Assembly: GCA_964016885.1 (NCBI GenBank)
Contig: OZ024742.1
Location: 46,376,001 to 46,440,000, forward strand
From: Eledone cirrhosa
Lineage: Eukaryota
Reading direction: 5' to 3'
DNA length: 64,000 bases
Shown: in pieces, positions 1-64,000 of the stretch
How the letters are laid out: the number at the start of each line of letters is the position of its first letter
Position numbering within the stretch: position 1 is the first letter of the stretch
The notes under the pieces: generated by a model
What the model saw: only the letters and a program-made list of their open reading frames with translations
What the model was told of the DNA's origin: nothing
The model's database searches: none
Program-made: the position numbers and the translations under genes

Positions 1-195
1 CACGCCCTCGATTCGTCAAGGGCTCATCTTTCAACCTTTTTAAATATACAGGCTCTCAATTCCTTACTGCGGAAACGGGAGGTATTTAGGTGTGTCCTAC
101 TCAAACTAGAACACTGGAGGACGTGTCGGTATATATAGACGACGCCACCGTAATGGTGTCAACATCAGGGAAATCGAAGTGATCGGCACCATCTA
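1..195 (+). pseudogene. Highly decayed RT fragment of a Tx1/L1-like ORF2
   Basis: gtgtcggtatatatagacgacgccaccgtaatggtgtcaaca (VSVYIDDATVMVST) aligns by eye with the VSAYADDVTVMVST motif of the intact copies; the upstream attcgtcaaggg matches IRQG. Confidence 0.7.
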
Positions 196-796
196 AAGCA
201 TAGGTTTCCAAAGTGGGCGCTACTGCCTCCGGGGGCATTGTATGGTCAAGAGGAGCATTGGGGCCTAAGGGGGTGCTGGGGTGAGTGGGTTGACGGTTGA
301 TATGATATAATAGTATATTAAATATCAAATGATACATATTATATATAAATATAGTAAAATAAAAAATGTATAATATTTATTTATACATAATATATATTAT
401 ATTATTTATTATATACCATTTACAATTTGCATGTAGGTAGATGTCTCTGGAAATAGGGGTGGGGAGCGCTGGGGGTATTACGCGGCCGTGATGTGATAGT
501 AGCAAAAATGAATCCGGACAGTGGATTGGTTTGAAGCTCAGTAACTGAAGTTGATTTAATCGGCAATAGCTTTATTCCATAAAGAATGTAATTTTAATCA
601 AGAGAAGACACCAAGTTTATTAATTTTTTATGTTCAAATTCCGAAAAACAAAAAACAAAAAAAAACAAAAAACTGAATAGCAGTAAAAAGATATATGCTA
701 GGAATATAATCGATTAACTATTTCTTCAAAATATATAGCTGGAAAACATCATAATTGTTAAATTCATATGTCTCAAAACGGATTTTTAAGAATTCC

Positions 797-797
<1 letters not shown>

Positions 798-872
<75 letters not shown>

Positions 873-885
873 ATATCTATCTATC
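798..885 (+). repeat. (TATC)n microsatellite, 5' anchor of array 1
   Basis: Direct reading. Confidence 0.97.
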
Positions 886-1300
886 TTAATACAACTCACC
901 CCCTTCTTTAAGTAAAACTTCAGAAGTAAGGCGAGAGTAGAGAGAGAGAGGTGCTGCACCTCACTAAATTCACTGTAAGGCTGGTGAATGTGATGAAAAT
1001 GGTCCGAGTGAATGGGCCTTCTCTGTGTATAAACCTGTAGGTTGAAGAAAACAAAAGAGGTAAGACGGGAACACCTACAATACGTGCTCTTGGTGTTGTG
1101 GGTTGTTCTAACTACGTGATGTAAAACAACCCCGCAGTAACGTTCCTCACTATTAGGTATTTCAATTCTTATTTTATTTTAATATGTAGTTTATTTTAAT
1201 TTATTAATGTTAAAGTTTGTACAACTTTTATGTAAAACCCCCGCCGTCACGTCTTGTAACGTCTCATTTCTTGTGCGCCCTTGAAGCAAATAAAGAAACA
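886..1300 (+). mobile_element. Copy F0a: very short 5'-truncated Tx1-like LINE (end of ORF2 plus 3' UTR, divergent subfamily)
   Basis: gagagagaggtgctgcacc...gtgaatgggccttctctgtgtataaacctgTAG (1040) matches the ORF2 C-terminus; ends AATAAAGAAACA, then TATC. Confidence 0.85.
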
Positions 1301-1318
1301 TATCTATCTATCTATCTA

Positions 1319-3302
1319 CGAATTTTACGTAGCAATGCCGGACTTGTTCTCCGGTCTCCTGGAAGCGGTCTACTACAACTGGCAGCAGAACGGGAGAATT
1401 CCCAGTTCTGTTACCAGGGGCGTAATAACACTAGTCAGGAAGGCGGCAGGCTTCGGACCCGTGTTCAGGGGCTGGATTGCTGCAATGCGCAACAGCAACA
1501 TCTGCTCAAGAGTCAAAGTGAACGGCTACCTCTCGGAGCCGTTCCATATCACGCGATCCATTCGACAGGGGTGCCTTCTCTCCTCCCTTCTCTACGCACT
1601 GACTCTCGAGCCTCTACTACGGAAGTTGGAGATATTGCAGGGCATCCCTCTGGAACCGGGACTGCAGAAAGCGGCGTCGGCCTACGCCGACGACGTGACA
1701 GTAATGGTGTCGTGCACCTCGCAAATAGAAGAAGTCGGCACCTTACTGAAGGAATATGAAAGGTTCACAGGAGCGAAGCTGAACCGGGACAAGTCCATCG
1801 GTTTGCAACTCGGATCGTGGAGAGGCAAACCGATGCCTTCCGATGGCGTCGTCGGACGCTGGACGGAAGGACCGGTAAAGCTACTCGGGGTCTGGTTTGG
1901 TCCGGACCTCCAGGTGGAGAAGAACTGGAACGAGGTGACGGCCAAGGTGTTTGCACTCACCCAGAAGTGGGCCGAGAGCAAACTATCCTTGAAAGGTCGA
2001 GCGGAGGTGGCGAACACTTTTATAGCGTCCGTCATCTACTACCGCTTGACCATCGTGCCTTGTCCAGCCAAAACGCTCACCAAAATGAAGCGTGCGCTCT
2101 TCCAATTCCTTTGGAAGAAACGGGCTCCTTTGGTAAGAAAATCCATCTGCTGCCAACACCCTTCAAACGGAGGGCTGGGAATGCCGTGGCTGAAGATGCG
2201 CAAACACGCGCTCAGGCTGCGGCACCTCCACGTATTCTTCACCAGACAACCGGTGTCTGAGGCAACCCGTTCGTGAGGCGAGCCTTCCCACGACTCGTCT
2301 CACTGACGGAGCTGCAGTCCTGGGTCAAGCAAAGACCGAGGAAAATGGGCGACTTGCACATCGAATGTGCTCAGGCGCTCGCAGTCCTCTGGCAAACGGA
2401 CCCGGCGATCAGTGGAGAGTCCACTTCGACATTCTATAGAGGGTCGGTCCGCAGCAAGTGCGACGACACGCTCGGAGAAACTCTAGGCGTAGAGGAGGAC
2501 GAATTGGCCAGTCTGTTCGGTAGGACCTTCCGCCCGGGACCAATGGACAACTTCCAAAAGTCCCTGGCCTGGCAGTGCCACCGAGGAGCTCTACCAGTTC
2601 AAGACAAGCTCTACAAACACGGGCGCCCGGATAGGGATCCTTCGAAAAAGATCTGTCCGAGATGCGTGCGCGACGAGGAAACCGTCTCGCACGCATTTGT
2701 ACAATGCCCGGGCGTTACCGACCTGTGGGGCTATGTAGAACGACTATTGTCGCGGGTGGGACCAATACAGTTGACCACCGAGTCCATTGTCATGATCAAA
2801 CCGCCACCCTCCTTCAAAAACGAGGGAGAGGCGGTTTTCCTATGTGTTATGGCTATGGTGAAAGAGGTTATATGGTGTACGAGGTTAAAAGGGCTGAGGT
2901 CAGACACCTTTCTCTCCGGCGAGCAACTGATTCGTTTTCTCAAATATCATTTTGGAAGAAGAATTAGGATGGAGAGAGAGGTGCTGTACCCCAGCAAATT
3001 TTATAAAAGGTGGGTGAATGTGGCAAAGATGGCCCGAGTGGTTGGGCCTTCTCTCTATATAAGCCTGTAGGTTGAGAAAAAGAGGAAGAGAGGAACGGAG
3101 TACTCACTCTTGGTACTCCTGGAGATGAGGGGTTGTACATGTTTTCGGGGCATGTACAACCACTGTGTAACACCTCCTCCTATTGGGGATATCAATTGTT
3201 ATTTGTTATTTTATTAATAGTTTTATTTTCATATACCTGTATGTAAACTCCCCATTTGTATTTGTCCCCTTCTTTTGTGCCCTTGAGGCTAATAAAGAAA
3301 TT
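1319..3302 (+). mobile_element. Copy A: 5'-truncated Tx1-like LINE (RT plus CCHC, internal deletion at ~1441, frameshift at ~2255)
   Basis: ORFs 1281-2276 and 2273-3070 carry RQG, YADD and CPRC..EET..H..C motifs; TATC on both sides; same subfamily as copy E. Confidence 0.93.
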
Positions 3303-3308
3303 TATCTC

Positions 3309-3372
<64 letters not shown>

Positions 3373-3373
3373 A

Positions 3374-6300
3374 CGTCCCGTTCCCTGCTTTTAGTGGGGG
3401 ATTGGAATGGTATCCTGGATGCACATTGGGACTATGCAGGGGCATGTCCCGATAGAGAGGGGTGCAACAGCCTCAAGGGGTTACTCGGCCGATTTGACCT
3501 GGCCGATAGATTTCGACTAGATTTTCCGACGGTGCCAACCTGGTCTTGGTCAAACCGCAGCGGATCATCTAGGTCGTACCTAGATAAATTTTTAGTTAGA
3601 AATAAGGACAGGGACTTTTTAAGTTGTCCAGAAATGCTCATGGTTGGCTATTCAGACCACAAGTTGGTGACCTGCATGGTCAACCTTGATAGAACGCATA
3701 GACAGGGCCCCGGTTACTGGAAGCTCAACTTGTCCTTGCCGACAAGTAGAGCCTACAGAGATCGGATTAGTACGTTAGTTAAGGAACGATTGACTGGAGC
3801 GATCGTCAACAGCAGGTGGTGGGTATCTCTAAAGAGAGAGATTAGAGTAGTCTCGATAGAATTTAGTAAGGTTCTAGCTGCGGATAGGAATAGGAAGGAA
3901 AGGGAGCTAATAGATAGAGTAGAAGAGGCAATTAGAAGCGGCGACGTGGCCAGAGTGCTAGCGTCGAGAACGGCTTTGAGCCAGTTTTTCGACGCGAAGC
4001 ACGAAGGCTGCGTTGTCCGAAGTAAAATACGTGCTCTAGGGAACGAGGGGACCAAAGCTGTTAGCTGGGCCCGCGTGACAGAGGCCAACAGTGGAACTAA
4101 ATCCACTATCCGGTCTTTGCGAGACCTGGATGGACGGGCGATTCTTGAGCCTAGGCAGATATGTGAGGCCTTTCAAAGGCACTTTGCCCGACTGTTCGGG
4201 AGGGGCGGGGAGCCGGTTGGGAATGTGGACTTCGGTCCATACCGCGACGGCCTGCCGCGTCTCTCGGACAGGGAGGCGAAGTCCTGCGAGGAGCCGATTT
4301 CGGCCGCTGAGATAGAGGACGTTCTGGGCCAATGCGGCAAACGCAAATCCCCGGGTCTCGATGGTCTTCCTTACGAATTATATCTAGCTATGCCGGACTT
4401 GTTCCCCGAGCTCCTCGAGGCGGTCTACTGCAACTGGCGACAGAACGGGAGAATTCCTTGTACTGTGACCAAGGGCGTAGTCACGCTAGTGAGGAAGGAC
4501 GAGAACAAGGGGGACGAAATAAGTAACTTCAGGCCCATAACTCTGCTAAATACAGAGTTACAGATTTTGGCCAAGGTGCTAGCAAAGAGGTTTGCGCTTG
4601 TCGTGGGCAACCTGGTGGGAGATGCGCAGACATACGCTATCCCGTCCAGGTCCATCCATGACAACCTCCACCTCATGCGATACATCATAGAGAGGGTTGG
4701 GAACGAACCCGGCTTTGGTGGGGCTATGATCAACTTGGATCAATCTAAGGCGTTCGATAGGGTCGACCATGGTTATCTGGATGCGGTGCTAGCGGCGGCA
4801 GGCTTCGGACCCGTTTTCAGGGGCTGGATCACTGCTATGCATAGCAGCCGCATCTGCTCTAGGGTCAAGGTGAACGGCTACCTCTCGGAGCCGTTCAAAA
4901 TCGCGCGGTCCATCCGACAAGGGTGCCCTCTCTCCTCCTTTCTGTATGTGTTGACTCTCGAGCCACTACTGCGAAAGTTGGAGTTGTTGCAGGGCATCCC
5001 TTTGGAACCGGGATTGCGGAAAGCGGTGTCGGCCTACGCCGATGACGTGACAGTAATGGTGTCGACGGCCTCCGAAATCGAGGCGGTCGGCACCTTACTG
5101 GAGGAGTACGAAAAGTTCACAGGGGCTAAGCTGAACCGGGACAAGTCGATCGGTTTGCAACTCGGCACGTGGAGGGGCAGACCGATGCCCTCCGATAGCG
5201 TCGTCGGACGCTGGACGGAGGGCCCGGTGAAGTTGCTCGGGGTCTGGTTCGGACCGGACCTCCAGGTGGAGAAAAACTGGGCGGAGGTTACGAACAGGGT
5301 GTTTGCACTGACCCAGAAGTGGGCCAGTTGCAAACTATCCCTGAAAGGTCGGGCGGAGGTGGCGAACACCTACATAGCGTCCGTCATCTACTACCGCCTG
5401 ACCGTAGTGCCCTGCCCAAGGGAAACCCTCACCAAGATGGAGCGCGCGCTCTTCCAATTCCTTTGGAAGAGGCGGGCTCCTATGGTGAGGAGATCCATCT
5501 GCTGTCAACACCCTTCGAAAGGAGGGCTGGGGATGCCGTGGCTAATGATGCGTAAACACGCATTAAGGCTACGGCACCTCTACGTATTCCTCACCGGACA
5601 ACCGGTGTGGGCCTCGTTTGTGAGACGAACCTTTCCCAGACTCGTCTCACTCACCGAGCTGCAATCCTGGGTCAAGCAAAGACCGAGAAAACTGGGCGCC
5701 TGGCACACTGAGTGTGCCCAGGCGCTCAACGCCCTCTGGCAGGCGGATCCGGTTATCAGTGGAGACTCCACCGCAACATTCTATAGAGGGCAGGTACGCA
5801 GCAGGTGCGACTACGCCCTCGGAGAAGCCCTAGACATGGAGGAGGACGAACTGGCCAGCCTGTTCGGTAGGACATTCAGCCCAGGACCTATGGACAACTT
5901 CCAGAAGTCCCTGGCCTGGCAGTGCTACCGAGGGGCTCTACCCGTTCGAGAAAAGGTCTACAGACACGGGCACCCGGGTAGGGACCCCGCCAAAAAGATC
6001 TGTCCCAGATGCGTGTGCGACGAGGAAACCGTTGCACACGCATTGGTACACTGCTCGGGCGTGGCCGATCTGTGGGGCTATGTCGAACAACTGCTGTCAA
6101 GGGTGGGACCGATCCGGTTGACCACGGAGTCTATTGTAATAATCAAGCCGCCTCCCCCCTTCAAAGATGAAGGAGAGGCGGTGTTTCTGTGCGTAATAGC
6201 CATGGTGAAAGAAGTTGTATGGTGGACGCGTCTGAAAGGACTGAGGTCAGGCACCTTTCTCTCTGGCCAACAACTGGTCCGTTTCTTCCGATATCATTTC

Positions 6301-6681
6301 GGAAGACGGATCAGGATGGAGAGAGAGGTGCTCCACCCCAGTCGTTTTTATGAAAGGTGGGTGAAAGTGGCGAGAATGGCCCGTGTGAATGGGCCTTCTC
6401 TTTACATAAGCCTGTAGGTGGAAAAGAGGAAGGAACGAGGGAGCACCCCCTCTCTGTGCTCCTGAGGAAAAGGGTTGCACACTTTTTTCGGGGGTGTGTG
6501 TGACCCCCCAAGGCGCCTCCTCTCTATTGAGGATTTTGTTATAAATTTTATTTTTTGTTATATCTTATTTTATTTTTATATTTTGTTATTGCCTCCTCCT
6601 TATTGAGGACACCTTTTTGTGTAAACTCCCCCCTTTGTACTTTTCCCACTTTTGATGCCCTAGTGGCAAATAAAAGAAACA
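3374..6681 (+). mobile_element. Copy B: Tx1-like LINE truncated within the endonuclease; remaining ORF2 open to 6417
   Basis: ORF 3256-6417 (its first ~39 aa are UTR/TATC artefact) has GDWN, YLD, SDH, KSPGLDG, KAFDRV, RQGCPLS, YADD and CCHC; 23-bp TSD at 3351-3373 / 6682-6704. Confidence 0.95.
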
Positions 6682-6924
6682 TATCTATCTATCTATCTAT
6701 CTAATCTCTGGGATGGACACACGCGTATAACTTGCTGAGTAAGTTCTGTTTAATTTTCTATAGAAATTCTTGTCTGTTAACTTTAATTTTTGTACCATTT
6801 TGTAGAGGGACTGCCAGGTCAAACTTTGATCTGGTCAGTCTCTCAAAATATTCTACGCCTTTAGGCGAAATAGTTAAACCAAAAAAAAAGTTTTTTCTTG
6901 TTGAAAAGTCAATATTTTTTTTAA

Positions 6925-8714
6925 ATGGCCGAAGCCTCTTCACCAAAATTCGAAGGAGGAAAGGGGAAGATAAACTTACAGCTTCCCCCTACCACTGTCA
7001 CAGTAGCAGAGGTCAAGAAGAAAGGTCAGCCAGAGGAAGAATTCTCTCCACCTGTTTACCGACAACTTGACGTTGCCATGGCAACAACCCGAAGAACCAG
7101 CGGCACCAGCAACAGCAACAACAACAACAATGCGACGGACGAAAACAACACCAATAACAATAACAACAACAACAAGACCAATAACGGTGACAACAACAAC
7201 AATGATAACAACAACACCACCAACGACAACAACACAAACAAACAAAATTTCTCCTTCGCCGAGACGACAAGGAAAACCCTCGACTATCTGCCAGTAGATA
7301 TAACCAAAGCGAAGGAGCTACTGGCAGTTGCGAAAAAATATATAGTGTACGGAGAAAATGGTTCATTCACAATCCATTCCTCTCCGGAACTAAAAAGCCA
7401 GAGACTCCTAAACACGGTCATGTTTAGGACAATCTCGAACAAAAGTAAAAAGCCAGCTCAACCATCACAGAGTGAGATAGAGCTGGTTTTAAAAGACGTC
7501 ATGAAGGACATCACCTTCATTCAGAAGGATAGACTCTACGGGAGTCTATCCATTCTCATGAAGGACAGGGACACAGCAGTGAAACTGTCCATCAAACCAA
7601 TCACATCCACCGCATACACCTTCTACCCTACGTACATGGGTAGAAGAACACAAAAAATAAAAATCCACACCATCCTGCCGATTATGGACATATGGTGGGT
7701 TTTGACAGGTTTCCTGGACCTGGAGGATGACATGCTGGTGTCCATGGGAAAGGCATCGGGTGACGCGTTCAGTGGAACGAGCCTCGAACTTGTAGTTCAA
7801 ATGAGGCCCGAAAGGATCGCCCAGATCCCTGAACGCGTCATACTGGATGATCTATCCTTCATCAACATTACCGTTGAGGGTAGACGGCCCTCGTGTTACC
7901 ACTGCGGAACCAGAGGTCACCTGAGGGCTGTCTGTCCCCAACTTAATAAGAAAACCCCAATCCTGCCTACACCACCAACAACTGCACAACCAACACAATC
8001 ACCACAACTACCACTACAAAAACAACCACCACAGCTCAAACCAAAACAAAACAATGTCCAACCCATCCCCTCCACTCAAAAAACAAAAACAATTTCCAAA
8101 ACACTCGCACCGCAAACACAACCCGAAAATATACCCCTCCCCTCCAACGCGGAAGATGACCCTAGTTCGTCGTCAGACGAGGAGGAGCACTTCCACACAA
8201 TCAAAATAAAAAAAAGAAAACACACCTCAGACACACAAATGAAAACAACCCCTCCCCAAAACATGACACTGACACCAACACGAAAGAGCTCACAACAACA
8301 GCAAACAAAAAACACCACACAAAAACAAAAACATGCATACACATACATAAACACAAGAAACAAAAAACTGTTAAACATTGTGTACAACAACAATCTAATA
8401 AAAACACAAGGGCCTAACTTCACCCAGGCAGGGGATTTCCCCCACCTCAAAATGATTAAGGCCCCACAGGACACCTATAAAACTTTAAAAAACAATTTTA
8501 AAGAGGACGTGGGTCCCCCCTGCGTCGGGTCCATTAACCGCGTCCTCCTAAAAAACTACCCCACCCCCTCCCCAAATACCTACACAACTCCAAGCTCCCC
8601 AACCACACAACACACTGATGCCCCTACACTTCCACAAACCACCACCCCACCCAACAACCCACCCCCACCCTAATGGAAATTGTGCAGCCCGATACCCGGG
8701 ACGCAGAGAGGTAA
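6925..8714 (+). CDS. ORF1p of copy C (Asn-rich N-terminus, CCHC knuckle, P/T/Q-rich linker; small frameshifting deletion at ~8660)
   Basis: CYHCGTRGHLRAVC; the true end ...RDAER-TAA (8712-8714) is inferred by comparison with ORF 47712-48047. Confidence 0.85.
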
Positions 8715-8738
8715 GTGCCTTTTCTCTTCACCACCAAC

Positions 8739-11700
8739 ATGGCTATGCTAAGAGTAGGCTGTTTAAATGCGCGTGGCCTGGGCTCAACTTGGAAGCAAGC
8801 AATGCTTCTAAATGACCTCAGGTCACAACGTACAGATGTGATGGTTATTTGCGAGGCCCGGATCAGCAACGTGCGACAGCTGGCCCCCACCTTTGATGAC
8901 TTTGAGATGCACGCATCTCTCTGTCAGCCCGGAGGTGGGGGGTGGAGTTGTCGTTCTGCTGCAAAAACATCTGGGTCTCGCAACACAGATGGTACATTTG
9001 GACCCGGAGGGTCGACTAGTGGTTCTGGACCTTGGCAGTGGTAAAGGCGGAGCGTTTAGGTTGGTAGCCGCCTACGGCCCTTTCGGGTCAATGCGGCCGG
9101 ACTTCTTCCATCGTCTGGAGACTTTTCTAGGGACGTCCCGCTCCTTGCTATTAGTAGGGGACTGGAATGGTATCCTAGATGCACGCTGGGACTACGTAGG
9201 GGCTTGCCCCGATAGAGAGGGGTGTAATAGCCTCAAAGGGTTAATCGGTCGATTTGACCTGGCCGATAGATATCGACTAGATTTTCCGACTGCGCCAACC
9301 TGGACTTGGGCAAATCGTAGCGGATCATCTAGGTCGTACCTAGATAGGTTCTTAGTTAGAATTAAGGATAAGGACTTTTTAAGTTGTCCAAAAATGCGCA
9401 TGGTTGGCTATTCAGACCACAAATTAGTGACCTGCATGGTCAACCTTGACAGAACTCATAGACAGGGACCCGGTTACTGGAAGCTCAACTTGTCCTTACC
9501 GGCAAGTAAGGCTTACAGGAACCGGATTAGCACTTTAGTTAAGGAGCGGTTGACGGGCGCCATCGTCAACAGCAGGTGGTGGGGATCTCTCAAAAGAGAG
9601 ATTAGAGTAGTCTCTATAGAATTTAGTAAGGAGTTAGCCTCAAATAGAAATAGGAAGGAAAGGGAGTTGGTAGATAGTGTAGAAGAGGCAATTAGAAGCG
9701 GCGACGTGGCCAGAGTGCTAGCGTCGAGAACGGCCCTGGGCCAGTTCTTCGACGCGAAACACGAAGGCTGCATCGTCCGAAGCAAAATACGTGCTCTGGG
9801 AAACGAGGGGACCAAAGCTGTTAGCTGGGCCCGCGTGACAGAAACCAAAAGAGGGTGCAGATCCACTATCCGGTCTTTGCGAGACCAGGATGGACGGGTG
9901 ATCCTTGAACCTAAGCAGATGTGCGAGGCTTTTCAAAAGCACTTTGCCGGATTGTTCGGAAGGGGCGGGGGGCCGGTTGGGGACGTGGACATCGGTCCAT
10001 ACCTCGACGGCCTGCCGCGTCTCTCGGACAGGGAGGCGAAGTCCTGCGAGGAGCCGATTTCAGCCGCTGAGATAGAGGACGTGCTGAGCCAATGCGGCAA
10101 ACGCAAATCTCCGGGTCTCGATGGTCTTCCATACGAACTATATCTAGCTATGCCGGACTTGTTCCCCGAACTCCTCGAGGCGGTCTACTGCAACTGGCAA
10201 CAGAACGGGAGAATTCCCTGTGCTGTGACCAAGGGCGTAGTCACGCTAGTGAGGAAGGACGAGAACAAGGGGGACGATATAAATAATTTCAGGCCCATAA
10301 CTCTGCTAAATACAGAGTTACAGATTTTGGCCAAGGTGCTAGCAAAGAGGTTGGCGCTTGTCGTGGGCAACCTGGTGGGAGATGCGCAGACATGTGCTAT
10401 CCCGTCCAGGTCCATCCACGATAACCTCCACCTCATGCGATACATCATAGAGAGGGTTGGGAACGAACCCGGCTTTGGTGGGGCCCTGATCAACTTGGAT
10501 CAATCTAAGGCATTCGATAGGGTCGACCATGGTTACCTGGATGCGGTGCTAGCGGCGGCAGGCTTCGGACCCGTTTTCAGGGGCTGGATCAATGCCTTGC
10601 ACAGCAGCCGCATCTGCACTAGGGTCAAGGTGAACGGCTACCTCTCGGAGCCGTTCGAAATCGCGCGGTCCATCCGACAGGGGTGCCCTCTCTCCTCCCT
10701 TCTGTATGTAATGACTCTAGAGCCACTGCTGCGGAAGTTGGAGTTGTTGCAGGGCATCTCGTTGGAACCGGGATTGCGGAAAGCGGTGTCGGCCTACGCC
10801 GATGACGTAACAGTAATGGTGTCGACGGCCTCGGAAATCAGGGCGATCGGCACCTTACTGTAGGAGTACGAAAGGTTTACAGGGGCTAAGCTGAACCGGG
10901 ACAAGTCGATCGGTCTGCAACTCGGCACGTGGAGGGGCAGATCGATGCCCTCCGATGGCGTCGTCGGGCGCTGGACGGAGGGCCCGGTGAAGTTGCTCGG
11001 GGTCTGGTTCGGACCAGACCTCCAGGTGGAGAAGAACTGGGGTGAGGTGACGAACAGGGTGTTTGCACTGACCCAGAAGTGGGCCGAGTGCAAACTGTCC
11101 CTGAAAGGACGGGCGGAGGTGGCGAACACTTATATAGCGTCCGTCATCTACTACCGCCTGACCGTTGTGCCTTGCCCAAGAGAAACGCTCGCCAAAATGG
11201 AGCGCGCACTCTTCCAATTCCTTTGGAAGAAGCGGGCTCCTATGGTGAGGAGATCCATCTGCTGTCAACACCCTTCGAAAGGAGGGCTGGGGATGCCGTG
11301 GCTAATGATACGTAAACACGCATTAAGGCTACGGCACCTTCAGGTATTCCTCTCCGGTCAACCGGTGTGGGCCCCGTTTGTGAGGCGAGCCTTTCCCAGA
11401 CTCGTCTCACTCACCGAGCTGCAATCCTGGGTCAAGCAAAGACCGAGAAAACTGGGCGCCTGGCACACTGAGTGTGCCCAGGCACTCACGGCTCTCTGGC
11501 AGGCGGACCCGGCTGTCAGTGGAGAATCCACCTCGTCATTCTATAGAGGGCTGGTGGTTAGCAGGTGCGACGATGCCCTCGGAGAAGCCCTAGGCATGGA
11601 GGAAGACGAACTGGCCAACCTGTTCGGTAGGACATTCAGCCCGTGACCCATGGATAACTTCCAGAGGTCCCTGGCCTGGCAATGCTACAGAAGGGCTCTG

Positions 11701-12177
11701 CCCGTTCGAGAAAGGCTCTACAGACACGGGCGCCCGGGTAGGGACCCATCGAAAAAGATCTGTCCCAGATGCGTGTGCGACGAGGAAACCGTTGCACACG
11801 CATTGGTACACTGCTCGGGCATTGCCGATCTGTGGGGTTATGTCGAACAACTGCTGTCAAGGGTGGGACCAATCCGGTTGACCACCGAGTCTATTGTAAC
11901 GATCAAGCCGCCTCCCCTCTTCAAAAACGAAGGAGAGGCGGTGTTTCTGTGCGTAATAGCCATGGCGAAAGAGGTTGTATGGTGGACGCGTCTGAAAGGA
12001 CTGAGGTCAGACACCTTTCTCTCTGGCCAACAACTGGTCCGTTTCTTCCGATATCATTTCGGAAGAAGGATCAGGATGGAGAGAGAGGTGCTGCACCCCA
12101 GCCGTTTCTATGAAAGATGGGTGAAAGTGGCGAGAATGGCCAGTGTGAATGGGCCTTCACTCTACATCAGACTATAG
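8739..12177 (+). pseudogene. ORF2 (APE-RT-CCHC) of copy C, disrupted
   Basis: Extra G in the run at ~8935-8942; in-frame stops at 10861 (TAG) and 11644 (TGA). Confidence 0.92.
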
Positions 12178-12441
12178 GTGAGGAAGATGAAAGACCAAGG
12201 GAGCACCCCTTCTCTGTGCTCCTGAGGAGAAGGGTTGCACACTTTTTTCGGGGGTGTGTGCGACCCCCCAAGGCGCCTCCTCTCTATTGAGGACTTTGTT
12301 ATAAATTTTATTTTTTGTTATATTTTATTTTATTTTTATATATTGTTATTGCCTCCTCCTTATTGAGGACGCCTTGTTTTGTAAACTCCCCCCATTGTAC
12401 TTGTCCCACTTTTGATGCCCTGGTGGCAAATAAAAGAAACA

Positions 12442-12492
<51 letters not shown>

Positions 12493-12493
12493 A

Positions 12494-12565
<72 letters not shown>

Positions 12566-15500
12566 AAATCTAGCTGTCGTCTGTTCTACAGTGTGGATGT
12601 CATTCACTTCGCACAGAAGTTTTGTTCAAATTTATTGAGGAAATCTTGTGAGTTCAAACTTAATTTTGATACAATTGTGTAGCTTGACCCTCCGTCTGAA
12701 CTGTCAGGCGGTGGGTCAGCTCATCTTTACCCCTCCTAGAGGTGAAAAACCTGTTTTAAAAAATTTTGTGTAAAAAAATTTCAATCGTCTAACAGAAATG
12801 TTAAACGCAGCGAACGAAAATAGTGGTGGGGGGACAGCGGTAAGAGTTGTAAGCTCGCACGCTTTAGTCCCCCCTTCCTTCCCAACTAACGTCATAGAGA
12901 AGGAAGGAAAAATTAAAATAAAAACAGACGAATCTGCGGAGAAAAAAAAAAATGACGAAAACACAAATCTGGACATGGATTCCAACAACGAAAAAAAAAG
13001 TGAAGGAGAGAATGGTATTTTATCGGTAAAAATGCCTCAAGAATTCACGAAAGACATTGAAAGCCGAACGGTCAAGTTTCGGACCATCAACAACAGTACA
13101 AAAAAACCTGAACAGCCTTCTCAAGCAAATATCAAAACAGTACTCACAGAAGTACTTAATGAAACCACTTTCATAAGAAAAGACAGACTGTATGGAAGCC
13201 TAGCAATTATCATGAAGAACGAATCGGCGGCAAAAAAAATGTGCTTTGTCACCGATTCGTTCGAAAAATTTCACCTTTTATCCATCTTATATGGGGAAAA
13301 GAACTCAACGCATATGGCTGGATGCAATGATGCCAGATGTGGACTACTGCTGGCTCATAGCTGGCTTCATCGATCCAGTGAATGACAACGTGATTTCCAT
13401 TGGGAAAACCACAGGAAATGCGTTCAGTGGAACAGGTATAGAGCTGGTAGTGCAAATGAAGCCTGAACGCATCGCCCAAATACCCGACAGAATCCTATTA
13501 GAGGACCACGGGTATATAAACATTAGCGTGGAGGGGAGAAGGCCGTCCTGCCATATCTGTGCAGGAAGAGGGCACCTGAAGGCCGCTTGTCCCCAACTCA
13601 ACAAAAAGAAAACCCTGCTACCAACACCAGCTCCACCACCACCACCACAACAGATAAACAAACAACAAAACTCAGTCCCACCCAACCCGTCCCTCAGTAA
13701 AACCACAACACCACCACAACACAAACAGTCACAACACATTACCCCAAAACAAAATACAGGCCCACCCAACCTCTCACTCAATAAAACAACACAACCACCG
13801 CAGACGCAACACACAACACAGTCTAACATAGTGACATCCATCTCCCCCACAAAGAAAACCAACACGGAAACATTACCAGCAAACATACCTCTTCCCTCCA
13901 ACACTGAAGATAACCCAACGAATTCGGAGGAAGAAACGGAGTCCTTCAGACAGATTAAAAGGAAAAAAAGAAAACATGTGCAAAACACACAAGGACAAAC
14001 AACCCCCACCCAAATCTCAACACAATCCAACAAAACAGAAAACACCCCTCCAGCAACAAACAAAACCAAACCTGCCCCTCCCCTCTTCGAAACACTCACA
14101 CCATCGGAAAAAAAGACATTACACTATACTTACATCAACAGAAACAATAATAAATTAAATGAACTCATATACAATAATCCTTCGGTACAAACCGAAGGTG
14201 TAAACTTTGTTTCGTCAGAAAACTACCCACATTTAAAATTAATAAAGATCCCAATGAACCTCTACCAAAAACTAAAAAAGGATTTTAAGGAGGACGTAGG
14301 ACCACCCTCTGTCAAACCCATAAACCGCGTCCTACTAAAAAGCTTTCCCCCTCCCCTTCCCCTCCCCAACACAACTCCAAACACCCCAACCCCACCACAC
14401 ACTGACGACCCCACACCACCACAAGACACCCCTTCACCCAACACCCCCGACCCCATGGAAGTCGTGCAACCCGAACCCCGGGAAGCGGAAAGGTAGGTCT
14501 CTACACTCTCCTTTGGCTCTGCCGCCCACATGGATGTGTTAAGAGTAGGATGTTTGAAAGCACGTGGCCTGGGCTCAACTTGGAAGCAAGCAAAGCTTCT
14601 AAATGACCTCAGGTCATGTAGTATAAATGTAATGGTTATCTGTGAGACTCGAATCAGCGTCGTGCGGCAGCTGGCCCCCACCTTCGATGACTTTGAGGTG
14701 CATGCATCTCTCTGTCAACCTGGAGGTGTGGGTGTGGTTGTCGTACTGCTGCAAAAACACCTGGGTCTTGCCGTACAGGTTGTGCACTCGGACCCGGAGG
14801 GTCGTTTGTTGGTGCTAGACGTTGGCAGTAGTGAAAGTGCGGCCTTGAGACTGGTCGCCGTCTACTCCCCTTTCGGAGCTGAACGGCCCGACTTCTTCCA
14901 GCGTTTGGAGACTTTTCTGGGAACGTCGCGTTCCCTGCTTCTAGCGGGGGATTGGAATGACATCCTGGATGCACGTTGGGACTATGCAGGAGCATGTCCT
15001 AATAGAGTGGGTGTAACAGCCTCAATGGGTTACTCGACCGTTTTAACTTGGTCGATAGATATCGACTAGATTTTCCAACTGTGCCTACCTGGACTTGGAG
15101 AAACCACAGTGGTCAATCTAGATCGTACTTAGATAGATTCTTAGTTAGAAGTAAGGATAGGGACATATTAAGCTGTCCAGAAATGCGCCTGGTTGGCTAC
15201 ACGGATCACAAATTAGTGACCTGCGTGGTCAATCTCGAGAAAACACATAGACAGGGTCCCGGTTACTGGAAACTTAATTTGTCTTTACCGGCAAAAGAGA
15301 CTTACAGAAACCGGATTAGCAGATTAGTTAAGGAGAGGTTGACGGGTGCAATCGTCAACAACCGATTGTGGGCATCTCTCAAAAGAGAGATTAGAACAGA
15401 ATCAATAAGTTATAGCAAGATGTTAGCTGCCGATAGGAATAGAAACGAGAAAGAATCAACAGGTAAATTAGAAGAGGCAATCAAGAGCGAAGATGTGGCC

Positions 15501-18179
15501 AGAGTGCTGGCATCGAGGACGGCCTTGAACCAGTTTTTCGATGCAAAGCACGAAGGCTGCGTCATTCGAAGTAAAATACGTGCTCTAGGTAATGAGGGCG
15601 CCAAAGCCGTTGGATGGGCCCGCGTGACAGAAGTTAAGAGTGGAAATCGATCCATCATCCGGTCGTTGCAAGACGAAGATGGACGGGTGATCCGGGAGCC
15701 TAAGCAGATGTGCGAGGCCTTTCAAAGGCACTTTGCCCGATTGTTCGGGGGAGGCGAGGGTCCGGGCGGGGGCGTGGATTTCGGTCCATACCTCGACGGC
15801 CTGCCGCGTCTCTCGAGCGAAGAGGCAGAGTCCTGCGAGGGACCAATCTCGGCTGATGAGATCGGAGATGCGCTGAGCCAATGCAGCAGACGCAAATCTC
15901 CAGGTCTCGATGGTATACCTTACGAACTTTATTTAGCAATGCCGGTCTTCTTCTCCGAACTCCTCGAAGCGGTCTACTGCAATTGGCAGCAGAACGGGAG
16001 AATTCCTTGTTCTGTAGCCAAGGGCGTAGTCACGCTGGTGAGGAAGGACGAGAACAAGGGGGATAGTATAAATAATTTTCGGCCCATAACCCTGCTAAAC
16101 ACAGAGTTAAAGATTTTGGCCAAGGTGTTAGCAAAGAGGTTGGCGCTTGTCGTGGGTGGCCTGGTGGGAGATGCGCAGACATGTGCTATCCCATCCAGGT
16201 CCATTCACGATAACCTCCACATCATGCGATACATCATAGAGAGGGTTGGCAACAAACCCGGCTTCGGTGGGGCCCTGATCAACTTAGATCAGTCTAAGGC
16301 CTTCGATAGGGTCGACCATGGTTACCTGGATGCGGTGCTAGCGGCGGCTGGGTTCGGTCCTGTTTTCAGAGGCTGGATCACTGCCCTACATAAGGAACCA
16401 CATCTGTTCTAGGATCAAAGTGAACGGCTACCTTTCGAAGCCGTTCGAAATCACACGATCCATTCGACAGGGGTGCCCTCTCTCCTCCCTTCTGTACGTA
16501 TTGACTCTCGAGCCTTTACTGAGGAAGTTGGAGTTGTTGCAGGGTATCCCCCTGGAACAAGGATTGAGCAAAGCGGTCGGCCTACGCCGATGGCGTAACA
16601 GTAATGGTATCGACCGACTCGGAGATCGAGGCGATCGGTACCTTACTGGAGGAGTACGAAAGGTTGTCAGGAGCGAAACAGAACCGGGAAAAATCCATCG
16701 GGCTGCAACTCGGAACGTGGAGAGGCAGACCGATGCCTCCTGACGGTGTCGTCGGACACTGGACGGAGGGCCCGGTAAAGTTGCTTGGGGTCTGGTTTGG
16801 ACCGGACCTCCAGGTGGAAAAGAACTGGAACGAGGTTACGAACAAGGTGTTTGCACTAACCCAGAAATGGGCCAAGTGTAAGCTGTCCCTAAAAGGCCGG
16901 GCGGAGGTGGCGAACATTTACATAGCGTCCGTCACTTACTACCGCCTGACTGTCGTGCCTTGCCCTAAGGAAACACTCACCACCATGGAACGCATGCTCT
17001 TCCAATTTCTTTGGAAGAAGCGCCCTCCTATGGTGAGAAGATCCATCTGCTGCCAACAACCTTCGAAGGGAGGGCTGGGGATGCCGTGGTTGATGATGCG
17101 TAGGCACGCATTAAGGCTACGGCACCTACAGGTATTCCTCACTGGTCAACCGGTGTGGGCTCCGTTCGTGAAACGAGCCTTTCCGAGACTCGTCTCGCTC
17201 ACCGAGCTACAGTCCTGGGTCAAGAAAAGATCCGGAAAACTGAGAGACTGGCACACTGAGTGTGCTCAGGCGCTCAGGGCTCTCTGGCAAGCGGGCCAGG
17301 CCATCGGTGGAGAATCCACCTCATCATTCTATAGAGGGCTGGTGGCTAGCAGGGGCGATGACACCCTTGGAGAGTCGCTGGACATGGAAGAAGACGAACT
17401 GGCCAGCCTGTTCGGTAGGACTTTTGGCCCAGGACCAATGGACAACTTCCAGAAGCCACTGGCCTGGCAGTGCTACCGGGGGGCTCTACCCGTTCGAGAG
17501 AGGCTCTACAGACACGGGCGCCCGGGCAGGGATCCCTCAAAAAAGATTTTCCCTAGATGCGTGCGTCACGAAGAAACCGTTGCGCACGCATCGGTGCAAT
17601 GTCCGGGCGTGGCTGATCTGTGGGGCTACGCCGAACGACTGCTGTCGCGGGTGGCGCCGATTAAATTGACCGCCGAGTCCGTGATGACAATCAAACCGCC
17701 TCCCCTCTTCACAAAGGAAGCAAAGGCGGTCTTTCTGTGCGTAATAGCCATGTTGAAAGAGGTTGTTTGGTGGACACGATTGAAAGGTCTGAGGTCAGGC
17801 AACTTCCTCTCTGGCCATAGTCTGGTCTACTTCTTCCGATATCACTTCGGAAGAAGGATAAGAATGGAGAGAGAGGTGCTTGGCCACAGGCAGTTTTATG
17901 AAAGGTGGGTGATAGTGGCGAGAATGGCTCGTGTAAATGGGCCTTCTCTGTATACCATCCTGTAGGTAAAGAAGTAAAGGAGAGGGGAGCACCTTCTCCA
18001 TGTGCTCCCCGGGCAAAGGATTGCACACTTTTTCGGGGGTGTGTGCAACCCCCATCACGTCCCCTCCCTTTTGAGGTTATTTTCGATTATTTTCATGTTA
18101 CACCCTTTTTACTCGATTATATGTAAACTCCCCCTTTGTATTTGTCCCTTCTTTTTATGCCTTTATGGTAAATAAAGAA

Positions 18180-18180
<1 letters not shown>
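12566..18180 (+). mobile_element. Copy D1: near-full-length Tx1-like LINE, subfamily D, multiple frameshifts
   Basis: ORF1 pieces 12798-13385 and 13246-14496 (CHICAGRGHLKAAC; ~190-nt deletion at ~13000 relative to D2); ORF2 pieces 14530-17965; ends AATAAAGAAA, then TATC. Confidence 0.95.
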
Positions 18181-18214
<34 letters not shown>

Positions 18215-18252
18215 CATCCATCCATCCCTCTATCTATATACGTATATATGTA

Positions 18253-18317
<65 letters not shown>

Positions 18318-19075
18318 CTGTCGAAACGGTCGGAGCTCAGCCGTCGTGGTTCTGACTCTTTTCCTATATATATATATATATATATATATATGCATATCAC
18401 ACACACATATATGCAAACTGCCAGTTATTTCGATGGTTAGTTACAGAGAGTGATATATATTGTTATTCGTTAATCAAAACAGACTGAAACGTCATTATCA
18501 AGTTAACTGGAAGTTCAATAACCTATACTCAATATACGTACTTGTTTTGATACAATTAACTTAGACCATACAGAATAAGTATTGTAACTTATTTTCTTTG
18601 TTTAATATACATACACACGTACATACATACAGGATGTCAGATTATAGAGGTTGGTGCAGGTGAACAGCTGTACTGATGAAGGACAGATACATTAGTGTCT
18701 GCAGTTCTGTTTACATGCCAACACAAGAGCAAGAATGAAGGGTTCATCTACTCACATGGCCTTGAAAATTAGGGTTGTTTGCATAATTGCAAACGAATCG
18801 AATGTTATTATCAATATTCGAAAAACTCAGATTGCATTTATTGTATTCAGCCATGTAGAGCGAACATTTTTTAAATTATATATATATATATATATACAAT
18901 ATTAAATAAATGGAAACTATATTTATAAAACCATATTTATTTCATTATATATATTTCAGGGATAACATATTAACAATATGCTATGCCTTCCTCAGACAAA
19001 ATACAATATAAACAGTTTTATAGATAAATAGATTCGACATACCGTAACAACATCTACTTGCATTTGAGAAGGTTG

Positions 19076-19169
<94 letters not shown>

Positions 19170-19880
19170 AGAGAAATAAGATTTCGTTCAAGCATAGCTT
19201 TATACAATATGTATAGAAATTTCGTATTTCTAAGAAATACGGTTTTAGGAAGCCGTAGCTATGCAAACACCGGGGCTGACGCCATCTGGTGGTGTCCAGC
19301 AGAAGCAAGGCGGACAACCGTCTATGCATTTCAGGCATGACTGGCTTTCGTCAGGACGGTCCCTCCCACCGCTTGCTACTGCTGGACACATCGCTTAAAA
19401 ATATCCTTCTTCAGATGGGTTAAGGATGAGGAGTGAAACCGTGCACCGGATCTCCCTGCAACAAGTCTTAACACCCCGGCGGGCAGGCGCTGCAAAATAA
19501 CACCCAGGAAACTCTCCTTGCATACCAGACCCAGCCTCAAACGACTCAGACAAACAGATGCGGCAAAAAAAACTCTCAAAATAAGCGTTGATTACATGCG
19601 TATCGACAATGTTAAGGTTGTAACCTCATCTCGTAGCGGATAATAAATTTGTCCGGGAAAGACTTCCCTAACACCGGCCAGAGTTACCTCCCTTGACCTG
19701 CTGCAAAATCAAAACAAGCTATTTTTGCGAGCAATGAACCTTGACGTGGATTTAACCCACAAAACTCTTTCCGAGCAATGTAAGGAACACTTTTGATTAT
19801 TTATGCCCTTGAGAAGCCCAACTGGGTGAAACGTACGTAGGTGCTGTTTTAAATAAACATGTTTTAACGGTCTATTCTCC
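19170..19880. mobile_element. Unclassified repeat between (TA)n tracts, with a degenerate hammerhead-like motif at 19805-19844 (possible Penelope-type terminal repeat)
   Basis: gccc-TTGAGAA-gcccaactgggt-GAAA-cgtacg-TA-ggtgc; the core deviates from CUGANGA at two positions. Confidence 0.35.
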
Positions 19881-19898
19881 GATTTCTTACTTTTCCAC

Positions 19899-19934
<36 letters not shown>

Positions 19935-20254
19935 ATTTCTAAAGAATGAAACAGTTCTAGTCCTGTAGAATCTCATCTATATTATATATATATATATATA
20001 ATAACTAGGAATTGATCAACATATATATAAATAAATATAAACATGAAAAATCACAGGAGATAATTTCTACAAGCGTGTAACCACGCATGGCTAGTAGGTA
20101 ACAAGTAAATAAAGTTAACTAGAACTTCAAAAATATATACCTTTTAATGATTAATCTTCCCTTTCCGGGCGATATGGCGCATTCCGTTAAGGAATGACAC
20201 CCACAATTTCGATTCTGATTGAATTCTTTTAATCTATCTTAATTTTGGATATAA

Positions 20255-20310
<56 letters not shown>

Positions 20311-20485
20311 AGGTGTATTATTGGTTGTGTCAAACGGTCCAATAAATTTTTGTTACCAATATTAAGTTCTCTACGCTTTTGTATATCTCCAATTCCATTT
20401 ATGGGAACAGCTAGATGATGTAAAACGGAGTATTTGTATCAAAATAAAGATCCGAAGGCATGGTATAAATTTCCAATCATTTTAA

Positions 20486-20559
20486 TCACGACACATGTTT
20501 CAATAAGAGATAGATCATTCGTGTAGCTATGATCGATTATCACTGATCTCGTCAGGTGA
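20486..20559 (-). ncRNA. Hammerhead ribozyme (type I, minimal stem III)
   Basis: Minus strand: tcac-CTGACGA-(long stem II region)-GAAA-catgtg-TC-gtga; intact core, GUC cleavage triplet, TCAC/GTGA stem I. Confidence 0.7.
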
Positions 20560-20648
20560 AAATGAATTGTCTTCAAATTCTTGATATGAGGGAGAAAATT
20601 AACGATGTTCACTCACAGAGTTTAGTCCCTCTCTGTGAGTGAACATCG

Positions 20649-21061
20649 TTAATTTGTTAACATGTTTGCATCTTTGAGTTGCCAGATTTTATTGGTGAGA
20701 GTCATTGTCTTTGAGAGATTCCTGTTAGTCATAGAGTGTCTATGTATGTACCACCTTTTCTTAAACTCCCCAGCTGTGGAACCAATGTAATGCCATGCTA
20801 TGCTACCTGCATTTATAGTACATAGGTATACTATATTTGTCTCTAGGCATCTATTTTGCAAACATGGAATATAAAATCAGCTGGACAAAGCTATCAAAAG
20901 CAAAGGCATATCAAATTGGTATGTCCCACTGTGGTCTCTGTAATATGGAACTTTTCCAAATTTTAAATTACAACAAAATTCTTCTTAACAGTAAAATTGA
21001 AAAAGCAATTTTTTGTCGACATAAATCGGCGACTAAATTTGAGAACTTTAGACCAGCTTAA
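20649..21061. mobile_element. Penelope-like GIY-YIG endonuclease fragment with its 5' part inverted
   Basis: Minus 20649-20861 reads NIVYLC..YIGST..FKKRWYIH..KIWQLKDANM; plus ~20858-21061 continues ANMEYKISW..CGLCNME..LLNSK..CRH; colinear with the 23752 ORF. Confidence 0.85.
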
Positions 21062-21909
21062 TTCCATCTTATCTATTCCATGACCCAGATTGTACCACTT
21101 GGATCTATTATGATATCACATTATCAACATCATCATCATTATAATGATAATTATAATTATAATTGTCATCATCTATCAAAGAACAACATCAAAACCTCTT
21201 ATATTTACATTCTTATTTTATATATCTCTATTTTTCACTCTTTATCTTTATATTTCTCTCCCTAAATTTATTTCATCTCTGTCATTTTATTTTATCATAT
21301 AATATAACTTAAAAGTAATTAATTTATTTATTTATTAAAATAACCAATACACACATAAATATATTTAACATTATCATATTTTCACCTTATTATCTCTCTA
21401 TATATTTCAACAATTCTCAAAAACCATTCTTACTAATTTTAATATGTTTAAATATTCTTCGCACATTTTTACTCTTTTTACTCCTTTTACGTATTTATTT
21501 TTATTCTTCATTTTTCACATTTTATACCATTTTATATCACATTAGATATAACTTATTTATTTATTTATTTATTTATCAATTTTTATATTTTTTTTTTATA
21601 TACTTATTCATATATTTTTTATATATAAACTTTTATTTTTATTTACATTTATTCAAGTTTGCAATTTTCAACTGTTGAAAATTGCAAACTTGACTGTCAC
21701 CACAGAATATGAACCTCAAGATTGCGAAAGCATGAAAGTACTTATTAAATTAACACTTAACATTTAATATTCTATCATACTATTTCATTCTAATACCATT
21801 ATACATTTTAAAGGATTGTAAATAAAACGAGTAAATCAGACAAAGTTGGAATTCCTTTTATTAATATAATCTTCTATACACAATCATACACTCCCGTGTA
21901 TATATATAC

Positions 21910-22165
21910 GCGAGCCTCCCAAATGTCAGCTCGAAAGTTACACAGAGGAGACTGAGGCTAGCTGGACATGCTCACCGACATACCGACATTCAGAGTTGAC
22001 ACTGCACTCAGTGCTCCTGTGGGAGCCCCTGCACGGGCACACTAGAAGAGGGAGACCGAGGTTGACATATGTTGATGCCCTAATGACACAGGTCTCTTAG
22101 AGACGCAGGACATGGCAGCGATGATGAGGGACAGAGACCGCTGGAGAGAACTCGGCCATGGGCCC
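21910..22165 (+). mobile_element. 3' fragment of an RTE/RTEX-type LINE within (TA)n
   Basis: Translates (with indels) as QRRLRLAGH..VLLWEP.HG..RRGRPRLTYVD..MRDRDRWR, a typical RTE-like C-terminus. Confidence 0.75.
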
Positions 22166-23254
22166 TATATATATATACATGCATACATACATATATGTGT
22201 GTATGTATGTGTGCATGTATGTTTGTGTATTCGTATACATGTACATGCATATGTGTATAAATAAGTATTCAGATGTTTAGATCCATTTATAACTGTCTGA
22301 AATCCGTGTAGAAGTTCGAAAAGAAAAGAAAACATTGCGACTAGCAGCAATGATAACAACGAAAACCCCACAATGGAACTGCAATAAGAGAGAAAAATGA
22401 ATATATAACATTTCAGCCAAATTTTATATCATGTCTTCTTATCCTTAACATGATGCAGTAGTGTATAATTCATTAAATCTTCAATTCACCCCTCAGCACA
22501 TACAGTTATTTTTCAAGTACAAGTTTCTATTTGTAGTAACAAACTTTCCTATTAGATACTTACGAATGTTAGTAGAGATTTACATCCATAACCTAAGAGT
22601 TACCGGAAACAAAATCCGATGTTTGAAATTTTAGGGACGCCATTTGCATCGATTTCTTTCACTAACATTACCTATATTTACATCTTGTTTTGGAAGCTAA
22701 AAGGAAAGTACTCCAAGATATTTTATATGATTTTACATTAAAAAATAAATGAGAAACAATAAAAGCAGCTCGTAGAAATGAAGAACAGCAATATATTTAC
22801 AGATTGAAAGGTGGTAGTAAAATTTAAGGTTTCTTTAAAACAGATCCGCTAAAATCAGGTTTGATGTTTTTGAAATACTTAAGGAATTCCCCTCAAGTTA
22901 TAAGTTTTTGCACATAATACAGGATTTAAATAAGTAATGTAGAGGAAAGGAGTTTTAGTTAAATAATATGTGAATCCGTGTATGTGTATCAACATGAGTT
23001 GTCTCTTCGAAGGTAGGGGTGAAGACATATGTGTGTGTGAGTGTGTTTATGTGTGCGAGTCAAATCATGATAGGTACTTACCTCATCGACCATAATGGAA
23101 TTCGAAATTAGATTAGATAGGCAACAAAGTGAACATTATAGAATATCATGCTTAGCTATAGCTTATCTGTCTGTAGTCTTGAGGTAGAGCATGACAGGAC
23201 GACATTCCATAGACTTTAATATTAGAAATTTATTTGCTATCTTCGGATAAAATG

Positions 23255-23500
23255 CCACTGTAATATTTATAAAGTACCAGTAATGAACTGGGTAATTGCT
23301 GGCCTTGTGCCTAAAGTAGAAACAAATATTTATTCTGGCTTTTAACATTCTAAGTTTAATTCGCACCGAGATCAAATTTTCCTTTCATCGTTTTGGGGGT
23401 CGATAAAATGAAGAACCAGTCAAGTACTGGTATTGATTTAATCAACTTTGCCCTTTCCCAAAATTATTTCTGTTATATTGCCTAAATAATAAACCAATAG
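23255..23500 (+). mobile_element. Two decayed SINE fragments, same family as 34825-35012
   Basis: Shares aaagtaccagtaat..ctgggtaattgctggccttgtgcc and cctttcatc..ggggtcgataaaat with the reverse complement of the 34.8-kb SINE. Confidence 0.7.
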
Positions 23501-23751
23501 GGAACATTTATAAAAAAAAAATTGTACTTACTTGGCAACGTGCGGAAGGAGACCTTTGAATTTAACTCACACAAGGCTTTGATGATAACCTACACGAACA
23601 TTCGTTACCTTTCTTGGTGAATAGGATTTTTATATTCGAAATATCCCGATCATTAAATATTTTGAAAGTAACAATTCAATAACTTTGTTCTTATATCTAA
23701 TTGTATTTATTACTACATTGCTGTATCCAATAAACATGCTGCATTATATTC

Positions 23752-24486
23752 ATGCATAATATATATATCCTACTCCCCCCTAAAACTAACCATAATAACA
23801 GGAAAAGGAAGATTATTTGGTTCACACCCCCCTTCTCTCTAACTGTCAAAACTAATGTAGGAGGGAAATTCCTTGAACTATTAGACAAACATTTTCCTCC
23901 TATTCATAGATATTATAAGATTTTTAATAGGAATGTAGTTAAGATCAGCTACTCTTGTTGCCCATCCATGAAGTCCAAAATCACCAGTTCAAACCGTACG
24001 AGGATAAATCCAGGATGCAGTTGCAGGAAGCCGGATGAATGCCCATTGCAGGGTAAATGTAACACAAAATCTGTCGTTTATGAGGCTAAGATAACGCCAG
24101 TTATCAACAACCAGCCAGCCAGGAGTGAGCGATATGTCGGTATGACCCAGGACAGGTTTAAAACCAGATTTTACTCACATGTCGCTTCTTTTAAGCACTC
24201 TGATAAACGAACATCAACGGCCCTCGCAAGTAAGGTATGGGATCTCAAGGATAGTAATATCCCGTACTCTATTGATTGGTCTATATTAGACCATTCGAGG
24301 GAGTACCAAAGGGGCACAAAGAATTGTTCTTTGTGCACCACAGAAAAGTATAGGATTTTGCTAAACTTGAGAGCCACTTCCGCTTGCCTTAACTCAAAGA
24401 CTGAGATCTTCAGATGCTGTCCTCATCTGAAATCGCATCTGATCTGTAACTGGATTGACACTCCTATGAGAAATCAACCGCCTTGA
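23752..24486 (+). CDS. 5'-truncated Penelope-like element ORF (RT C-terminus, Cys linker, GIY-YIG endonuclease)
   Basis: RKRKIIWFTPPFS, CSCRKPDECPLQGKC, SVVYEA..YVGMT..FKTRFYSH, CSLCTTEK, LNSKTE..CPH. Confidence 0.9.
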   Translation: MHNIYILLPPKTNHNNRKRKIIWFTPPFSLTVKTNVGGKFLELLDKHFPPIHRYYKIFNRNVVKISYSCCPSMKSKITSSNRTRINPGCSCRKPDECPLQGKCNTKSVVYEAKITPVINNQPARSERYVGMTQDRFKTRFYSHVASFKHSDKRTSTALASKVWDLKDSNIPYSIDWSILDHSREYQRGTKNCSLCTTEKYRILLNLRATSACLNSKTEIFRCCPHLKSHLICNWIDTPMRNQPP

Positions 24487-24649
24487 ACTCCTTCTCTGCT
24501 CTTTACTTTTGCTACGGTTTTTATTTTGCTGACTCTACCTTCTGTACTCTTGTATATTTACAACATTTTTTTCTCCATTACCTCCCCTTATATTTTACCT
24601 TCTCTTATGCCCCCCCCCCATATATTCTTTTTGTCTTGCCCTTCACATA

Positions 24650-24727
24650 CCTATGTGTATGTGTATGTATTTTTGTGTGTATATATATATGTATATATAT
24701 ATATATGTATATATGTATGTATATATT

Positions 24728-24781
<54 letters not shown>

Positions 24782-25057
24782 CATGTGTGTATGTGTGTAT
24801 ATAATTGTATATTTGTGTGTGTATATGTATGTATATGTGGATAAACCAGGCTTTTTTTCATTCTGAAGATTGAAGGAAACTTTTTTTGCTTTTAAGAAAC
24901 CTCTGGTGAATGGATTAATTGCCTTGTGTTGCTTTATTACTTTACTACTATATATACGTTTATGTAAGGTTCATTTGTCTTATCTAATACTGAGCTTTAC
25001 ACATACACACATGTATATGTGTGTGTGTATGTGTATGCATGTGTGTATGTGTACGTG

Positions 25058-25132
<75 letters not shown>

Positions 25133-25350
25133 ATATATATATGTATGTATGTATATGTGTGCGTGTGTATTTATTTATTTTTATGTATGTGTGGGTGTGT
25201 GTGTGTGTGTGTGTGTGTGTTTGTATTTGGTTGTGCGTGCTTTTGATATATACGTATTTGCATGTGTATAATTGTTTAGCTATGTATGTATGTGTGTTTA
25301 CGTATATATATGTGTGTGTGTGTGTGTGCGTTTATATTTTTATATTTTTG

Positions 25351-25441
<91 letters not shown>

Positions 25442-25843
25442 ATATAATTACATATACATGTGTGTGTTTATATTATATACGTGTGCGTGTTTGTGTATGT
25501 ACGTGTTTATGTATTTGTATATGTATATTTATGAGTGAGAGTGTGTGTATGTGTTTACTATTTCGTACGTATGTATATGTGCTTTTGTGTGTATTACTTA
25601 CCACGCGTGTCTGTCCTGTTAGCTGGGGCATGTATCGGTATCAAAAATTTTTTAATATATATTTATATATTTTTTTCTTATATTTATTTGCGTGTGTGAA
25701 TATGTAGAGGAGTGCATTCATGTATGTGTATGTATGTACGTTGTATGTTTGTGTGAATGTATGTATGTGTATATATATGTGTGTGTGTATGGCTATGTTT
25801 GTGTATGTGTATGCTTGTACACACACATGCGTGTGTGTGTGTA

Positions 25844-25915
<72 letters not shown>

Positions 25916-25957
25916 TATATATATATGTGTGTGTGTATGTGTGTGTGTGTGTGTGTG

Positions 25958-25995
<38 letters not shown>

Positions 25996-26165
25996 AATGT
26001 ATGTATGTGTATATGTGTGTATATATGTGTATGTGTGTATAGGTGTACGTTTTATATATATATATATGTGTATATGTATATATGTATGCGTACATTTATA
26101 TATATGTATATATGTATGTGTGTGTAAGTATGCTTTTGTGTTTTTTTGTGTGTGTGTTTGCATGT
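24650..26165. repeat. Compound (TA)n/(TG)n/(TATG)n microsatellite field
   Basis: Direct reading. Confidence 0.95.
24856..24914 (+). ncRNA. Hammerhead ribozyme, degenerate copy
   Basis: ttcatt-CTGAAGA-ttgaagg..ctttt aa-GAAA-cctctgg-TG-aatgga; the cleavage triplet is GUG rather than NUH. Confidence 0.55.
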
Positions 26166-26270
26166 GTAGTTTTATTTTATTTTTCCTTTCCTTCTCCCTT
26201 TTCCAGCCTCACTTTCATATAGATTGCATTTTTGTTTTTAGAATCCAAATTCAATAAACAAACCAGGATT

Positions 26271-26330
26271 TTTCATTCTGAGGATTGAAAGCAAAACCTT
26301 TTGCTTTTAAGAAACCACTGGTAAATGGAA
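26271..26330 (+). ncRNA. Minimal type I hammerhead ribozyme of the Penelope-like element
   Basis: tttcatt-CTGAGGA-ttgaaagcaaaa-cc-ttttgcttttaa-GAAA-ccactgg-TA-aatggaa: 7-bp stem I, ~11-12-bp stem II, near-palindromic stem III, GUA site. Confidence 0.85.
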
Positions 26331-26365
26331 TAATTGCCTTATGTTGTTTATTACATAATAATAAT

Positions 26366-26427
<62 letters not shown>

Positions 26428-26524
26428 GATTTTGCTGCCTTCTGAGTTGCAAAAGAATATTCCTTCCTGCTTTGGGGATTCAACAGGCTTGGCTATGATG
26501 GATGCTTCGAAAAGACACTAGAAT

Positions 26525-27025
26525 TTTATTGGGCCACATCTAGCGAATGTGCTTGATTGTATGCAGCACTGAGGTCTAACATGTTGTTTTCTAACTGTCT
26601 CTGTTTATCTTATTTGAATTGAGCCCATTTATGAATGCGTCACAAATCATTTCAGATCAGTATTGTTCAGCACTCACAGAAACAAAGTCACATTCCATGA
26701 CCAGTGTCTTGAGTTCGTTTAAGAACTGGTCAAGAGTTTCTGCTGGTTTCTGCCTTCTGTAGCCAAAAGGTGGCGTGCCAGCATGATGCTGTTTGGCTTA
26801 ATCTACACATTCTTTAGAGTTTGTACAGCTTGTTCATAACTATCAACTTCACTGATGAATTCGTAGACATTAGGTTCCACATAATTGATCAATAAATTAA
26901 GTTTATTGATAGCTCCACCATTCTCTCTTGGGAATGTCCTCAGCCAATGATTGAAAGTTTTATCTGGATTGGTGTTGTTTATGTCGGTATTATGTCTGTC
27001 TAGTTTCAAATATCTTTCCATCGTG
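26525..27025 (-). pseudogene. Decayed gag of a Ty3/Gypsy-type LTR retrotransposon
   Basis: MERYLKLDR..FNHWLRTF..KLNLLINYV..YEQAVQTLK, continuing past a stop as LARHLLAT, ETLDQFLNELKTL and DAFINGL. Confidence 0.7.
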
Positions 27026-27468
27026 AGTCCATGATACTTTCTTTGATTGATATAAATGACCAGCCAGTTACCTGTCTCAAAGAATCTCATTTCCAATTTT
27101 AGTCTAAAACAAATCTGCAGTCAGCGATATAAACGTCTCAAAAACAAAATTGCATCCACCATGACTGACAATGCGCAGGTTATCTATCATGTCAAGAGAA
27201 GTCATTGACACCATAGCAATTTTTTTTATTAAATAGTATATGAAAAATATACGTTAAATAAGCATGTCTGTTGGCACTTCATAGCAACTTATGTGTTAAT
27301 TTAATGAGTGGGTAGATCAGTTGATCGAACCACTGAATGTTCATCGTTGCAACCGACGGACGAGCCACCGCACTTGTACATGTGTGTATAAATGTATCTA
27401 TGTATGTATATGCATCGAGTGTTCATCTTGGCATACCGCCTACCGACGCAATTAATTTGCACCTCTAA

Positions 27469-27548
<80 letters not shown>
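27469..27548 (+). repeat. (TATC)n, 5' flank of copy G
   Basis: Direct reading; a matching tract lies 3' at 33339-33416. Confidence 0.97.
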
Positions 27549-27549
<1 letters not shown>

Positions 27550-30500
27550 CTTTACGATGGACACATGTGCTGAGCTCGCTCGGTAAGTTTTTGTTTAAAT
27601 TCATACGAAAATTGTAAACTGTAAACTTTCATTTTTGTACCATTTTGTAGAGGGACTGCCAGGTCAAATTTTGATCTGGTCGGTCTCTCAAAATATTCTG
27701 CGCCTTTGGGCGAAATAGTATTGTGAACATTTTATCTTTCGAAAAACTTCAAAAAACCCTATTTTGAGAAAAATGGCTGAAGCATCTTCACCATCAATCA
27801 AAGAAGGAAAGGGGAAGTCATACTCACAGCTTCCCCCTGCCACTGTCACAGCAGCAGATGCCAAAGGCAGAGGTCAGAGAGAGGAAGAATTGTCTTCACC
27901 TGTTGACCGACCACTAGATGTAGCCACAACTACACAAGAATTTGAAAACAACAACAACAACAACAGCAACAATAAAGACAACAAAAACAACAACAACACA
28001 AACGTCACAAGTACCCACACACCAAACGAGAAAGACAACAACAACAACAAAGATGAAAACAACTCAAACGACGAGAAACAAAACAATACTAAAATCCAAA
28101 GCGAAAACAAAATATCTTTTGCACAAACGGCTAAATTATCAGTCGCTTATGTGCTGGAAGATATTTCAAAAGCAAAAGAAATGCTGGAAAAAGCCAAGAA
28201 ATATGTATCTTTTGGCGAAAACGGTTCGTTTTCTATACATTCACCTCCAGAACTAAAAAGACAGACGGAATTACGAACTGTCGTATTCCGAACAATTTTA
28301 AATAAAACAAAAAAACCAGCGCAACCATCTCAAGCGGAAATTCAGTTAGTCTTGAAAGACGCGATGAGAGATATCACTTTTATACAAAAGGATAAACTCT
28401 ATGGGAGTTTATCCATATTGATGAAAGACGAATTGGCGGCGAAAAAATACTCTGTGTCGCCAATTCGGTCCACACACTACACCTTCTTCCCCACCTACAT
28501 GGGTAAAAAACCCCAGAGGATATGGATAACCACCATCACCCCAAACATAAACTACTGGTGGTTACTAACCGGTTTCCTCAATTTAGACGAGGACAACCTC
28601 ATTTCAATAGGGAAGGCATCCGGCGACGCGTTCAGTGGAACGAACATCGAAGTTCTGACCCAAATAAGGCCAGAACGCAACGCCCAAATCCCTGAGCGCG
28701 TCATGCTGGATGACCGTACCCACCTCAACATTATTGTGGGGGGTAGGCGTCCCTCCTGTTACCTCTGTGGCAATAGAGGTCACCTGAGGGCTGCCTGTCC
28801 CCAGCTCACACAGAAAAAACACTGCTACCAACACCACCCCAACTACAACAACAAAAACAACCACAACAACAACAACAACAAAAACCAACAACGCCACCAC
28901 CACCACCACCACAACAACAACAACAACAAACACGTGAAAAAATAACACAGAATACTGTCCCACCCAATCCCCCCCTACCCAAAACAAATACAAAAACACA
29001 CACACCGCAAACACTACCAGAAAACATACCCCTCCCACCCAACAAGGAAGACGAACCCCTTTCGTCGCAAGACGAAAAAGATCCCTTCCAACAAGTAAAA
29101 AGAAAGAAGAGGAGACGCACCACAGACACACATGTTAACTTTAACCCCCCCCCCAAGAGAACACAAACTACACACAAACCACCCCTCCCTGTCACACAAC
29201 ACTAACTGCTACACAAAAAAAGACCTTACAATACACATACATGAACACAGACAACAAAGAATTACGGAAAACAATTTCAGCGAACCCTTCGGTCCAAACT
29301 GAAGGGCCAAACTTTATAACTGCTGTGGGACTACCTCATTTAAAAATGATAAAAGTCCCAATGCACTTGTACAAAACACTGCAAATAAATTTCACGGAGG
29401 ACGTGGGCTCCCCCCTGCGCCAAACCAATCAACCGCGTCCTCCTAAAAAATTTCACCCCCCACCCCACCCAGACACCCACTCAACCACAAACACCCCAAC
29501 CCCACAACACACTGATGCCCCTTCACTTCCACAAACCACCACCCCACCCAACAACCCATCCCCAACCAGCATGGAAATTGAGCGGCCCGTTTCCCGGGAC
29601 GCAGAGAGGTAAGTGCCTTTTCTCTTTACCACCAACATGGCTGTGCTAAGAGTAGGGTGTCTAAATGCGCGTGGCCTGGGCTCGTCTTGGAAGCAAGCAA
29701 TGCTTCTAAATGACCTCATGTCACAATCTATAAATGTGATGGTTATCTGCAAGGCCCGGATCAGCAGCATGCGACAGCTAGCCCCCACCTTTGACGACTT
29801 TGAGATGCACGCATCTCTCTGTCAGCCCGGAGGTGGGGGTGGGGTTGTCGTTCTGCTGCAAAAACATATGGGCCTTGCAACACAGATAGTTCACTTGGAC
29901 CCAGGGGGTCGACTGGTGGTGCTGGACCTTGGCAGCGGTGAAGGTAGAGCCTTTAGGCTAATAGCCGCATATGCCCCTTTTGGGACAGAGCGGCCCGACT
30001 TTTTCCAGCGTCTGGAGTCTTTTCTAGGGACGTCCCGTTCCATGCTTTTAGTGGGGTATTGGAATGGTATCCTGGATGCACGTTGGGACTATGCAGGGGC
30101 ATGTCCCGATAGAGAGGGGTGCAACAGCCTCAAGGGGTTACTCGGCCGATTTGACCTGGCCGATAGATTTCGACTAGATTTTCCGACGGTGCCAACCTGG
30201 TCTTGGTCAAATCGCAGCGGATCATCTAGGTCGTACCTAGATAGATTTTTAGTTAGAAATAAGGACAGGGACTTTTTAAGTTGTCCAGAAATGCTCATGG
30301 TTGGCTATTCAGACCACAAGTTGGTGACCTGCATGGTCAACCTTGATAGAACGCATAGACAGGGCCCCGGTTACTGGAAGCTCAACTTGTCCTTGCCGGC
30401 AAGTAGAGCCTACAGGAATCGGATTAGTACGTTAGTTAAAGAACGGTTGACTGGAGCGATCGTCAACAGCAGGTGGTGGGTATCTCTAAAGAGAGAGATT

Positions 30501-33338
30501 AGAGTAGTCTCGATAGAATTTAGTAAGGTTCTAGCTGCGGATAGGAATAGGAAGGAAAGGGAGCTAATAGATAGAGTAGAAGAGGCAATTAGAAGCGGCG
30601 ACGTGGCCAGAGTGCTAGCGTCGAGAACGGCTTTGAGCCAGTTTTTCGACGCGAAGCACGAAGGCTGCGTTGTCCGAAGTAAAATACGTGCTCTAGGGAA
30701 CGAGGGGACCAAAGCTGTTAGCTGGGCCCGCGTGACAGAGGCCAACAGTGGAACTAAATCCACCATCCGGTCTTTGCGAGACCTGGATGGACGGGCGATT
30801 CTTGAGCCTAAGCAGATGTGTGAGGCCTTTCAAAGGCACTTTGCCCGACTGTTCGGGAGGGGCGGGGAGCCGGTTGGGAACGTGGACTTCGGTCCATACC
30901 TCGACGGCCTGCCGCGCCTCTCGAACAGGGAGGCGAAGTCCTGCGAGGAGCCGATTTCGGCCGCTGAGATAGAGGACGTGCTGAGCCAATGCGGCAAACG
31001 CAAATCCCCGGGTCTCGATGGTCTTCCTTACGAATTATATCTAGCTATGCCGGACTTGTTCCCCGATCTCCTCGAGGCGGTCTACTGCAACTGGCAACAG
31101 AACGGGAGAATTCCCTGTACTGTGACCAAGGGCGTAGTCACGCTAGTGAGGAAGGACGAGAACAAGGGGGACGAAATAAGTAACTTCAGGCCCATAACTC
31201 TGCTAAATACAGAGTTACAGATTTTGGCCAAGGTGCTAGCAAAGAGGTTGGCGCTTGTCGTGGGAAACCTGGTGGGAGATGCGCAGACATGCGCTATCCC
31301 GTCCAGGTCCATCCATGACAACCTCCACCTCATGCGATACATCATAGAGAGGGTTGGGAACGAACCCGGCTTTGGTGGGGCTCTGATCAACTTGGATCAA
31401 TCTAAGGCGTTCGATAGGGTCGACCATGGTTACCTGGATGCGGTGCTAGCGGCGGCAGGCTTCGGACCCGTTTTCAGGGGCTGGATCACTGCTATGCACA
31501 GCAGCCGCATCTGCTCTAGGGTCAAGGTGAACGGCTACCTCTCGGAGCCGTTCAAAATCGCGCGGTCCATCCGACAAGGGTGCCCTCTCTCCTCCCTTCT
31601 GTATGTGTTGACTCTCGAGCCACTACTGCGGAAGTTGGAGTTGTTGCAGGGCATCCCTTTGGAACCGGGATTGCGGAAAGCGGTGTCGGCCTACGCCGAT
31701 GACGTGACAGTAATGGTGTCGACGGCCTCCGAAATCGAGGCGGTCGGCACCTTACTGGAGGAGTACGAAAAGTTCACAGGGGCTAAGCTGAACCGGGACA
31801 AGTCGATCGGTTTGCAACTCGGCACCTGGAGGGGCAGACCGATGCCCTCCGATGGCGTCGTCGGACGCTGGACGGAGGGCCCGGTGAAGTTGCTCGGGGT
31901 CTGGTTCGGACCGGACCTCCAGGTGGAGAAAAACTGGGCGGAGGTTACGAACAGGGTGTTTGCACTGACCCAGAAGTGGGCCAGTTGCAAACTATCCCTG
32001 AAAGGTCGGGCGGAGGTGGCGAACACCTACATAGCGTCCGTCATCTACTACCGCCTGACCGCAGTGCCCTGCCCAAGGGAAACCCGCACCAAGATGGAGC
32101 GCGCGCTCTTCCAATTCCTTTGGAAGAGGCGGGCTCCTATGGTGAGGAGATATATCTGCTGTCAACACCCTTCGAAAGGAGGGCTGGGGATGCCGTGGCT
32201 AATGATGCGTAAACACGCATTAAGGCTACGGCACCTCTACGTATTCCTCACCGGACAACCGGTGTGGGCCTCGTTTGTGAGACGAACCTTTCCCAGACTC
32301 GTCTCACTCACCGAGCTGCAATCCTGGGTCAAGCAAAGACCGAGAAAATTGGGCGCCTGGCACACTGAGTGTGCCCAGGCGCTCACCGCCCTCTGGAAGG
32401 CGGATCCGGTTATCAGTGGAGACTCCACCGCAACATTCTATAGAGGGCTGGTACGCAGCAGGTGCGACGACGCCCTCGGAGAAGCCCTAGACATGGAGGA
32501 GGACGAACTGGCCAGCCTGTTCGGTAGGACATTCAGCCCGGGACCTATGGACAACTTCCAGAAGTCCCTGGCCTGGCAGTGCTACCGAGGGGCTTTACCC
32601 GTTCGAGAAAGGCTCTACAGACACGGACACCCGGGTAGGGACCCCGCCAAAAAGATCTGTCCCAGATGCGTGTGCGACGAGGAAACCGTTGCACACGCAT
32701 TGGTACACTGCTCGGGCGTAGCCGATCTGTGGGGCTATGTCGAACAACTGCTGTCAAGGGTGGGACCGATCCGGTTGACCACCGAGTCTATTGTAATGAT
32801 CAAGCCGCCTCCCCCCTTCAAAGATGAAGCAGAGGCGGTGTTTCTGTGCGTAATAGCCATGGCCAAAGAGGTTGTATGGTGGACGCGTCTGAAAGGACTG
32901 AGGTCAGGCACCTTTCTCTCTGGCCAACAACTGGTCCGTTTCTTCCGATATCATTTCGGAAGAAGGATCAGGATGGAGAGAGAGGTGCTGCACCCCAGTC
33001 GTTTTTATGAAAGGTGGGTGAAAGTGGCGAGAATGGCCCGTGTGAATGGGCTTTCTCTTTACATAAGCCTGTAGGTGGAGAAGAGGAAGGAACGAGGGAG
33101 CACCCCCTCTCTGTGCTCCTGAGGAAAAGGGTTGCACACTTTTTTCGGGGGTGTGTGCGACCCCCCAAGGCGCCTCCTCTCTATTGAGGATTTTGTTATA
33201 AATTTTATTTTTTGTTATATCTTATTTTATTTTTATATTTTGTTATTGCCTCCTCCTTATTGAGGACGCCTTTTTGTGTAAACTCCCCCCTTTGTACTTG
33301 TCCCACTTTTGATGCCCTAGTGGCAAATAAAAGAAACA
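27549..33338 (+). mobile_element. Copy G: solitary full-length Tx1-like LINE inside (TATC)n
   Basis: Frameshifted ORF1 ~27773-29612 (CYLCGNRGHLRAAC), open ORF2, 3' UTR with AATAAA. Confidence 0.96.
29637..33074 (+). CDS. ORF2p (AP endonuclease, reverse transcriptase, CCHC finger), uninterrupted, 1145 aa from ATG 29637
   Basis: CLNARGL, YLDRFL, SDH, GPGYWKLN, KSPGLDG, KAFDRV, RQGCPLS, YADD, CPRCVCDEETVAHALVHC. Confidence 0.93.
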   Translation: MAVLRVGCLNARGLGSSWKQAMLLNDLMSQSINVMVICKARISSMRQLAPTFDDFEMHASLCQPGGGGGVVVLLQKHMGLATQIVHLDPGGRLVVLDLGSGEGRAFRLIAAYAPFGTERPDFFQRLESFLGTSRSMLLVGYWNGILDARWDYAGACPDREGCNSLKGLLGRFDLADRFRLDFPTVPTWSWSNRSGSSRSYLDRFLVRNKDRDFLSCPEMLMVGYSDHKLVTCMVNLDRTHRQGPGYWKLNLSLPASRAYRNRISTLVKERLTGAIVNSRWWVSLKREIRVVSIEFSKVLAADRNRKERELIDRVEEAIRSGDVARVLASRTALSQFFDAKHEGCVVRSKIRALGNEGTKAVSWARVTEANSGTKSTIRSLRDLDGRAILEPKQMCEAFQRHFARLFGRGGEPVGNVDFGPYLDGLPRLSNREAKSCEEPISAAEIEDVLSQCGKRKSPGLDGLPYELYLAMPDLFPDLLEAVYCNWQQNGRIPCTVTKGVVTLVRKDENKGDEISNFRPITLLNTELQILAKVLAKRLALVVGNLVGDAQTCAIPSRSIHDNLHLMRYIIERVGNEPGFGGALINLDQSKAFDRVDHGYLDAVLAAAGFGPVFRGWITAMHSSRICSRVKVNGYLSEPFKIARSIRQGCPLSSLLYVLTLEPLLRKLELLQGIPLEPGLRKAVSAYADDVTVMVSTASEIEAVGTLLEEYEKFTGAKLNRDKSIGLQLGTWRGRPMPSDGVVGRWTEGPVKLLGVWFGPDLQVEKNWAEVTNRVFALTQKWASCKLSLKGRAEVANTYIASVIYYRLTAVPCPRETRTKMERALFQFLWKRRAPMVRRYICCQHPSKGGLGMPWLMMRKHALRLRHLYVFLTGQPVWASFVRRTFPRLVSLTELQSWVKQRPRKLGAWHTECAQALTALWKADPVISGDSTATFYRGLVRSRCDDALGEALDMEEDELASLFGRTFSPGPMDNFQKSLAWQCYRGALPVRERLYRHGHPGRDPAKKICPRCVCDEETVAHALVHCSGVADLWGYVEQLLSRVGPIRLTTESIVMIKPPPPFKDEAEAVFLCVIAMAKEVVWWTRLKGLRSGTFLSGQQLVRFFRYHFGRRIRMEREVLHPSRFYERWVKVARMARVNGLSLYISL

Positions 33339-33456
<118 letters not shown>

Positions 33457-33974
33457 GTGTGCGTGTGGGTCTATATATATATGTATGTATGTAAATTATG
33501 TACGGGAACTGGAAAATACTCGGTTTGGTGCCCGAGCGCTCCGTTTGCCTTCTAGGAGACGGAGCCATTGTCACTGTTAAATCATCATTCTAGGAGAAAG
33601 AAACCTCTGATGTACGTACAACTTGCGACATGGGGGCAGCCAATGATGTTGGCCTGTTCTTTTTATATACCTATCACTGCTGTTCAGAGAGGAGGTTTGG
33701 CCCAGTGCAAGGCCTTGCTTCACTTAAGAAAAGTTTCAAGCACTGATACTACTTGATCTAAACATCTTTCACATGTGTTGCTAGAGTTTGGTTGACCATA
33801 ACAGACAAATGCTTTTCTTCTTCTTTTGCTGCAGCATATGCAGAATGTAATGTAAGCCTTTTGCTAGACAAAAAAGTCATGTTGGTGCTACCCAAGTATG
33901 AGAAATGGATCAATTGATAGCAATTCTCGAAATCGAGATGATACAGCCATCATATGTGAATATATATATGTGTA

Positions 33975-34217
33975 GGAGGAGAGAGATGGAGTGTGTGTGT
34001 GAGTTTGTGTGTGAGTGTGTGTGTGTGTAAGAGAGAGAGAGAAAGAGTTTGGGAGAGAGAGGAGAGAAAGAGATAGAGAGCGAGAGTGGGAGAGAGAGAG
34101 AGAGAGAGCGAGAGTGGGAGAGAGAGAGAGAGAGGGTGAGAGTGAGAGAGACAGAAAGAACGAGAACGAGAGAGATAGATAGACAGAGATAGAGAGGGAG
34201 AATGGGAGAGGGAGAAG

Positions 34218-34295
<78 letters not shown>

Positions 34296-34345
34296 CAGAG
34301 ATAGATAGATAGATAGATAGAGAGAGATAGACAGACAGACAGAGA
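33975..34345. repeat. (GA)n/(GATA)n/(GT)n compound microsatellite
   Basis: Direct reading. Confidence 0.93.
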
Positions 34346-34388
34346 AAAGAAACCAAAGAACGCTTACATACTCAAACAGTCTTTATTT

Positions 34389-34433
34389 ACTTACAACGTT
34401 TCATCCTCACCTTTTGGCAGGAATCCTCAGAGC
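34389..34433 (-). ncRNA. Minimal hammerhead ribozyme
   Basis: Minus strand: gct-CTGAGGA-ttcctgcc-aaaa-ggtgaggat-GAAA-cgttg-TA-agt; intact core, weak stem I. Confidence 0.6.
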
Positions 34434-34824
34434 CTAATAAATACAGTGTTGAGTATAAGCTCCACAAAAACCTAGTCACACGAACAATCAGAATAAAGAA
34501 AGGGAGATTGGAGATGGCGAACAAACAGGTGCATGGTGGGGTTGTTAAGCATCTCTGCTAAATGCCAGGGTATAAGCGGATTCAACAAGATGAAGATATA
34601 ATAGATGGCACACAAAAACAAAGAATGTAAAAGCAAAAAATGCAAAAGCATAAAAATACATAAAAAATACAGACAAAGGTTAAAACATAATATAAATTAT
34701 AATAAAGTAATAAAAAATAAAAAATATAAAAATATTATAGATAATAAAATAAAATAAAATAAAATAAAATAAAGTAAAATAATTAAAAAAATTAATAAAA
34801 TATAATGAAAAATAATAAAATAAT

Positions 34825-35012
34825 TGTTTCTACTTTTGGCACAAGGCCAGCAATTATCCCAGTGTATTACTGGTACTTTATTTTATCGACCCCTTAAGGA
34901 TGAAAGGCAAAGTTAACCTCGGCGGGTTTTGAACTCAGTACGTAAAGGGACGTAACTGTGCTGCAAAGCATGGCGTCCGACCCTCTACCGATACTGCCAA
35001 TCCACCGCCCTT
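34825..35012 (-). mobile_element. tRNA-derived SINE (resembles octopus SINEs)
   Basis: Minus strand: A-box-like TGGCAGTATCGG, B-box-like GAGTTCAAAAC, body gactttgcctttcatcc-like..ggggtcgataaaataaagtaccag; the family assignment is from memory. Confidence 0.8.
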
Positions 35013-36079
35013 ATTAAATAAGATAATAAAATAATATAATAATATATAAAAATTATATAATATTATATGTAATATATAAAATTAAAAAGAATTAAAAAGA
35101 TTTAAAAAATTAAAAAATAAAAAAATAAAAAAATTAAGAAATTAAAAAAGTAAATAAATAAAAAAAAAAAATTTTCATTAAAAAATAAAAATAAAAAATA
35201 AAAAAAAAATTTTTCCTAAGAGAAATTCTTTAAAAAAGAAATAAATGCAGAAAGAAGAAAAAAGTTATAAGTTATAAATACATAGAGAAGCCAAAAGAGT
35301 ACAAGCGCTGGTCCCTAGTAACACGAGTGAGTAGGATCTCGGTAACATATATAAGCGTTAAGAGGTCTTTTTGGTACATCCCGAAAGACCACAGTAATCC
35401 GAATCACCACCATGATACATATACACAAGGTGTACTGGTAGGTACCCGAACTAGGTAGCCAGTGGGTGCTCACAAACATATAGGAAGGTATCACAAAAGC
35501 ACAAGCCTTACACAAGTAAAATATGGTTATTATATGGTAGGGCTGAGTAAAACAAGTAAATAGACAGTCACGGCATAAAAACAAGCTATGCACAAGCAGA
35601 TCGGGGTTATTGTGCTGAAGCAATCTTATTATATTAGTTGCTGTAAAACAACCGGCAAAGTTATTACTCATGCATATTAGCAACACAGGATATATATATA
35701 TAGAGAGAGAGAGCGAGAGAGAGAAAGACATATTCTACACGTTTCCTAATACTGCTTTCTTCTTCTTCAATGCTTTAATTGTTCAACTGAAAACTTATTA
35801 CGATAAAAATCTATATAAACTGTTGCCTAAACAATTATTTGTCTGCTTTCTTCTTTTTCTTTGTTTTTAAATTCTTTTTTCTTTGTTTTTTCTTTGTTTT
35901 TTTAGTCTTCTCTTCGTGTTTTGTCTTCTTTCTTTTCTGCTTTTGATTTTTTTGTTATTTTCTTACCCCCCCCCCCCTCTTTCCCTATCTCTCTCACTCA
36001 CTCTTCTTCTATCTGTTTCACTCTTTCACACCCTCTTTTACAATATCTATGCATTTCTTCTCTTTCTCTGCTCCTCACT

Positions 36080-36700
36080 CTCCTCCTCTCTCTTCCGCTA
36101 GGGCTATCTCTTTCCCTCTTTCTCTCTCCACCACTCTCTGTGTTTCTCTCTTTCTATCTTTCTACGTATCTCTAACTCCCTCCCTCCCCTTCTCTCTCTT
36201 CTGCTATCTTTTTCACTATTTCTCTCTCCCCCACTCCCTGTACTTTTCTCTCTATGTCTCTTTCTATCTATCTCTAACTCTTTCCCTCCCCTTCTCTCTC
36301 TTCCGCTATATCTTTCCCTCTTTCTCTCCCCCCCACTCTCTGTGTTCCTCTCTCTCTATCTTTCTATCTATCTCTAACTACCCCTCCCTTTTCTCTCTTC
36401 CGCTATCTCTTTCCCTCTTTCTCTCTCCCACACTCTCTGTGTTTCTCTCTCTCTATCTCTTTCTATCTCTCTCTAACTCTCTCTCTCCCCTATCTCTTTC
36501 CCTCTTTCTACCACCACTCTCTCTCTATCTTTCTATCTATCTCTAACTCTTTCCCTCCCCTTCTCTCTCTTCTGCTATCTCTTTCCCTCTTTCTCTCTCC
36601 CCACTCCCTGTGTTCCTCTTTCTCTATCTCTTTCTATCTTTCTCTACCCCCCCATTCTCTCTCCCCACTCTCTGAGTTTCTCTCATTCTTTCTCTCCCTC
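36080..36700. repeat. Pyrimidine-rich minisatellite, unit ~80-95 bp
   Basis: Recurrent tatctctaactc..cccttctctctcttccgcta..ccactctctgtgtt. Confidence 0.8.
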
Positions 36701-37209
36701 TCTGACTCTCTCTCTCATTTTATTTCACTTTTACTCTTTCCATCCAATCTTCATTTATTTTTTTCATCTCCACTTGTCTATTTATATTCATTTAAAGTAA
36801 AACACTATTGTTGTTGATTTTATTGGGTTTTGTTATTGTTGTTGCTGTTGTCTTATAGTTGTTGATATTGTTGTTGTCTTGTTGCTATTAATTCTTACTT
36901 TTGCTATGTGTCATTCATTTGTTTTTGTTTGTTATGTTTATTTTTGTTGTTGTTAGTCTTATGGTTGTTGTGTTGTGTAGTTGTTAGTGTTGTTGATATT
37001 ATTTTTGCTATTGTTAATGTTGTTGTTGTTAGTCTTATGGTTGTTGTTGTTGTTGTTGTTGTTGTTGTTAGTCTTGTTGATATTGTTGTTGTTGTTTTGC
37101 TAAAGACGCAAAAAACATTATCTCTTTAAAATTTTATAATCTAATAAGAAACCTGAAGGAATTTGAATGAAATTGTCGACTTAATTGAAAATTTAGCATT
37201 TACTGGCTG

Positions 37210-37210
<1 letters not shown>

Positions 37211-37303
<93 letters not shown>

Positions 37304-37305
37304 AT
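37211..37305. repeat. (ATT)n, which is (TAA)n at the 3' end of the minus-strand R4/Dong-like element
   Basis: Direct reading. Confidence 0.95.
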
Positions 37306-40300
37306 TACTCTTTGAGTCTCAGTCATTGATGTTAGTTAACTGGAAAGTTTGTTGAAATGAATATCAAACCACTACCTGTAGCCTCAGATATTCAGGACGT
37401 ATCGGAGGGTTCTTGCTGTTCCCAGCAAGCATGCCTTTTGAAGCGCTCCAAAAAGCGTGAAGAGGCCAATTTTCTTTAATCATCCCTGGAAACGTTTTGA
37501 GATAGTCCCTAGTGCGCCTATGACAATCGGGATCACTTTGACTTCATGGCAGTTCCAAATCCTTTTTACCTCCCACTTTAAGTCCTGGTATCGGTTAATT
37601 TTCTCCCTCTCCTTCTCTTGCACTCTCGTGTCGAATGGGGAGGCCACATCCAAAATCAGGCACGATCATTTTTCTTTGTCCACAACCACCAGGTCAGGTC
37701 TATTGTGTTCCAGTTTCTTGTCCGTCTGTATCCTAAAATCCCACAGCACCTTCACCTGGTCGTTTTCTATCACCGACTCTTGCTTATGCTCATACCACTT
37801 CTCAGAATGTGGTGAATTGTTTACTTTGCATAGGTTCCATAGGATCACCCTGCCCATCACATCATGTCTCCAACCCTTATAGTGAGTCTGGGCTAGGTGT
37901 TTACACTCGGATACAATGTGAGCCACAGTCTCCTCTCTCTCTCCACAGATCCTGCACAGTGGGCTAGCCTCCTCCTTGTAAATATGGTGTTTCAGCCACT
38001 TCGTTTTGAGGGCCTGCTCCTGCGCAGCCATTAACATTCCTTCTGTAGCCTTTTTAAGGTCTCCTCTTCTCAACCAGTTCCATATCTGTGGATCTCTGAA
38101 TTCCGTTTTCTCAAAGAAGGTACTATGAAGGGATTTTTCATGAATGTTGCTCTTTCTCCTTGTTGTTATTTCCTTCCTGGACATCCCCTTGTCTATTGTC
38201 CTCTCCTTCAGTACAATTCTGAGCATTAGCTTCTTACTATCGGTCACGTATTTGTGTAGGTTGTTTTTCTCAATCTGAACACAGTCCTCTATGCTGATAA
38301 GACCTCTTCCACCTTCAGATCTCCTTAAGTAGAATCTATCGACATCACTCCTCTTGTGGAACATGTTGTAGATAGTCAATAGCTTCCTAGTCTTCCTATC
38401 CATTTCTTTTTGTTCAGCAACATTCCATCTCAGAATTCCCGCACTGTACCTAATAATAGACACAGCTCGGGAATTTACTGCTATGGCATTCTTACTGTTC
38501 ATATGTGACTTTAATACGCTCCTTACTCTCCGAATGTATTCAGATCTTATCAATTCCTTCATTTTTTTGTTCTTGATGTCATCAGCCTCCAGAACACCCA
38601 AATAATTGTATCCTTCTTCAGTGTCAATTTCCTTTATCATCTCACCTGTTGGTACCTGAAATTCCGTTGCTTCTGCTCAATTTACCCCCTCTTCATCACA
38701 AGGACTCCACACTTACTAATACCAAATTGCATACATATATCATTGCTGAAAATACGGACAGTGTCAACAAGCACATCCAACTCCTTCTCACCCTTCCCGA
38801 AGAGCTTAAGATCGTCCATGAAGAGGAGGTGATTGGTAGTAAGCTCTCCCTTTGCCAATTTGTATCCTGCTCTCACTTTTCACAGTATAATGGTCAGGGG
38901 TATCAGGGCAAGGACAAACAACAGAGGGGACAGACTATCTCCCTGGAAGATACCTCTCTTGATCTTCACGCCTCCCAAGGATTCTCCAGCTGATATCAAC
39001 TCTGTTTTCCAGGACTTCATACTTTTGCTCAACAACTGTCTGATGTTATCTGCCACCTTGAAGATCACTAGGCTTTTGGTGATCCAAGAATGAGGCACCA
39101 TGTCAAATGCCTTTTTGTAGTCTATCCATCCCATGGCAAGACCAGTGTGTCTCCTCTTGCAATTCCTCATTACCATCTTATCAATAAGTAACTGGTCCTT
39201 TGTACCACGGGACTTTTTTCGGCATCCTTTCTGTTCGTCCGGTAACAAGTCGTTTGCGTGGAGGTGATGGTAGATTTCCTCAGACATAATGCTTGTCAAC
39301 AGTTTCCACATTACGGACAGACATGTGATAGGTCTATAGTTGGTAACATCATTACTCTTGATTCGGTCTTTCATTACCAGAACTGTGGTACCTTTTGTCA
39401 ACCACTCTGGTACCTCACCTGACGTCAAGCAGTCATTGAACATGGTTGTCAGTTTCGGGTGGAGGGATGTTACATTTTTACTCCAATACCCCTGCACACC
39501 GTCTGGGTCTGGTGATTTCCAGTTTGTTAGTTTTTTGGCCTGCCCCTTAAGAGTTTCAACTGTGATACTCAAATCAGTTTGTTGGTGTGCCTGTTCACTA
39601 ATCTCCTTCTGTACTGTCTCAATCCACACTGCCTGGTCATTATGTTTAACATCCTGCTCCCATATTCCTCTCCAGAATGCCTTAGTTTGTTCCGCCTCAG
39701 GGATCAAGTCGTTGCCTCTTTCTTTCCCTTCAAGCTGTCCAAACAACATCTTCTGGTTGTTGTCAAACATGCGGTTCAGTCTATACTGACTGACTCTGCT
39801 CTTGTATCGCCTATTTTTTGCACTCTTTGCTACAATGCGTTGCTTCAGTTCCTCTATGATAATATTTAACCTTTTCCTCCTAGTTTTGTACTTTATTTCC
39901 AGTCTACTTTTAGTGTCTATGTTTTTTAGTGTCCCATTCAGCAGGGACTCAAGCTTTCCAATGTCATTTCTCATTTCCCTGATTTGACCATTCAGTCGTT
40001 TCTTCCACCAAGGTTCTGATCTTTCTTGTTTGTTGTTTCCTCTCGCTTTTATGCCAAGTAATTTCCTCACCGCATTTGCTGTTGCTTTGAGGATATTGTT
40101 GCACTGGTGAAGGCTCCTCGTCTCAAGGTATGGGATGACTTTGTTTACCTTAGCTGTTGTTTCTTTTAACTTTTTCCTGTCTACAAATCTTAGGTTCATA
40201 GGTTTCCCCACTATCATTGTTCATTTCATCTACCACTAAGTTTAAGATATCAACCAAATCTTGTCCTAGCCCGTCAGCATTCATCTCCTCAATGGCCGTA

Positions 40301-40920
40301 TCTTTGTTCCAGGTATTATTTATTTCAGCATTCAGATCATTGTCTGCTTCGGATGGTTCCTCCGTTCTCTCAACCTCTTCACCTTCATTTCCAACTGGCT
40401 CGTTTGCCTGGCATACTCCACTCTCCATCTCCAAGCTAATCTCTCTGCTCAGTTCCTCCAGTTCCAGCTCGCTTATCCACCCATTAGTTCTTATTACCCG
40501 AGCCTGCCCGGCCAATTTTTGTTCATCTAATTTAAATAGACCAATCTCGTTCCAGATGTTATGCATCCGTTTCCTATAGCCTTTTTCCTTGGGGTTACTC
40601 TTCAGGTAAAATTGCCTAACAGTTCTAGTCAATTCTTTCATCCAGTTGGTTCTGGTCCCTTTCCTTCTGCTTCCTCCGACACCAGCAGTATTTGGTTGAC
40701 AGCCAGGTCCCTGTTGCTGAGCCAGGGAGCACCTGCTGGGTGAGAGTCTGTCACATGACATTCCAGTCTCCACTTCACCGTTATTCGAACTGTTTAGGTT
40801 CGACATTGAAACACTCTTATCGAGGATTGGTGAATGTATGGTTACATAACCACCGGTGATTTCATCACCTCCGGTGATTTGATCACCCTCGGTGATTTTA
40901 GCGTGGCACTATCACGCTGT
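37306..40920 (-). mobile_element. R4/Dong-like non-LTR retrotransposon (single ORF ~40806-37384, RT plus RLE endonuclease, frameshifted)
   Basis: YRPITCL, DYKKAFD, RGIFQGDSLSP, HLLFMDD, CRICGEREETVAHIVSEC, RHD, NRPDLVVVD; ends in (TAA)n as Dong elements do. Confidence 0.9.
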
Positions 40921-41197
40921 AGACGAACATAAATAAATAAACACACAAATAGGTAAAACCCCACCAAAATAAGCATAAGTTTCATTATAATGTAATGTTT
41001 GAATGTCTGACTTAGTTTTTTTGTTTGTCTGTCTGTTTGCTTTTCTTTTCATTTTTCTTTTCTTTACGTTTTTCGTTGCTGCTGTGCTGTTTTGATTTTG
41101 ACTTTTGACTTTTTGATTTTTTGACCGGGTCATCAAATCAGTCTATTTATATTTTTTGATGCCTTCCTCATTTAGTGGGAATACTATGATGCCTGTC

Positions 41198-41345
41198 TTA
41201 GCAGGAGGTAGTGGGAGAGAATAGTGGCGGTAGCGATAATGAGGCAGTGGTGGTGGTGGTGATGTACTAGTAGTACTTAGCAGCAGGTAGTGGGAGAGAA
41301 TAGCGGCGGTAGCGATAATGAGGCAGTGGTGGTGGTGGTGATGTG
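41198..41345. repeat. ~79-bp tandem duplication
   Basis: ttagcag(g/c)aggtagtgggagagaatag..gataatgaggcagtggtggtggtggtgatgt occurs twice. Confidence 0.85.
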
Positions 41346-41720
41346 ATCGTAGTACTGTAGTGATGGTGTTGAAGTTGAAGTAGAAATAGAAGTTGAGGTA
41401 ACTTGACTAGTGTTTTTGGCGTGGTAGTGGTGATGGTGGCGGTGGTGGTGTTGGCGGTGAAATTATTTGCCTGTCTGTCCACTTAGCCATTTTTCTCTTT
41501 TTCGACTATAACATTTCTGATCCAAAATTAAATATTAAATATTGGGGCCCTATGCCGTAATGTGACGCGTTGTCGCCTGCTGAGGGCAAAAAACTGTAAT
41601 CTTATATTTCATTTGTAATAAGAATTATTCTATCACAGTTGTTTTAAATAAGTAAAAATCAAAAAGTTACGGGAGCGATTCCATAACGATATATATCCAC
41701 CATGTGCGTTTTCTTCCCTA

Positions 41721-41860
41721 TTCTTCTTCTTCTTCTTCTTCTTCTTCTTCTTCTTCTTCTTCTTCTTCTTCTTCTTCTTCTTCTTCTTCTTCTTCTTCTT
41801 CTTCTTCTTCTTCTTCTTCTTCTTCTTCTTCTTCTTCTTCTTCTTCTTCTTCTTCTTCTT

Positions 41861-41918
<58 letters not shown>
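41721..41918. repeat. (TTC)n followed by (ATT)n
   Basis: Direct reading. Confidence 0.97.
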
Positions 41919-41919
<1 letters not shown>

Positions 41920-41920
<1 letters not shown>

Positions 41921-42106
41921 AGCTTTCTCCACAAATGTCCCCCGGAAGTCTCCCCCTCCCTATTGGGGAATTTTTCATTGTTATTTTTCTTACATCCTCT
42001 GTTTTTGTTTTTTACACACAGAAATGCCCATTTGTACCGTCCTGTATTGTCCTGTACTGTCCTTAATGTCTACTTTATGTAAACCCTTTTGGTTAATAAA
42101 GACAGC
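41920..42106 (+). mobile_element. Short LINE 3' UTR fragment flanked by ATT repeats
   Basis: cccctccctattggggaattt..cattgttattt resembles the cctcctattggggat..aattgttattt motif of the Tx1 3' UTRs; ends AATAAAGACAGC, then ATTATTATT. Confidence 0.6.
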
Positions 42107-42116
42107 ATTATTATTA

Positions 42117-45100
42117 ATGGTCGTTGAAGCGAATGGACGTACTATCGTGAGCTCGTAAGTTTGTTTTGTTCAACGGTTTGAAATACGTTTGTCATTAATA
42201 TTTTTGTTTCAAACGGGAAACAAGACTTTAGTCTTTGCCCCCAAGAAAGGACTCCCCATAATATTTGGGCCTATTGGCTCAAATATTTAAACTTTGTGTG
42301 TTTAAAAGAAAATTATTCTCTAAAAAAAAACATGGTGGAGGCACGCCCCCCAACTTTGACTTTGCTGTCTTGCGACAGCGAGTTTAACTTTGAGGCTAAT
42401 ATCGCTGCCCCTCCCGCAACAATTTAAAAAAACATTACTAAAAACAGTAAAAACAGTAAAAAAAACAGCCGTGAACAAGAACGACAGCAGCACCAGCAAC
42501 AACGACAGGAAAACCAACGACAACTGCAATAATGACAACACCAACAACAGAAAGAACGACAACAAAGACAACAATATTAACAACAGTGACAACGACAACA
42601 AAGACAACAATATCAACAACAATAACAATAGCAACAGCAACAATATCAACGAAAACAACAACGAAATTAACACCAGTAACCAGAACATAAACAGCGACAG
42701 CACCTACAGCAATAATACCAACTGCACCGAAAACAACAACAACGGCGGCACCAAAGATATAATCAACTGCAACAGTGATAACAGTAACAACACCAACAAG
42801 AACAACGATAACAACAACAACACCACCAACGACAGCAAGAAGAACACTTTCGCTGCGGCAGCAGCCAAAAAGAGGCCATGCTTCAGCATGGACCTCTCGA
42901 ACATTGATTAAAAGTTGGCCTAAGCCTGGTAGCTCATCAAGAAAGTGCAAACCTGGGCCAACTTAACTGTCCCAGTAGAAGCTATTGAAGCAGTGGAGCG
43001 CAGAACGGTGCATTATAGATGCATCTCAGCAGAAACCAAAAGGGCAGCTTTAATTCCACAAGCAGATGTTGAAGTCGCGCTGAGGTGCATCAGAGATGAC
43101 ACCTAATACATAGCGAGGGGCAGACAGTACGGCACCATTTCGGTGCTGTTTAAGTCAGAAGCCCTCGCTATGAAACATGCTATGACACCTTGCAAAACCA
43201 GCAAGGTCATAATGTACCCCTCACCAGGACTTGACACATGGTGGCTTCTGGGATGTGTGATTGTGGAGGTGGCGGATACAGTCCCGATAGAAGTAACAAA
43301 AACTGCCAGAGAGGACTGGTCCGGGGTTGACTTGGAGATACTTCTCCAGATCAAGCCGGAGAATGTCGAAACAATCCCGGACCACATCCGTCTTCAGAAT
43401 GGGACGGTCATTCACATTATGACCGAGGGCAAAAGGCCGCATTGTTTCGTTTGTGGGGAAAAAACCCATTTGCGAGCCTTCTGCCCTCAATTGCTGAAAG
43501 ACGCAAGGGGTCGAAGGACTCCACTGCTGCCGACGCCGGGGCGAAGACCACAACCAACACCAGCACCGGCAAAACCACCAGCAACAACACCAATAGAAGG
43601 ACCACCACCAACATTAACCACCTAGGGGGGAAACGAGGAAAGTTGTCAAATCCCCCCCCTCCCGCCCCAATACACACATCAATAAAAACATAAACACGCA
43701 CACAGACTCAGACACACTTAAAGACACAGATCCCTCATCTACCAGTAGTGAAGATGAGGGAAAACCCAAATCCCCCAAAATACAAAAAAGAAAACACAAA
43801 AAGAGAAAAAAAAGCTCAACAAAGCACAAAAACACCCACAATAAAAAATGCAGACACCACCTACGCAAACATCTCCCCAACAACACCAACATCAACACCA
43901 CTATCACCAGAATCCCCCAAACGCAAACAACCTAAACAGACGCAAGAACAAATACACTCACAAACATCTGAAACCACAGACACTGCACTCACAACAAACA
44001 CAGACACAACTGAAACAACACCATCAAAACCATCACCACCACAGCCACGCAAACAAATAAAATCCCACCAACAAAACATACAAAACTTCGTGCTCGTCAG
44101 GAGGGCCAACAAGGAACTGATGGCCCTCGTAGCACGAAGTGAAGATATACAAAAAGAGGGGGACATTTTTAAATCGAGCACATTTGGCATGCCGGAAATT
44201 TTGTAGTGGCATTGCAACTAACGTGCTAGCGGCGAGAATGGCATTAGATCATTTCTTCAATGCGAAACACGAAGGTTGCATTGTCAGGCGCGTGCACTGA
44301 GAAACGAGTGAACCAAAGCTGTTCGATGGGCCCGCGTGGCAGAGGCGCAGCGTGGTAAGAAAAAACCACGATTCGGTCTTTGACGAACCAAGATGGACAC
44401 GAACTGAACGATTCCAAGCGTATGTGTTAGGCCTTTCGCCAACATTTTGCTCGGTTGTTCGGGGGAAGTGGCGGGTTAGAGACGGTGGCGGACTTCAGTC
44501 CCTACCTCGATGGCTTGCCGCTACTCTCGACTGCCGACGCTGAGCGCTGCGAAAGGCCGATTACTTCAGCCGAGATTCAGGATGCCCTTGTCAGCTGCAC
44601 GAGGCGCAAGTCACCCAGTTTGGATGGTCTGCCCTACGAGGTTTAGGTAAATATGCCAGACTTGTTCTCCGATCTCCTCGAAGCACTCTACTGCAACTGG
44701 CAGCAGAACGGGAATATTCCCAGTTCTGTGAGTCGGGGCGTAGTGACGCTGATAAGGAAAGACGAGAATAAGAGGGACACAGACAATTTCAGGCCCATAA
44801 CCCCGCTCAACACAGAGTTTAAGATTTTGGCCAAGGTGTTAGCGAAGAGGTTAGCGCTTGTCGTCGGGGATTTGGTTGGGGAGGCTCAAACTTGCGCAAT
44901 CCTAACCAGGTCCATATACGACAACCTCCACCTGATGCGATACATCATAGAGAGGGTCGTTTGTAAATCTGGCTTCGGTGGGGATCTGATCAATTTAGAT
45001 CAATCGAAAGCATTCGATAGGTTCGACCATCGGTACCTGGAGGTTGTCCTCAAGGCGGCTGGCTTCGGCCCCGTCTTCAGAAGCTGGATCGCTGCAATGC

Positions 45101-45560
45101 ACAGCAGCACCTGCTCGGTGGTCAAAGTTAATGGTCCCCTCTCGGAACCGTTTCAGATCTCCCGATCGGTCCGTCAAGGGTGCCATCTTTCCTCCCTTCT
45201 GTGCGTGTTGATTCTTGAGCCTTTACTGCGGAAGCTGGAGCTGTTTCAGGGCATCCCTCTCGAACCGGGACGCGGAAGGTCTGTGTGATGCGGACGACAT
45301 CACCGCGATGGTGTCGAATACCTCGGAAATCGAAGTGGTCGGCAACTTATTGGAGGAATATGAAAGGTTGACGGTAGCAAAACTTAACCCGGAAAAGTCG
45401 GTGGCTTGCAACTCGGCACCTGGAAAGGCAAATCTATGCCGTCCAACAGCGACGTTGGGCGCTGGATGGACGGATCGGTAAAGTTGCTCAGGGTTTGGTT
45501 CGGGCCAGACCTCCAGGTGGATAAGAATTGGGACGAGGTGACGGGCAGGGTAGCCCTCCA
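42117..45560 (+). mobile_element. Copy J: divergent, decayed Tx1-like LINE (ORF1 relic, endonuclease deleted at ~44205, partial RT)
   Basis: Asn-rich N-terminus, TFAAAAAK, CFVCGEKTHLRAFC; then AKHEGC, RKSP.LDGLPYE, DQSKAFDR, RQGC. Confidence 0.88.
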
Positions 45561-45900
45561 CGTAGAGAGTACTGGCAGCAGATGGACCACCTCACCAACG
45601 GAACCTGACCCCTCCACAAGAATTTGAAGAGGAGCCGCTCCAAAATGGTGAGGTGCAAACGCGGGCAAGGGACGACGGTCAGAGGGTACTAGATGACGGA
45701 CGCCCATTTCTGGGGGAGACTGGCTACCCTGCCCGTCACCTCGTCCCAATTCTTATCCACCAGGAGGTCTGGCCCGAAAAAAATCCCGAGCAACTTTACC
45801 GGTCCGTCCGTCCAGCGCCCAACGACACTGTTGGACGGCATGGACTTGCCTCTCCAGGTGCCGAGCTGCAAGCCCACTGACTTTTCCGGGTAAAGTTTTG
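45553..45900 (-). mobile_element. Inverted RT fragment of the J-type family
   Basis: Minus strand: GLQLGTWRGKSMP..KNWDEVTGRV..PLTVVPCP..LERLLFKFLW..SICCQ..GG. Confidence 0.88.
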
Positions 45901-46551
45901 GATGTGTGTGTGAGTGAGTATGTGCATGTATGCGCGTGCGTGTGGAATCAAAAAATTAAGATGTCCTTTCATTGCTAATGGTAGCAGCCAAATACCGGCT
46001 TCCCGCGCAGTTGGGTGTTATTTCTAGCAGTTAAAAGGCATTTTGATTTTGTGATTATACACGCATACTTATCTATTTGGACATCTAGATTATATTTTAA
46101 CGGAAGTATTCGTGGTAGCTTTCTTTCGTAACCGACGTTCGATGTGACTCTACTATTCCCGAAAGATATTCTAATACAATCTCACACATCGTGGCCTGCC
46201 CTTTACCAAAATCGTGTTTTAAGGCGAGCGGGGCTTCACGCCTAGCGAAGCCGAAGTAAGTTATAGCCTTTAAAGTACGATCGTGGGCAACCCAGGGGTC
46301 CACTTGCCACATGTATATATACATACATAATTATCGCACAACTTCATATATATATATACTTATATAAGAATCACATCAAGAAAGATGCTGATGTTACATA
46401 AATTGTTTATTCATAATGATTATTTCAACAGTTCTCTTATGCCACCCAAGATGTAATTTATGCATTTGCTGTTGTTATGAGAACGGTATCTTCAGATGAA
46501 AATCTGATTTTGTGATATGCCGCAGTGAAAAAACACGCCCTTCTATTCGTG

Positions 46552-46718
<167 letters not shown>

Positions 46719-47552
46719 TTTCATTAGACTACGATCACGCAGCATGTTATTTTCTTTCATTTTATTCCTTTATACTTATATGGGTTCCAGACATTAGACT
46801 GCAGTCATCCTGGGGCATAGAGAAGAAAAACAAGTAGAGGTGATGGGGATTCGGCCTTCATTTCTTTATATTTCTTTAATTTGTATCAATGCATATTAAC
46901 AGATATGCATTGAGGTGCAATGGTTATATCAATGTTGATATACTTCACATAGCAAGGTAGAGTACCAAACATCTGATATACTGAAGTAAATAAGCGGAGT
47001 AATATACAGTAAAATGTAACGTGAGATGAGAAGGTTTGTTTGGGCTTCGCTGCTACATCTTTAATGGGTGTTTTCTGGAAGGAACCAACAACTGTATAAT
47101 GATTTGTACATTTTTTAATGAAAACGTACTATTTGAAATGCTGAATCACCCATATAATATTTAACAATCTCTATATCGTCAACAGTCTCTAAATGCTGAA
47201 TCATCTTTATTATATTTAATAATCTCTGTATCATTAGCAACTTCTAACTTGATATAAGAAATACAGATAGATTGTTATAACCAAAGGGGGAATATTCTTA
47301 TCTTAGAAACGATAACAAAACTCCAGAACAATCTTTAGAAAATCGAATGAAAATGTAACATTTTCCTTGATCTAACTAATTAGACAGTTCTTCGCTATCT
47401 TCCTGTCCATAATTTCCTTTTTTTCTGTTAATCTCTCTCTATCTATTTTTCTCTCTGTCCCTCTCTACCCCCCTCTCTCTCTCTATCTACCTATCTATCT
47501 GTCTATCGTCTGTCTGTCTGTTTTCTTTTCTATCTAGTTAACTAGCTACCTG

Positions 47553-47701
<149 letters not shown>

Positions 47702-47713
47702 TAATCTAGCTGT

Positions 47714-50700
47714 GTACAACAACAATCTAATAAAAACACAAGGGCCTAACTTCACCCAGGCAGGGGATTTCCCCCACCTCAAAATGATTAAGGCCCCACA
47801 GGACACCTATAAAACTTTAAAAAACAATTTTAAAGAGGACGTGGGTCCCCCCTGCGTCGGGCCCATTAACCGCGTCCTCCTAAAAAACTATCCCACCCCC
47901 TCCCCAAACACCCTCACAACTCCAAGCTCCCCAACCACACAACACACTGATGCCCCCACACTTCCACAAACCACCACCCCACCCAACAACCCATCCCCCA
48001 CCCTAATGGAAATTGTGCAGCCCGATACCCGGGACGCAGAGAGGTAAGTGCCTTTTCTCTTCACCACCAACATGGCTATGCTAAGAGTAGGCTGTTTAAA
48101 TGCGCGTGGCCTGGGCTCAACTTGGAAGCAAGCAATGCTTCTAAATGACCTCAGGTCACAACGTATAGATGTGATGGTTATTTGCGAGGCCCGGATCAGC
48201 AACGTGCGACAGCTGGCCCCCACCTTTGATGACTTTGAGATGCACGCATCTCTCTGTCAGCCCGGAGGTGGGGGTGGAGTTGTCGTTCTGCTGCAAAAAC
48301 ATCTGGGTCTCGCAACACAGATGGTACATTTGGACCCGGAGGGTCGACTAGTGGTTCTGGACCTTGGCAGTGGTAAAGGCGGAGCGTTTAGGTTGGTAGC
48401 CGCCTACGGCCCTTTCGGGTCAATGCGGCCGGACTTCTTCCATCGTCTGGAGACTTTTCTAGGGACGTCCCGCTCCTTGCTATTAGTGGGGGACTGGAAT
48501 GGTATCCTAGATGCACGCTGGGACTACGTAGGGGCCTGCCCCGATAGAGAGGGGTGTAATAGCCTCAAAGGGTTAATCGGTCGATTTGACCTGGCCGATA
48601 GATATCGACTAGATTTTCCGACTGCGCCAACCTGGACTTGGGCAAATCGTAGCGGATCATCTAGGTCGTACCTAGATAGGTTCTTAGTTAGAATTAAGGA
48701 TAAGGACTTTTTAAGTTGTCCAAAAATGCGCATTGTTGGCTATTCAGACCACAAATTAGTGACCTGCATGGTCAACCTTGACAGAACTCATAGACAGGGC
48801 CCCGGTTACTGGAAGCTCAACTTGTCCTTGCCGGCAAGTAGAGCCTACAGGAACCGGATTAGTACGTTAGTTAAGGAACGGTTGACTGGAGCGATCGTCA
48901 ACAGCAGGTGGTGGGTATCTCTAAAGAGAGAGATTAGAGTAGTCTCGATAGAATTTAGTAAGGTTCTAGCTGCGGATAGGAATAGGAAGGAAAGGGAGCT
49001 AATAGATAGAGTAGAAGAGGCAATTAGAAGCGGCGACGTGGCCAGAGTGCTAGCGTCGAGAACGGCTTTGAGCCAGTTTTTCGACGCGAAGCACGAAGGC
49101 TGCGTTGTCCGAAGTAAAATACGTGCTCTAGGGAACGAGGGGACCAAAGCTGTTAGCTGGGCCCGCGTGACAGAGGCCAACAGTGGAACTAAATCCACCA
49201 TCCGGTCTTTGCGAGACCTGGATGGACGGGCGATTCTTGAGCCTAAGCAGATGTGTGAGGCCTTTCAAAGGCACTTTGCCCGACTGTTCGGGAGGGGCGG
49301 GGAGCCGGTTGGGAACGTGGACTTCGGTCCATACCTCGACGGCCTGCCGCGCCTCTCGGACAGGGAGGCGAAGTCCTGCGAGGAGCCGATTTCGGCCGCT
49401 GAGATAGAGGACGTGCTGAGCCAATGCGGCAAACGCAAATCCCCGGGTCTCGATGGTCTTCCTTACGAATTATATCTAGCTATGCCGGACTTGTTCCCCG
49501 ATCTCCTCGAGGCGGTCTACTGCAACTGGCAACAGAACGGGAGAATTCCCTGTACTGTGACCAAGGGCGTAGTCACGCTAGTGAGGAAGGACGAGAACAA
49601 GGGGGACGAAATAAGTAACTTCAGGCCCATAACACTGCTAAATACAGAGTTACAGATTTTGGCCAAGGTGCTAGCAAAGAGGTTGGCGCTTGTCGTGGGC
49701 AACCTGGTGGGAGATACGCAGACATGCGCTATCCCGTCCAGGTCCATCCATGACAACCTCCACCTCATGCGATACATCATAGAGAGGGTTGGGAACGAAC
49801 CCGGCTTTGGTGGGGCTCTGATCAACTTGGATCAATCTAAGGCGTTCGATAGGGTCGACCATGGTTACCTGGATGCGGTGCTAGCGGCGGCAGGCTTCGG
49901 ACCCGTTTTCAGGGGCTGGATCACTGCTATGCACAGCAGCCGCATCTGCTCTAGGGTCAAGGTGAACGGCTACCTCTCGGAGCCGTTCAAAATCGCGCGG
50001 TCCATCCGACAAGGGTGCCCTCTCTCCTCCCTTCTGTATGTGTTGACTCTCGAGCCACTACTGCGGAAGTTGGAGTTGTTGCAGGGCATCCCTTTGGAAC
50101 CGGGATTGCGGAAAGCGGTGTCGGCCTACGCCGATGACGTGACAGTAATGGTGTCGACGGCCTCCGAAATCGAGGCGGTCGGCACCTTACTGGAGGAGTA
50201 CGAAAAGTTCACAGGGGCTAAGCTGAACCGGGACAAGTCGATCGGTTTGCAACTCGGCACGTGGAGGGGCAGACCGATGCCCTCCGATAGCGTCGTCGGA
50301 CGCTGGACGGAGGGCCCGGTGAAGTTGCTCGGGGTCTGGTTCGGACCGGACCTCCAGGTGGAGAAAAACTGGGCGGAGGTTACGAACAGGGTGTTTGCAC
50401 TGACCCAGAAGTGGGCCAGTTGCAAACTATCCCTGAAAGGTCGGGCGGAGGTGGCGAACACCTACATAGCGTCCGTCATCTACTACCGCCTGACCGTAGT
50501 GCCCTGCCCAAGGGAAACCCTCACCAAGATGGAGCGCGCGCTCTTCCAATTCCTTTGGAAGAGGCGGGCTCCTATGGTGAGGAGATCCATCTGCTGTCAA
50601 CACCCTTCGAAAGGAGGGCTGGGGATGCCGTGGCTAATGATGCGTAAACACGCATTAAGGCTACGGCACCTCTACGTATTCCTCACCGGACAACCGGTGT

Positions 50701-51757
50701 GGGCCTCGTTTGTGAGACGAACCTTTCCCAGACTCGTCTCACTCACCGAGCTTCAATCCTGGGTCAAGCAAAGACCGAGAAAACTGGGCGCGTGGCACAC
50801 TGAGTGTGCCCAGGCGCTCACCGCCCTCTGGCAGGCGGATCCGGTTATCAGTGGAGACTCCACCGCAACATTCTATAGAGGGCTGGTACGCAGCAGGTGC
50901 GACGACGCCCTCGGAGAAGCCCTAGACATGGAGGAGGACGAACTGGCCAGCCTGTTCGGTAGGACATTCAGCCCGGGACCTATGGACAACTTCCAGAAGT
51001 CCCTGGCCTGGCAGTGCTACCGAGGGGCTTTACCCGTTCGAGAAAGGCTCTACAGACACGGGCGCCCGGGTAGGGACCCCGCCAAAAAGATCTGTCCCAG
51101 ATGCGTGTGCGACGAGGAAACCGTTGCACACGCATTAGTACACTGCTCGGGCGTAGCCGATCTGTGGGGCTGTCAAGGGTGGGACCGATCCGGTTGACCA
51201 CCGAGTCTATTGTAATGATCAAGCCGCCTCCCCCCTTCAAAGATGAAGCAGAGGCGGTGTTTCTGTGCGTAATAGCCATGGCGAAAGAGGTTGAATGGTG
51301 GACGCGTCTGAAAGGACTGAGGTCGGGCACCTTTCTCTCTGGCCAACAACTGGTCCGTTTCTTCCGATATCATTTCGGAAGAAGGATCAGGATGGAGAGA
51401 GAGGTGCTGCACCCCAGCCGTTTCTATGAAAGATGGGTGAAAGTGGCGAGAATGGCCCGTGTGAATGGGCCTTCACTCTACATCAGACTATAGGTGAGGA
51501 AGATGAAAGACCAAGGGAGCACCCCTTCTCTGTGCTCCTGAGGAGAAGGGTTGCACACTTTTTTCGGGGGTGTGTGCGACCCCCCAAGGCGCCTCCTCTC
51601 TATTGAGGATTTTGTTAAAAATTTTATTTTTTGTTATATCTTATTTTATTTTTATATTTTGTTATTGCCTCCTCCTTATTGAGGACGCCTTTTTGTGTAA
51701 ACTCCCCCCTTTGTACTTGTCCCACTTTTGATGCCCTAGTGGCAAATAAAAGAAATA
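47714..51757 (+). mobile_element. Copy H: Tx1-like LINE truncated in ORF1; mosaic of C and B/G types; ORF2 48072-51493 with a frameshifting deletion at ~51170
   Basis: ORFs 47712-48047, 48048-51197 and 51101-51493; 23-bp TSD at 47691-47713 / 51758-51780. Confidence 0.95.
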
Positions 51758-51768
51758 TATCTATCTAT

Positions 51769-54700
51769 TAATCTAGCTGTCGTCTGTTCTACAGCGTAGA
51801 TGTAATTCACTTCGCGCAGAAGTTTTGTTCAAATTTATTGCGGAAATTTTGTAAGTTCAATTTTAATTTTGATACTATTGTGTAGCTTGACCCCCCGTCT
51901 GAACTGTCAGGCGGTGGGTCAGCTCATCTTCGCCCCTCCCAGGGGTAAAAAACCTGTTTTAAAAAATTTTGTGACATAAAATTTCAATCGTCTGACAGAA
52001 ATGTTAAACGAAGCTAACGAAAATAGTGGTGGGGGGACAGCGGTAAGAGTTGTAAGCTCGCACGCTTTAGTCCCCCCTTCCTTCCCAACTAACGTCATAG
52101 AGAAGGAAAGAAAAAATAAAATAAAAACAGACGAATGTGCGGAGAAAAATGACGAAAACACAAATCTGGACATTGATTCCAACAACAAAAAAAAATTTGA
52201 AAAATTGCATGACAATATTATTACCACAAACAAAGACACAACAAACACAAAAATAACATTTGAAAACAACATCATAACAGAAAGCAAAGCAGGCGACAAA
52301 GTCAACACCAATAATATTTCATTTGCACAAACAACAAAGAAATCTTTGACATATATACCTGAAAATATTTCAGATGTGGCACAAAAAATTGAAAACACCA
52401 AACAATACATAACTCAAGGGGAAAATGGTATTTTATCGGTAAAAATGCCTCAAGAACTCACCAAAGACATTGAAAGTCAGACGGTCGTTTTCCGCACCAT
52501 CAACAACATTTCTAAAAAACCTCAACAACCAACACAAACAGAAATCAAAGCAGTACTTACAGAAGTACTTAATGAAACCACTTTCATAAGAAGAGACAGA
52601 CTGTATGGAAGCCTAGCGATTATTATGAAGAACGAATCGGCGGCAAAAAAATGTGCTTTGTCGCCGATTCGTTCGACAAATTTTACCTTTTATCCATCTT
52701 ATATGGGTAAAAGAACTCAGCGCATATGGCTGGATGCGATGATGCCAGATGTGGACTACTGCTGGCTCATAGCTGGCTTCATCGATCCAGCGAATGACAA
52801 CGTGATTTCCATTGGGAAAACCACAGGAAATGCGTTCAGTGGAACAGGTATAGAGCTGGTAGTGCAAATGAAGCCTGAACGCATCGCCCAAATACCCGAC
52901 AGAATCCTATTAGAGGACCACGGGTATATAAACATTAGCGTGGAGGGGAGAAGGCCGTCCTGCCATATCTGTGCAGGCAGAGGGCACCTGAAGGCGGCTT
53001 GTCCCCAACTCAACAAGAAGAAAACCCTGCTACCAACACCAGCTCCACCACCACCACAACACAAACAGTCACAACACATTACCCCAAAACAAAACACAGT
53101 CCCACCCAACCCCTCACTCAATAAAACAACACAACCACCGCAGCCACAACACACAACACAGTCTAACATAGTGACATCCATCTCCCCCACAAAGAAAACC
53201 AACACGGAAACATTACCAGCAAACATACCTCTTCGCTCCAACACTGAAGATAACCCAACGAATTCGGAGGAAGAAACGGAGTCCTTCAGACAGATTAAAA
53301 GGAAAAAAAGAAAACATGTGCAAAACACACAAGGCCAAACAACCCCTACCCAAATGTCAACACAATCCAACAAAACACAAAACACTCCTCCTGCAACAAA
53401 CAAAACCAAACCTGCCCCTCCCCTCTTCGAAACACTCACACCATCCGAAAAAAAGACATTACACTATACTTACATCAACAGAAACAATAATAAATTAAAT
53501 GAACTCATAAACAATAACCCTTCGGTACAAACCGAAGGTGTAAACTTTGTTTCTTCAGAAAACTACCCACATTTAAAATTAATAAAGATCCCAATGAACC
53601 TCTACCAAAAACTAAAAAAGGATTTTAAGGAGGACGTAGGACCACCCTCTGTCAAACCCATAAACCGCGTCCTACTAAAAAGATTTCCCTCTCCCCTTCC
53701 CCTCCCCAACACAACTCCAAACACCCCAACCCCACCACACACTGACGACCCCACACCACCACAAGACACCCCTTCACCCAACATCCCCGACCCCATGGAA
53801 GTCGTGCGACCCGAACCCCGGGAAGCAGAAAGGTAGGTCTCAACACTCTCCTTTGGCTTTGCCGCCCACATGGATGTGTTAAGAGTAGGATGTTTGAATG
53901 CACGTGGCCTGGGCTCAACTTGGAAGCAAGCAAAGCTTCTAAATGACCTCAGGTCACGTGGTATAAATGTAATGGTTATCTGTGAGACTCGGATCAGCGT
54001 CGTGCGGCAGCTGGCCCCTACCTTCGCGATGACTTTGAGGTGCATGCATCTCTCTGTCAACCTGGAGGTGGGGGAGGGGTTGTCGTTCTGCTGGAAAAAC
54101 ACCTGGGTTTCGCCGTACAGGTTGTTCACTCTGACCCGGAGGGCCGTTTGTTGGTGCTAGACATTGGCAGTAGTGAAGGTGCGGCCTTGAGACTGGGCGT
54201 CGTCTACTCCCCTTTCGGAGCTGAACGACCCGACTTCTTCCAGCGTCTGGAGACTTTTCTGGGAACGTCGCGTTCCCTGCTTCTAGCGGGGGATTGGAAT
54301 GACATCCTTGATGCACGTTGGGACTATGCAGGAGCATGTCCTAATAGAGGGGGGTGTAACAGCCTCAAGGGGTTACTCGACCGTTTTAACTTGGTCGATA
54401 GATATCGACTAAATTTTCCAACTGTGCCAACCTGGACTTGGACTAACCATTGTGGTCAATCTAGATCGTACTTAGATAGATTCTTAGTTAGAAGTAAGGA
54501 CATATTAAGCTGTCCAGAAATTCTCACGGTTGGCTATACGGATCACAAATTAGTGACCTGCGTAGTCAATCTCGAGAAAACACATAAACAGGGTCCCGGT
54601 TACTGGAAACTTAATTTGCCTTTACCGGCAAAAGAGACTTACAGAAACCGGATTAGCAGACTAGTTAAGGAGAGGTTGACGGGTGCAATCGTCAACAACC

Positions 54701-57514
54701 GATGGTGGGCATCTCTCAAAAGAGAGATTAGAACAGAATCAATAAGTTATAGCAAGATGTTAGCCGCCGATAGGAATAGAAACAAGAAAGAATTAACAGG
54801 TAAATTAGAAGAGGCAATCAAGAGCGAAGATGTGGCCAGAGTGCTGGCATCGAGGACGGCCTTGAGCCAGTTTTTCGATGCAAAGCACGAAGGCTGCGTC
54901 ATTCGAAGTAAAATACGTGCTCTAGGTAAATGGGGCCAAAGCCGTTGGCTGGGCCCGCGTGACAGAAGCTAAGAGTGGAAATCGATCCACCATCCGGTCT
55001 TTGCAAGACCAGGATGGACGGGTGATCCGGGAGCCTAAGCAGATGTGCGAGGCCTTTCAAAGGCACTTTGCCCGATTATTCGGGGGAGGCGAGGGTCCGG
55101 GCGGGGACGTGGATTTCGGTCCATACCTCGACGGCCTGCCGCGTCTCTCGAGTGAAGAGGCAGAGTCCTGCGAGGGACCAACCTCGGCTGATGACATCGG
55201 GGATCCGCTGAGCTAATGCAGCAGACGCAAATCTCCAGGTCTCGATGGTATACCTTACGAACTTTATTTAGCAATGCCGGTCTTCTTCTCCGAACTCCTC
55301 GAAGCGGTCTACTGCAATTGGCAGCAGAACGGGAGAATTCCTTGTTCTGTAGCCAAGGGCGTAGTCTCGCTGGTGAGGAAGGACGAGAACAAGGGGGATA
55401 GTATAAGCAATTTTCGGCCCATAACCCTGCTAAACACAGAGTTAAAGATTTTGGCCAAGGTGTTAGCAAAGAGGTTGGCGCTTGTCGTGGGTGGCCTGGT
55501 GAGAGATGCGCAGACATGTGCTATCCCATCCAGGTCCATTTACGATAACCTCCACCTCATGCGATACATCATAGAGAGGGTTGGTAACAAACCCGGCTTC
55601 GGTGGGGCCCTGATCAACTTGGATCAGTCTAAGGCCTTCGATAGGGTCGACCATGGTTACCTGGATGCGGTGCTAGCGGCGGCTGGGTTCGGTCCTGTTT
55701 TCAGAGGCTGGATCACTGCCTTACATAGCAACCACCTCTGTTCTAGGATCAAGGTGAACGGCTACCTTTCGAAGCCGTTCGAAATCACACGATCCATTCG
55801 ACAGGGGTGCCCTCTCTCCTCCCTTCAGTACGTATTGACTCTCGAGCCTTTACTGAGGAAGTTGGAGTTGTTGCAGGGTATCCTCCTGGAACCAGGATTG
55901 AGAAAAGCGGTGTCGGCCTACGCCGATGACGTAACAGCAATGGTATCGACCGACTCGGAGATCGAGGCGATCGGTACCTTACTGGAGGATTATGAAAGGT
56001 TGTCAGGAGCGAAACTGAACCGGGAAAAATCCATCGGGCTGCAACTCGGAACGTGGAGAGGCAGACTGATGCCTACCGACAGTGTCGTCGGACACTGGAC
56101 GGAGGGCCCGGTGAAGTTGCTTGGGGTCTGGTTTGGACCGGACCTCCAGGTGGAAAAGAACTGGGACGAGGTTACGTGCAAGGTGTTTGCACTAACCCAG
56201 AAATGGGCCAAGTGTAAGCTGTCCCTAAAAGGTCGGGCGGAGGTGGCGAACATTTACATAGCGTCCGTCACTTACTACCGCCTGACTGTCGTGCCTTGCC
56301 CTAAGGAAACACTCACCACCATGGAACGCATGCTCTTCCAATTTCTTTGGAAGAAGCGCCCTCCTATGGTGAGAAGATCCATCTGCTGCCAACAACCTTC
56401 GAAAGGAGGGCTGGGGATGCCGTGGTTGATGATGCGTAGGCACGCATAGAGGCTACGGCACCTACAGGTATTCCTCACTGGCCAACCGGTGTGGGCTCCG
56501 TTCGTGAAACGAGCCTTTCCGAGACTCGTCTCGCTCACCGAGCTGCAGTCCTGGGTCAAGCAAAGATCCGGAAAACTGGGAGACTGGCACACTGAGCGTG
56601 CCCAGGCGCTCAGGGCTCTCTGGCAAGCGGGCCAGGCCATCGGTGGAGAATTAACCTCATCATTCTATAGAGGGCTGGTGGCTAGCAGGGGCGATGACAC
56701 CCTTGGAGAGTCGCTGGACATGGAAGAGGACGAACTAGCCAGCCTGTTCGGTAGGACTTTCGGCCCGGGGCCAATGGACAACTTCCAGAAGTCACTAGCC
56801 TGGCAGTGCTACCGGGGGGCTCTACCCGTTCGAGAGAGGCTCTACAGATACGGGCGCCCGGGCAGGGATCCCTCGAAACAGATTTGCCCTAGATGCGTGC
56901 ATCACGAAGAAACCGTTGCGCACGCATTAGTACAATGTCCGGGCGTGGCTGATCTGTGGGGCTACGCCGAACGACTGCTGTCGCGGGTGGCGCCGATTCG
57001 ATTGACCGCCGAGTCCGTGATGACAATCAAGCCGCCTCCCCTCTTCACAAAGGAAGCAAAGGCGGTTTTTCTGTGCGTAATAGCCATGTTGAAAGAGGTT
57101 GTTTGGTGGACACGATTGAAAGGTCTGAGGTCAGGCAACTTCCTCTCTGGCCATAGTCTGGTCTACTTCTTCCGATATCACTTCGGAAGAAGGATAAGAA
57201 TGGAGAGAGAGGTGCTTGGCCACAGGCAGTTTTATGAAAGGTGGGTGATAGTGCGAGAATGGCTCGTGTAAATGGGCCTACTCTGTATACCATCCTGTAG
57301 GTAAAGAAGTGAAGGAGAGGGGAGCACCTTCTCCATGTGCTCTCCGGGCAAAGGATTGCACACTTTTTCGGGTGTGTGTGCAATCCCCATCACGCCCCCT
57401 CCCTTTTGAGGTTGTTTTCGATTATTTTCATTTTATACCCTTTTTACTCGATTTTATGTAAACTCCCCCTTTGTATTTGTCCCTTCTTTTTATGCCTTTA
57501 TGGTAAATAAAGAA

Positions 57515-57515
<1 letters not shown>
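51769..57515 (+). mobile_element. Copy D2: full-length Tx1-like LINE, subfamily D; ORF2 (53870-57300) disrupted
   Basis: Same 5' end as D1 (aatctagctgtcgtctgttctaca); ORF2 broken by frameshifts and by stops at ~55214 and ~56447. Confidence 0.95.
52001..53836 (+). CDS. Intact ORF1p, 611 aa, with CCHC zinc knuckle
   Basis: ATG to TAG uninterrupted; CHICAGRGHLKAAC; homologous to the ORF1s of C, G and E. Confidence 0.9.
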   Translation: MLNEANENSGGGTAVRVVSSHALVPPSFPTNVIEKERKNKIKTDECAEKNDENTNLDIDSNNKKKFEKLHDNIITTNKDTTNTKITFENNIITESKAGDKVNTNNISFAQTTKKSLTYIPENISDVAQKIENTKQYITQGENGILSVKMPQELTKDIESQTVVFRTINNISKKPQQPTQTEIKAVLTEVLNETTFIRRDRLYGSLAIIMKNESAAKKCALSPIRSTNFTFYPSYMGKRTQRIWLDAMMPDVDYCWLIAGFIDPANDNVISIGKTTGNAFSGTGIELVVQMKPERIAQIPDRILLEDHGYINISVEGRRPSCHICAGRGHLKAACPQLNKKKTLLPTPAPPPPQHKQSQHITPKQNTVPPNPSLNKTTQPPQPQHTTQSNIVTSISPTKKTNTETLPANIPLRSNTEDNPTNSEEETESFRQIKRKKRKHVQNTQGQTTPTQMSTQSNKTQNTPPATNKTKPAPPLFETLTPSEKKTLHYTYINRNNNKLNELINNNPSVQTEGVNFVSSENYPHLKLIKIPMNLYQKLKKDFKEDVGPPSVKPINRVLLKRFPSPLPLPNTTPNTPTPPHTDDPTPPQDTPSPNIPDPMEVVRPEPREAER

Positions 57516-57603
<88 letters not shown>

Positions 57604-57604
<1 letters not shown>

Positions 57605-58582
57605 GGCACACCGAGTGTGCCCAGGCGCTCACGGCTCTCTAGCAGGCGAACTCGGCTGTCAGTGGAGAATCCACCTCGTCATTCTATAGAGGGCTGGTGG
57701 TTAGCAGGTGCGACGACGCTCTCGGAGAAGCCCTAGGCATGGAAGAAGACGAACTGGCCAAGCTGTTCGGTAGGACATTCAGCCCGGGACCCATGGATAA
57801 CTTCCAGAGGTCCCTGGCCTGGCAGTGCTACAGAAGGGCTCTGCCCATTCGAGAAAGGCTCTACAGACACGGGCGCCCGGGTAGGGACCACTCGAAAAAG
57901 ATCTGTCCTAGATGCGTGTGCGACGAGGAAACCGTTACACACGCATTGGTACACTGCTCGGGCATTGCCGATCTGTGGGGCTATGTCGAACAACTGCTGT
58001 CAAGGGTGGGACCGATCCGGTTGACCACCGAGTCTATTGTAACGATCAAGCCGCCTCTCCTCTTCAAAAACGAAGGAGAGGCGGTGTTTCTGTGCGTAAT
58101 AGCCATGGCGAAAGAGGTTGTATGGTGGACGCGTCTGAAAGGACTGAGGTCAGACGCCTTTCTCTCTGGCCAACAACTGGTCCGTTTCTTCCGATATCAT
58201 TTCGGAAGAAGGATCAGGATGGAGAGAGAGGTGCTGCACCCCAGCCGTTTTTATGAAAGATGGGTGAAAGTGGCGAGAATGGCCCGTGTGAATGGGCCTT
58301 CACTCTACATCAGACTATAGGTGAGGAAGATGAAAGATCAAGGGACCACCCCCTCTCTGTGCTCCCGAGGAGAAGGGTTGCACACTTTTTTCGGGGGTGT
58401 GTGCGACCCCCCAAGGCGCCCCCTCCCTATTGAGGATTTTGTTATAAAATTTATTTTGTTATATTTTATTTTATTTTTATACTTTGTTATTGCCTCCTCC
58501 TTATTGAGGACGCCTTTTCATGTAAACTCCCCCCATTGTATTTGTCCCATTTTTTTATGCCCTGGTGGCAAATAAAAAGAAA
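57604..58582 (+). mobile_element. Copy I: 5'-truncated C-type LINE (last ~1 kb)
   Basis: ORF 57697-58320 ends GPSLYIRL; TATC at 57516-57603 and 58585-58677. Confidence 0.94.
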
Positions 58583-58583
58583 T

Positions 58584-58677
<94 letters not shown>

Positions 58678-61600
58678 GGGATGGACACACGCGTGAAACT
58701 TGCTGGGTAAGTGTTGCCTAAATTTCTATAGAAATTCCTAACTATAAACCTTCATTTTTATACCAATTTGTAGAGGGACTGCCAGGTCAAATTTTGATCT
58801 GGTCAGTCTCTCAAAATATTCTACGCCTTTAGGCGAAATAGTTCACAAAAAGTTTTTTTTGGAAAAGCTAACATTTAAAAAAAAATCGCTGAAGCTTCTT
58901 GTCTCAAACAAAACCCGAAAACCGACCCAACTTTCACAAGGCGAAATTGAGTTGGTTTTAGAAGATACCTTAAAAGACATTGCTTTCATTCAGAAGGGTA
59001 GACTCTACGGGAGTTTATGTATTCTGATGAAAGACTAACTGACGGCACAGAAATACTCTGTGTCGCCAATAGTGTCACCGTTGTTCACCGTTTTCCCCAC
59101 TTACATGGGGAAAAGAACACAGACAATAAAAATCCAAAGTATCACACCAAATATTGATATTTGGTGGGTACTATGTGGATTTTTAAACCTAGAAAAAGAC
59201 AATAATATCGGTAGGTAAGTCCTCCGGCGACCTGTTCAGCGGAACTAGACTGGAAATTCTGGTCCAAATGACACCAGAACGAATAGCTAGGATCCCGGAA
59301 CGTGTGCTGCTGGATGTACTTATATACATAAACATTTCGGTCGAGGGTAGGCGGCCCTCATGTTACCACTGCCTAAGCAGGGCTCACCTGAGAGCTTCCT
59401 GTCCTCGGCTAACTAGCCAAAAAAAGGCACTACTGCCAACACCTGCAACACCAGCACAACAATCACCACCACCACCACAACAACAACAACATAAAAAATA
59501 GTCACAACAAAACAAACGACAAACACAGTCGCACCCAACCCCTCCCCACCTAAAACAACTCCAGAAACACCCACACACATAACAGATCCCCAAAATGTAC
59601 CCTCCCCAACAACACGGATGAGGCCTCATCATCGTCACCCAGTGACGAAGAGGGAGAACCTTTCCGAGCAGTAAAAAGAAAAAAGAAAAGACATAACACA
59701 AACAAAAATGCAACAAACACACAAACACCAACACAAGCGACGCAAACAGCACAAACAAAAACACCCACTCCTGAAAATAAAACACCTACTACAAAACGTA
59801 AACACACACAAGAATCACAGAAAAAAAGCAACACAACACAACAAAAATGTTACACCTACATAAATACTAACAATCAAACTTTAACAGACACCATATATAA
59901 AAACCCTTCGGTGGAGACCGAAGGGAAAACTTTTACACACTCTTCGGAGAATCCTAATCTTAAAATGATTAGGACCTCCATGGACACACATAAACAGTTA
60001 AAAGAAAAATGTCCTCATGACGTAGGTAACCCCTGCGTCAAACCCTATAACCGCGTCCTTTTGAAATGTTTCCCCACCCTACTTCAGACACTCCCACACC
60101 AGACACCCCCACCCCACCAAACATCTCCGTCCCCACCCCGCCAGAGACCACCACTCCACCAAACAACCCCTCCAACACCCCCATGGAAATTGTGCAGCCT
60201 GGTCCCCAGGAGACGAAGAGGAGAGTGATTTCTTTTCCACCTCTTTTAACTTTTCAGCACCAACATGGCCAATATAAGAGTTGGATGTGTGAATGTACGC
60301 GGCCTGGGGATGCCCTGGAAACAGGGCAAACTCTTAAACGAAATCAGGTCGCACAGTATGGATGTAGTAGCCATTTGCGAGTCTAGGATCTACAGCGAGC
60401 GACAACTGGCCCCCATCTTCGACGACTTTGAGATCTACGCATCTCTCTGTCAGCCGGGGGGTTGGGGTGGGGTTGCCGTTTTGCTGCAGAAACACCTGGA
60501 CCTCGTAACACAGACGGTACATCTGGACCCGGAGGGTCGACTGGTGGCCGCATATGCCCCTTCCGGGACACCGCGGCCAGACTTCTTCAAACGTCTAGAG
60601 ACTTTTCTGGGAACGTCCCCCTCCCTGCTGTTAGTGGGGGACTGGAATGGAATCCTAGATGCACGTTTGGACTATGTGGGAGCATGTCCCGATAGAGGGG
60701 GGTGGGTGTAACAGCCTCAAACAGTTAATCGGCCGATTTGACCTGGCCGATAGATATCGACTAGATTTTCCGACTGTGCCACTGTGGACGTGGACTAATT
60801 GTAGCGGAACATCTAGATCACACCTAGATAGGGTTCTAGTTAGAAAGAAGGATAGGGACATGTTAAGCTGTCCACAAATGTTCATGGTTGCCTATTCAGA
60901 TCACAAATTAGTGACCTGCTTAGTCAACCTTGACAAAACCCATAGACAGGGACCCGGCTACTGGAAGCTGAACTTGTCGTTACCGACATGCAAAGCCTAC
61001 AGTAGACGGATTAGCACTTTAGTTAAGCAACACTTGACGGGGGCCATTGTCAACAACAGATGGTGGTACTCTCTCAAGAGGGCAGTTAGATTAGACTCGA
61101 TAGGTTTTAGTAAAGCATTAGTGTTAGATAGAAATAAGACCGAAAAGGAACTGGTAGATAAAGTAGAAGAGGCACTTAGGAGTGGCAACGTAGCCAGCGT
61201 CTTATCGACGAGAACGGCCTTGGACCAGTTCTTCGACGCAAAGCATGAAGGCTGCGTTGTCAGAAGCAAAGTGCGTGCTCTGGGAAACGAGGGAGCCAAA
61301 GTTGTTAGCTGGGCCCGAGTGACGGAGGCGAAAAGTGGCAACAAGTCCACGATTCGGTCTTTGAAGGACCAAGACGGACGCGTGATACGTGAGCCGAAGC
61401 AAATGTGCGTGGCCTTTCAGCGACACTTTGCTCAACTGTTCGGGCAGGGCGGCGCGCCGAGAGGGGCTATGGATTTCGGTCCATACCTCGACGGCCTACC
61501 GCGACTCTCGGACAGCGAGGCGAAGTTCTGCGAAAGGCCGATTTCGGCCGCTGAGATAAGGCACGCGCTAAGCCAAAGCGGCAAACGCAAATCTCCAGGT

Positions 61601-63801
61601 ATCGACGGTCTATCCTACGAATTTTACGTAGCAATTCTCCGGTCTCCTGGAGGCGGTCTACTGCAACTGGCAGCAGAACGGGAGAATTCCCAGTTCTGTG
61701 ACCAAGGGCGTAGTCACGTTAGTCAGGAAGGACGAGAATTAGGGGGATGACATAGGCAACTTCCGGCCCATAACTCTGCTCAACACAGAGTTACAGATTT
61801 TGGCCAAGGTGTTGGCAAAGAGGCTGGCACTTGTCGTTGAAAACCTGGTGGGAGAAGCGCAGACATGCGCAATCCCGACCAGATCCATACACGACAACCT
61901 CCACCTCATGCGATACATCATAGAGAGGGTAGGGTGTAAACCCGGCTTCGGTGGGGCCCTGATCAACTTGGATCAGTCTAAGGCTTTCAATAGTGTTGAC
62001 CATCGTTACCTGGATGCGGTGTTCGAGACGGCAGGCTTCGGACCCGTGTTCAGGGGCTGGATTGCTGCAATGCACAGCAGCAACATCTGCTCAAGGGTCA
62101 ATGTTCCATATCACGCGATCCATCCGAGAGGGATGCCCTCTCTCCTTCCTTCTGTACGTACTGACTCTCGAGCCACTACTGCGGAAGTTGGAGCTATTGC
62201 AGGGCATCCCCTTGGAACCTACGCCGACGACGTGACAGTAATGGTGTCGAGCACCTCGCAAATCGAGGAGGTCGGCACCTTACTGGAGGAATACGAAAGG
62301 TTCACAGCTGAACCGGGACAAATCCGTCGGTTTGCAACTCCTCGGAACGTGGAGAGGCAAACTGATGTCTTCCGATGGCGCTGTCGGACGCTGGATGGAA
62401 GGACGGTAAAGCTTCTCGGGGTCTGGTTTGGTCCGGACCTCCAGGTGGAGAAGAACTGGAACGAGGTGACGGCCAAGGTGTTTGCGCTCACCCAGAAGTG
62501 GGCCGAGTGCAAACTATCCTTGAAAGCTCGAACGGAGGTGGCGAACACTTTTATAGCGTCCGTCATCTACTACCGCTTGACCGTCGTACCTTGTCCAGCC
62601 AAAACGCTCACCAAAATGGAGTGCGCTCTCTTCCATTCCTTTGGAAGAAACGGGCTCCTTTGGTGAGAAGATCCATCTGCTGCCAACATCCTTCAAACGG
62701 AGGGCTGGGGTGCAGTGGCTGACGATGCGCAAACACGCGCTCAGGCAGCAGCACCTCCACGTATTGCTCACCAGACAACCGGTGTGGGTCCCGTTCGTGA
62801 GGTGAGCCTTCCCACGACTCGTCTCGCTGACCGAGCTGCAGTCCTGGGTCAAGAAAAGACCGAGGAAAATGAACGACTGGCACATCGAATGTGCTCAGGC
62901 GCTCACAGCCCTCTGGCAGGCGGACCCAGCGATCAGTGGAGACTCCACTCCGACATTCTATAGAGGGTTGGTCCGCAGCAAGTGCGACGACACGCTCGGA
63001 GAAACTCTAGGCGTAGAGGAGGACGAACTGGCCAGTCTGTTCGGTAGGACCTTCCTCCCGGGACCAATGGACAACTTCCAAAAGTCCCTGGCCTGGCAGT
63101 GCCACCGAGGAGCTCTACCAGTTCCAGACAAGCTCTACAGACACGGGCGCCCGGGTAGGGACCCTTCGAAAAAGATCTGTCCGAGATGCGTGCGCGACGA
63201 GGAAACCGTCGCGCTCGCATTTGTACATTGCCCGGGCGTTACCGACCTGTGGGGCTATGTAGAACGACTATTGTCGCGGGTGGGACCAATCCAGTTGACC
63301 ACCGGGTCCATTGTCATGATCAAACCGCCACCCTCCTTCAAAAACGAGGGTGAGGTGCTTTTCCTATGTGTTATGGCTATGGTGAAAGAGGTTATATGGT
63401 TAAAAGGGCTGAGGTCTCTCCGGCGCGCAACTGATTCGTTTTTTCAAATATCATTTTGGAAGAAGAATCAGGATGGAGAGAGAGGTGCTGTACCCCAGCA
63501 AATTTTATAAAAGGTCGGTGAATGTGACAAAGATGGCCCGAGTGGTTGGGCCTTCTCTCTATATAAGCCTGTAGGTTGAGAAGAAGAGGAAGGGAGGAAG
63601 CGAGTACTCACTCTTGGTGCTCCTGGAGATGAGGGTTGTACATTTTTTCGGGGTGTGTACAACCCCTGTGTAACACCTCCCCCCTATTGGGTATTTCAAT
63701 TATTTGTTATTTTATTAATAGTTTTATTTTCATATACCTGTATGTAAGCTCCCCATTTATATTTGTCCCCTTCTTTTGTGCCCTTGTGGCTAATAAAGAA
63801 A
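58678..63801 (+). mobile_element. Copy E: 5'-complete but heavily mutated Tx1-like LINE (A/E subfamily)
   Basis: 5' UTR like C/G; ORF1 start mutated with an N-terminal deletion at ~58900; CYHCLSRAHLRASC; ORF2 from 60265 to TAG 63574 with many indels. Confidence 0.93.
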
Positions 63802-63808
63802 TTTATCT

Positions 63809-64000
63809 TGTAAAACAACCCTGCAGTAACTTTTTCCCTACTGGGGATTTCAATTGTTATTTTATTATGGGTGTAAAACAAGCTTGCAGCAACGTTACCC
63901 CCTACTGGGGATTTCAATTGTTATTTTATTATATATAGTTTATTGTTATTTATTAATGTTAAAGTTATTTTTATGTAAAACCCCCGCCGTCACGTCTTGT
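63809..64000 (+). mobile_element. Copy F0b: 3' UTR-only fragment of the F0 subfamily, runs off the window
   Basis: Matches 1121-1258 (gtaaaacaaccc.gcagtaac ... atgtaaaacccccgccgtcacgtcttgt). Confidence 0.85.

Follow-up and report, generated by a model that had tools for sequence, protein, structure and literature searches.

Why do the LINE copies in a 64-kb stretch of Eledone cirrhosa DNA (the window) share one strand and one flanking repeat, TATC, and is that repeat the site into which they insert or a tail that they carry? Self-BLAST and inspection of the junctions across the window identified eleven L1/Tx1-type copies, all on the + strand and all at TATC, at 886-18182 (five), 27549-33338 (one) and 47702-64000 (five), in agreement with the number and orientation given in the first-pass annotation. 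The features are listed below.

798-885, +: (TATC)n tract, head of array 1
886-1300, +: copy A, older-subfamily 3' UTR fragment
1301-1318, +: TATC spacer between copies A and B
1319-3302, +: copy B, B/I subfamily, 5'-truncated in RT, ~295-bp internal deletion near 1443
3303-3372, +: TATC spacer between copies B and E
3373-6681, +: copy E, 5' truncation within the endonuclease, 98% identity to H
6682-6703, +: TATC spacer between copies E and C
6704-12441, +: copy C, full length, ORF2 interrupted by stops
6925-8673, +: ORF1 of copy C, open, 582 aa, predicted tandem RRMs and one CCHC knuckle
12442-12565, +: TATC spacer between copies C and D, 31 units
12566-18182, +: copy D, full-length 5' end, ORFs broken, ~212-bp ORF1 deletion, youngest sampled subfamily
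18183-18214, +: TATC tract, close of array 1
27469-27548, +: TATC tract 5' of solo copy H
27549-33338, +: copy H, solo, full length, ORF1 frameshifted
29637-33074, +: ORF2 of copy H, open, 1,145 aa, APE endonuclease, RT and zf-RVT
33339-33414, +: TATC tract 3' of copy H
44205-45898, +: relic of the (ATT)n-associated sister family, rearranged and partly inverted, with neither TATC junction nor 3' end
47555-47701, +: TATC tract, head of array 2
47702-51757, +: copy G1, mosaic of D-type 5' tip, C-type ORF1 end and endonuclease, and H-type RT
51770-57517, +: copy G2, D type, full length, with an open ORF1 and a broken ORF2, after a TATC spacer of two units
57518-57603, +: TATC spacer between copies G2 and J
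57604-58584, +: copy J, C-type fragment, 5'-truncated, 96% identity to C
58585-58676, +: TATC spacer between copies J and I
58677-63803, +: copy I, 5' UTR C-like, body B-type with deletions, ORFs broken
63808-64000, +: copy K, A-type 3' fragment, preceded by a single TATC

Array 2 continues beyond the window: copy K ends in TATC 42 nt past the edge and is followed by one further near full-length copy, which also ends in TATC. The relic at 44205-45898, a twelfth relative that the first-pass annotation had not listed, is 86% identical to the (ATT)n-associated sister family.

All visible junctions are TATC, as had been claimed, down to the single unit before the last fragment at 63808. The supposed truncation at 47714 did not survive as an independent junction. 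Copy G1 starts with ~13 nt of the D-subfamily 5' end and then jumps into C-type ORF1; it is a C/H mosaic rather than a plain truncation, so its junction is not independent evidence. The described 3' end, AATAAA(A)GAAA plus two nucleotides and then TATC, was recovered, while the spacer is not limited to CA and TT: TA and TC also occur in the window, and GA, CT and TG outside it. Every complete 3' end in the window lacks poly(A), as stated before. Of the tracts with at least three TATC units in the window, 13/14 adjoin a copy. Other tracts were said to carry none, and indeed 0/18 TA, 0/9 CA/TG, 0/4 GA and 0/2 TTC tracts adjoin one; the same holds for TTA (0/2), TATG (0/3) and GATA (0/1).

Genome-wide we found 20,992 3' ends of the family (control 0), of which 16,258 are followed by NN+TATC (~88 expected by chance) and 4,734 are not. 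We further sampled 170 copies, which are the best-scoring matches per query and not random draws, three H loci whose 3' ends are non-canonical (L100, L113, L115) having been left out beforehand. The first downstream bases are TATC in 153/170 and TAT in 163/170. The proposed strand-specific targeting of TATC is upheld, whereas strict (TATC)n specificity is not: 47/170 copies have a single unit downstream and 17/170 none, and the ~10% of sampled copies off TATC lie mostly within TA-rich DNA. TATC is a preference, and one C|TATCT suffices. In 200 kb of arbitrarily chosen genome, tracts of at least three TATC units cover 0.028%, compared to 3.8% for tracts of at least six TA units. The youngest subfamily shows the same TATC bias (36/40).

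A usable 5' flank was lacking in 33/170 sampled copies; among the other 137, 38 have another copy's 3' end at most 150 nt upstream, which corroborates the head-to-tail arrays reported for the window. TATC lies upstream of 67/80 truncated copies, compared to a background of 10.7%, and GATA upstream of 1/80; 13/80 have no upstream TATC. The unique DNA that a mere tail would leave at 5' junctions is accordingly not the rule. In 31 target-site duplications, hand-picked for a unique anchor, the median length is 16 bp (range 4-24 bp), 29 begin with TATC, and 24 are preceded by C. In 18 duplications the four bases upstream differ from TATC, with no further unit gained on the 3' side. No duplication was found at 13/68 non-periodic loci examined. 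The empty paralogue L054 contains the site once and the filled L166 contains it twice; for L109, the matches listed (contigs only) included no empty allele. TATC is therefore the target and not a tail, since it lies upstream of most truncated copies, since the duplications start there and since the empty paralogue holds it once. Full-length H copies (L109, L072, L114, L120) have extra target-like bases 5' of the resolved duplication, and added 3' TATC units, such as pairing after read-through might leave behind, are suggested in three or four old copies only (L207, L187, L198, L178).

Judged from sequence, the family can be placed in the L1 superfamily (L1/Tx1) of LINEs with an APE-type endonuclease, because of its ORF2 domain order, an RT closer to L1 than to R2, and 5' truncations and duplications of the TPRT type. 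ORF2 matched RVT_1 and zf-RVT, its alignment with human ORF2p spans residues 8 to 857, and the closest Atlas clusters combine Exo_endo_phos, RVT_1 and zf-RVT. Over endonuclease and RT, the solved-structure match is better to L1 (E 6e-46) than to R2 (7e-19), the two solved references compared. An ORF1 of the RRM and CCHC-knuckle type, not of the vertebrate-L1 type, distinguishes the Tx1 clade, and the predicted ORF1 fits: its structure model (pLDDT 84) matches tandem-RRM proteins (E 2e-5, low TM-scores), 8/16 ORF1s have a weak zf-CCHC, and no match to the vertebrate L1 ORF1 family was found. In an RT tree built without named Tx1 or human L1 rows, the family groups with Argonauta and cuttlefish proteins, with fish and turtle LINEs farther out and apart from plant L1. 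The target preference described for the Tx1 clade, over 20% of flanks in the available account (PMC4494074), is far exceeded with 77% or more (16,258/20,992). Tx1 membership is consistent with these features; the matches in our protein and Atlas searches included no named Tx1 protein. Cephalopod relatives are 40-53% identical, and a metagenome scan gave distant relatives only (24-43%), none with AATAAA followed by a microsatellite.

Several subfamilies co-exist, as had been suggested, with dN/dS between them of 0.13-0.24. All 40/40 scored D-type matches are identical over 281 bp; of 23 long D copies, 10 have two open ORFs, and all scanned catalytic motifs are present in 9 of them. This suggests that the TATC-targeting clade is likely still active. 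Copy H, recommended by the first-pass annotation as a source of endonuclease, is a poor choice, as two catalytic residues of its endonuclease are substituted, with K and Y in place of the E and D conserved in intact copies.

Two sister groups occupy other targets. One, termed S, has 332 ends genome-wide, and its ORF2 is 76-89% identical to those of the TATC families. Its copies occupy a single phase of a 72-bp repeat carried by a piggyBac-like MITE: 100/100 listed 3' ends (of 332) are followed by NN+AC, 31/32 fetched copies have ACTCT at the start of the downstream flank, and in 30/32 the 5' junction falls at the same phase of the unit. The host element qualifies as a piggyBac-type MITE by its TTAA-flanked inverted repeats starting with CCC: among 20 loci, the left end was found at 11, the right at 11 and both at 5, one end being the reverse complement of the other. 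An Rfam search with three S loci gave no match, and the 72-bp repeat accordingly corresponds to no known RNA gene. The sole plainly truncated S copy has a 9-bp duplication. For full-length S copies, a 65-bp duplication was considered and rejected, as variants of the right flank were found again in the final unit on the left in only 15/91 cases. The last 25 nt upstream of S copies are nearly variant-free (5/550 compared to 251/5,200 in a comparison set that may include terminal units). The second group lies in (ATT)n, in 28/30 3' flanks and 8/11 truncated 5' flanks. A separate (TC)n family, considered from L304/L418, was discarded: there is only one copy, with an A-type end and no TC upstream.

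S nests among the TATC families in two trees (support 96/96 and 85/91), which differ in its TATC partners; AU tests gave p 0.02 and 0.03 for hypotheses chosen after the tree was seen, two duplicated rows having been taken out between the first S tree and the test. By these placements the clade has changed targets, with TATC, (ATT)n and the 72-bp MITE repeat used in the same genome, which is new here. The S switch is recent, since S nests inside a microsatellite-targeting clade at 76-89% ORF2 identity, and it was probably independent of other transposon-targeting Tx1 families.

The account that we favour, with reasonable confidence, is that of an L1/Tx1-type clade, likely still active, whose copies insert at C|TATCT in a fixed register and strongly favour TATC repeats, probably owing to an endonuclease nick on the GATA strand that is likely followed by pairing with the RNA end. 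By analogy with TPRT in L1, the endonuclease would nick the bottom strand at 5'-AGATA|G-3', reverse transcription would be primed from the resulting 3'-OH, and the top strand would be nicked ~16 nt downstream. The likely pairing partner of the freed end is target sequence at the terminus of the element's own RNA. To judge from the junctions, this RNA would read past AATAAA into the flanking target, which would explain why no A-tail is copied. Full-length RNAs may likewise begin a few to ~25 nt upstream, in target-like sequence that could aid joining of the 5' end. Arrays arise by re-insertion into TATC beside older copies. S keeps the TCTAT core (positions +3 to +7) and an endonuclease hairpin like that of the TATC families, identical between two conserved anchor residues to that of B-type TATC copies; a few residues and a new RNA flank would therefore likely be enough for its switch. 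A bolder version, which we regard as doubtful, is a self-reprogramming LINE, in which a fairly permissive endonuclease reads only the short TCTAT core, target copies at both RNA ends choose the site, and the clade is one of the main builders of the genome's long GATA tracts. If so, a single off-target insertion could give rise to a family of different specificity, as in the move of a TATC lineage to the MITE repeat, in which the recognition hairpin stayed the same.

Could the repeats instead be made by the element, through loose insertion that brings TATC along, with recombination or tandem duplication producing the arrays? TATC-like heads are indeed present on full-length copies, there are mosaics and tandem pairs of near identity (G1; L237/L260), and 7/10 sampled long TATC tracts adjoin family sequence and may therefore owe part of their length to the element. 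However, in unique DNA the duplications start at a TATC found on both sides, the empty paralogue has it once, and truncated copies, unable to carry a head, still have TATC upstream; neighbouring copies within the arrays of the window come from subfamilies with 72-98% identity to each other, which is not expected from duplication. We consider this explanation very unlikely. Passive accumulation, i.e. unspecific insertion with survival where copies land in repeats, has been proposed for Waldo-A/B near CA repeats in the description available (PMC3812793) and could accommodate the tenth of sampled copies off TATC. It is hardly credible here, given the fixed phase and strand, the undiminished bias of the youngest subfamily, and TA and CA tracts that make up 30-130 times more of the sampled DNA than TATC tracts and are seldom used.

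A more serious competitor, albeit unlikely, holds that recognition of the entire site lies with the endonuclease, on its own or assisted by further ORF2 domains, that the RNA flanks are irrelevant and that the S and ATT switches are amino-acid changes. In vitro the Tx1L endonuclease nicks almost solely its own site, as far as the account in PMC1950540 goes, and in identity to H, C and D the S endonuclease reaches 76-78%, compared to 80-88% among those three. The ~20 residues private to the S endonuclease include some close to the active site, and one, a G to W change, lies in the loop following the conserved tyrosine, so that the switch could be due to the protein alone. The clean 25 nt upstream of S would result from a protein that prefers perfect units just as well as from a head carried on the RNA, and no tail unit has been added in the 18 duplications outside TATC context. 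Against it stand the shared hairpin, a dN/dS in the S endonuclease that is not elevated (0.22-0.24 compared to 0.20), the extra target-like bases upstream of duplications in full-length copies, and a joining point ~65 nt into the unit for full-length S copies but 9 nt for the truncated one. It might also be argued that the S 'target' is a captured flank travelling with the element, in view of the common upstream unit end and the head-to-tail arrays that S copies also form. This has little to recommend it, as a 30-mer of the 72-bp repeat has 36,789 exact matches compared to 332 S ends, many distant from any S copy, and the arrays flanking S copies vary in length, carry local variants and end in the TTAA-flanked inverted repeats. 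We thus retain in-register insertion at C|TATCT, probably with RNA-end pairing, as the preferred reading.

Target-specific LINEs are known, and target change in APE-type elements has mostly been studied via grafts between very distant proteins. Here three targets occur in one genome, in families with 76-89% identical ORF2 and some open ORFs, a natural series for testing the way in which such elements probably select and switch their landing sites. The roles of protein and RNA are directly testable because the list to swap is short, namely ~20 endonuclease residues and two RNA flanks, and the answer bears on retrotransposon retargeting. For cephalopod genomics, the results account for the arrays and for a family numbering at least 16,000 copies. 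They also call for caution with GATA microsatellite markers in these animals, which often lie at retrotransposon junctions (7/10 long tracts sampled).

In the literature searched we found no TATC/GATA-specific LINE; the octopus annotation of PMC13282606 lists 80 L1-Tx1 families. Microsatellite-targeting LINEs of other clades (R1, R4, NeSL-related) include Waldo, Mino, Dong, Togen and SART1. In the descriptions available, their targets are (ACAY)n, (AC)n, (TAA)n, (TG)n and (TTAGG)n, respectively, and annealing of repeat-like RNA to the nicked strand was proposed for SART1 (PMC3812793, PMC4640811, PMC7265360). The present family resembles them in targeting a microsatellite, the Dong unit being that of the ATT sister group; the same literature, as far as searched, reports no GATA target for them. 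Closer in kind, Kibi (TC)n and Koshi (TTC)n of teleosts and the crocodilian Tx1-1_Crp group, (TTCC)n/(TTTC)n, are described as APE-type LINEs that prefer a microsatellite (PMC4494074, PMC3812793), as here. Compared by description, without reference sequences, our family differs from them in its TATC/GATA unit, in its octopod host and in that a single motif is enough; its target units are TATC, ATT and the 72-bp repeat, not TC, TTC, TTCC or TTTC, apart from the one (TC)n-flanked copy (L304/L418). With human L1, as outlined in PMC7617806, it shares a similar duplication length from staggered nicks and probably primer-RNA pairing at initiation, while it differs in having no junction poly(A), another target and an ORF1 with predicted tandem RRMs and a CCHC knuckle. 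Finally, Tx1L is reported in Tx1D of Xenopus, and Tx1-Mar and Tx1-9_AMi in crocodilian DNA transposons (PMC4494074). S is like Tx1 in Tx1D in occupying a fixed site within a non-autonomous, piggyBac-like element, and, as far as those families are described, unlike Tx1L, Tx1-Mar and Tx1-9_AMi it is a transposon-targeting family nested in a microsatellite-targeting clade, with 76-89% identical ORF2.

The window (contig C3, 46376001-46440000, of the 3.0-Gb genome) contains eleven same-strand copies of the TATC-associated LINE family, in agreement with the first-pass annotation. Self-BLAST and reading of the junctions placed them as follows:

886-18182, same strand: array 1, five copies
27549-33338, same strand: solo copy (copy H)
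47702-64000, same strand: array 2, five copies

Every complete copy ends, as had been described, in AATAAA(A)GAAA, two variable nucleotides and TATC, without poly(A). In the window, 13 of 14 tracts of at least three TATC units adjoin a copy, and no copy adjoins any of the 39 TA, CA/TG, GA, TTC, TTA, TATG and GATA tracts, which bears out the absence reported for TA, CA, GA and TTC. While these first observations stood in outline, the copy at 47702, read as plainly truncated at 47714, instead has a D-type 5' tip followed by a C/H mosaic, and a rearranged relative at 44205-45898, a sister-group member without TATC, had been missed. The second array extends beyond the window edge, where the next copy likewise ends in TATC. 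Mosaic copies (47702-51757 and 58677-63803), together with discordant endonuclease and C-terminal trees of the sister LINE termed S family, point to frequent exchange between subfamilies by recombination or template switching.

Very AT-rich, low-complexity sequence at 300-420 and 34600-35250 holds no family copy, and the window right of 18316 contains sequence related to a common host repeat used as a landing place elsewhere. An unrelated LINE on the minus strand (37666-40908) lies between TTA and TTC tracts, its RT and zf-RVT domains broken over several frames; no APE domain was detected in it, and it is possibly of the restriction-like-endonuclease type. A 250-aa frame on the plus strand (23734-24486) had no Pfam match at E 0.01 and resembles the GIY-YIG region at the C-terminus of a Penelope-like element.

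Genome-wide, a degenerate 3'-end pattern gave 20,992 matches (reversed control: 0), of which 16,258 (77%; about 88 expected by chance) are followed by two nucleotides and TATC. Since the pattern also picks up sister families, the share in the TATC families themselves is at least 77%. A shorter pattern yielded 9,230 ends with at least three TATC units behind them. Among 170 sampled copies (four subfamilies, best matches per query, three with odd ends left out), TATC comes next after the two variable nucleotides in 153; 17 have no unit, 47 one, 36 two and 70 at least three. In 200 kb of arbitrarily chosen background, (TATC)≥3 makes up 0.028% and (TA)≥6 3.8%, and 1,649 of 1,675 TATC sites begin a single-unit run. 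Thus, TATC arrays are strongly preferred without being a requirement: the proposed (TATC)n specificity holds as a preference, but not strictly.

That TATC is a target and not a tail was borne out at the 5' junctions, where unique DNA is the exception: TATC lies within 28 nt upstream in 67 of 80 truncated copies with usable 5' flank (background 10.7%), and GATA in one. Both flanks were available for 137 copies; 69 lie within periodic sequence, which makes a duplication irresolvable, and the other 68 were assessed. Among these, 31 hand-picked copies have an anchored duplication of 4-24 bp (median 16), and 13 have none. The duplications begin with TATC (29) or TATA (2), with a preceding C in 24; in 18, the upstream four bases are other than TATC and no unit is added at the 3' side. 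An empty paralogue (L054) has the site once, and the filled locus L166 has the same site twice. TATC is the target of insertion. Because 38 of the 137 copies lie at most 150 nt behind another copy, and neighbours in the window are 72-98% identical, the arrays arise by serial insertion. Seven of ten sampled tracts of at least ten TATC units adjoin family sequence, one in opposite orientation. Two cases of opposite orientation, L273 (C1:5362007) and L418, are probably inversions or nested insertions. Several copies are inserted in the TA/TATC tract that ends one common host repeat (5' flanks of L063, L232, L236, L237, L252; L321).

ORF2 (1,145 aa, with RT and zf-RVT) aligns over endonuclease and RT with human L1 ORF2p at E 6e-46, compared to 7e-19 for R2, and structure prediction gives an ORF1 core of tandem RRMs and one CCHC knuckle. 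Named relatives come closest in Argonauta hians (62-69%) and in cuttlefish (46-52%), so that an octopod is the probable host. An RT tree built from a comparison set free of named Tx1 sequences places the family with these sequences and, further out, with unnamed fish and turtle LINEs. The family is a candidate member of the Tx1 clade. In the D subfamily, 40 of 40 scored matches are identical across 281 bp and 10 of 23 long copies have both ORFs open; comparison of the subfamilies gives a dN/dS of 0.13-0.24. Judged by these features, the D subfamily looks active. Copy H, suggested as an enzyme source for assays, appears unsuitable, as it has K and Y where L1 has E43 and D145. E43 is a catalytic residue of L1. 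D145 is described as catalytic in PMC1950540. At least three more full-length subfamilies have distinct 5' UTRs (L004, L022, L030, L131; L290; L121, L205); their ORF1 is 41-60% identical to that of copy C, a full-length copy in array 1, and every one begins after TATC.

Two sister groups were traced from ends without TATC. In the ATT group (DNA identity about 70%), 28 of 30 copies continue with ATTAT behind the dinucleotide, and 8 of the 11 truncated copies have ATT on the upstream side; a copy of this group was present in 3 of 20 background stretches. ATT-group copies often lie within ATT tracts of other abundant short repeats, possibly SINEs (L416, L420, L428, L440). The S family has 332 exact 3' ends, with two nucleotides and AC next in 100 of 100 among the matches listed and ACTCT in 31 of 32 fetched copies, corresponding to one phase of a 72-bp tandem repeat. 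This repeat (36,789 exact 30-mer matches, many with no S copy near) sits within a TTAA-flanked element with inverted ends, a piggyBac-like MITE. One MITE repeat array (C1:4222500-4260345, L411-L414) holds six S copies, arranged head to tail and spaced about 5.8 kb apart, with similar stacks on C10, and on C1-C3 the S copies among the matches listed cluster toward contig ends. S copies are nearly all full length (30 of 32, L411-L480), unlike the TATC families, which were sampled by 3' ends.

The S ORF2 is 76-78% (endonuclease) and 85-89% (RT) identical to those of H, C and D. In trees rooted on the ATT group, S is nested among the TATC families (support 96/96 for the last 1.2 kb of ORF2, 85/91 for the endonuclease), with partners that differ between the trees. 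Tests picked once the tree had been seen rejected monophyly of the TATC copies (p 0.02 and 0.03). Nesting and rejected monophyly together suggest that TATC is the probable ancestral target and that use of the MITE site arose later. The MITE that hosts S has, in its left end, a chance TATC occupied by one D copy (L251), which shows a route into this element.

The copies themselves display insertion phase, strand, duplications and target switches, and off-target insertions retain a TA-x-x-T shape. By analogy to L1 TPRT (available part of PMC7617806), the GATA strand would be nicked at 5'-AGATA|G-3', its end would prime synthesis, and a second nick would follow about 16 nt along. From the junctions we infer that target copies may be carried by the RNA, which would run on into the downstream target and pair with the primer, and that full-length RNAs may bear a short target-like head. 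Four H copies (L109, L072, L114, L120) have 6-25 additional TATC-like bases behind the resolved duplication, and head variants are shared repeatedly among copies. For full-length S copies the junction lies about 65 nt into the 72-bp unit (30 of 32), one truncated copy has a 9-bp duplication, and the last 25 nt upstream are nearly variant-free (5/550 versus 251/5,200). That added 3' units are rare and confined to old copies counts against RNA read-through. Alternatively, the S switch and its clean upstream units could be owed to the protein: S carries about 20 private endonuclease residues, one beside a conserved tyrosine, and a protein preference would fit the clean units too. The L1 endonuclease hairpin probes target DNA (available part of PMC1950540); this hairpin is identical in S and B-type TATC copies, dN/dS of the S endonuclease is not raised, and TCTAT at +3 to +7 is common to TATCTAT and ACTCTAT.

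A published account of octopus repeats gives 80 L1-Tx1 families in total and 13 young ones, and neither its text (TATC, GATA, target site) nor its supplement (TATC, GATA, target) contains these terms (PMC13282606); the available parts of PMC12988792 and PMC10294476 hold nothing on targets. No GATA-specific LINE was found in the literature covered; a database entry may exist, because Repbase, Dfam, the 2004 founding paper and most subscription journals lie outside it. The initial interpretation is upheld in outline. By itself, the TATC target is one further unit of an already known habit; the gain lies in a compact clade, likely active, that uses three targets and has switched recently, so that a standing question can be put to the test. 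Among known LINEs, the nearest working analogues are Kibi at (TC)n, Koshi at (TTC)n and the crocodilian (TTCC)n/(TTTC)n families, and Xenopus Tx1 within the piggyBac-type Tx1D parallels the S family in its MITE (PMC4494074, PMC3812793, PMC4640811, PMC7265360, PMC8869645, PMC3747384, PMC5753468).

Follow-up and report, generated by a model that had tools for sequence, protein, structure and literature searches.

In the genome of Eledone cirrhosa, the end of the first open reading frame (ORF1) of an L1-group (Tx1-like) LINE carries a motif that, judged by its conservation, is a real and selected U1-type 5' splice site. The motif was present at this position in all 14 lineages examined (ORF2 68–95% alike), and a donor fixed across lineages that are about 70% alike implies that the family depends on a splice-site-like signal. 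The first-pass annotation had gone further and proposed that the whole of ORF2 is an optional intron (8711–12177, plus strand, as for all features given below). Donor conservation, the fit of the reading frames and the precedent of Drosophila copia speak for this proposal, while the missing ORF1-only retrocopies, a lineage ending in TAA and a weak acceptor speak against it; splicing of ORF2 is plausible but unproven, with a chance somewhat short of even.

The host element

The window, i.e., the whole stretch of 64,000 nucleotides that was analysed, is a nest of L1-group (Tx1-like) LINE copies with (TATC)n ends. Judged from its sequence, copy C (6705–12441) is a full-length element of this type, interrupted by frameshifts and stops. 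It is preceded by a (TATC)n run (6682–6701), which is the tail of the preceding copy and served as the insertion site, and is followed by a (TATC)n tail (12442–12565) which, in turn, is the target holding the inserted copy D1. ORF1 (6925–8714) contains a weak CCHC knuckle and has the subfamily stop TAA at 8712–8714; copy C itself has an early stop at 8673, and its sister copies mostly possess one additional base near the ORF1 end, with ORF1 reaching the stop at 8712–8714. A pyrimidine-rich spacer then leads to the conserved CCAAC-ATG-G start of ORF2 (8717–8741, ATG at 8739). ORF2 (8739–12177) comprises an APE endonuclease, a reverse transcriptase (RT) and a C-terminal zinc finger; in copy C, it is broken by a frameshift near 8937 and by stops at 10861 and 11644. 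The 3' UTR (12178–12441) contains three hairpins kept across lineages and an AATAAA at 12429.

In a phmmer comparison, residues 9–857 of ORF2 matched L1 ORF2p with an E-value of 6e-46, versus 7e-19 for R2, and human L1 ORF2p was the best solved relative (E 6e-46). Domain profiles returned RVT_1 (E 5e-26) and, under the cut-off, Exo_endo_phos (E 0.004); the zinc-finger matches of ORF1 and ORF2, zf-CCHC (E 0.002–0.01) and zf-RVT (E 1.5e-5), were both under their curated cut-offs. Look-alikes in the Atlas were CCHC and ZCCHC3-like clusters, and a protein search with ORF1 gave no match at E ≤0.001 among proteins of 320–1019 aa. An APE endonuclease in combination with an RT nearest to that of L1 places the element in the L1 group of non-LTR retrotransposons. 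The family includes 5'-truncated copies, TATC comes after AATAAA at 9 of 10 ends, and a target-site duplication of ~20 nt flanks the copy L038; these are traits to be expected of an L1-group element. Runs of TATC or ATT adjoin the 5' ends of the elements (a plain observation, with no null count), consistent with the target-sequence preference of the Tx1 clade. The name "Tx1-like" follows from anatomy and from the published description (PMC4494074, available parts) rather than from an RT phylogeny with reference Tx1 sequences. In the same parts of that paper, the Tx1-clade elements Kibi, Koshi and crocodilian Tx1 resemble the present element in having two ORFs, insertion into microsatellites and an ORF2 of the order APE endonuclease, RT and zinc finger; in the present family, (TATC)n and (ATT)n serve as targets. 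The literature searched offered no description of a conserved donor on the ORF1 stop for the Tx1 clade or the L1 group, and the accessible sections of PMC7192593, PMC9341512 and PMC9115989 contain nothing on the subject.

The donor motif at the ORF1 end

In copy C, the motif AG|GTAAGT occupies positions 8709–8716, with the cut after 8710. Sister donors are located in copies D1 (14491–14498, AG|GTAGGT), G (29607–29614), H (48042–48049), D2 (53831–53838) and E (60219–60226). The five donors reported by the first-pass annotation are all in place, with AG|GTAAGT having its GT at 8711, 29609 and 48044, and AG|GTAGGT at 14493 and 53833. That the donor sits on the ORF1 stop is correct for most sister copies of C, but in copy C, ORF1 terminates 38 nt upstream of the donor, at 8673. 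Likewise, copy E was rightly described as having a poor site; however, this is due to a point change at +2, and other E-type copies carry an intact GAG|GTGAGT.

Among the lineage representatives, −1G, +1G, +2T, +5G and +6T were found in 14 of 14 and −2A in 13, while the flanking positions are mostly conserved in just 5–11. The underlying alignment was anchored on the motif; an unanchored MAFFT alignment gave identical columns. Positions +3 and +4, which lie opposite the two pseudouridines of U1, vary between A and G only, resulting in TAA, TAG or TGA; as a caveat on the overlap of donor and stop, three of the four G-T-purine-purine combinations yield a stop codon. Five lineages have undergone a shift of the ORF1 frame and now stop at +6 to +8, with the donor unmoved; among them is L120 with an intact ORF1 of 643 codons.

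Splice sites were scored with a rough matrix. On this scale, the donor ranks first of 264–317 GT sites in 11 of the 14 lineages and second in the remaining three, and 55 of 70 elements contain a site with a score of at least 6 in the 70 nt preceding ORF2, compared with 39 of 4,900 control windows. The donor is beyond chance, and it matches the consensus 5' splice site of a spliceosomal (U2) intron; the sense strand was not depleted of donors (10 versus 8.2 in shuffled sequences). The 14 lineages represent perhaps two or three independent events.

The acceptor candidate at the ORF2 end

The ORF2 stop TAG, followed by GT (12175–12179), is a weak candidate acceptor that can pair with a GCCT ~20 nt upstream; a competing CAG 7 nt before the ORF2 end (12168–12170) is an alternative candidate. 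All ten ORF2 ends that had been listed as TAG|GT do read so. Because these ends belong to homologous copies with alignable 3' UTRs, drawn from some four or five lineages, they do not constitute ten independent events. TAG is kept in 13 of the 14 lineage representatives, and 25–35% of ordinary synonymous sites are equally conserved, so that conservation of the acceptor exceeds chance only partly. Moreover, this conservation has other causes, since the C-terminal peptide of ORF2 is conserved in outside homologues and AG|GT can pair with GCCT in 13–14 of 14 rows, with one two-sided change. In the last 40 codons of ORF2, synonymous constraint shows a slight excess (6/13 versus 116/371), which was not counted as support.

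As an acceptor, the site at the ORF2 stop scores between −3.0 and 2.7 and ranks 4th to 76th of ~265 AGs across lineages (67th of 262 in copy C). A YAG is found at the ORF2 end in 13 of 14 lineages, an AG 7 nt upstream in 7 of 14, and no clear conserved branch point was recognised by eye. Stops other than TAG in related lineages, named beforehand as an observation that would speak against an ORF2 intron, do occur: 8 of 54 ORF2 ends have TAA, together with a perfect donor. This lineage is abundant (38 of the first 100 places listed), and lacks an AG at the stop; of its three top-scoring acceptors, two lie at −75 and +158 relative to the end of ORF2.

Reading-frame fit of the joined ends

When donor and acceptor are joined in silico, ORF1 ends with AER-stop for the C and D types and is extended by 41 codons in G, in agreement with what had been predicted. 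Joining at the AG of the stop terminates ORF1 within two codons in 10 of 14 lineages, whereas swapped phases give this result in 3 of 14 and phase 0 in 1 of 14. All six lineages with TAG but without an AG at −7 fit the frame; G, L126 and L139 show no fit at the AG of the stop. If an AG within 15 nt of the stop is allowed, the fit rises to 13/14 versus 7/14 with swapped phases, albeit post hoc. Downstream of the ORF2 stop, the frame is generally compatible with that of ORF1; because the lineages are related, this fit amounts to few events.

Genomic copies and the 5' UTR

HAL1 (half-L1) elements are ORF1-only elements composed of ORF1 and the 3' end without ORF2, and are the type of product foreseen by the first-pass annotation. 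The anticipated ORF1-only retrocopies did not materialise: at up to one mismatch, this genome yielded neither a spliced ORF2-less junction nor a copy precisely lacking ORF2, against 2,374 unspliced C/G/D copies. Variant matches yielded no spliced junction either (0/47, 0/12, 0/2, 0/40 and 0/5); the junction patterns match exactly 23 of 51 in-silico joins. The exact genomic junction by which a SpIRE- or HAL1-type family of ORF2-less retrocopies is recognised is, hence, not seen. In contigs of four runs of unstated kind covering 7300–12430, the joint of 8710 to 12178 was absent among the 15 joints listed of 15 + 201.

The copy L038 starts at the acceptor; with its target-site duplication and foreign upstream DNA, it was read as a chance 5' truncation. 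Also a short intron of 39–66 nt that fuses ORF1 to ORF2 was considered and rejected, as Arg/Gly codons account for its AGs and a fused copy is absent among the C/D variants.

The 5' UTR of copy C contains a predicted intron-like piece of 67 nt (6739–6805; GTAAGT ... TTTTGTAG), which is kept in 829 genomic copies, with no copy found that has lost it. Because this piece, too, is never lost, genomic copies may not report spliced mRNA. Of 24 5' ends, 21 carry a second GTRAG motif at a distance of 20–125 nt; where the old motif has been lost, it reappears at a new site, and a good acceptor is often absent.

Possible functions of the motif

We infer that the motif on the ORF1 stop is likely bound by U1 snRNP and that, in a minority of transcripts, the donor may be joined to a weak acceptor that coincides with the ORF2 stop or precedes it by a few bases. 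Removal of ORF2 would leave an ORF1-only mRNA, and the unspliced RNA alone would be copied; to this reading we assign a nearly even chance. In LINEs, the large excess of ORF1p over ORF2p is usually ascribed to a single bicistronic RNA on which ORF2 is translated inefficiently; here, the purpose of splicing would be to supply more ORF1p than ORF2p, as Drosophila copia does for Gag. The combination of a strong donor and a poor acceptor would keep most RNA at full length. Genome copying appears limited to unspliced RNA, possibly because the spliced form would have no ORF2p of its own and would have lost the ORF2-end half of the conserved stem; the 3' UTR hairpins are of the stringent type and might permit copying in trans, which counts against this explanation. 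A two-RNA programme like that of retroviruses and copia, in which two spliceosomal introns, a short one in the 5' UTR and one over all of ORF2, are taken out to give an ORF1-only mRNA and a fully unspliced RNA serves both for ORF2p synthesis and as sole template, is rather unlikely; under it, both introns would persist in thousands of genomic copies.

The strongest competitor, with a probability of roughly a third, assumes that the donor binds U1 but is spliced to the ORF2 end to a negligible extent; its role would be to stabilise the intronless 5.7-kb RNA or to shield it from premature cleavage and polyadenylation, with TAG|GT as a by-product of the stop codon and a 3' RNA stem. Against such a role, nuclear export tends to suffer when a donor is left unpaired, the frame fit of 10/14 versus 3/14 is not predicted, and poly(A) signals are few in ORF2, downstream of the donor. 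In its favour, the donor is retained in the lineage without a terminal AG, the second GTRAG motif near the 5' ends (21/24) often lacks a good acceptor, and no spliced genomic copy was found for either donor. Furthermore, ORF1 is rich in AATAAA/ATTAAA, and in 11 of 14 lineages one such signal precedes the donor by ≤700 nt; in Arabidopsis EVD, premature termination is blocked by U1, according to the available text of PMC5580714.

It is improbable that the motif resembles a donor by coincidence, with neither splicing nor U1 involved, and is instead a small hairpin or a translation signal by which ORF1 is terminated and ORF2 re-initiated. G followed by any stop codon looks donor-like, a pyrimidine spacer and the invariant CCAAC-ATG-G follow the motif, and several lineages allow the folding of a short stem that holds the motif in its loop. 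However, these folds are unlike one another between lineages, +5G and +6T are invariant though non-coding in phase-2 lineages, the motif remains where the stop has moved, and A/G changes at +3/+4 are the sole variation. It is very improbable that the donor is joined to an acceptor early in ORF2 (about +440 to +465), which would entail a frameshift and early termination in the manner of plant Ty1/copia elements (PMC5580714 and PMC3735527). This site does rank among the top three acceptors in 8 of 14 lineages, but it lies inside a hydrophobic endonuclease motif and its pyrimidines are, therefore, coded, a conserved poly(A) signal is absent downstream, and no such genomic copy occurs among the C/D variants.

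If ORF2 is spliced out, a LINE would have arrived independently at the copia solution; if it is not, the motif would be a clear example from nature of selection on a U1 site for a non-splicing role.

Comparison with known systems

Parallels to the proposed ORF2 intron come from LTR elements, for which the following is taken from the available portions of the respective papers. Drosophila copia is the precedent for a pol-spanning intron (PMC5580714). The spliced gag RNA of copia, the shGAG RNA of Arabidopsis EVD (PMC5580714) and barley BARE1 (PMC3735527) likewise have their donor where the structural gene ends, and their genomic RNA requires intron retention; in EVD, the U1 site has a second role, and BARE1 maintains separate RNA pools. 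These elements have one ORF and demonstrated splicing, whereas the present element is a two-ORF LINE with predicted splicing.

For LINEs, splicing has been regarded as harmful (PMC5860796, in part). Human L1, with its SpIREs (PMC5860796) and SpORF2 (PMC2896524), resembles the present element in having usable splice sites in LINE RNA and a conserved donor that mostly stays unspliced. In contrast to the ORF1-end donor described here, the human L1 donors lie within the 5' UTR, and their use eliminates UTR or ORF1; spliced RNA is the source of about 2% of full-length human L1 copies, as stated in the available part of PMC5860796, against none found here. Finally, Penelope-like elements, which have another RT class and mechanism, also possess a short intron-like 5' UTR piece that outlasts retrotransposition (PMC8557442, accessible sections), comparable to the predicted 5' UTR intron of the present element.

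A conserved donor motif at the end of ORF1

The ORF1 stop codon of this LINE family lies within a motif resembling a 5' splice site (AG|GTAAGT at 8709..8716 in copy C, one of the nested copies in the window), and the coordinates and motifs given in the first-pass annotation for the donors and ORF2 ends were all correct. For a wider view, an ORF2-start motif was built that leaves out the C and D types and has 9,630 exact genomic matches; from these matches or from the list of C and D copies, 60 elements (L-numbers), all on contig C1, were picked to span motif variants, and 10 more came from the window and its flanks. In this non-random sample of 70 elements, AG|GTAAGT is found in 37, AG|GTAGGT in 12, AG|GTGAGT in 8, GG|GTGAGT in 3 and other variants in 8, while the donor pattern matched nothing in two.

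Among 14 lineage representatives (68-95% identity in ORF2), five donor positions are invariant, also in an unanchored alignment, and variation affects the flanks and the length of the spacer (25-52 nt). The stop within the donor alternates between TAA, TAG and TGA, which affects only positions +3/+4 from the cut by exchanges of A and G; in five lineages (L120, L101, L116, L136 and L142 types), the ORF1 frame is shifted, with the stop at +6..+8 and the donor intact. The ORF1 phase is firm where open frames are long (643 codons in L120, 332 in L114), set by homology in L116 and ambiguous in some E-type copies. With a rough scoring matrix, the donor ranks first among ~280 GT sites in 11 of the 14 lineages and second in three, and scores of at least 6 are reached in 55/70 elements versus 39/4,900 control windows. 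The donor is selected as a motif, not as a by-product of the stop codon, and it probably binds U1.

The E-type spacer (window 60222-60266) carries an acceptor-like pyrimidine tract and CAG directly before the ORF2 ATG, a feature absent from most lineages. In L215 and L226, from the lineage with a TAA stop in ORF2, an inverted junction lies precisely at the ORF1-end donor.

The candidate acceptor at the end of ORF2

The ORF2 end was located in 54 elements and reads TAG|GT in 37, TAA|AT in 8, TAG|TT in 4, TAG|GC in 3, and TAG|AT and TAG|GG in one each. The motif stands at all ten ORF2 ends for which it had been claimed; these, however, are homologous copies. TAG is present in 13/14 lineages, which is near background, given that 61/245 four-fold and 35/99 two-fold synonymous sites also reach 13/14. 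Acceptor scores are low (rank 4-76 of ~265). Conservation of the acceptor is partly due to coding and structure, since both outside homologues also conserve the terminal peptide of ORF2 and, in the RNAalifold fold, the AG|GT pairs with an upstream GCCT. The TAA lineage, which has no AG at the ORF2 stop, retains a perfect donor; its best acceptors, a post hoc observation, lie at -75 and +158. Downstream, three 3' UTR hairpins (window 12199-12330), with pairs varying across the 14 lineages, resemble the tails of stringent-type LINEs.

Upon in-silico joining, the downstream frame fits the ORF1 frame in 10/14 lineages, versus 3 when swapped and 1 in phase 0; three misfits, G, L126 and L139, would obtain a proper end from an AG 7 nt upstream (13 versus 7 of 14). 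This fit speaks in favour of ORF2 splicing, an argument weakened by shared ancestry and by the ease with which T plus two purines yields a stop. That joining rebuilds the ORF1 C-terminus (AER-stop) holds for the subfamily, but not for copy C, which is broken and whose own ORF1 already ends at 8673.

Search for ORF2-less genomic copies

The genome contains 2,374 exact copies of the unspliced C/G/D junction motif, and the spliced motif, whose pattern matches 11/13 in-silico C/G/D joins, is absent even with one mismatch allowed. No spliced copy was found among those where the ORF1 end is followed by non-G (0/47 viewed; 16 were mutants or had small indels and 31 were look-alikes within ORF2), by G and non-T (0/12) or by GTG (0/3), nor among five matches from the 3' side (four mutated stops, one truncation). 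Both matches of the E, L104, L111 and L139 types are unspliced. Of 40 TAA-lineage matches, to a pattern that misses joins not starting with GT, 36 retain the spacer, and the remainder consists of two inversions and two unrelated or fragmentary sequences. The two junction patterns together cover 23/51 in-silico joins. In the lineages tested, the ORF1-only retrocopies proposed earlier must therefore be very rare, if they exist at all.

An intron-like piece in the 5' UTR

A second GTRAG motif occurs in the 5' UTR of 21/24 5' ends. An AT-rich piece of 67-69 nt ending in TTGTAG begins with it in the C, G, E, L139 and L128 types (window 6739-6805; homologues near 27583-27650 and ~58706), while other lineages have a 59-62-nt piece ending in YAG or, in some cases, no acceptor after GTRAG; such a 59-69-nt piece or a lone donor is found in most lineages (e.g., L139, L128, L144, L120, L158). 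When single UTRs are shuffled, 10-31% of trials yield a donor-acceptor pair of some kind, and the real UTRs are in part related to one another. For the C/G/E-type piece, 829 genomic copies retain it and its loss was not observed, since all 7 matches without the acceptor AG still contain it; human L1 has lost a 5' UTR intron in 116/6,609 full-length copies (PMC5860796). Therefore, either the copied RNA is never spliced, while the mRNA may be, or U1 binding at these donors is not followed by splicing. BARE (PMC3735527) and, likewise, Penelope (PMC8557442) offer precedents for the first of these.

Possible function of the donor

Balanced splicing, as known from retroviruses, needs a strong donor together with a weak acceptor. 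Our tentative preference is that U1 would be bound at the ORF1-end donor, which may occasionally be spliced to the ORF2 end (8711-12177 in copy C). The short mRNA would then escape nonsense-mediated decay, because its new stop lies right at the junction. In Drosophila copia, the Gag RNA arises by removal of an intron spanning all of pol, and the U1 site used for splicing in EVD additionally blocks premature termination (PMC5580714). Such U1 protection without any ORF2 splicing, to which the donor kept in the TAA lineage would conform and against which the frame fit speaks, is a somewhat doubtful alternative that follows close behind; both can coexist.

Our literature search, mainly of open-access texts without supplements, found no description of a conserved donor at a LINE ORF1 stop or of an ORF2-spanning intron. 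Human L1 splicing, as described in PMC2896524, takes out the UTR or ORF1, whereas the intron proposed here is ORF2. The conserved donor sets this LINE apart within a known kind of element, and a two-RNA programme, if shown, would raise its interest further.

Element identity and genomic setting

The window (C3:46376001-46440000) lies in a genome of ~3.0 Gb and contains a two-ORF non-LTR retrotransposon in nested copies, most of them preceded and followed by (TATC)n. In ORF2, RVT_1 is matched, with weak matches also to zf-RVT and to an endonuclease domain; human L1 ORF2p is its best solved relative, and an Argonauta hians protein (57% identity) is the only named homologue. Among the Atlas look-alikes of ORF1, molluscan ones predominate; together with the Argonauta homologue, they point to a cephalopod as the likely host. 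The Tx1 clade comprises target-specific, microsatellite-inserting L1-group elements (PMC4494074, PMC3472496), and Octopus vulgaris has active L1-Tx1 families (PMC13282606). Half of the family has (ATT)n instead of (TATC)n as tail and insertion target (L101, L108, L109, L116, L134-L138, L145-L149), which is a target switch inside one LINE family.

For several copies (window 29613-33074 and 48048-51493; L133, L152), trees of the ORF2 5' and 3' parts conflict, pointing to mosaic elements. Tandem units of ~70 nt containing TA lie upstream of the L111 and L112 5' ends, and L045-L048 form a head-to-tail array with a spacing of ~5.8 kb. Window 37666-40908 holds, on the minus strand, another element with an RT, whose identity to the LINE ORF2 is 27%, and an inverted ORF2 fragment (45542-45907) lies beside an old copy in the manner of a 5' inversion. 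At the start of copy H, a few bases resembling a D-type 5' end stand ahead of the ORF1 fragment (window 47699-47711 and 57604), suggesting a template jump.
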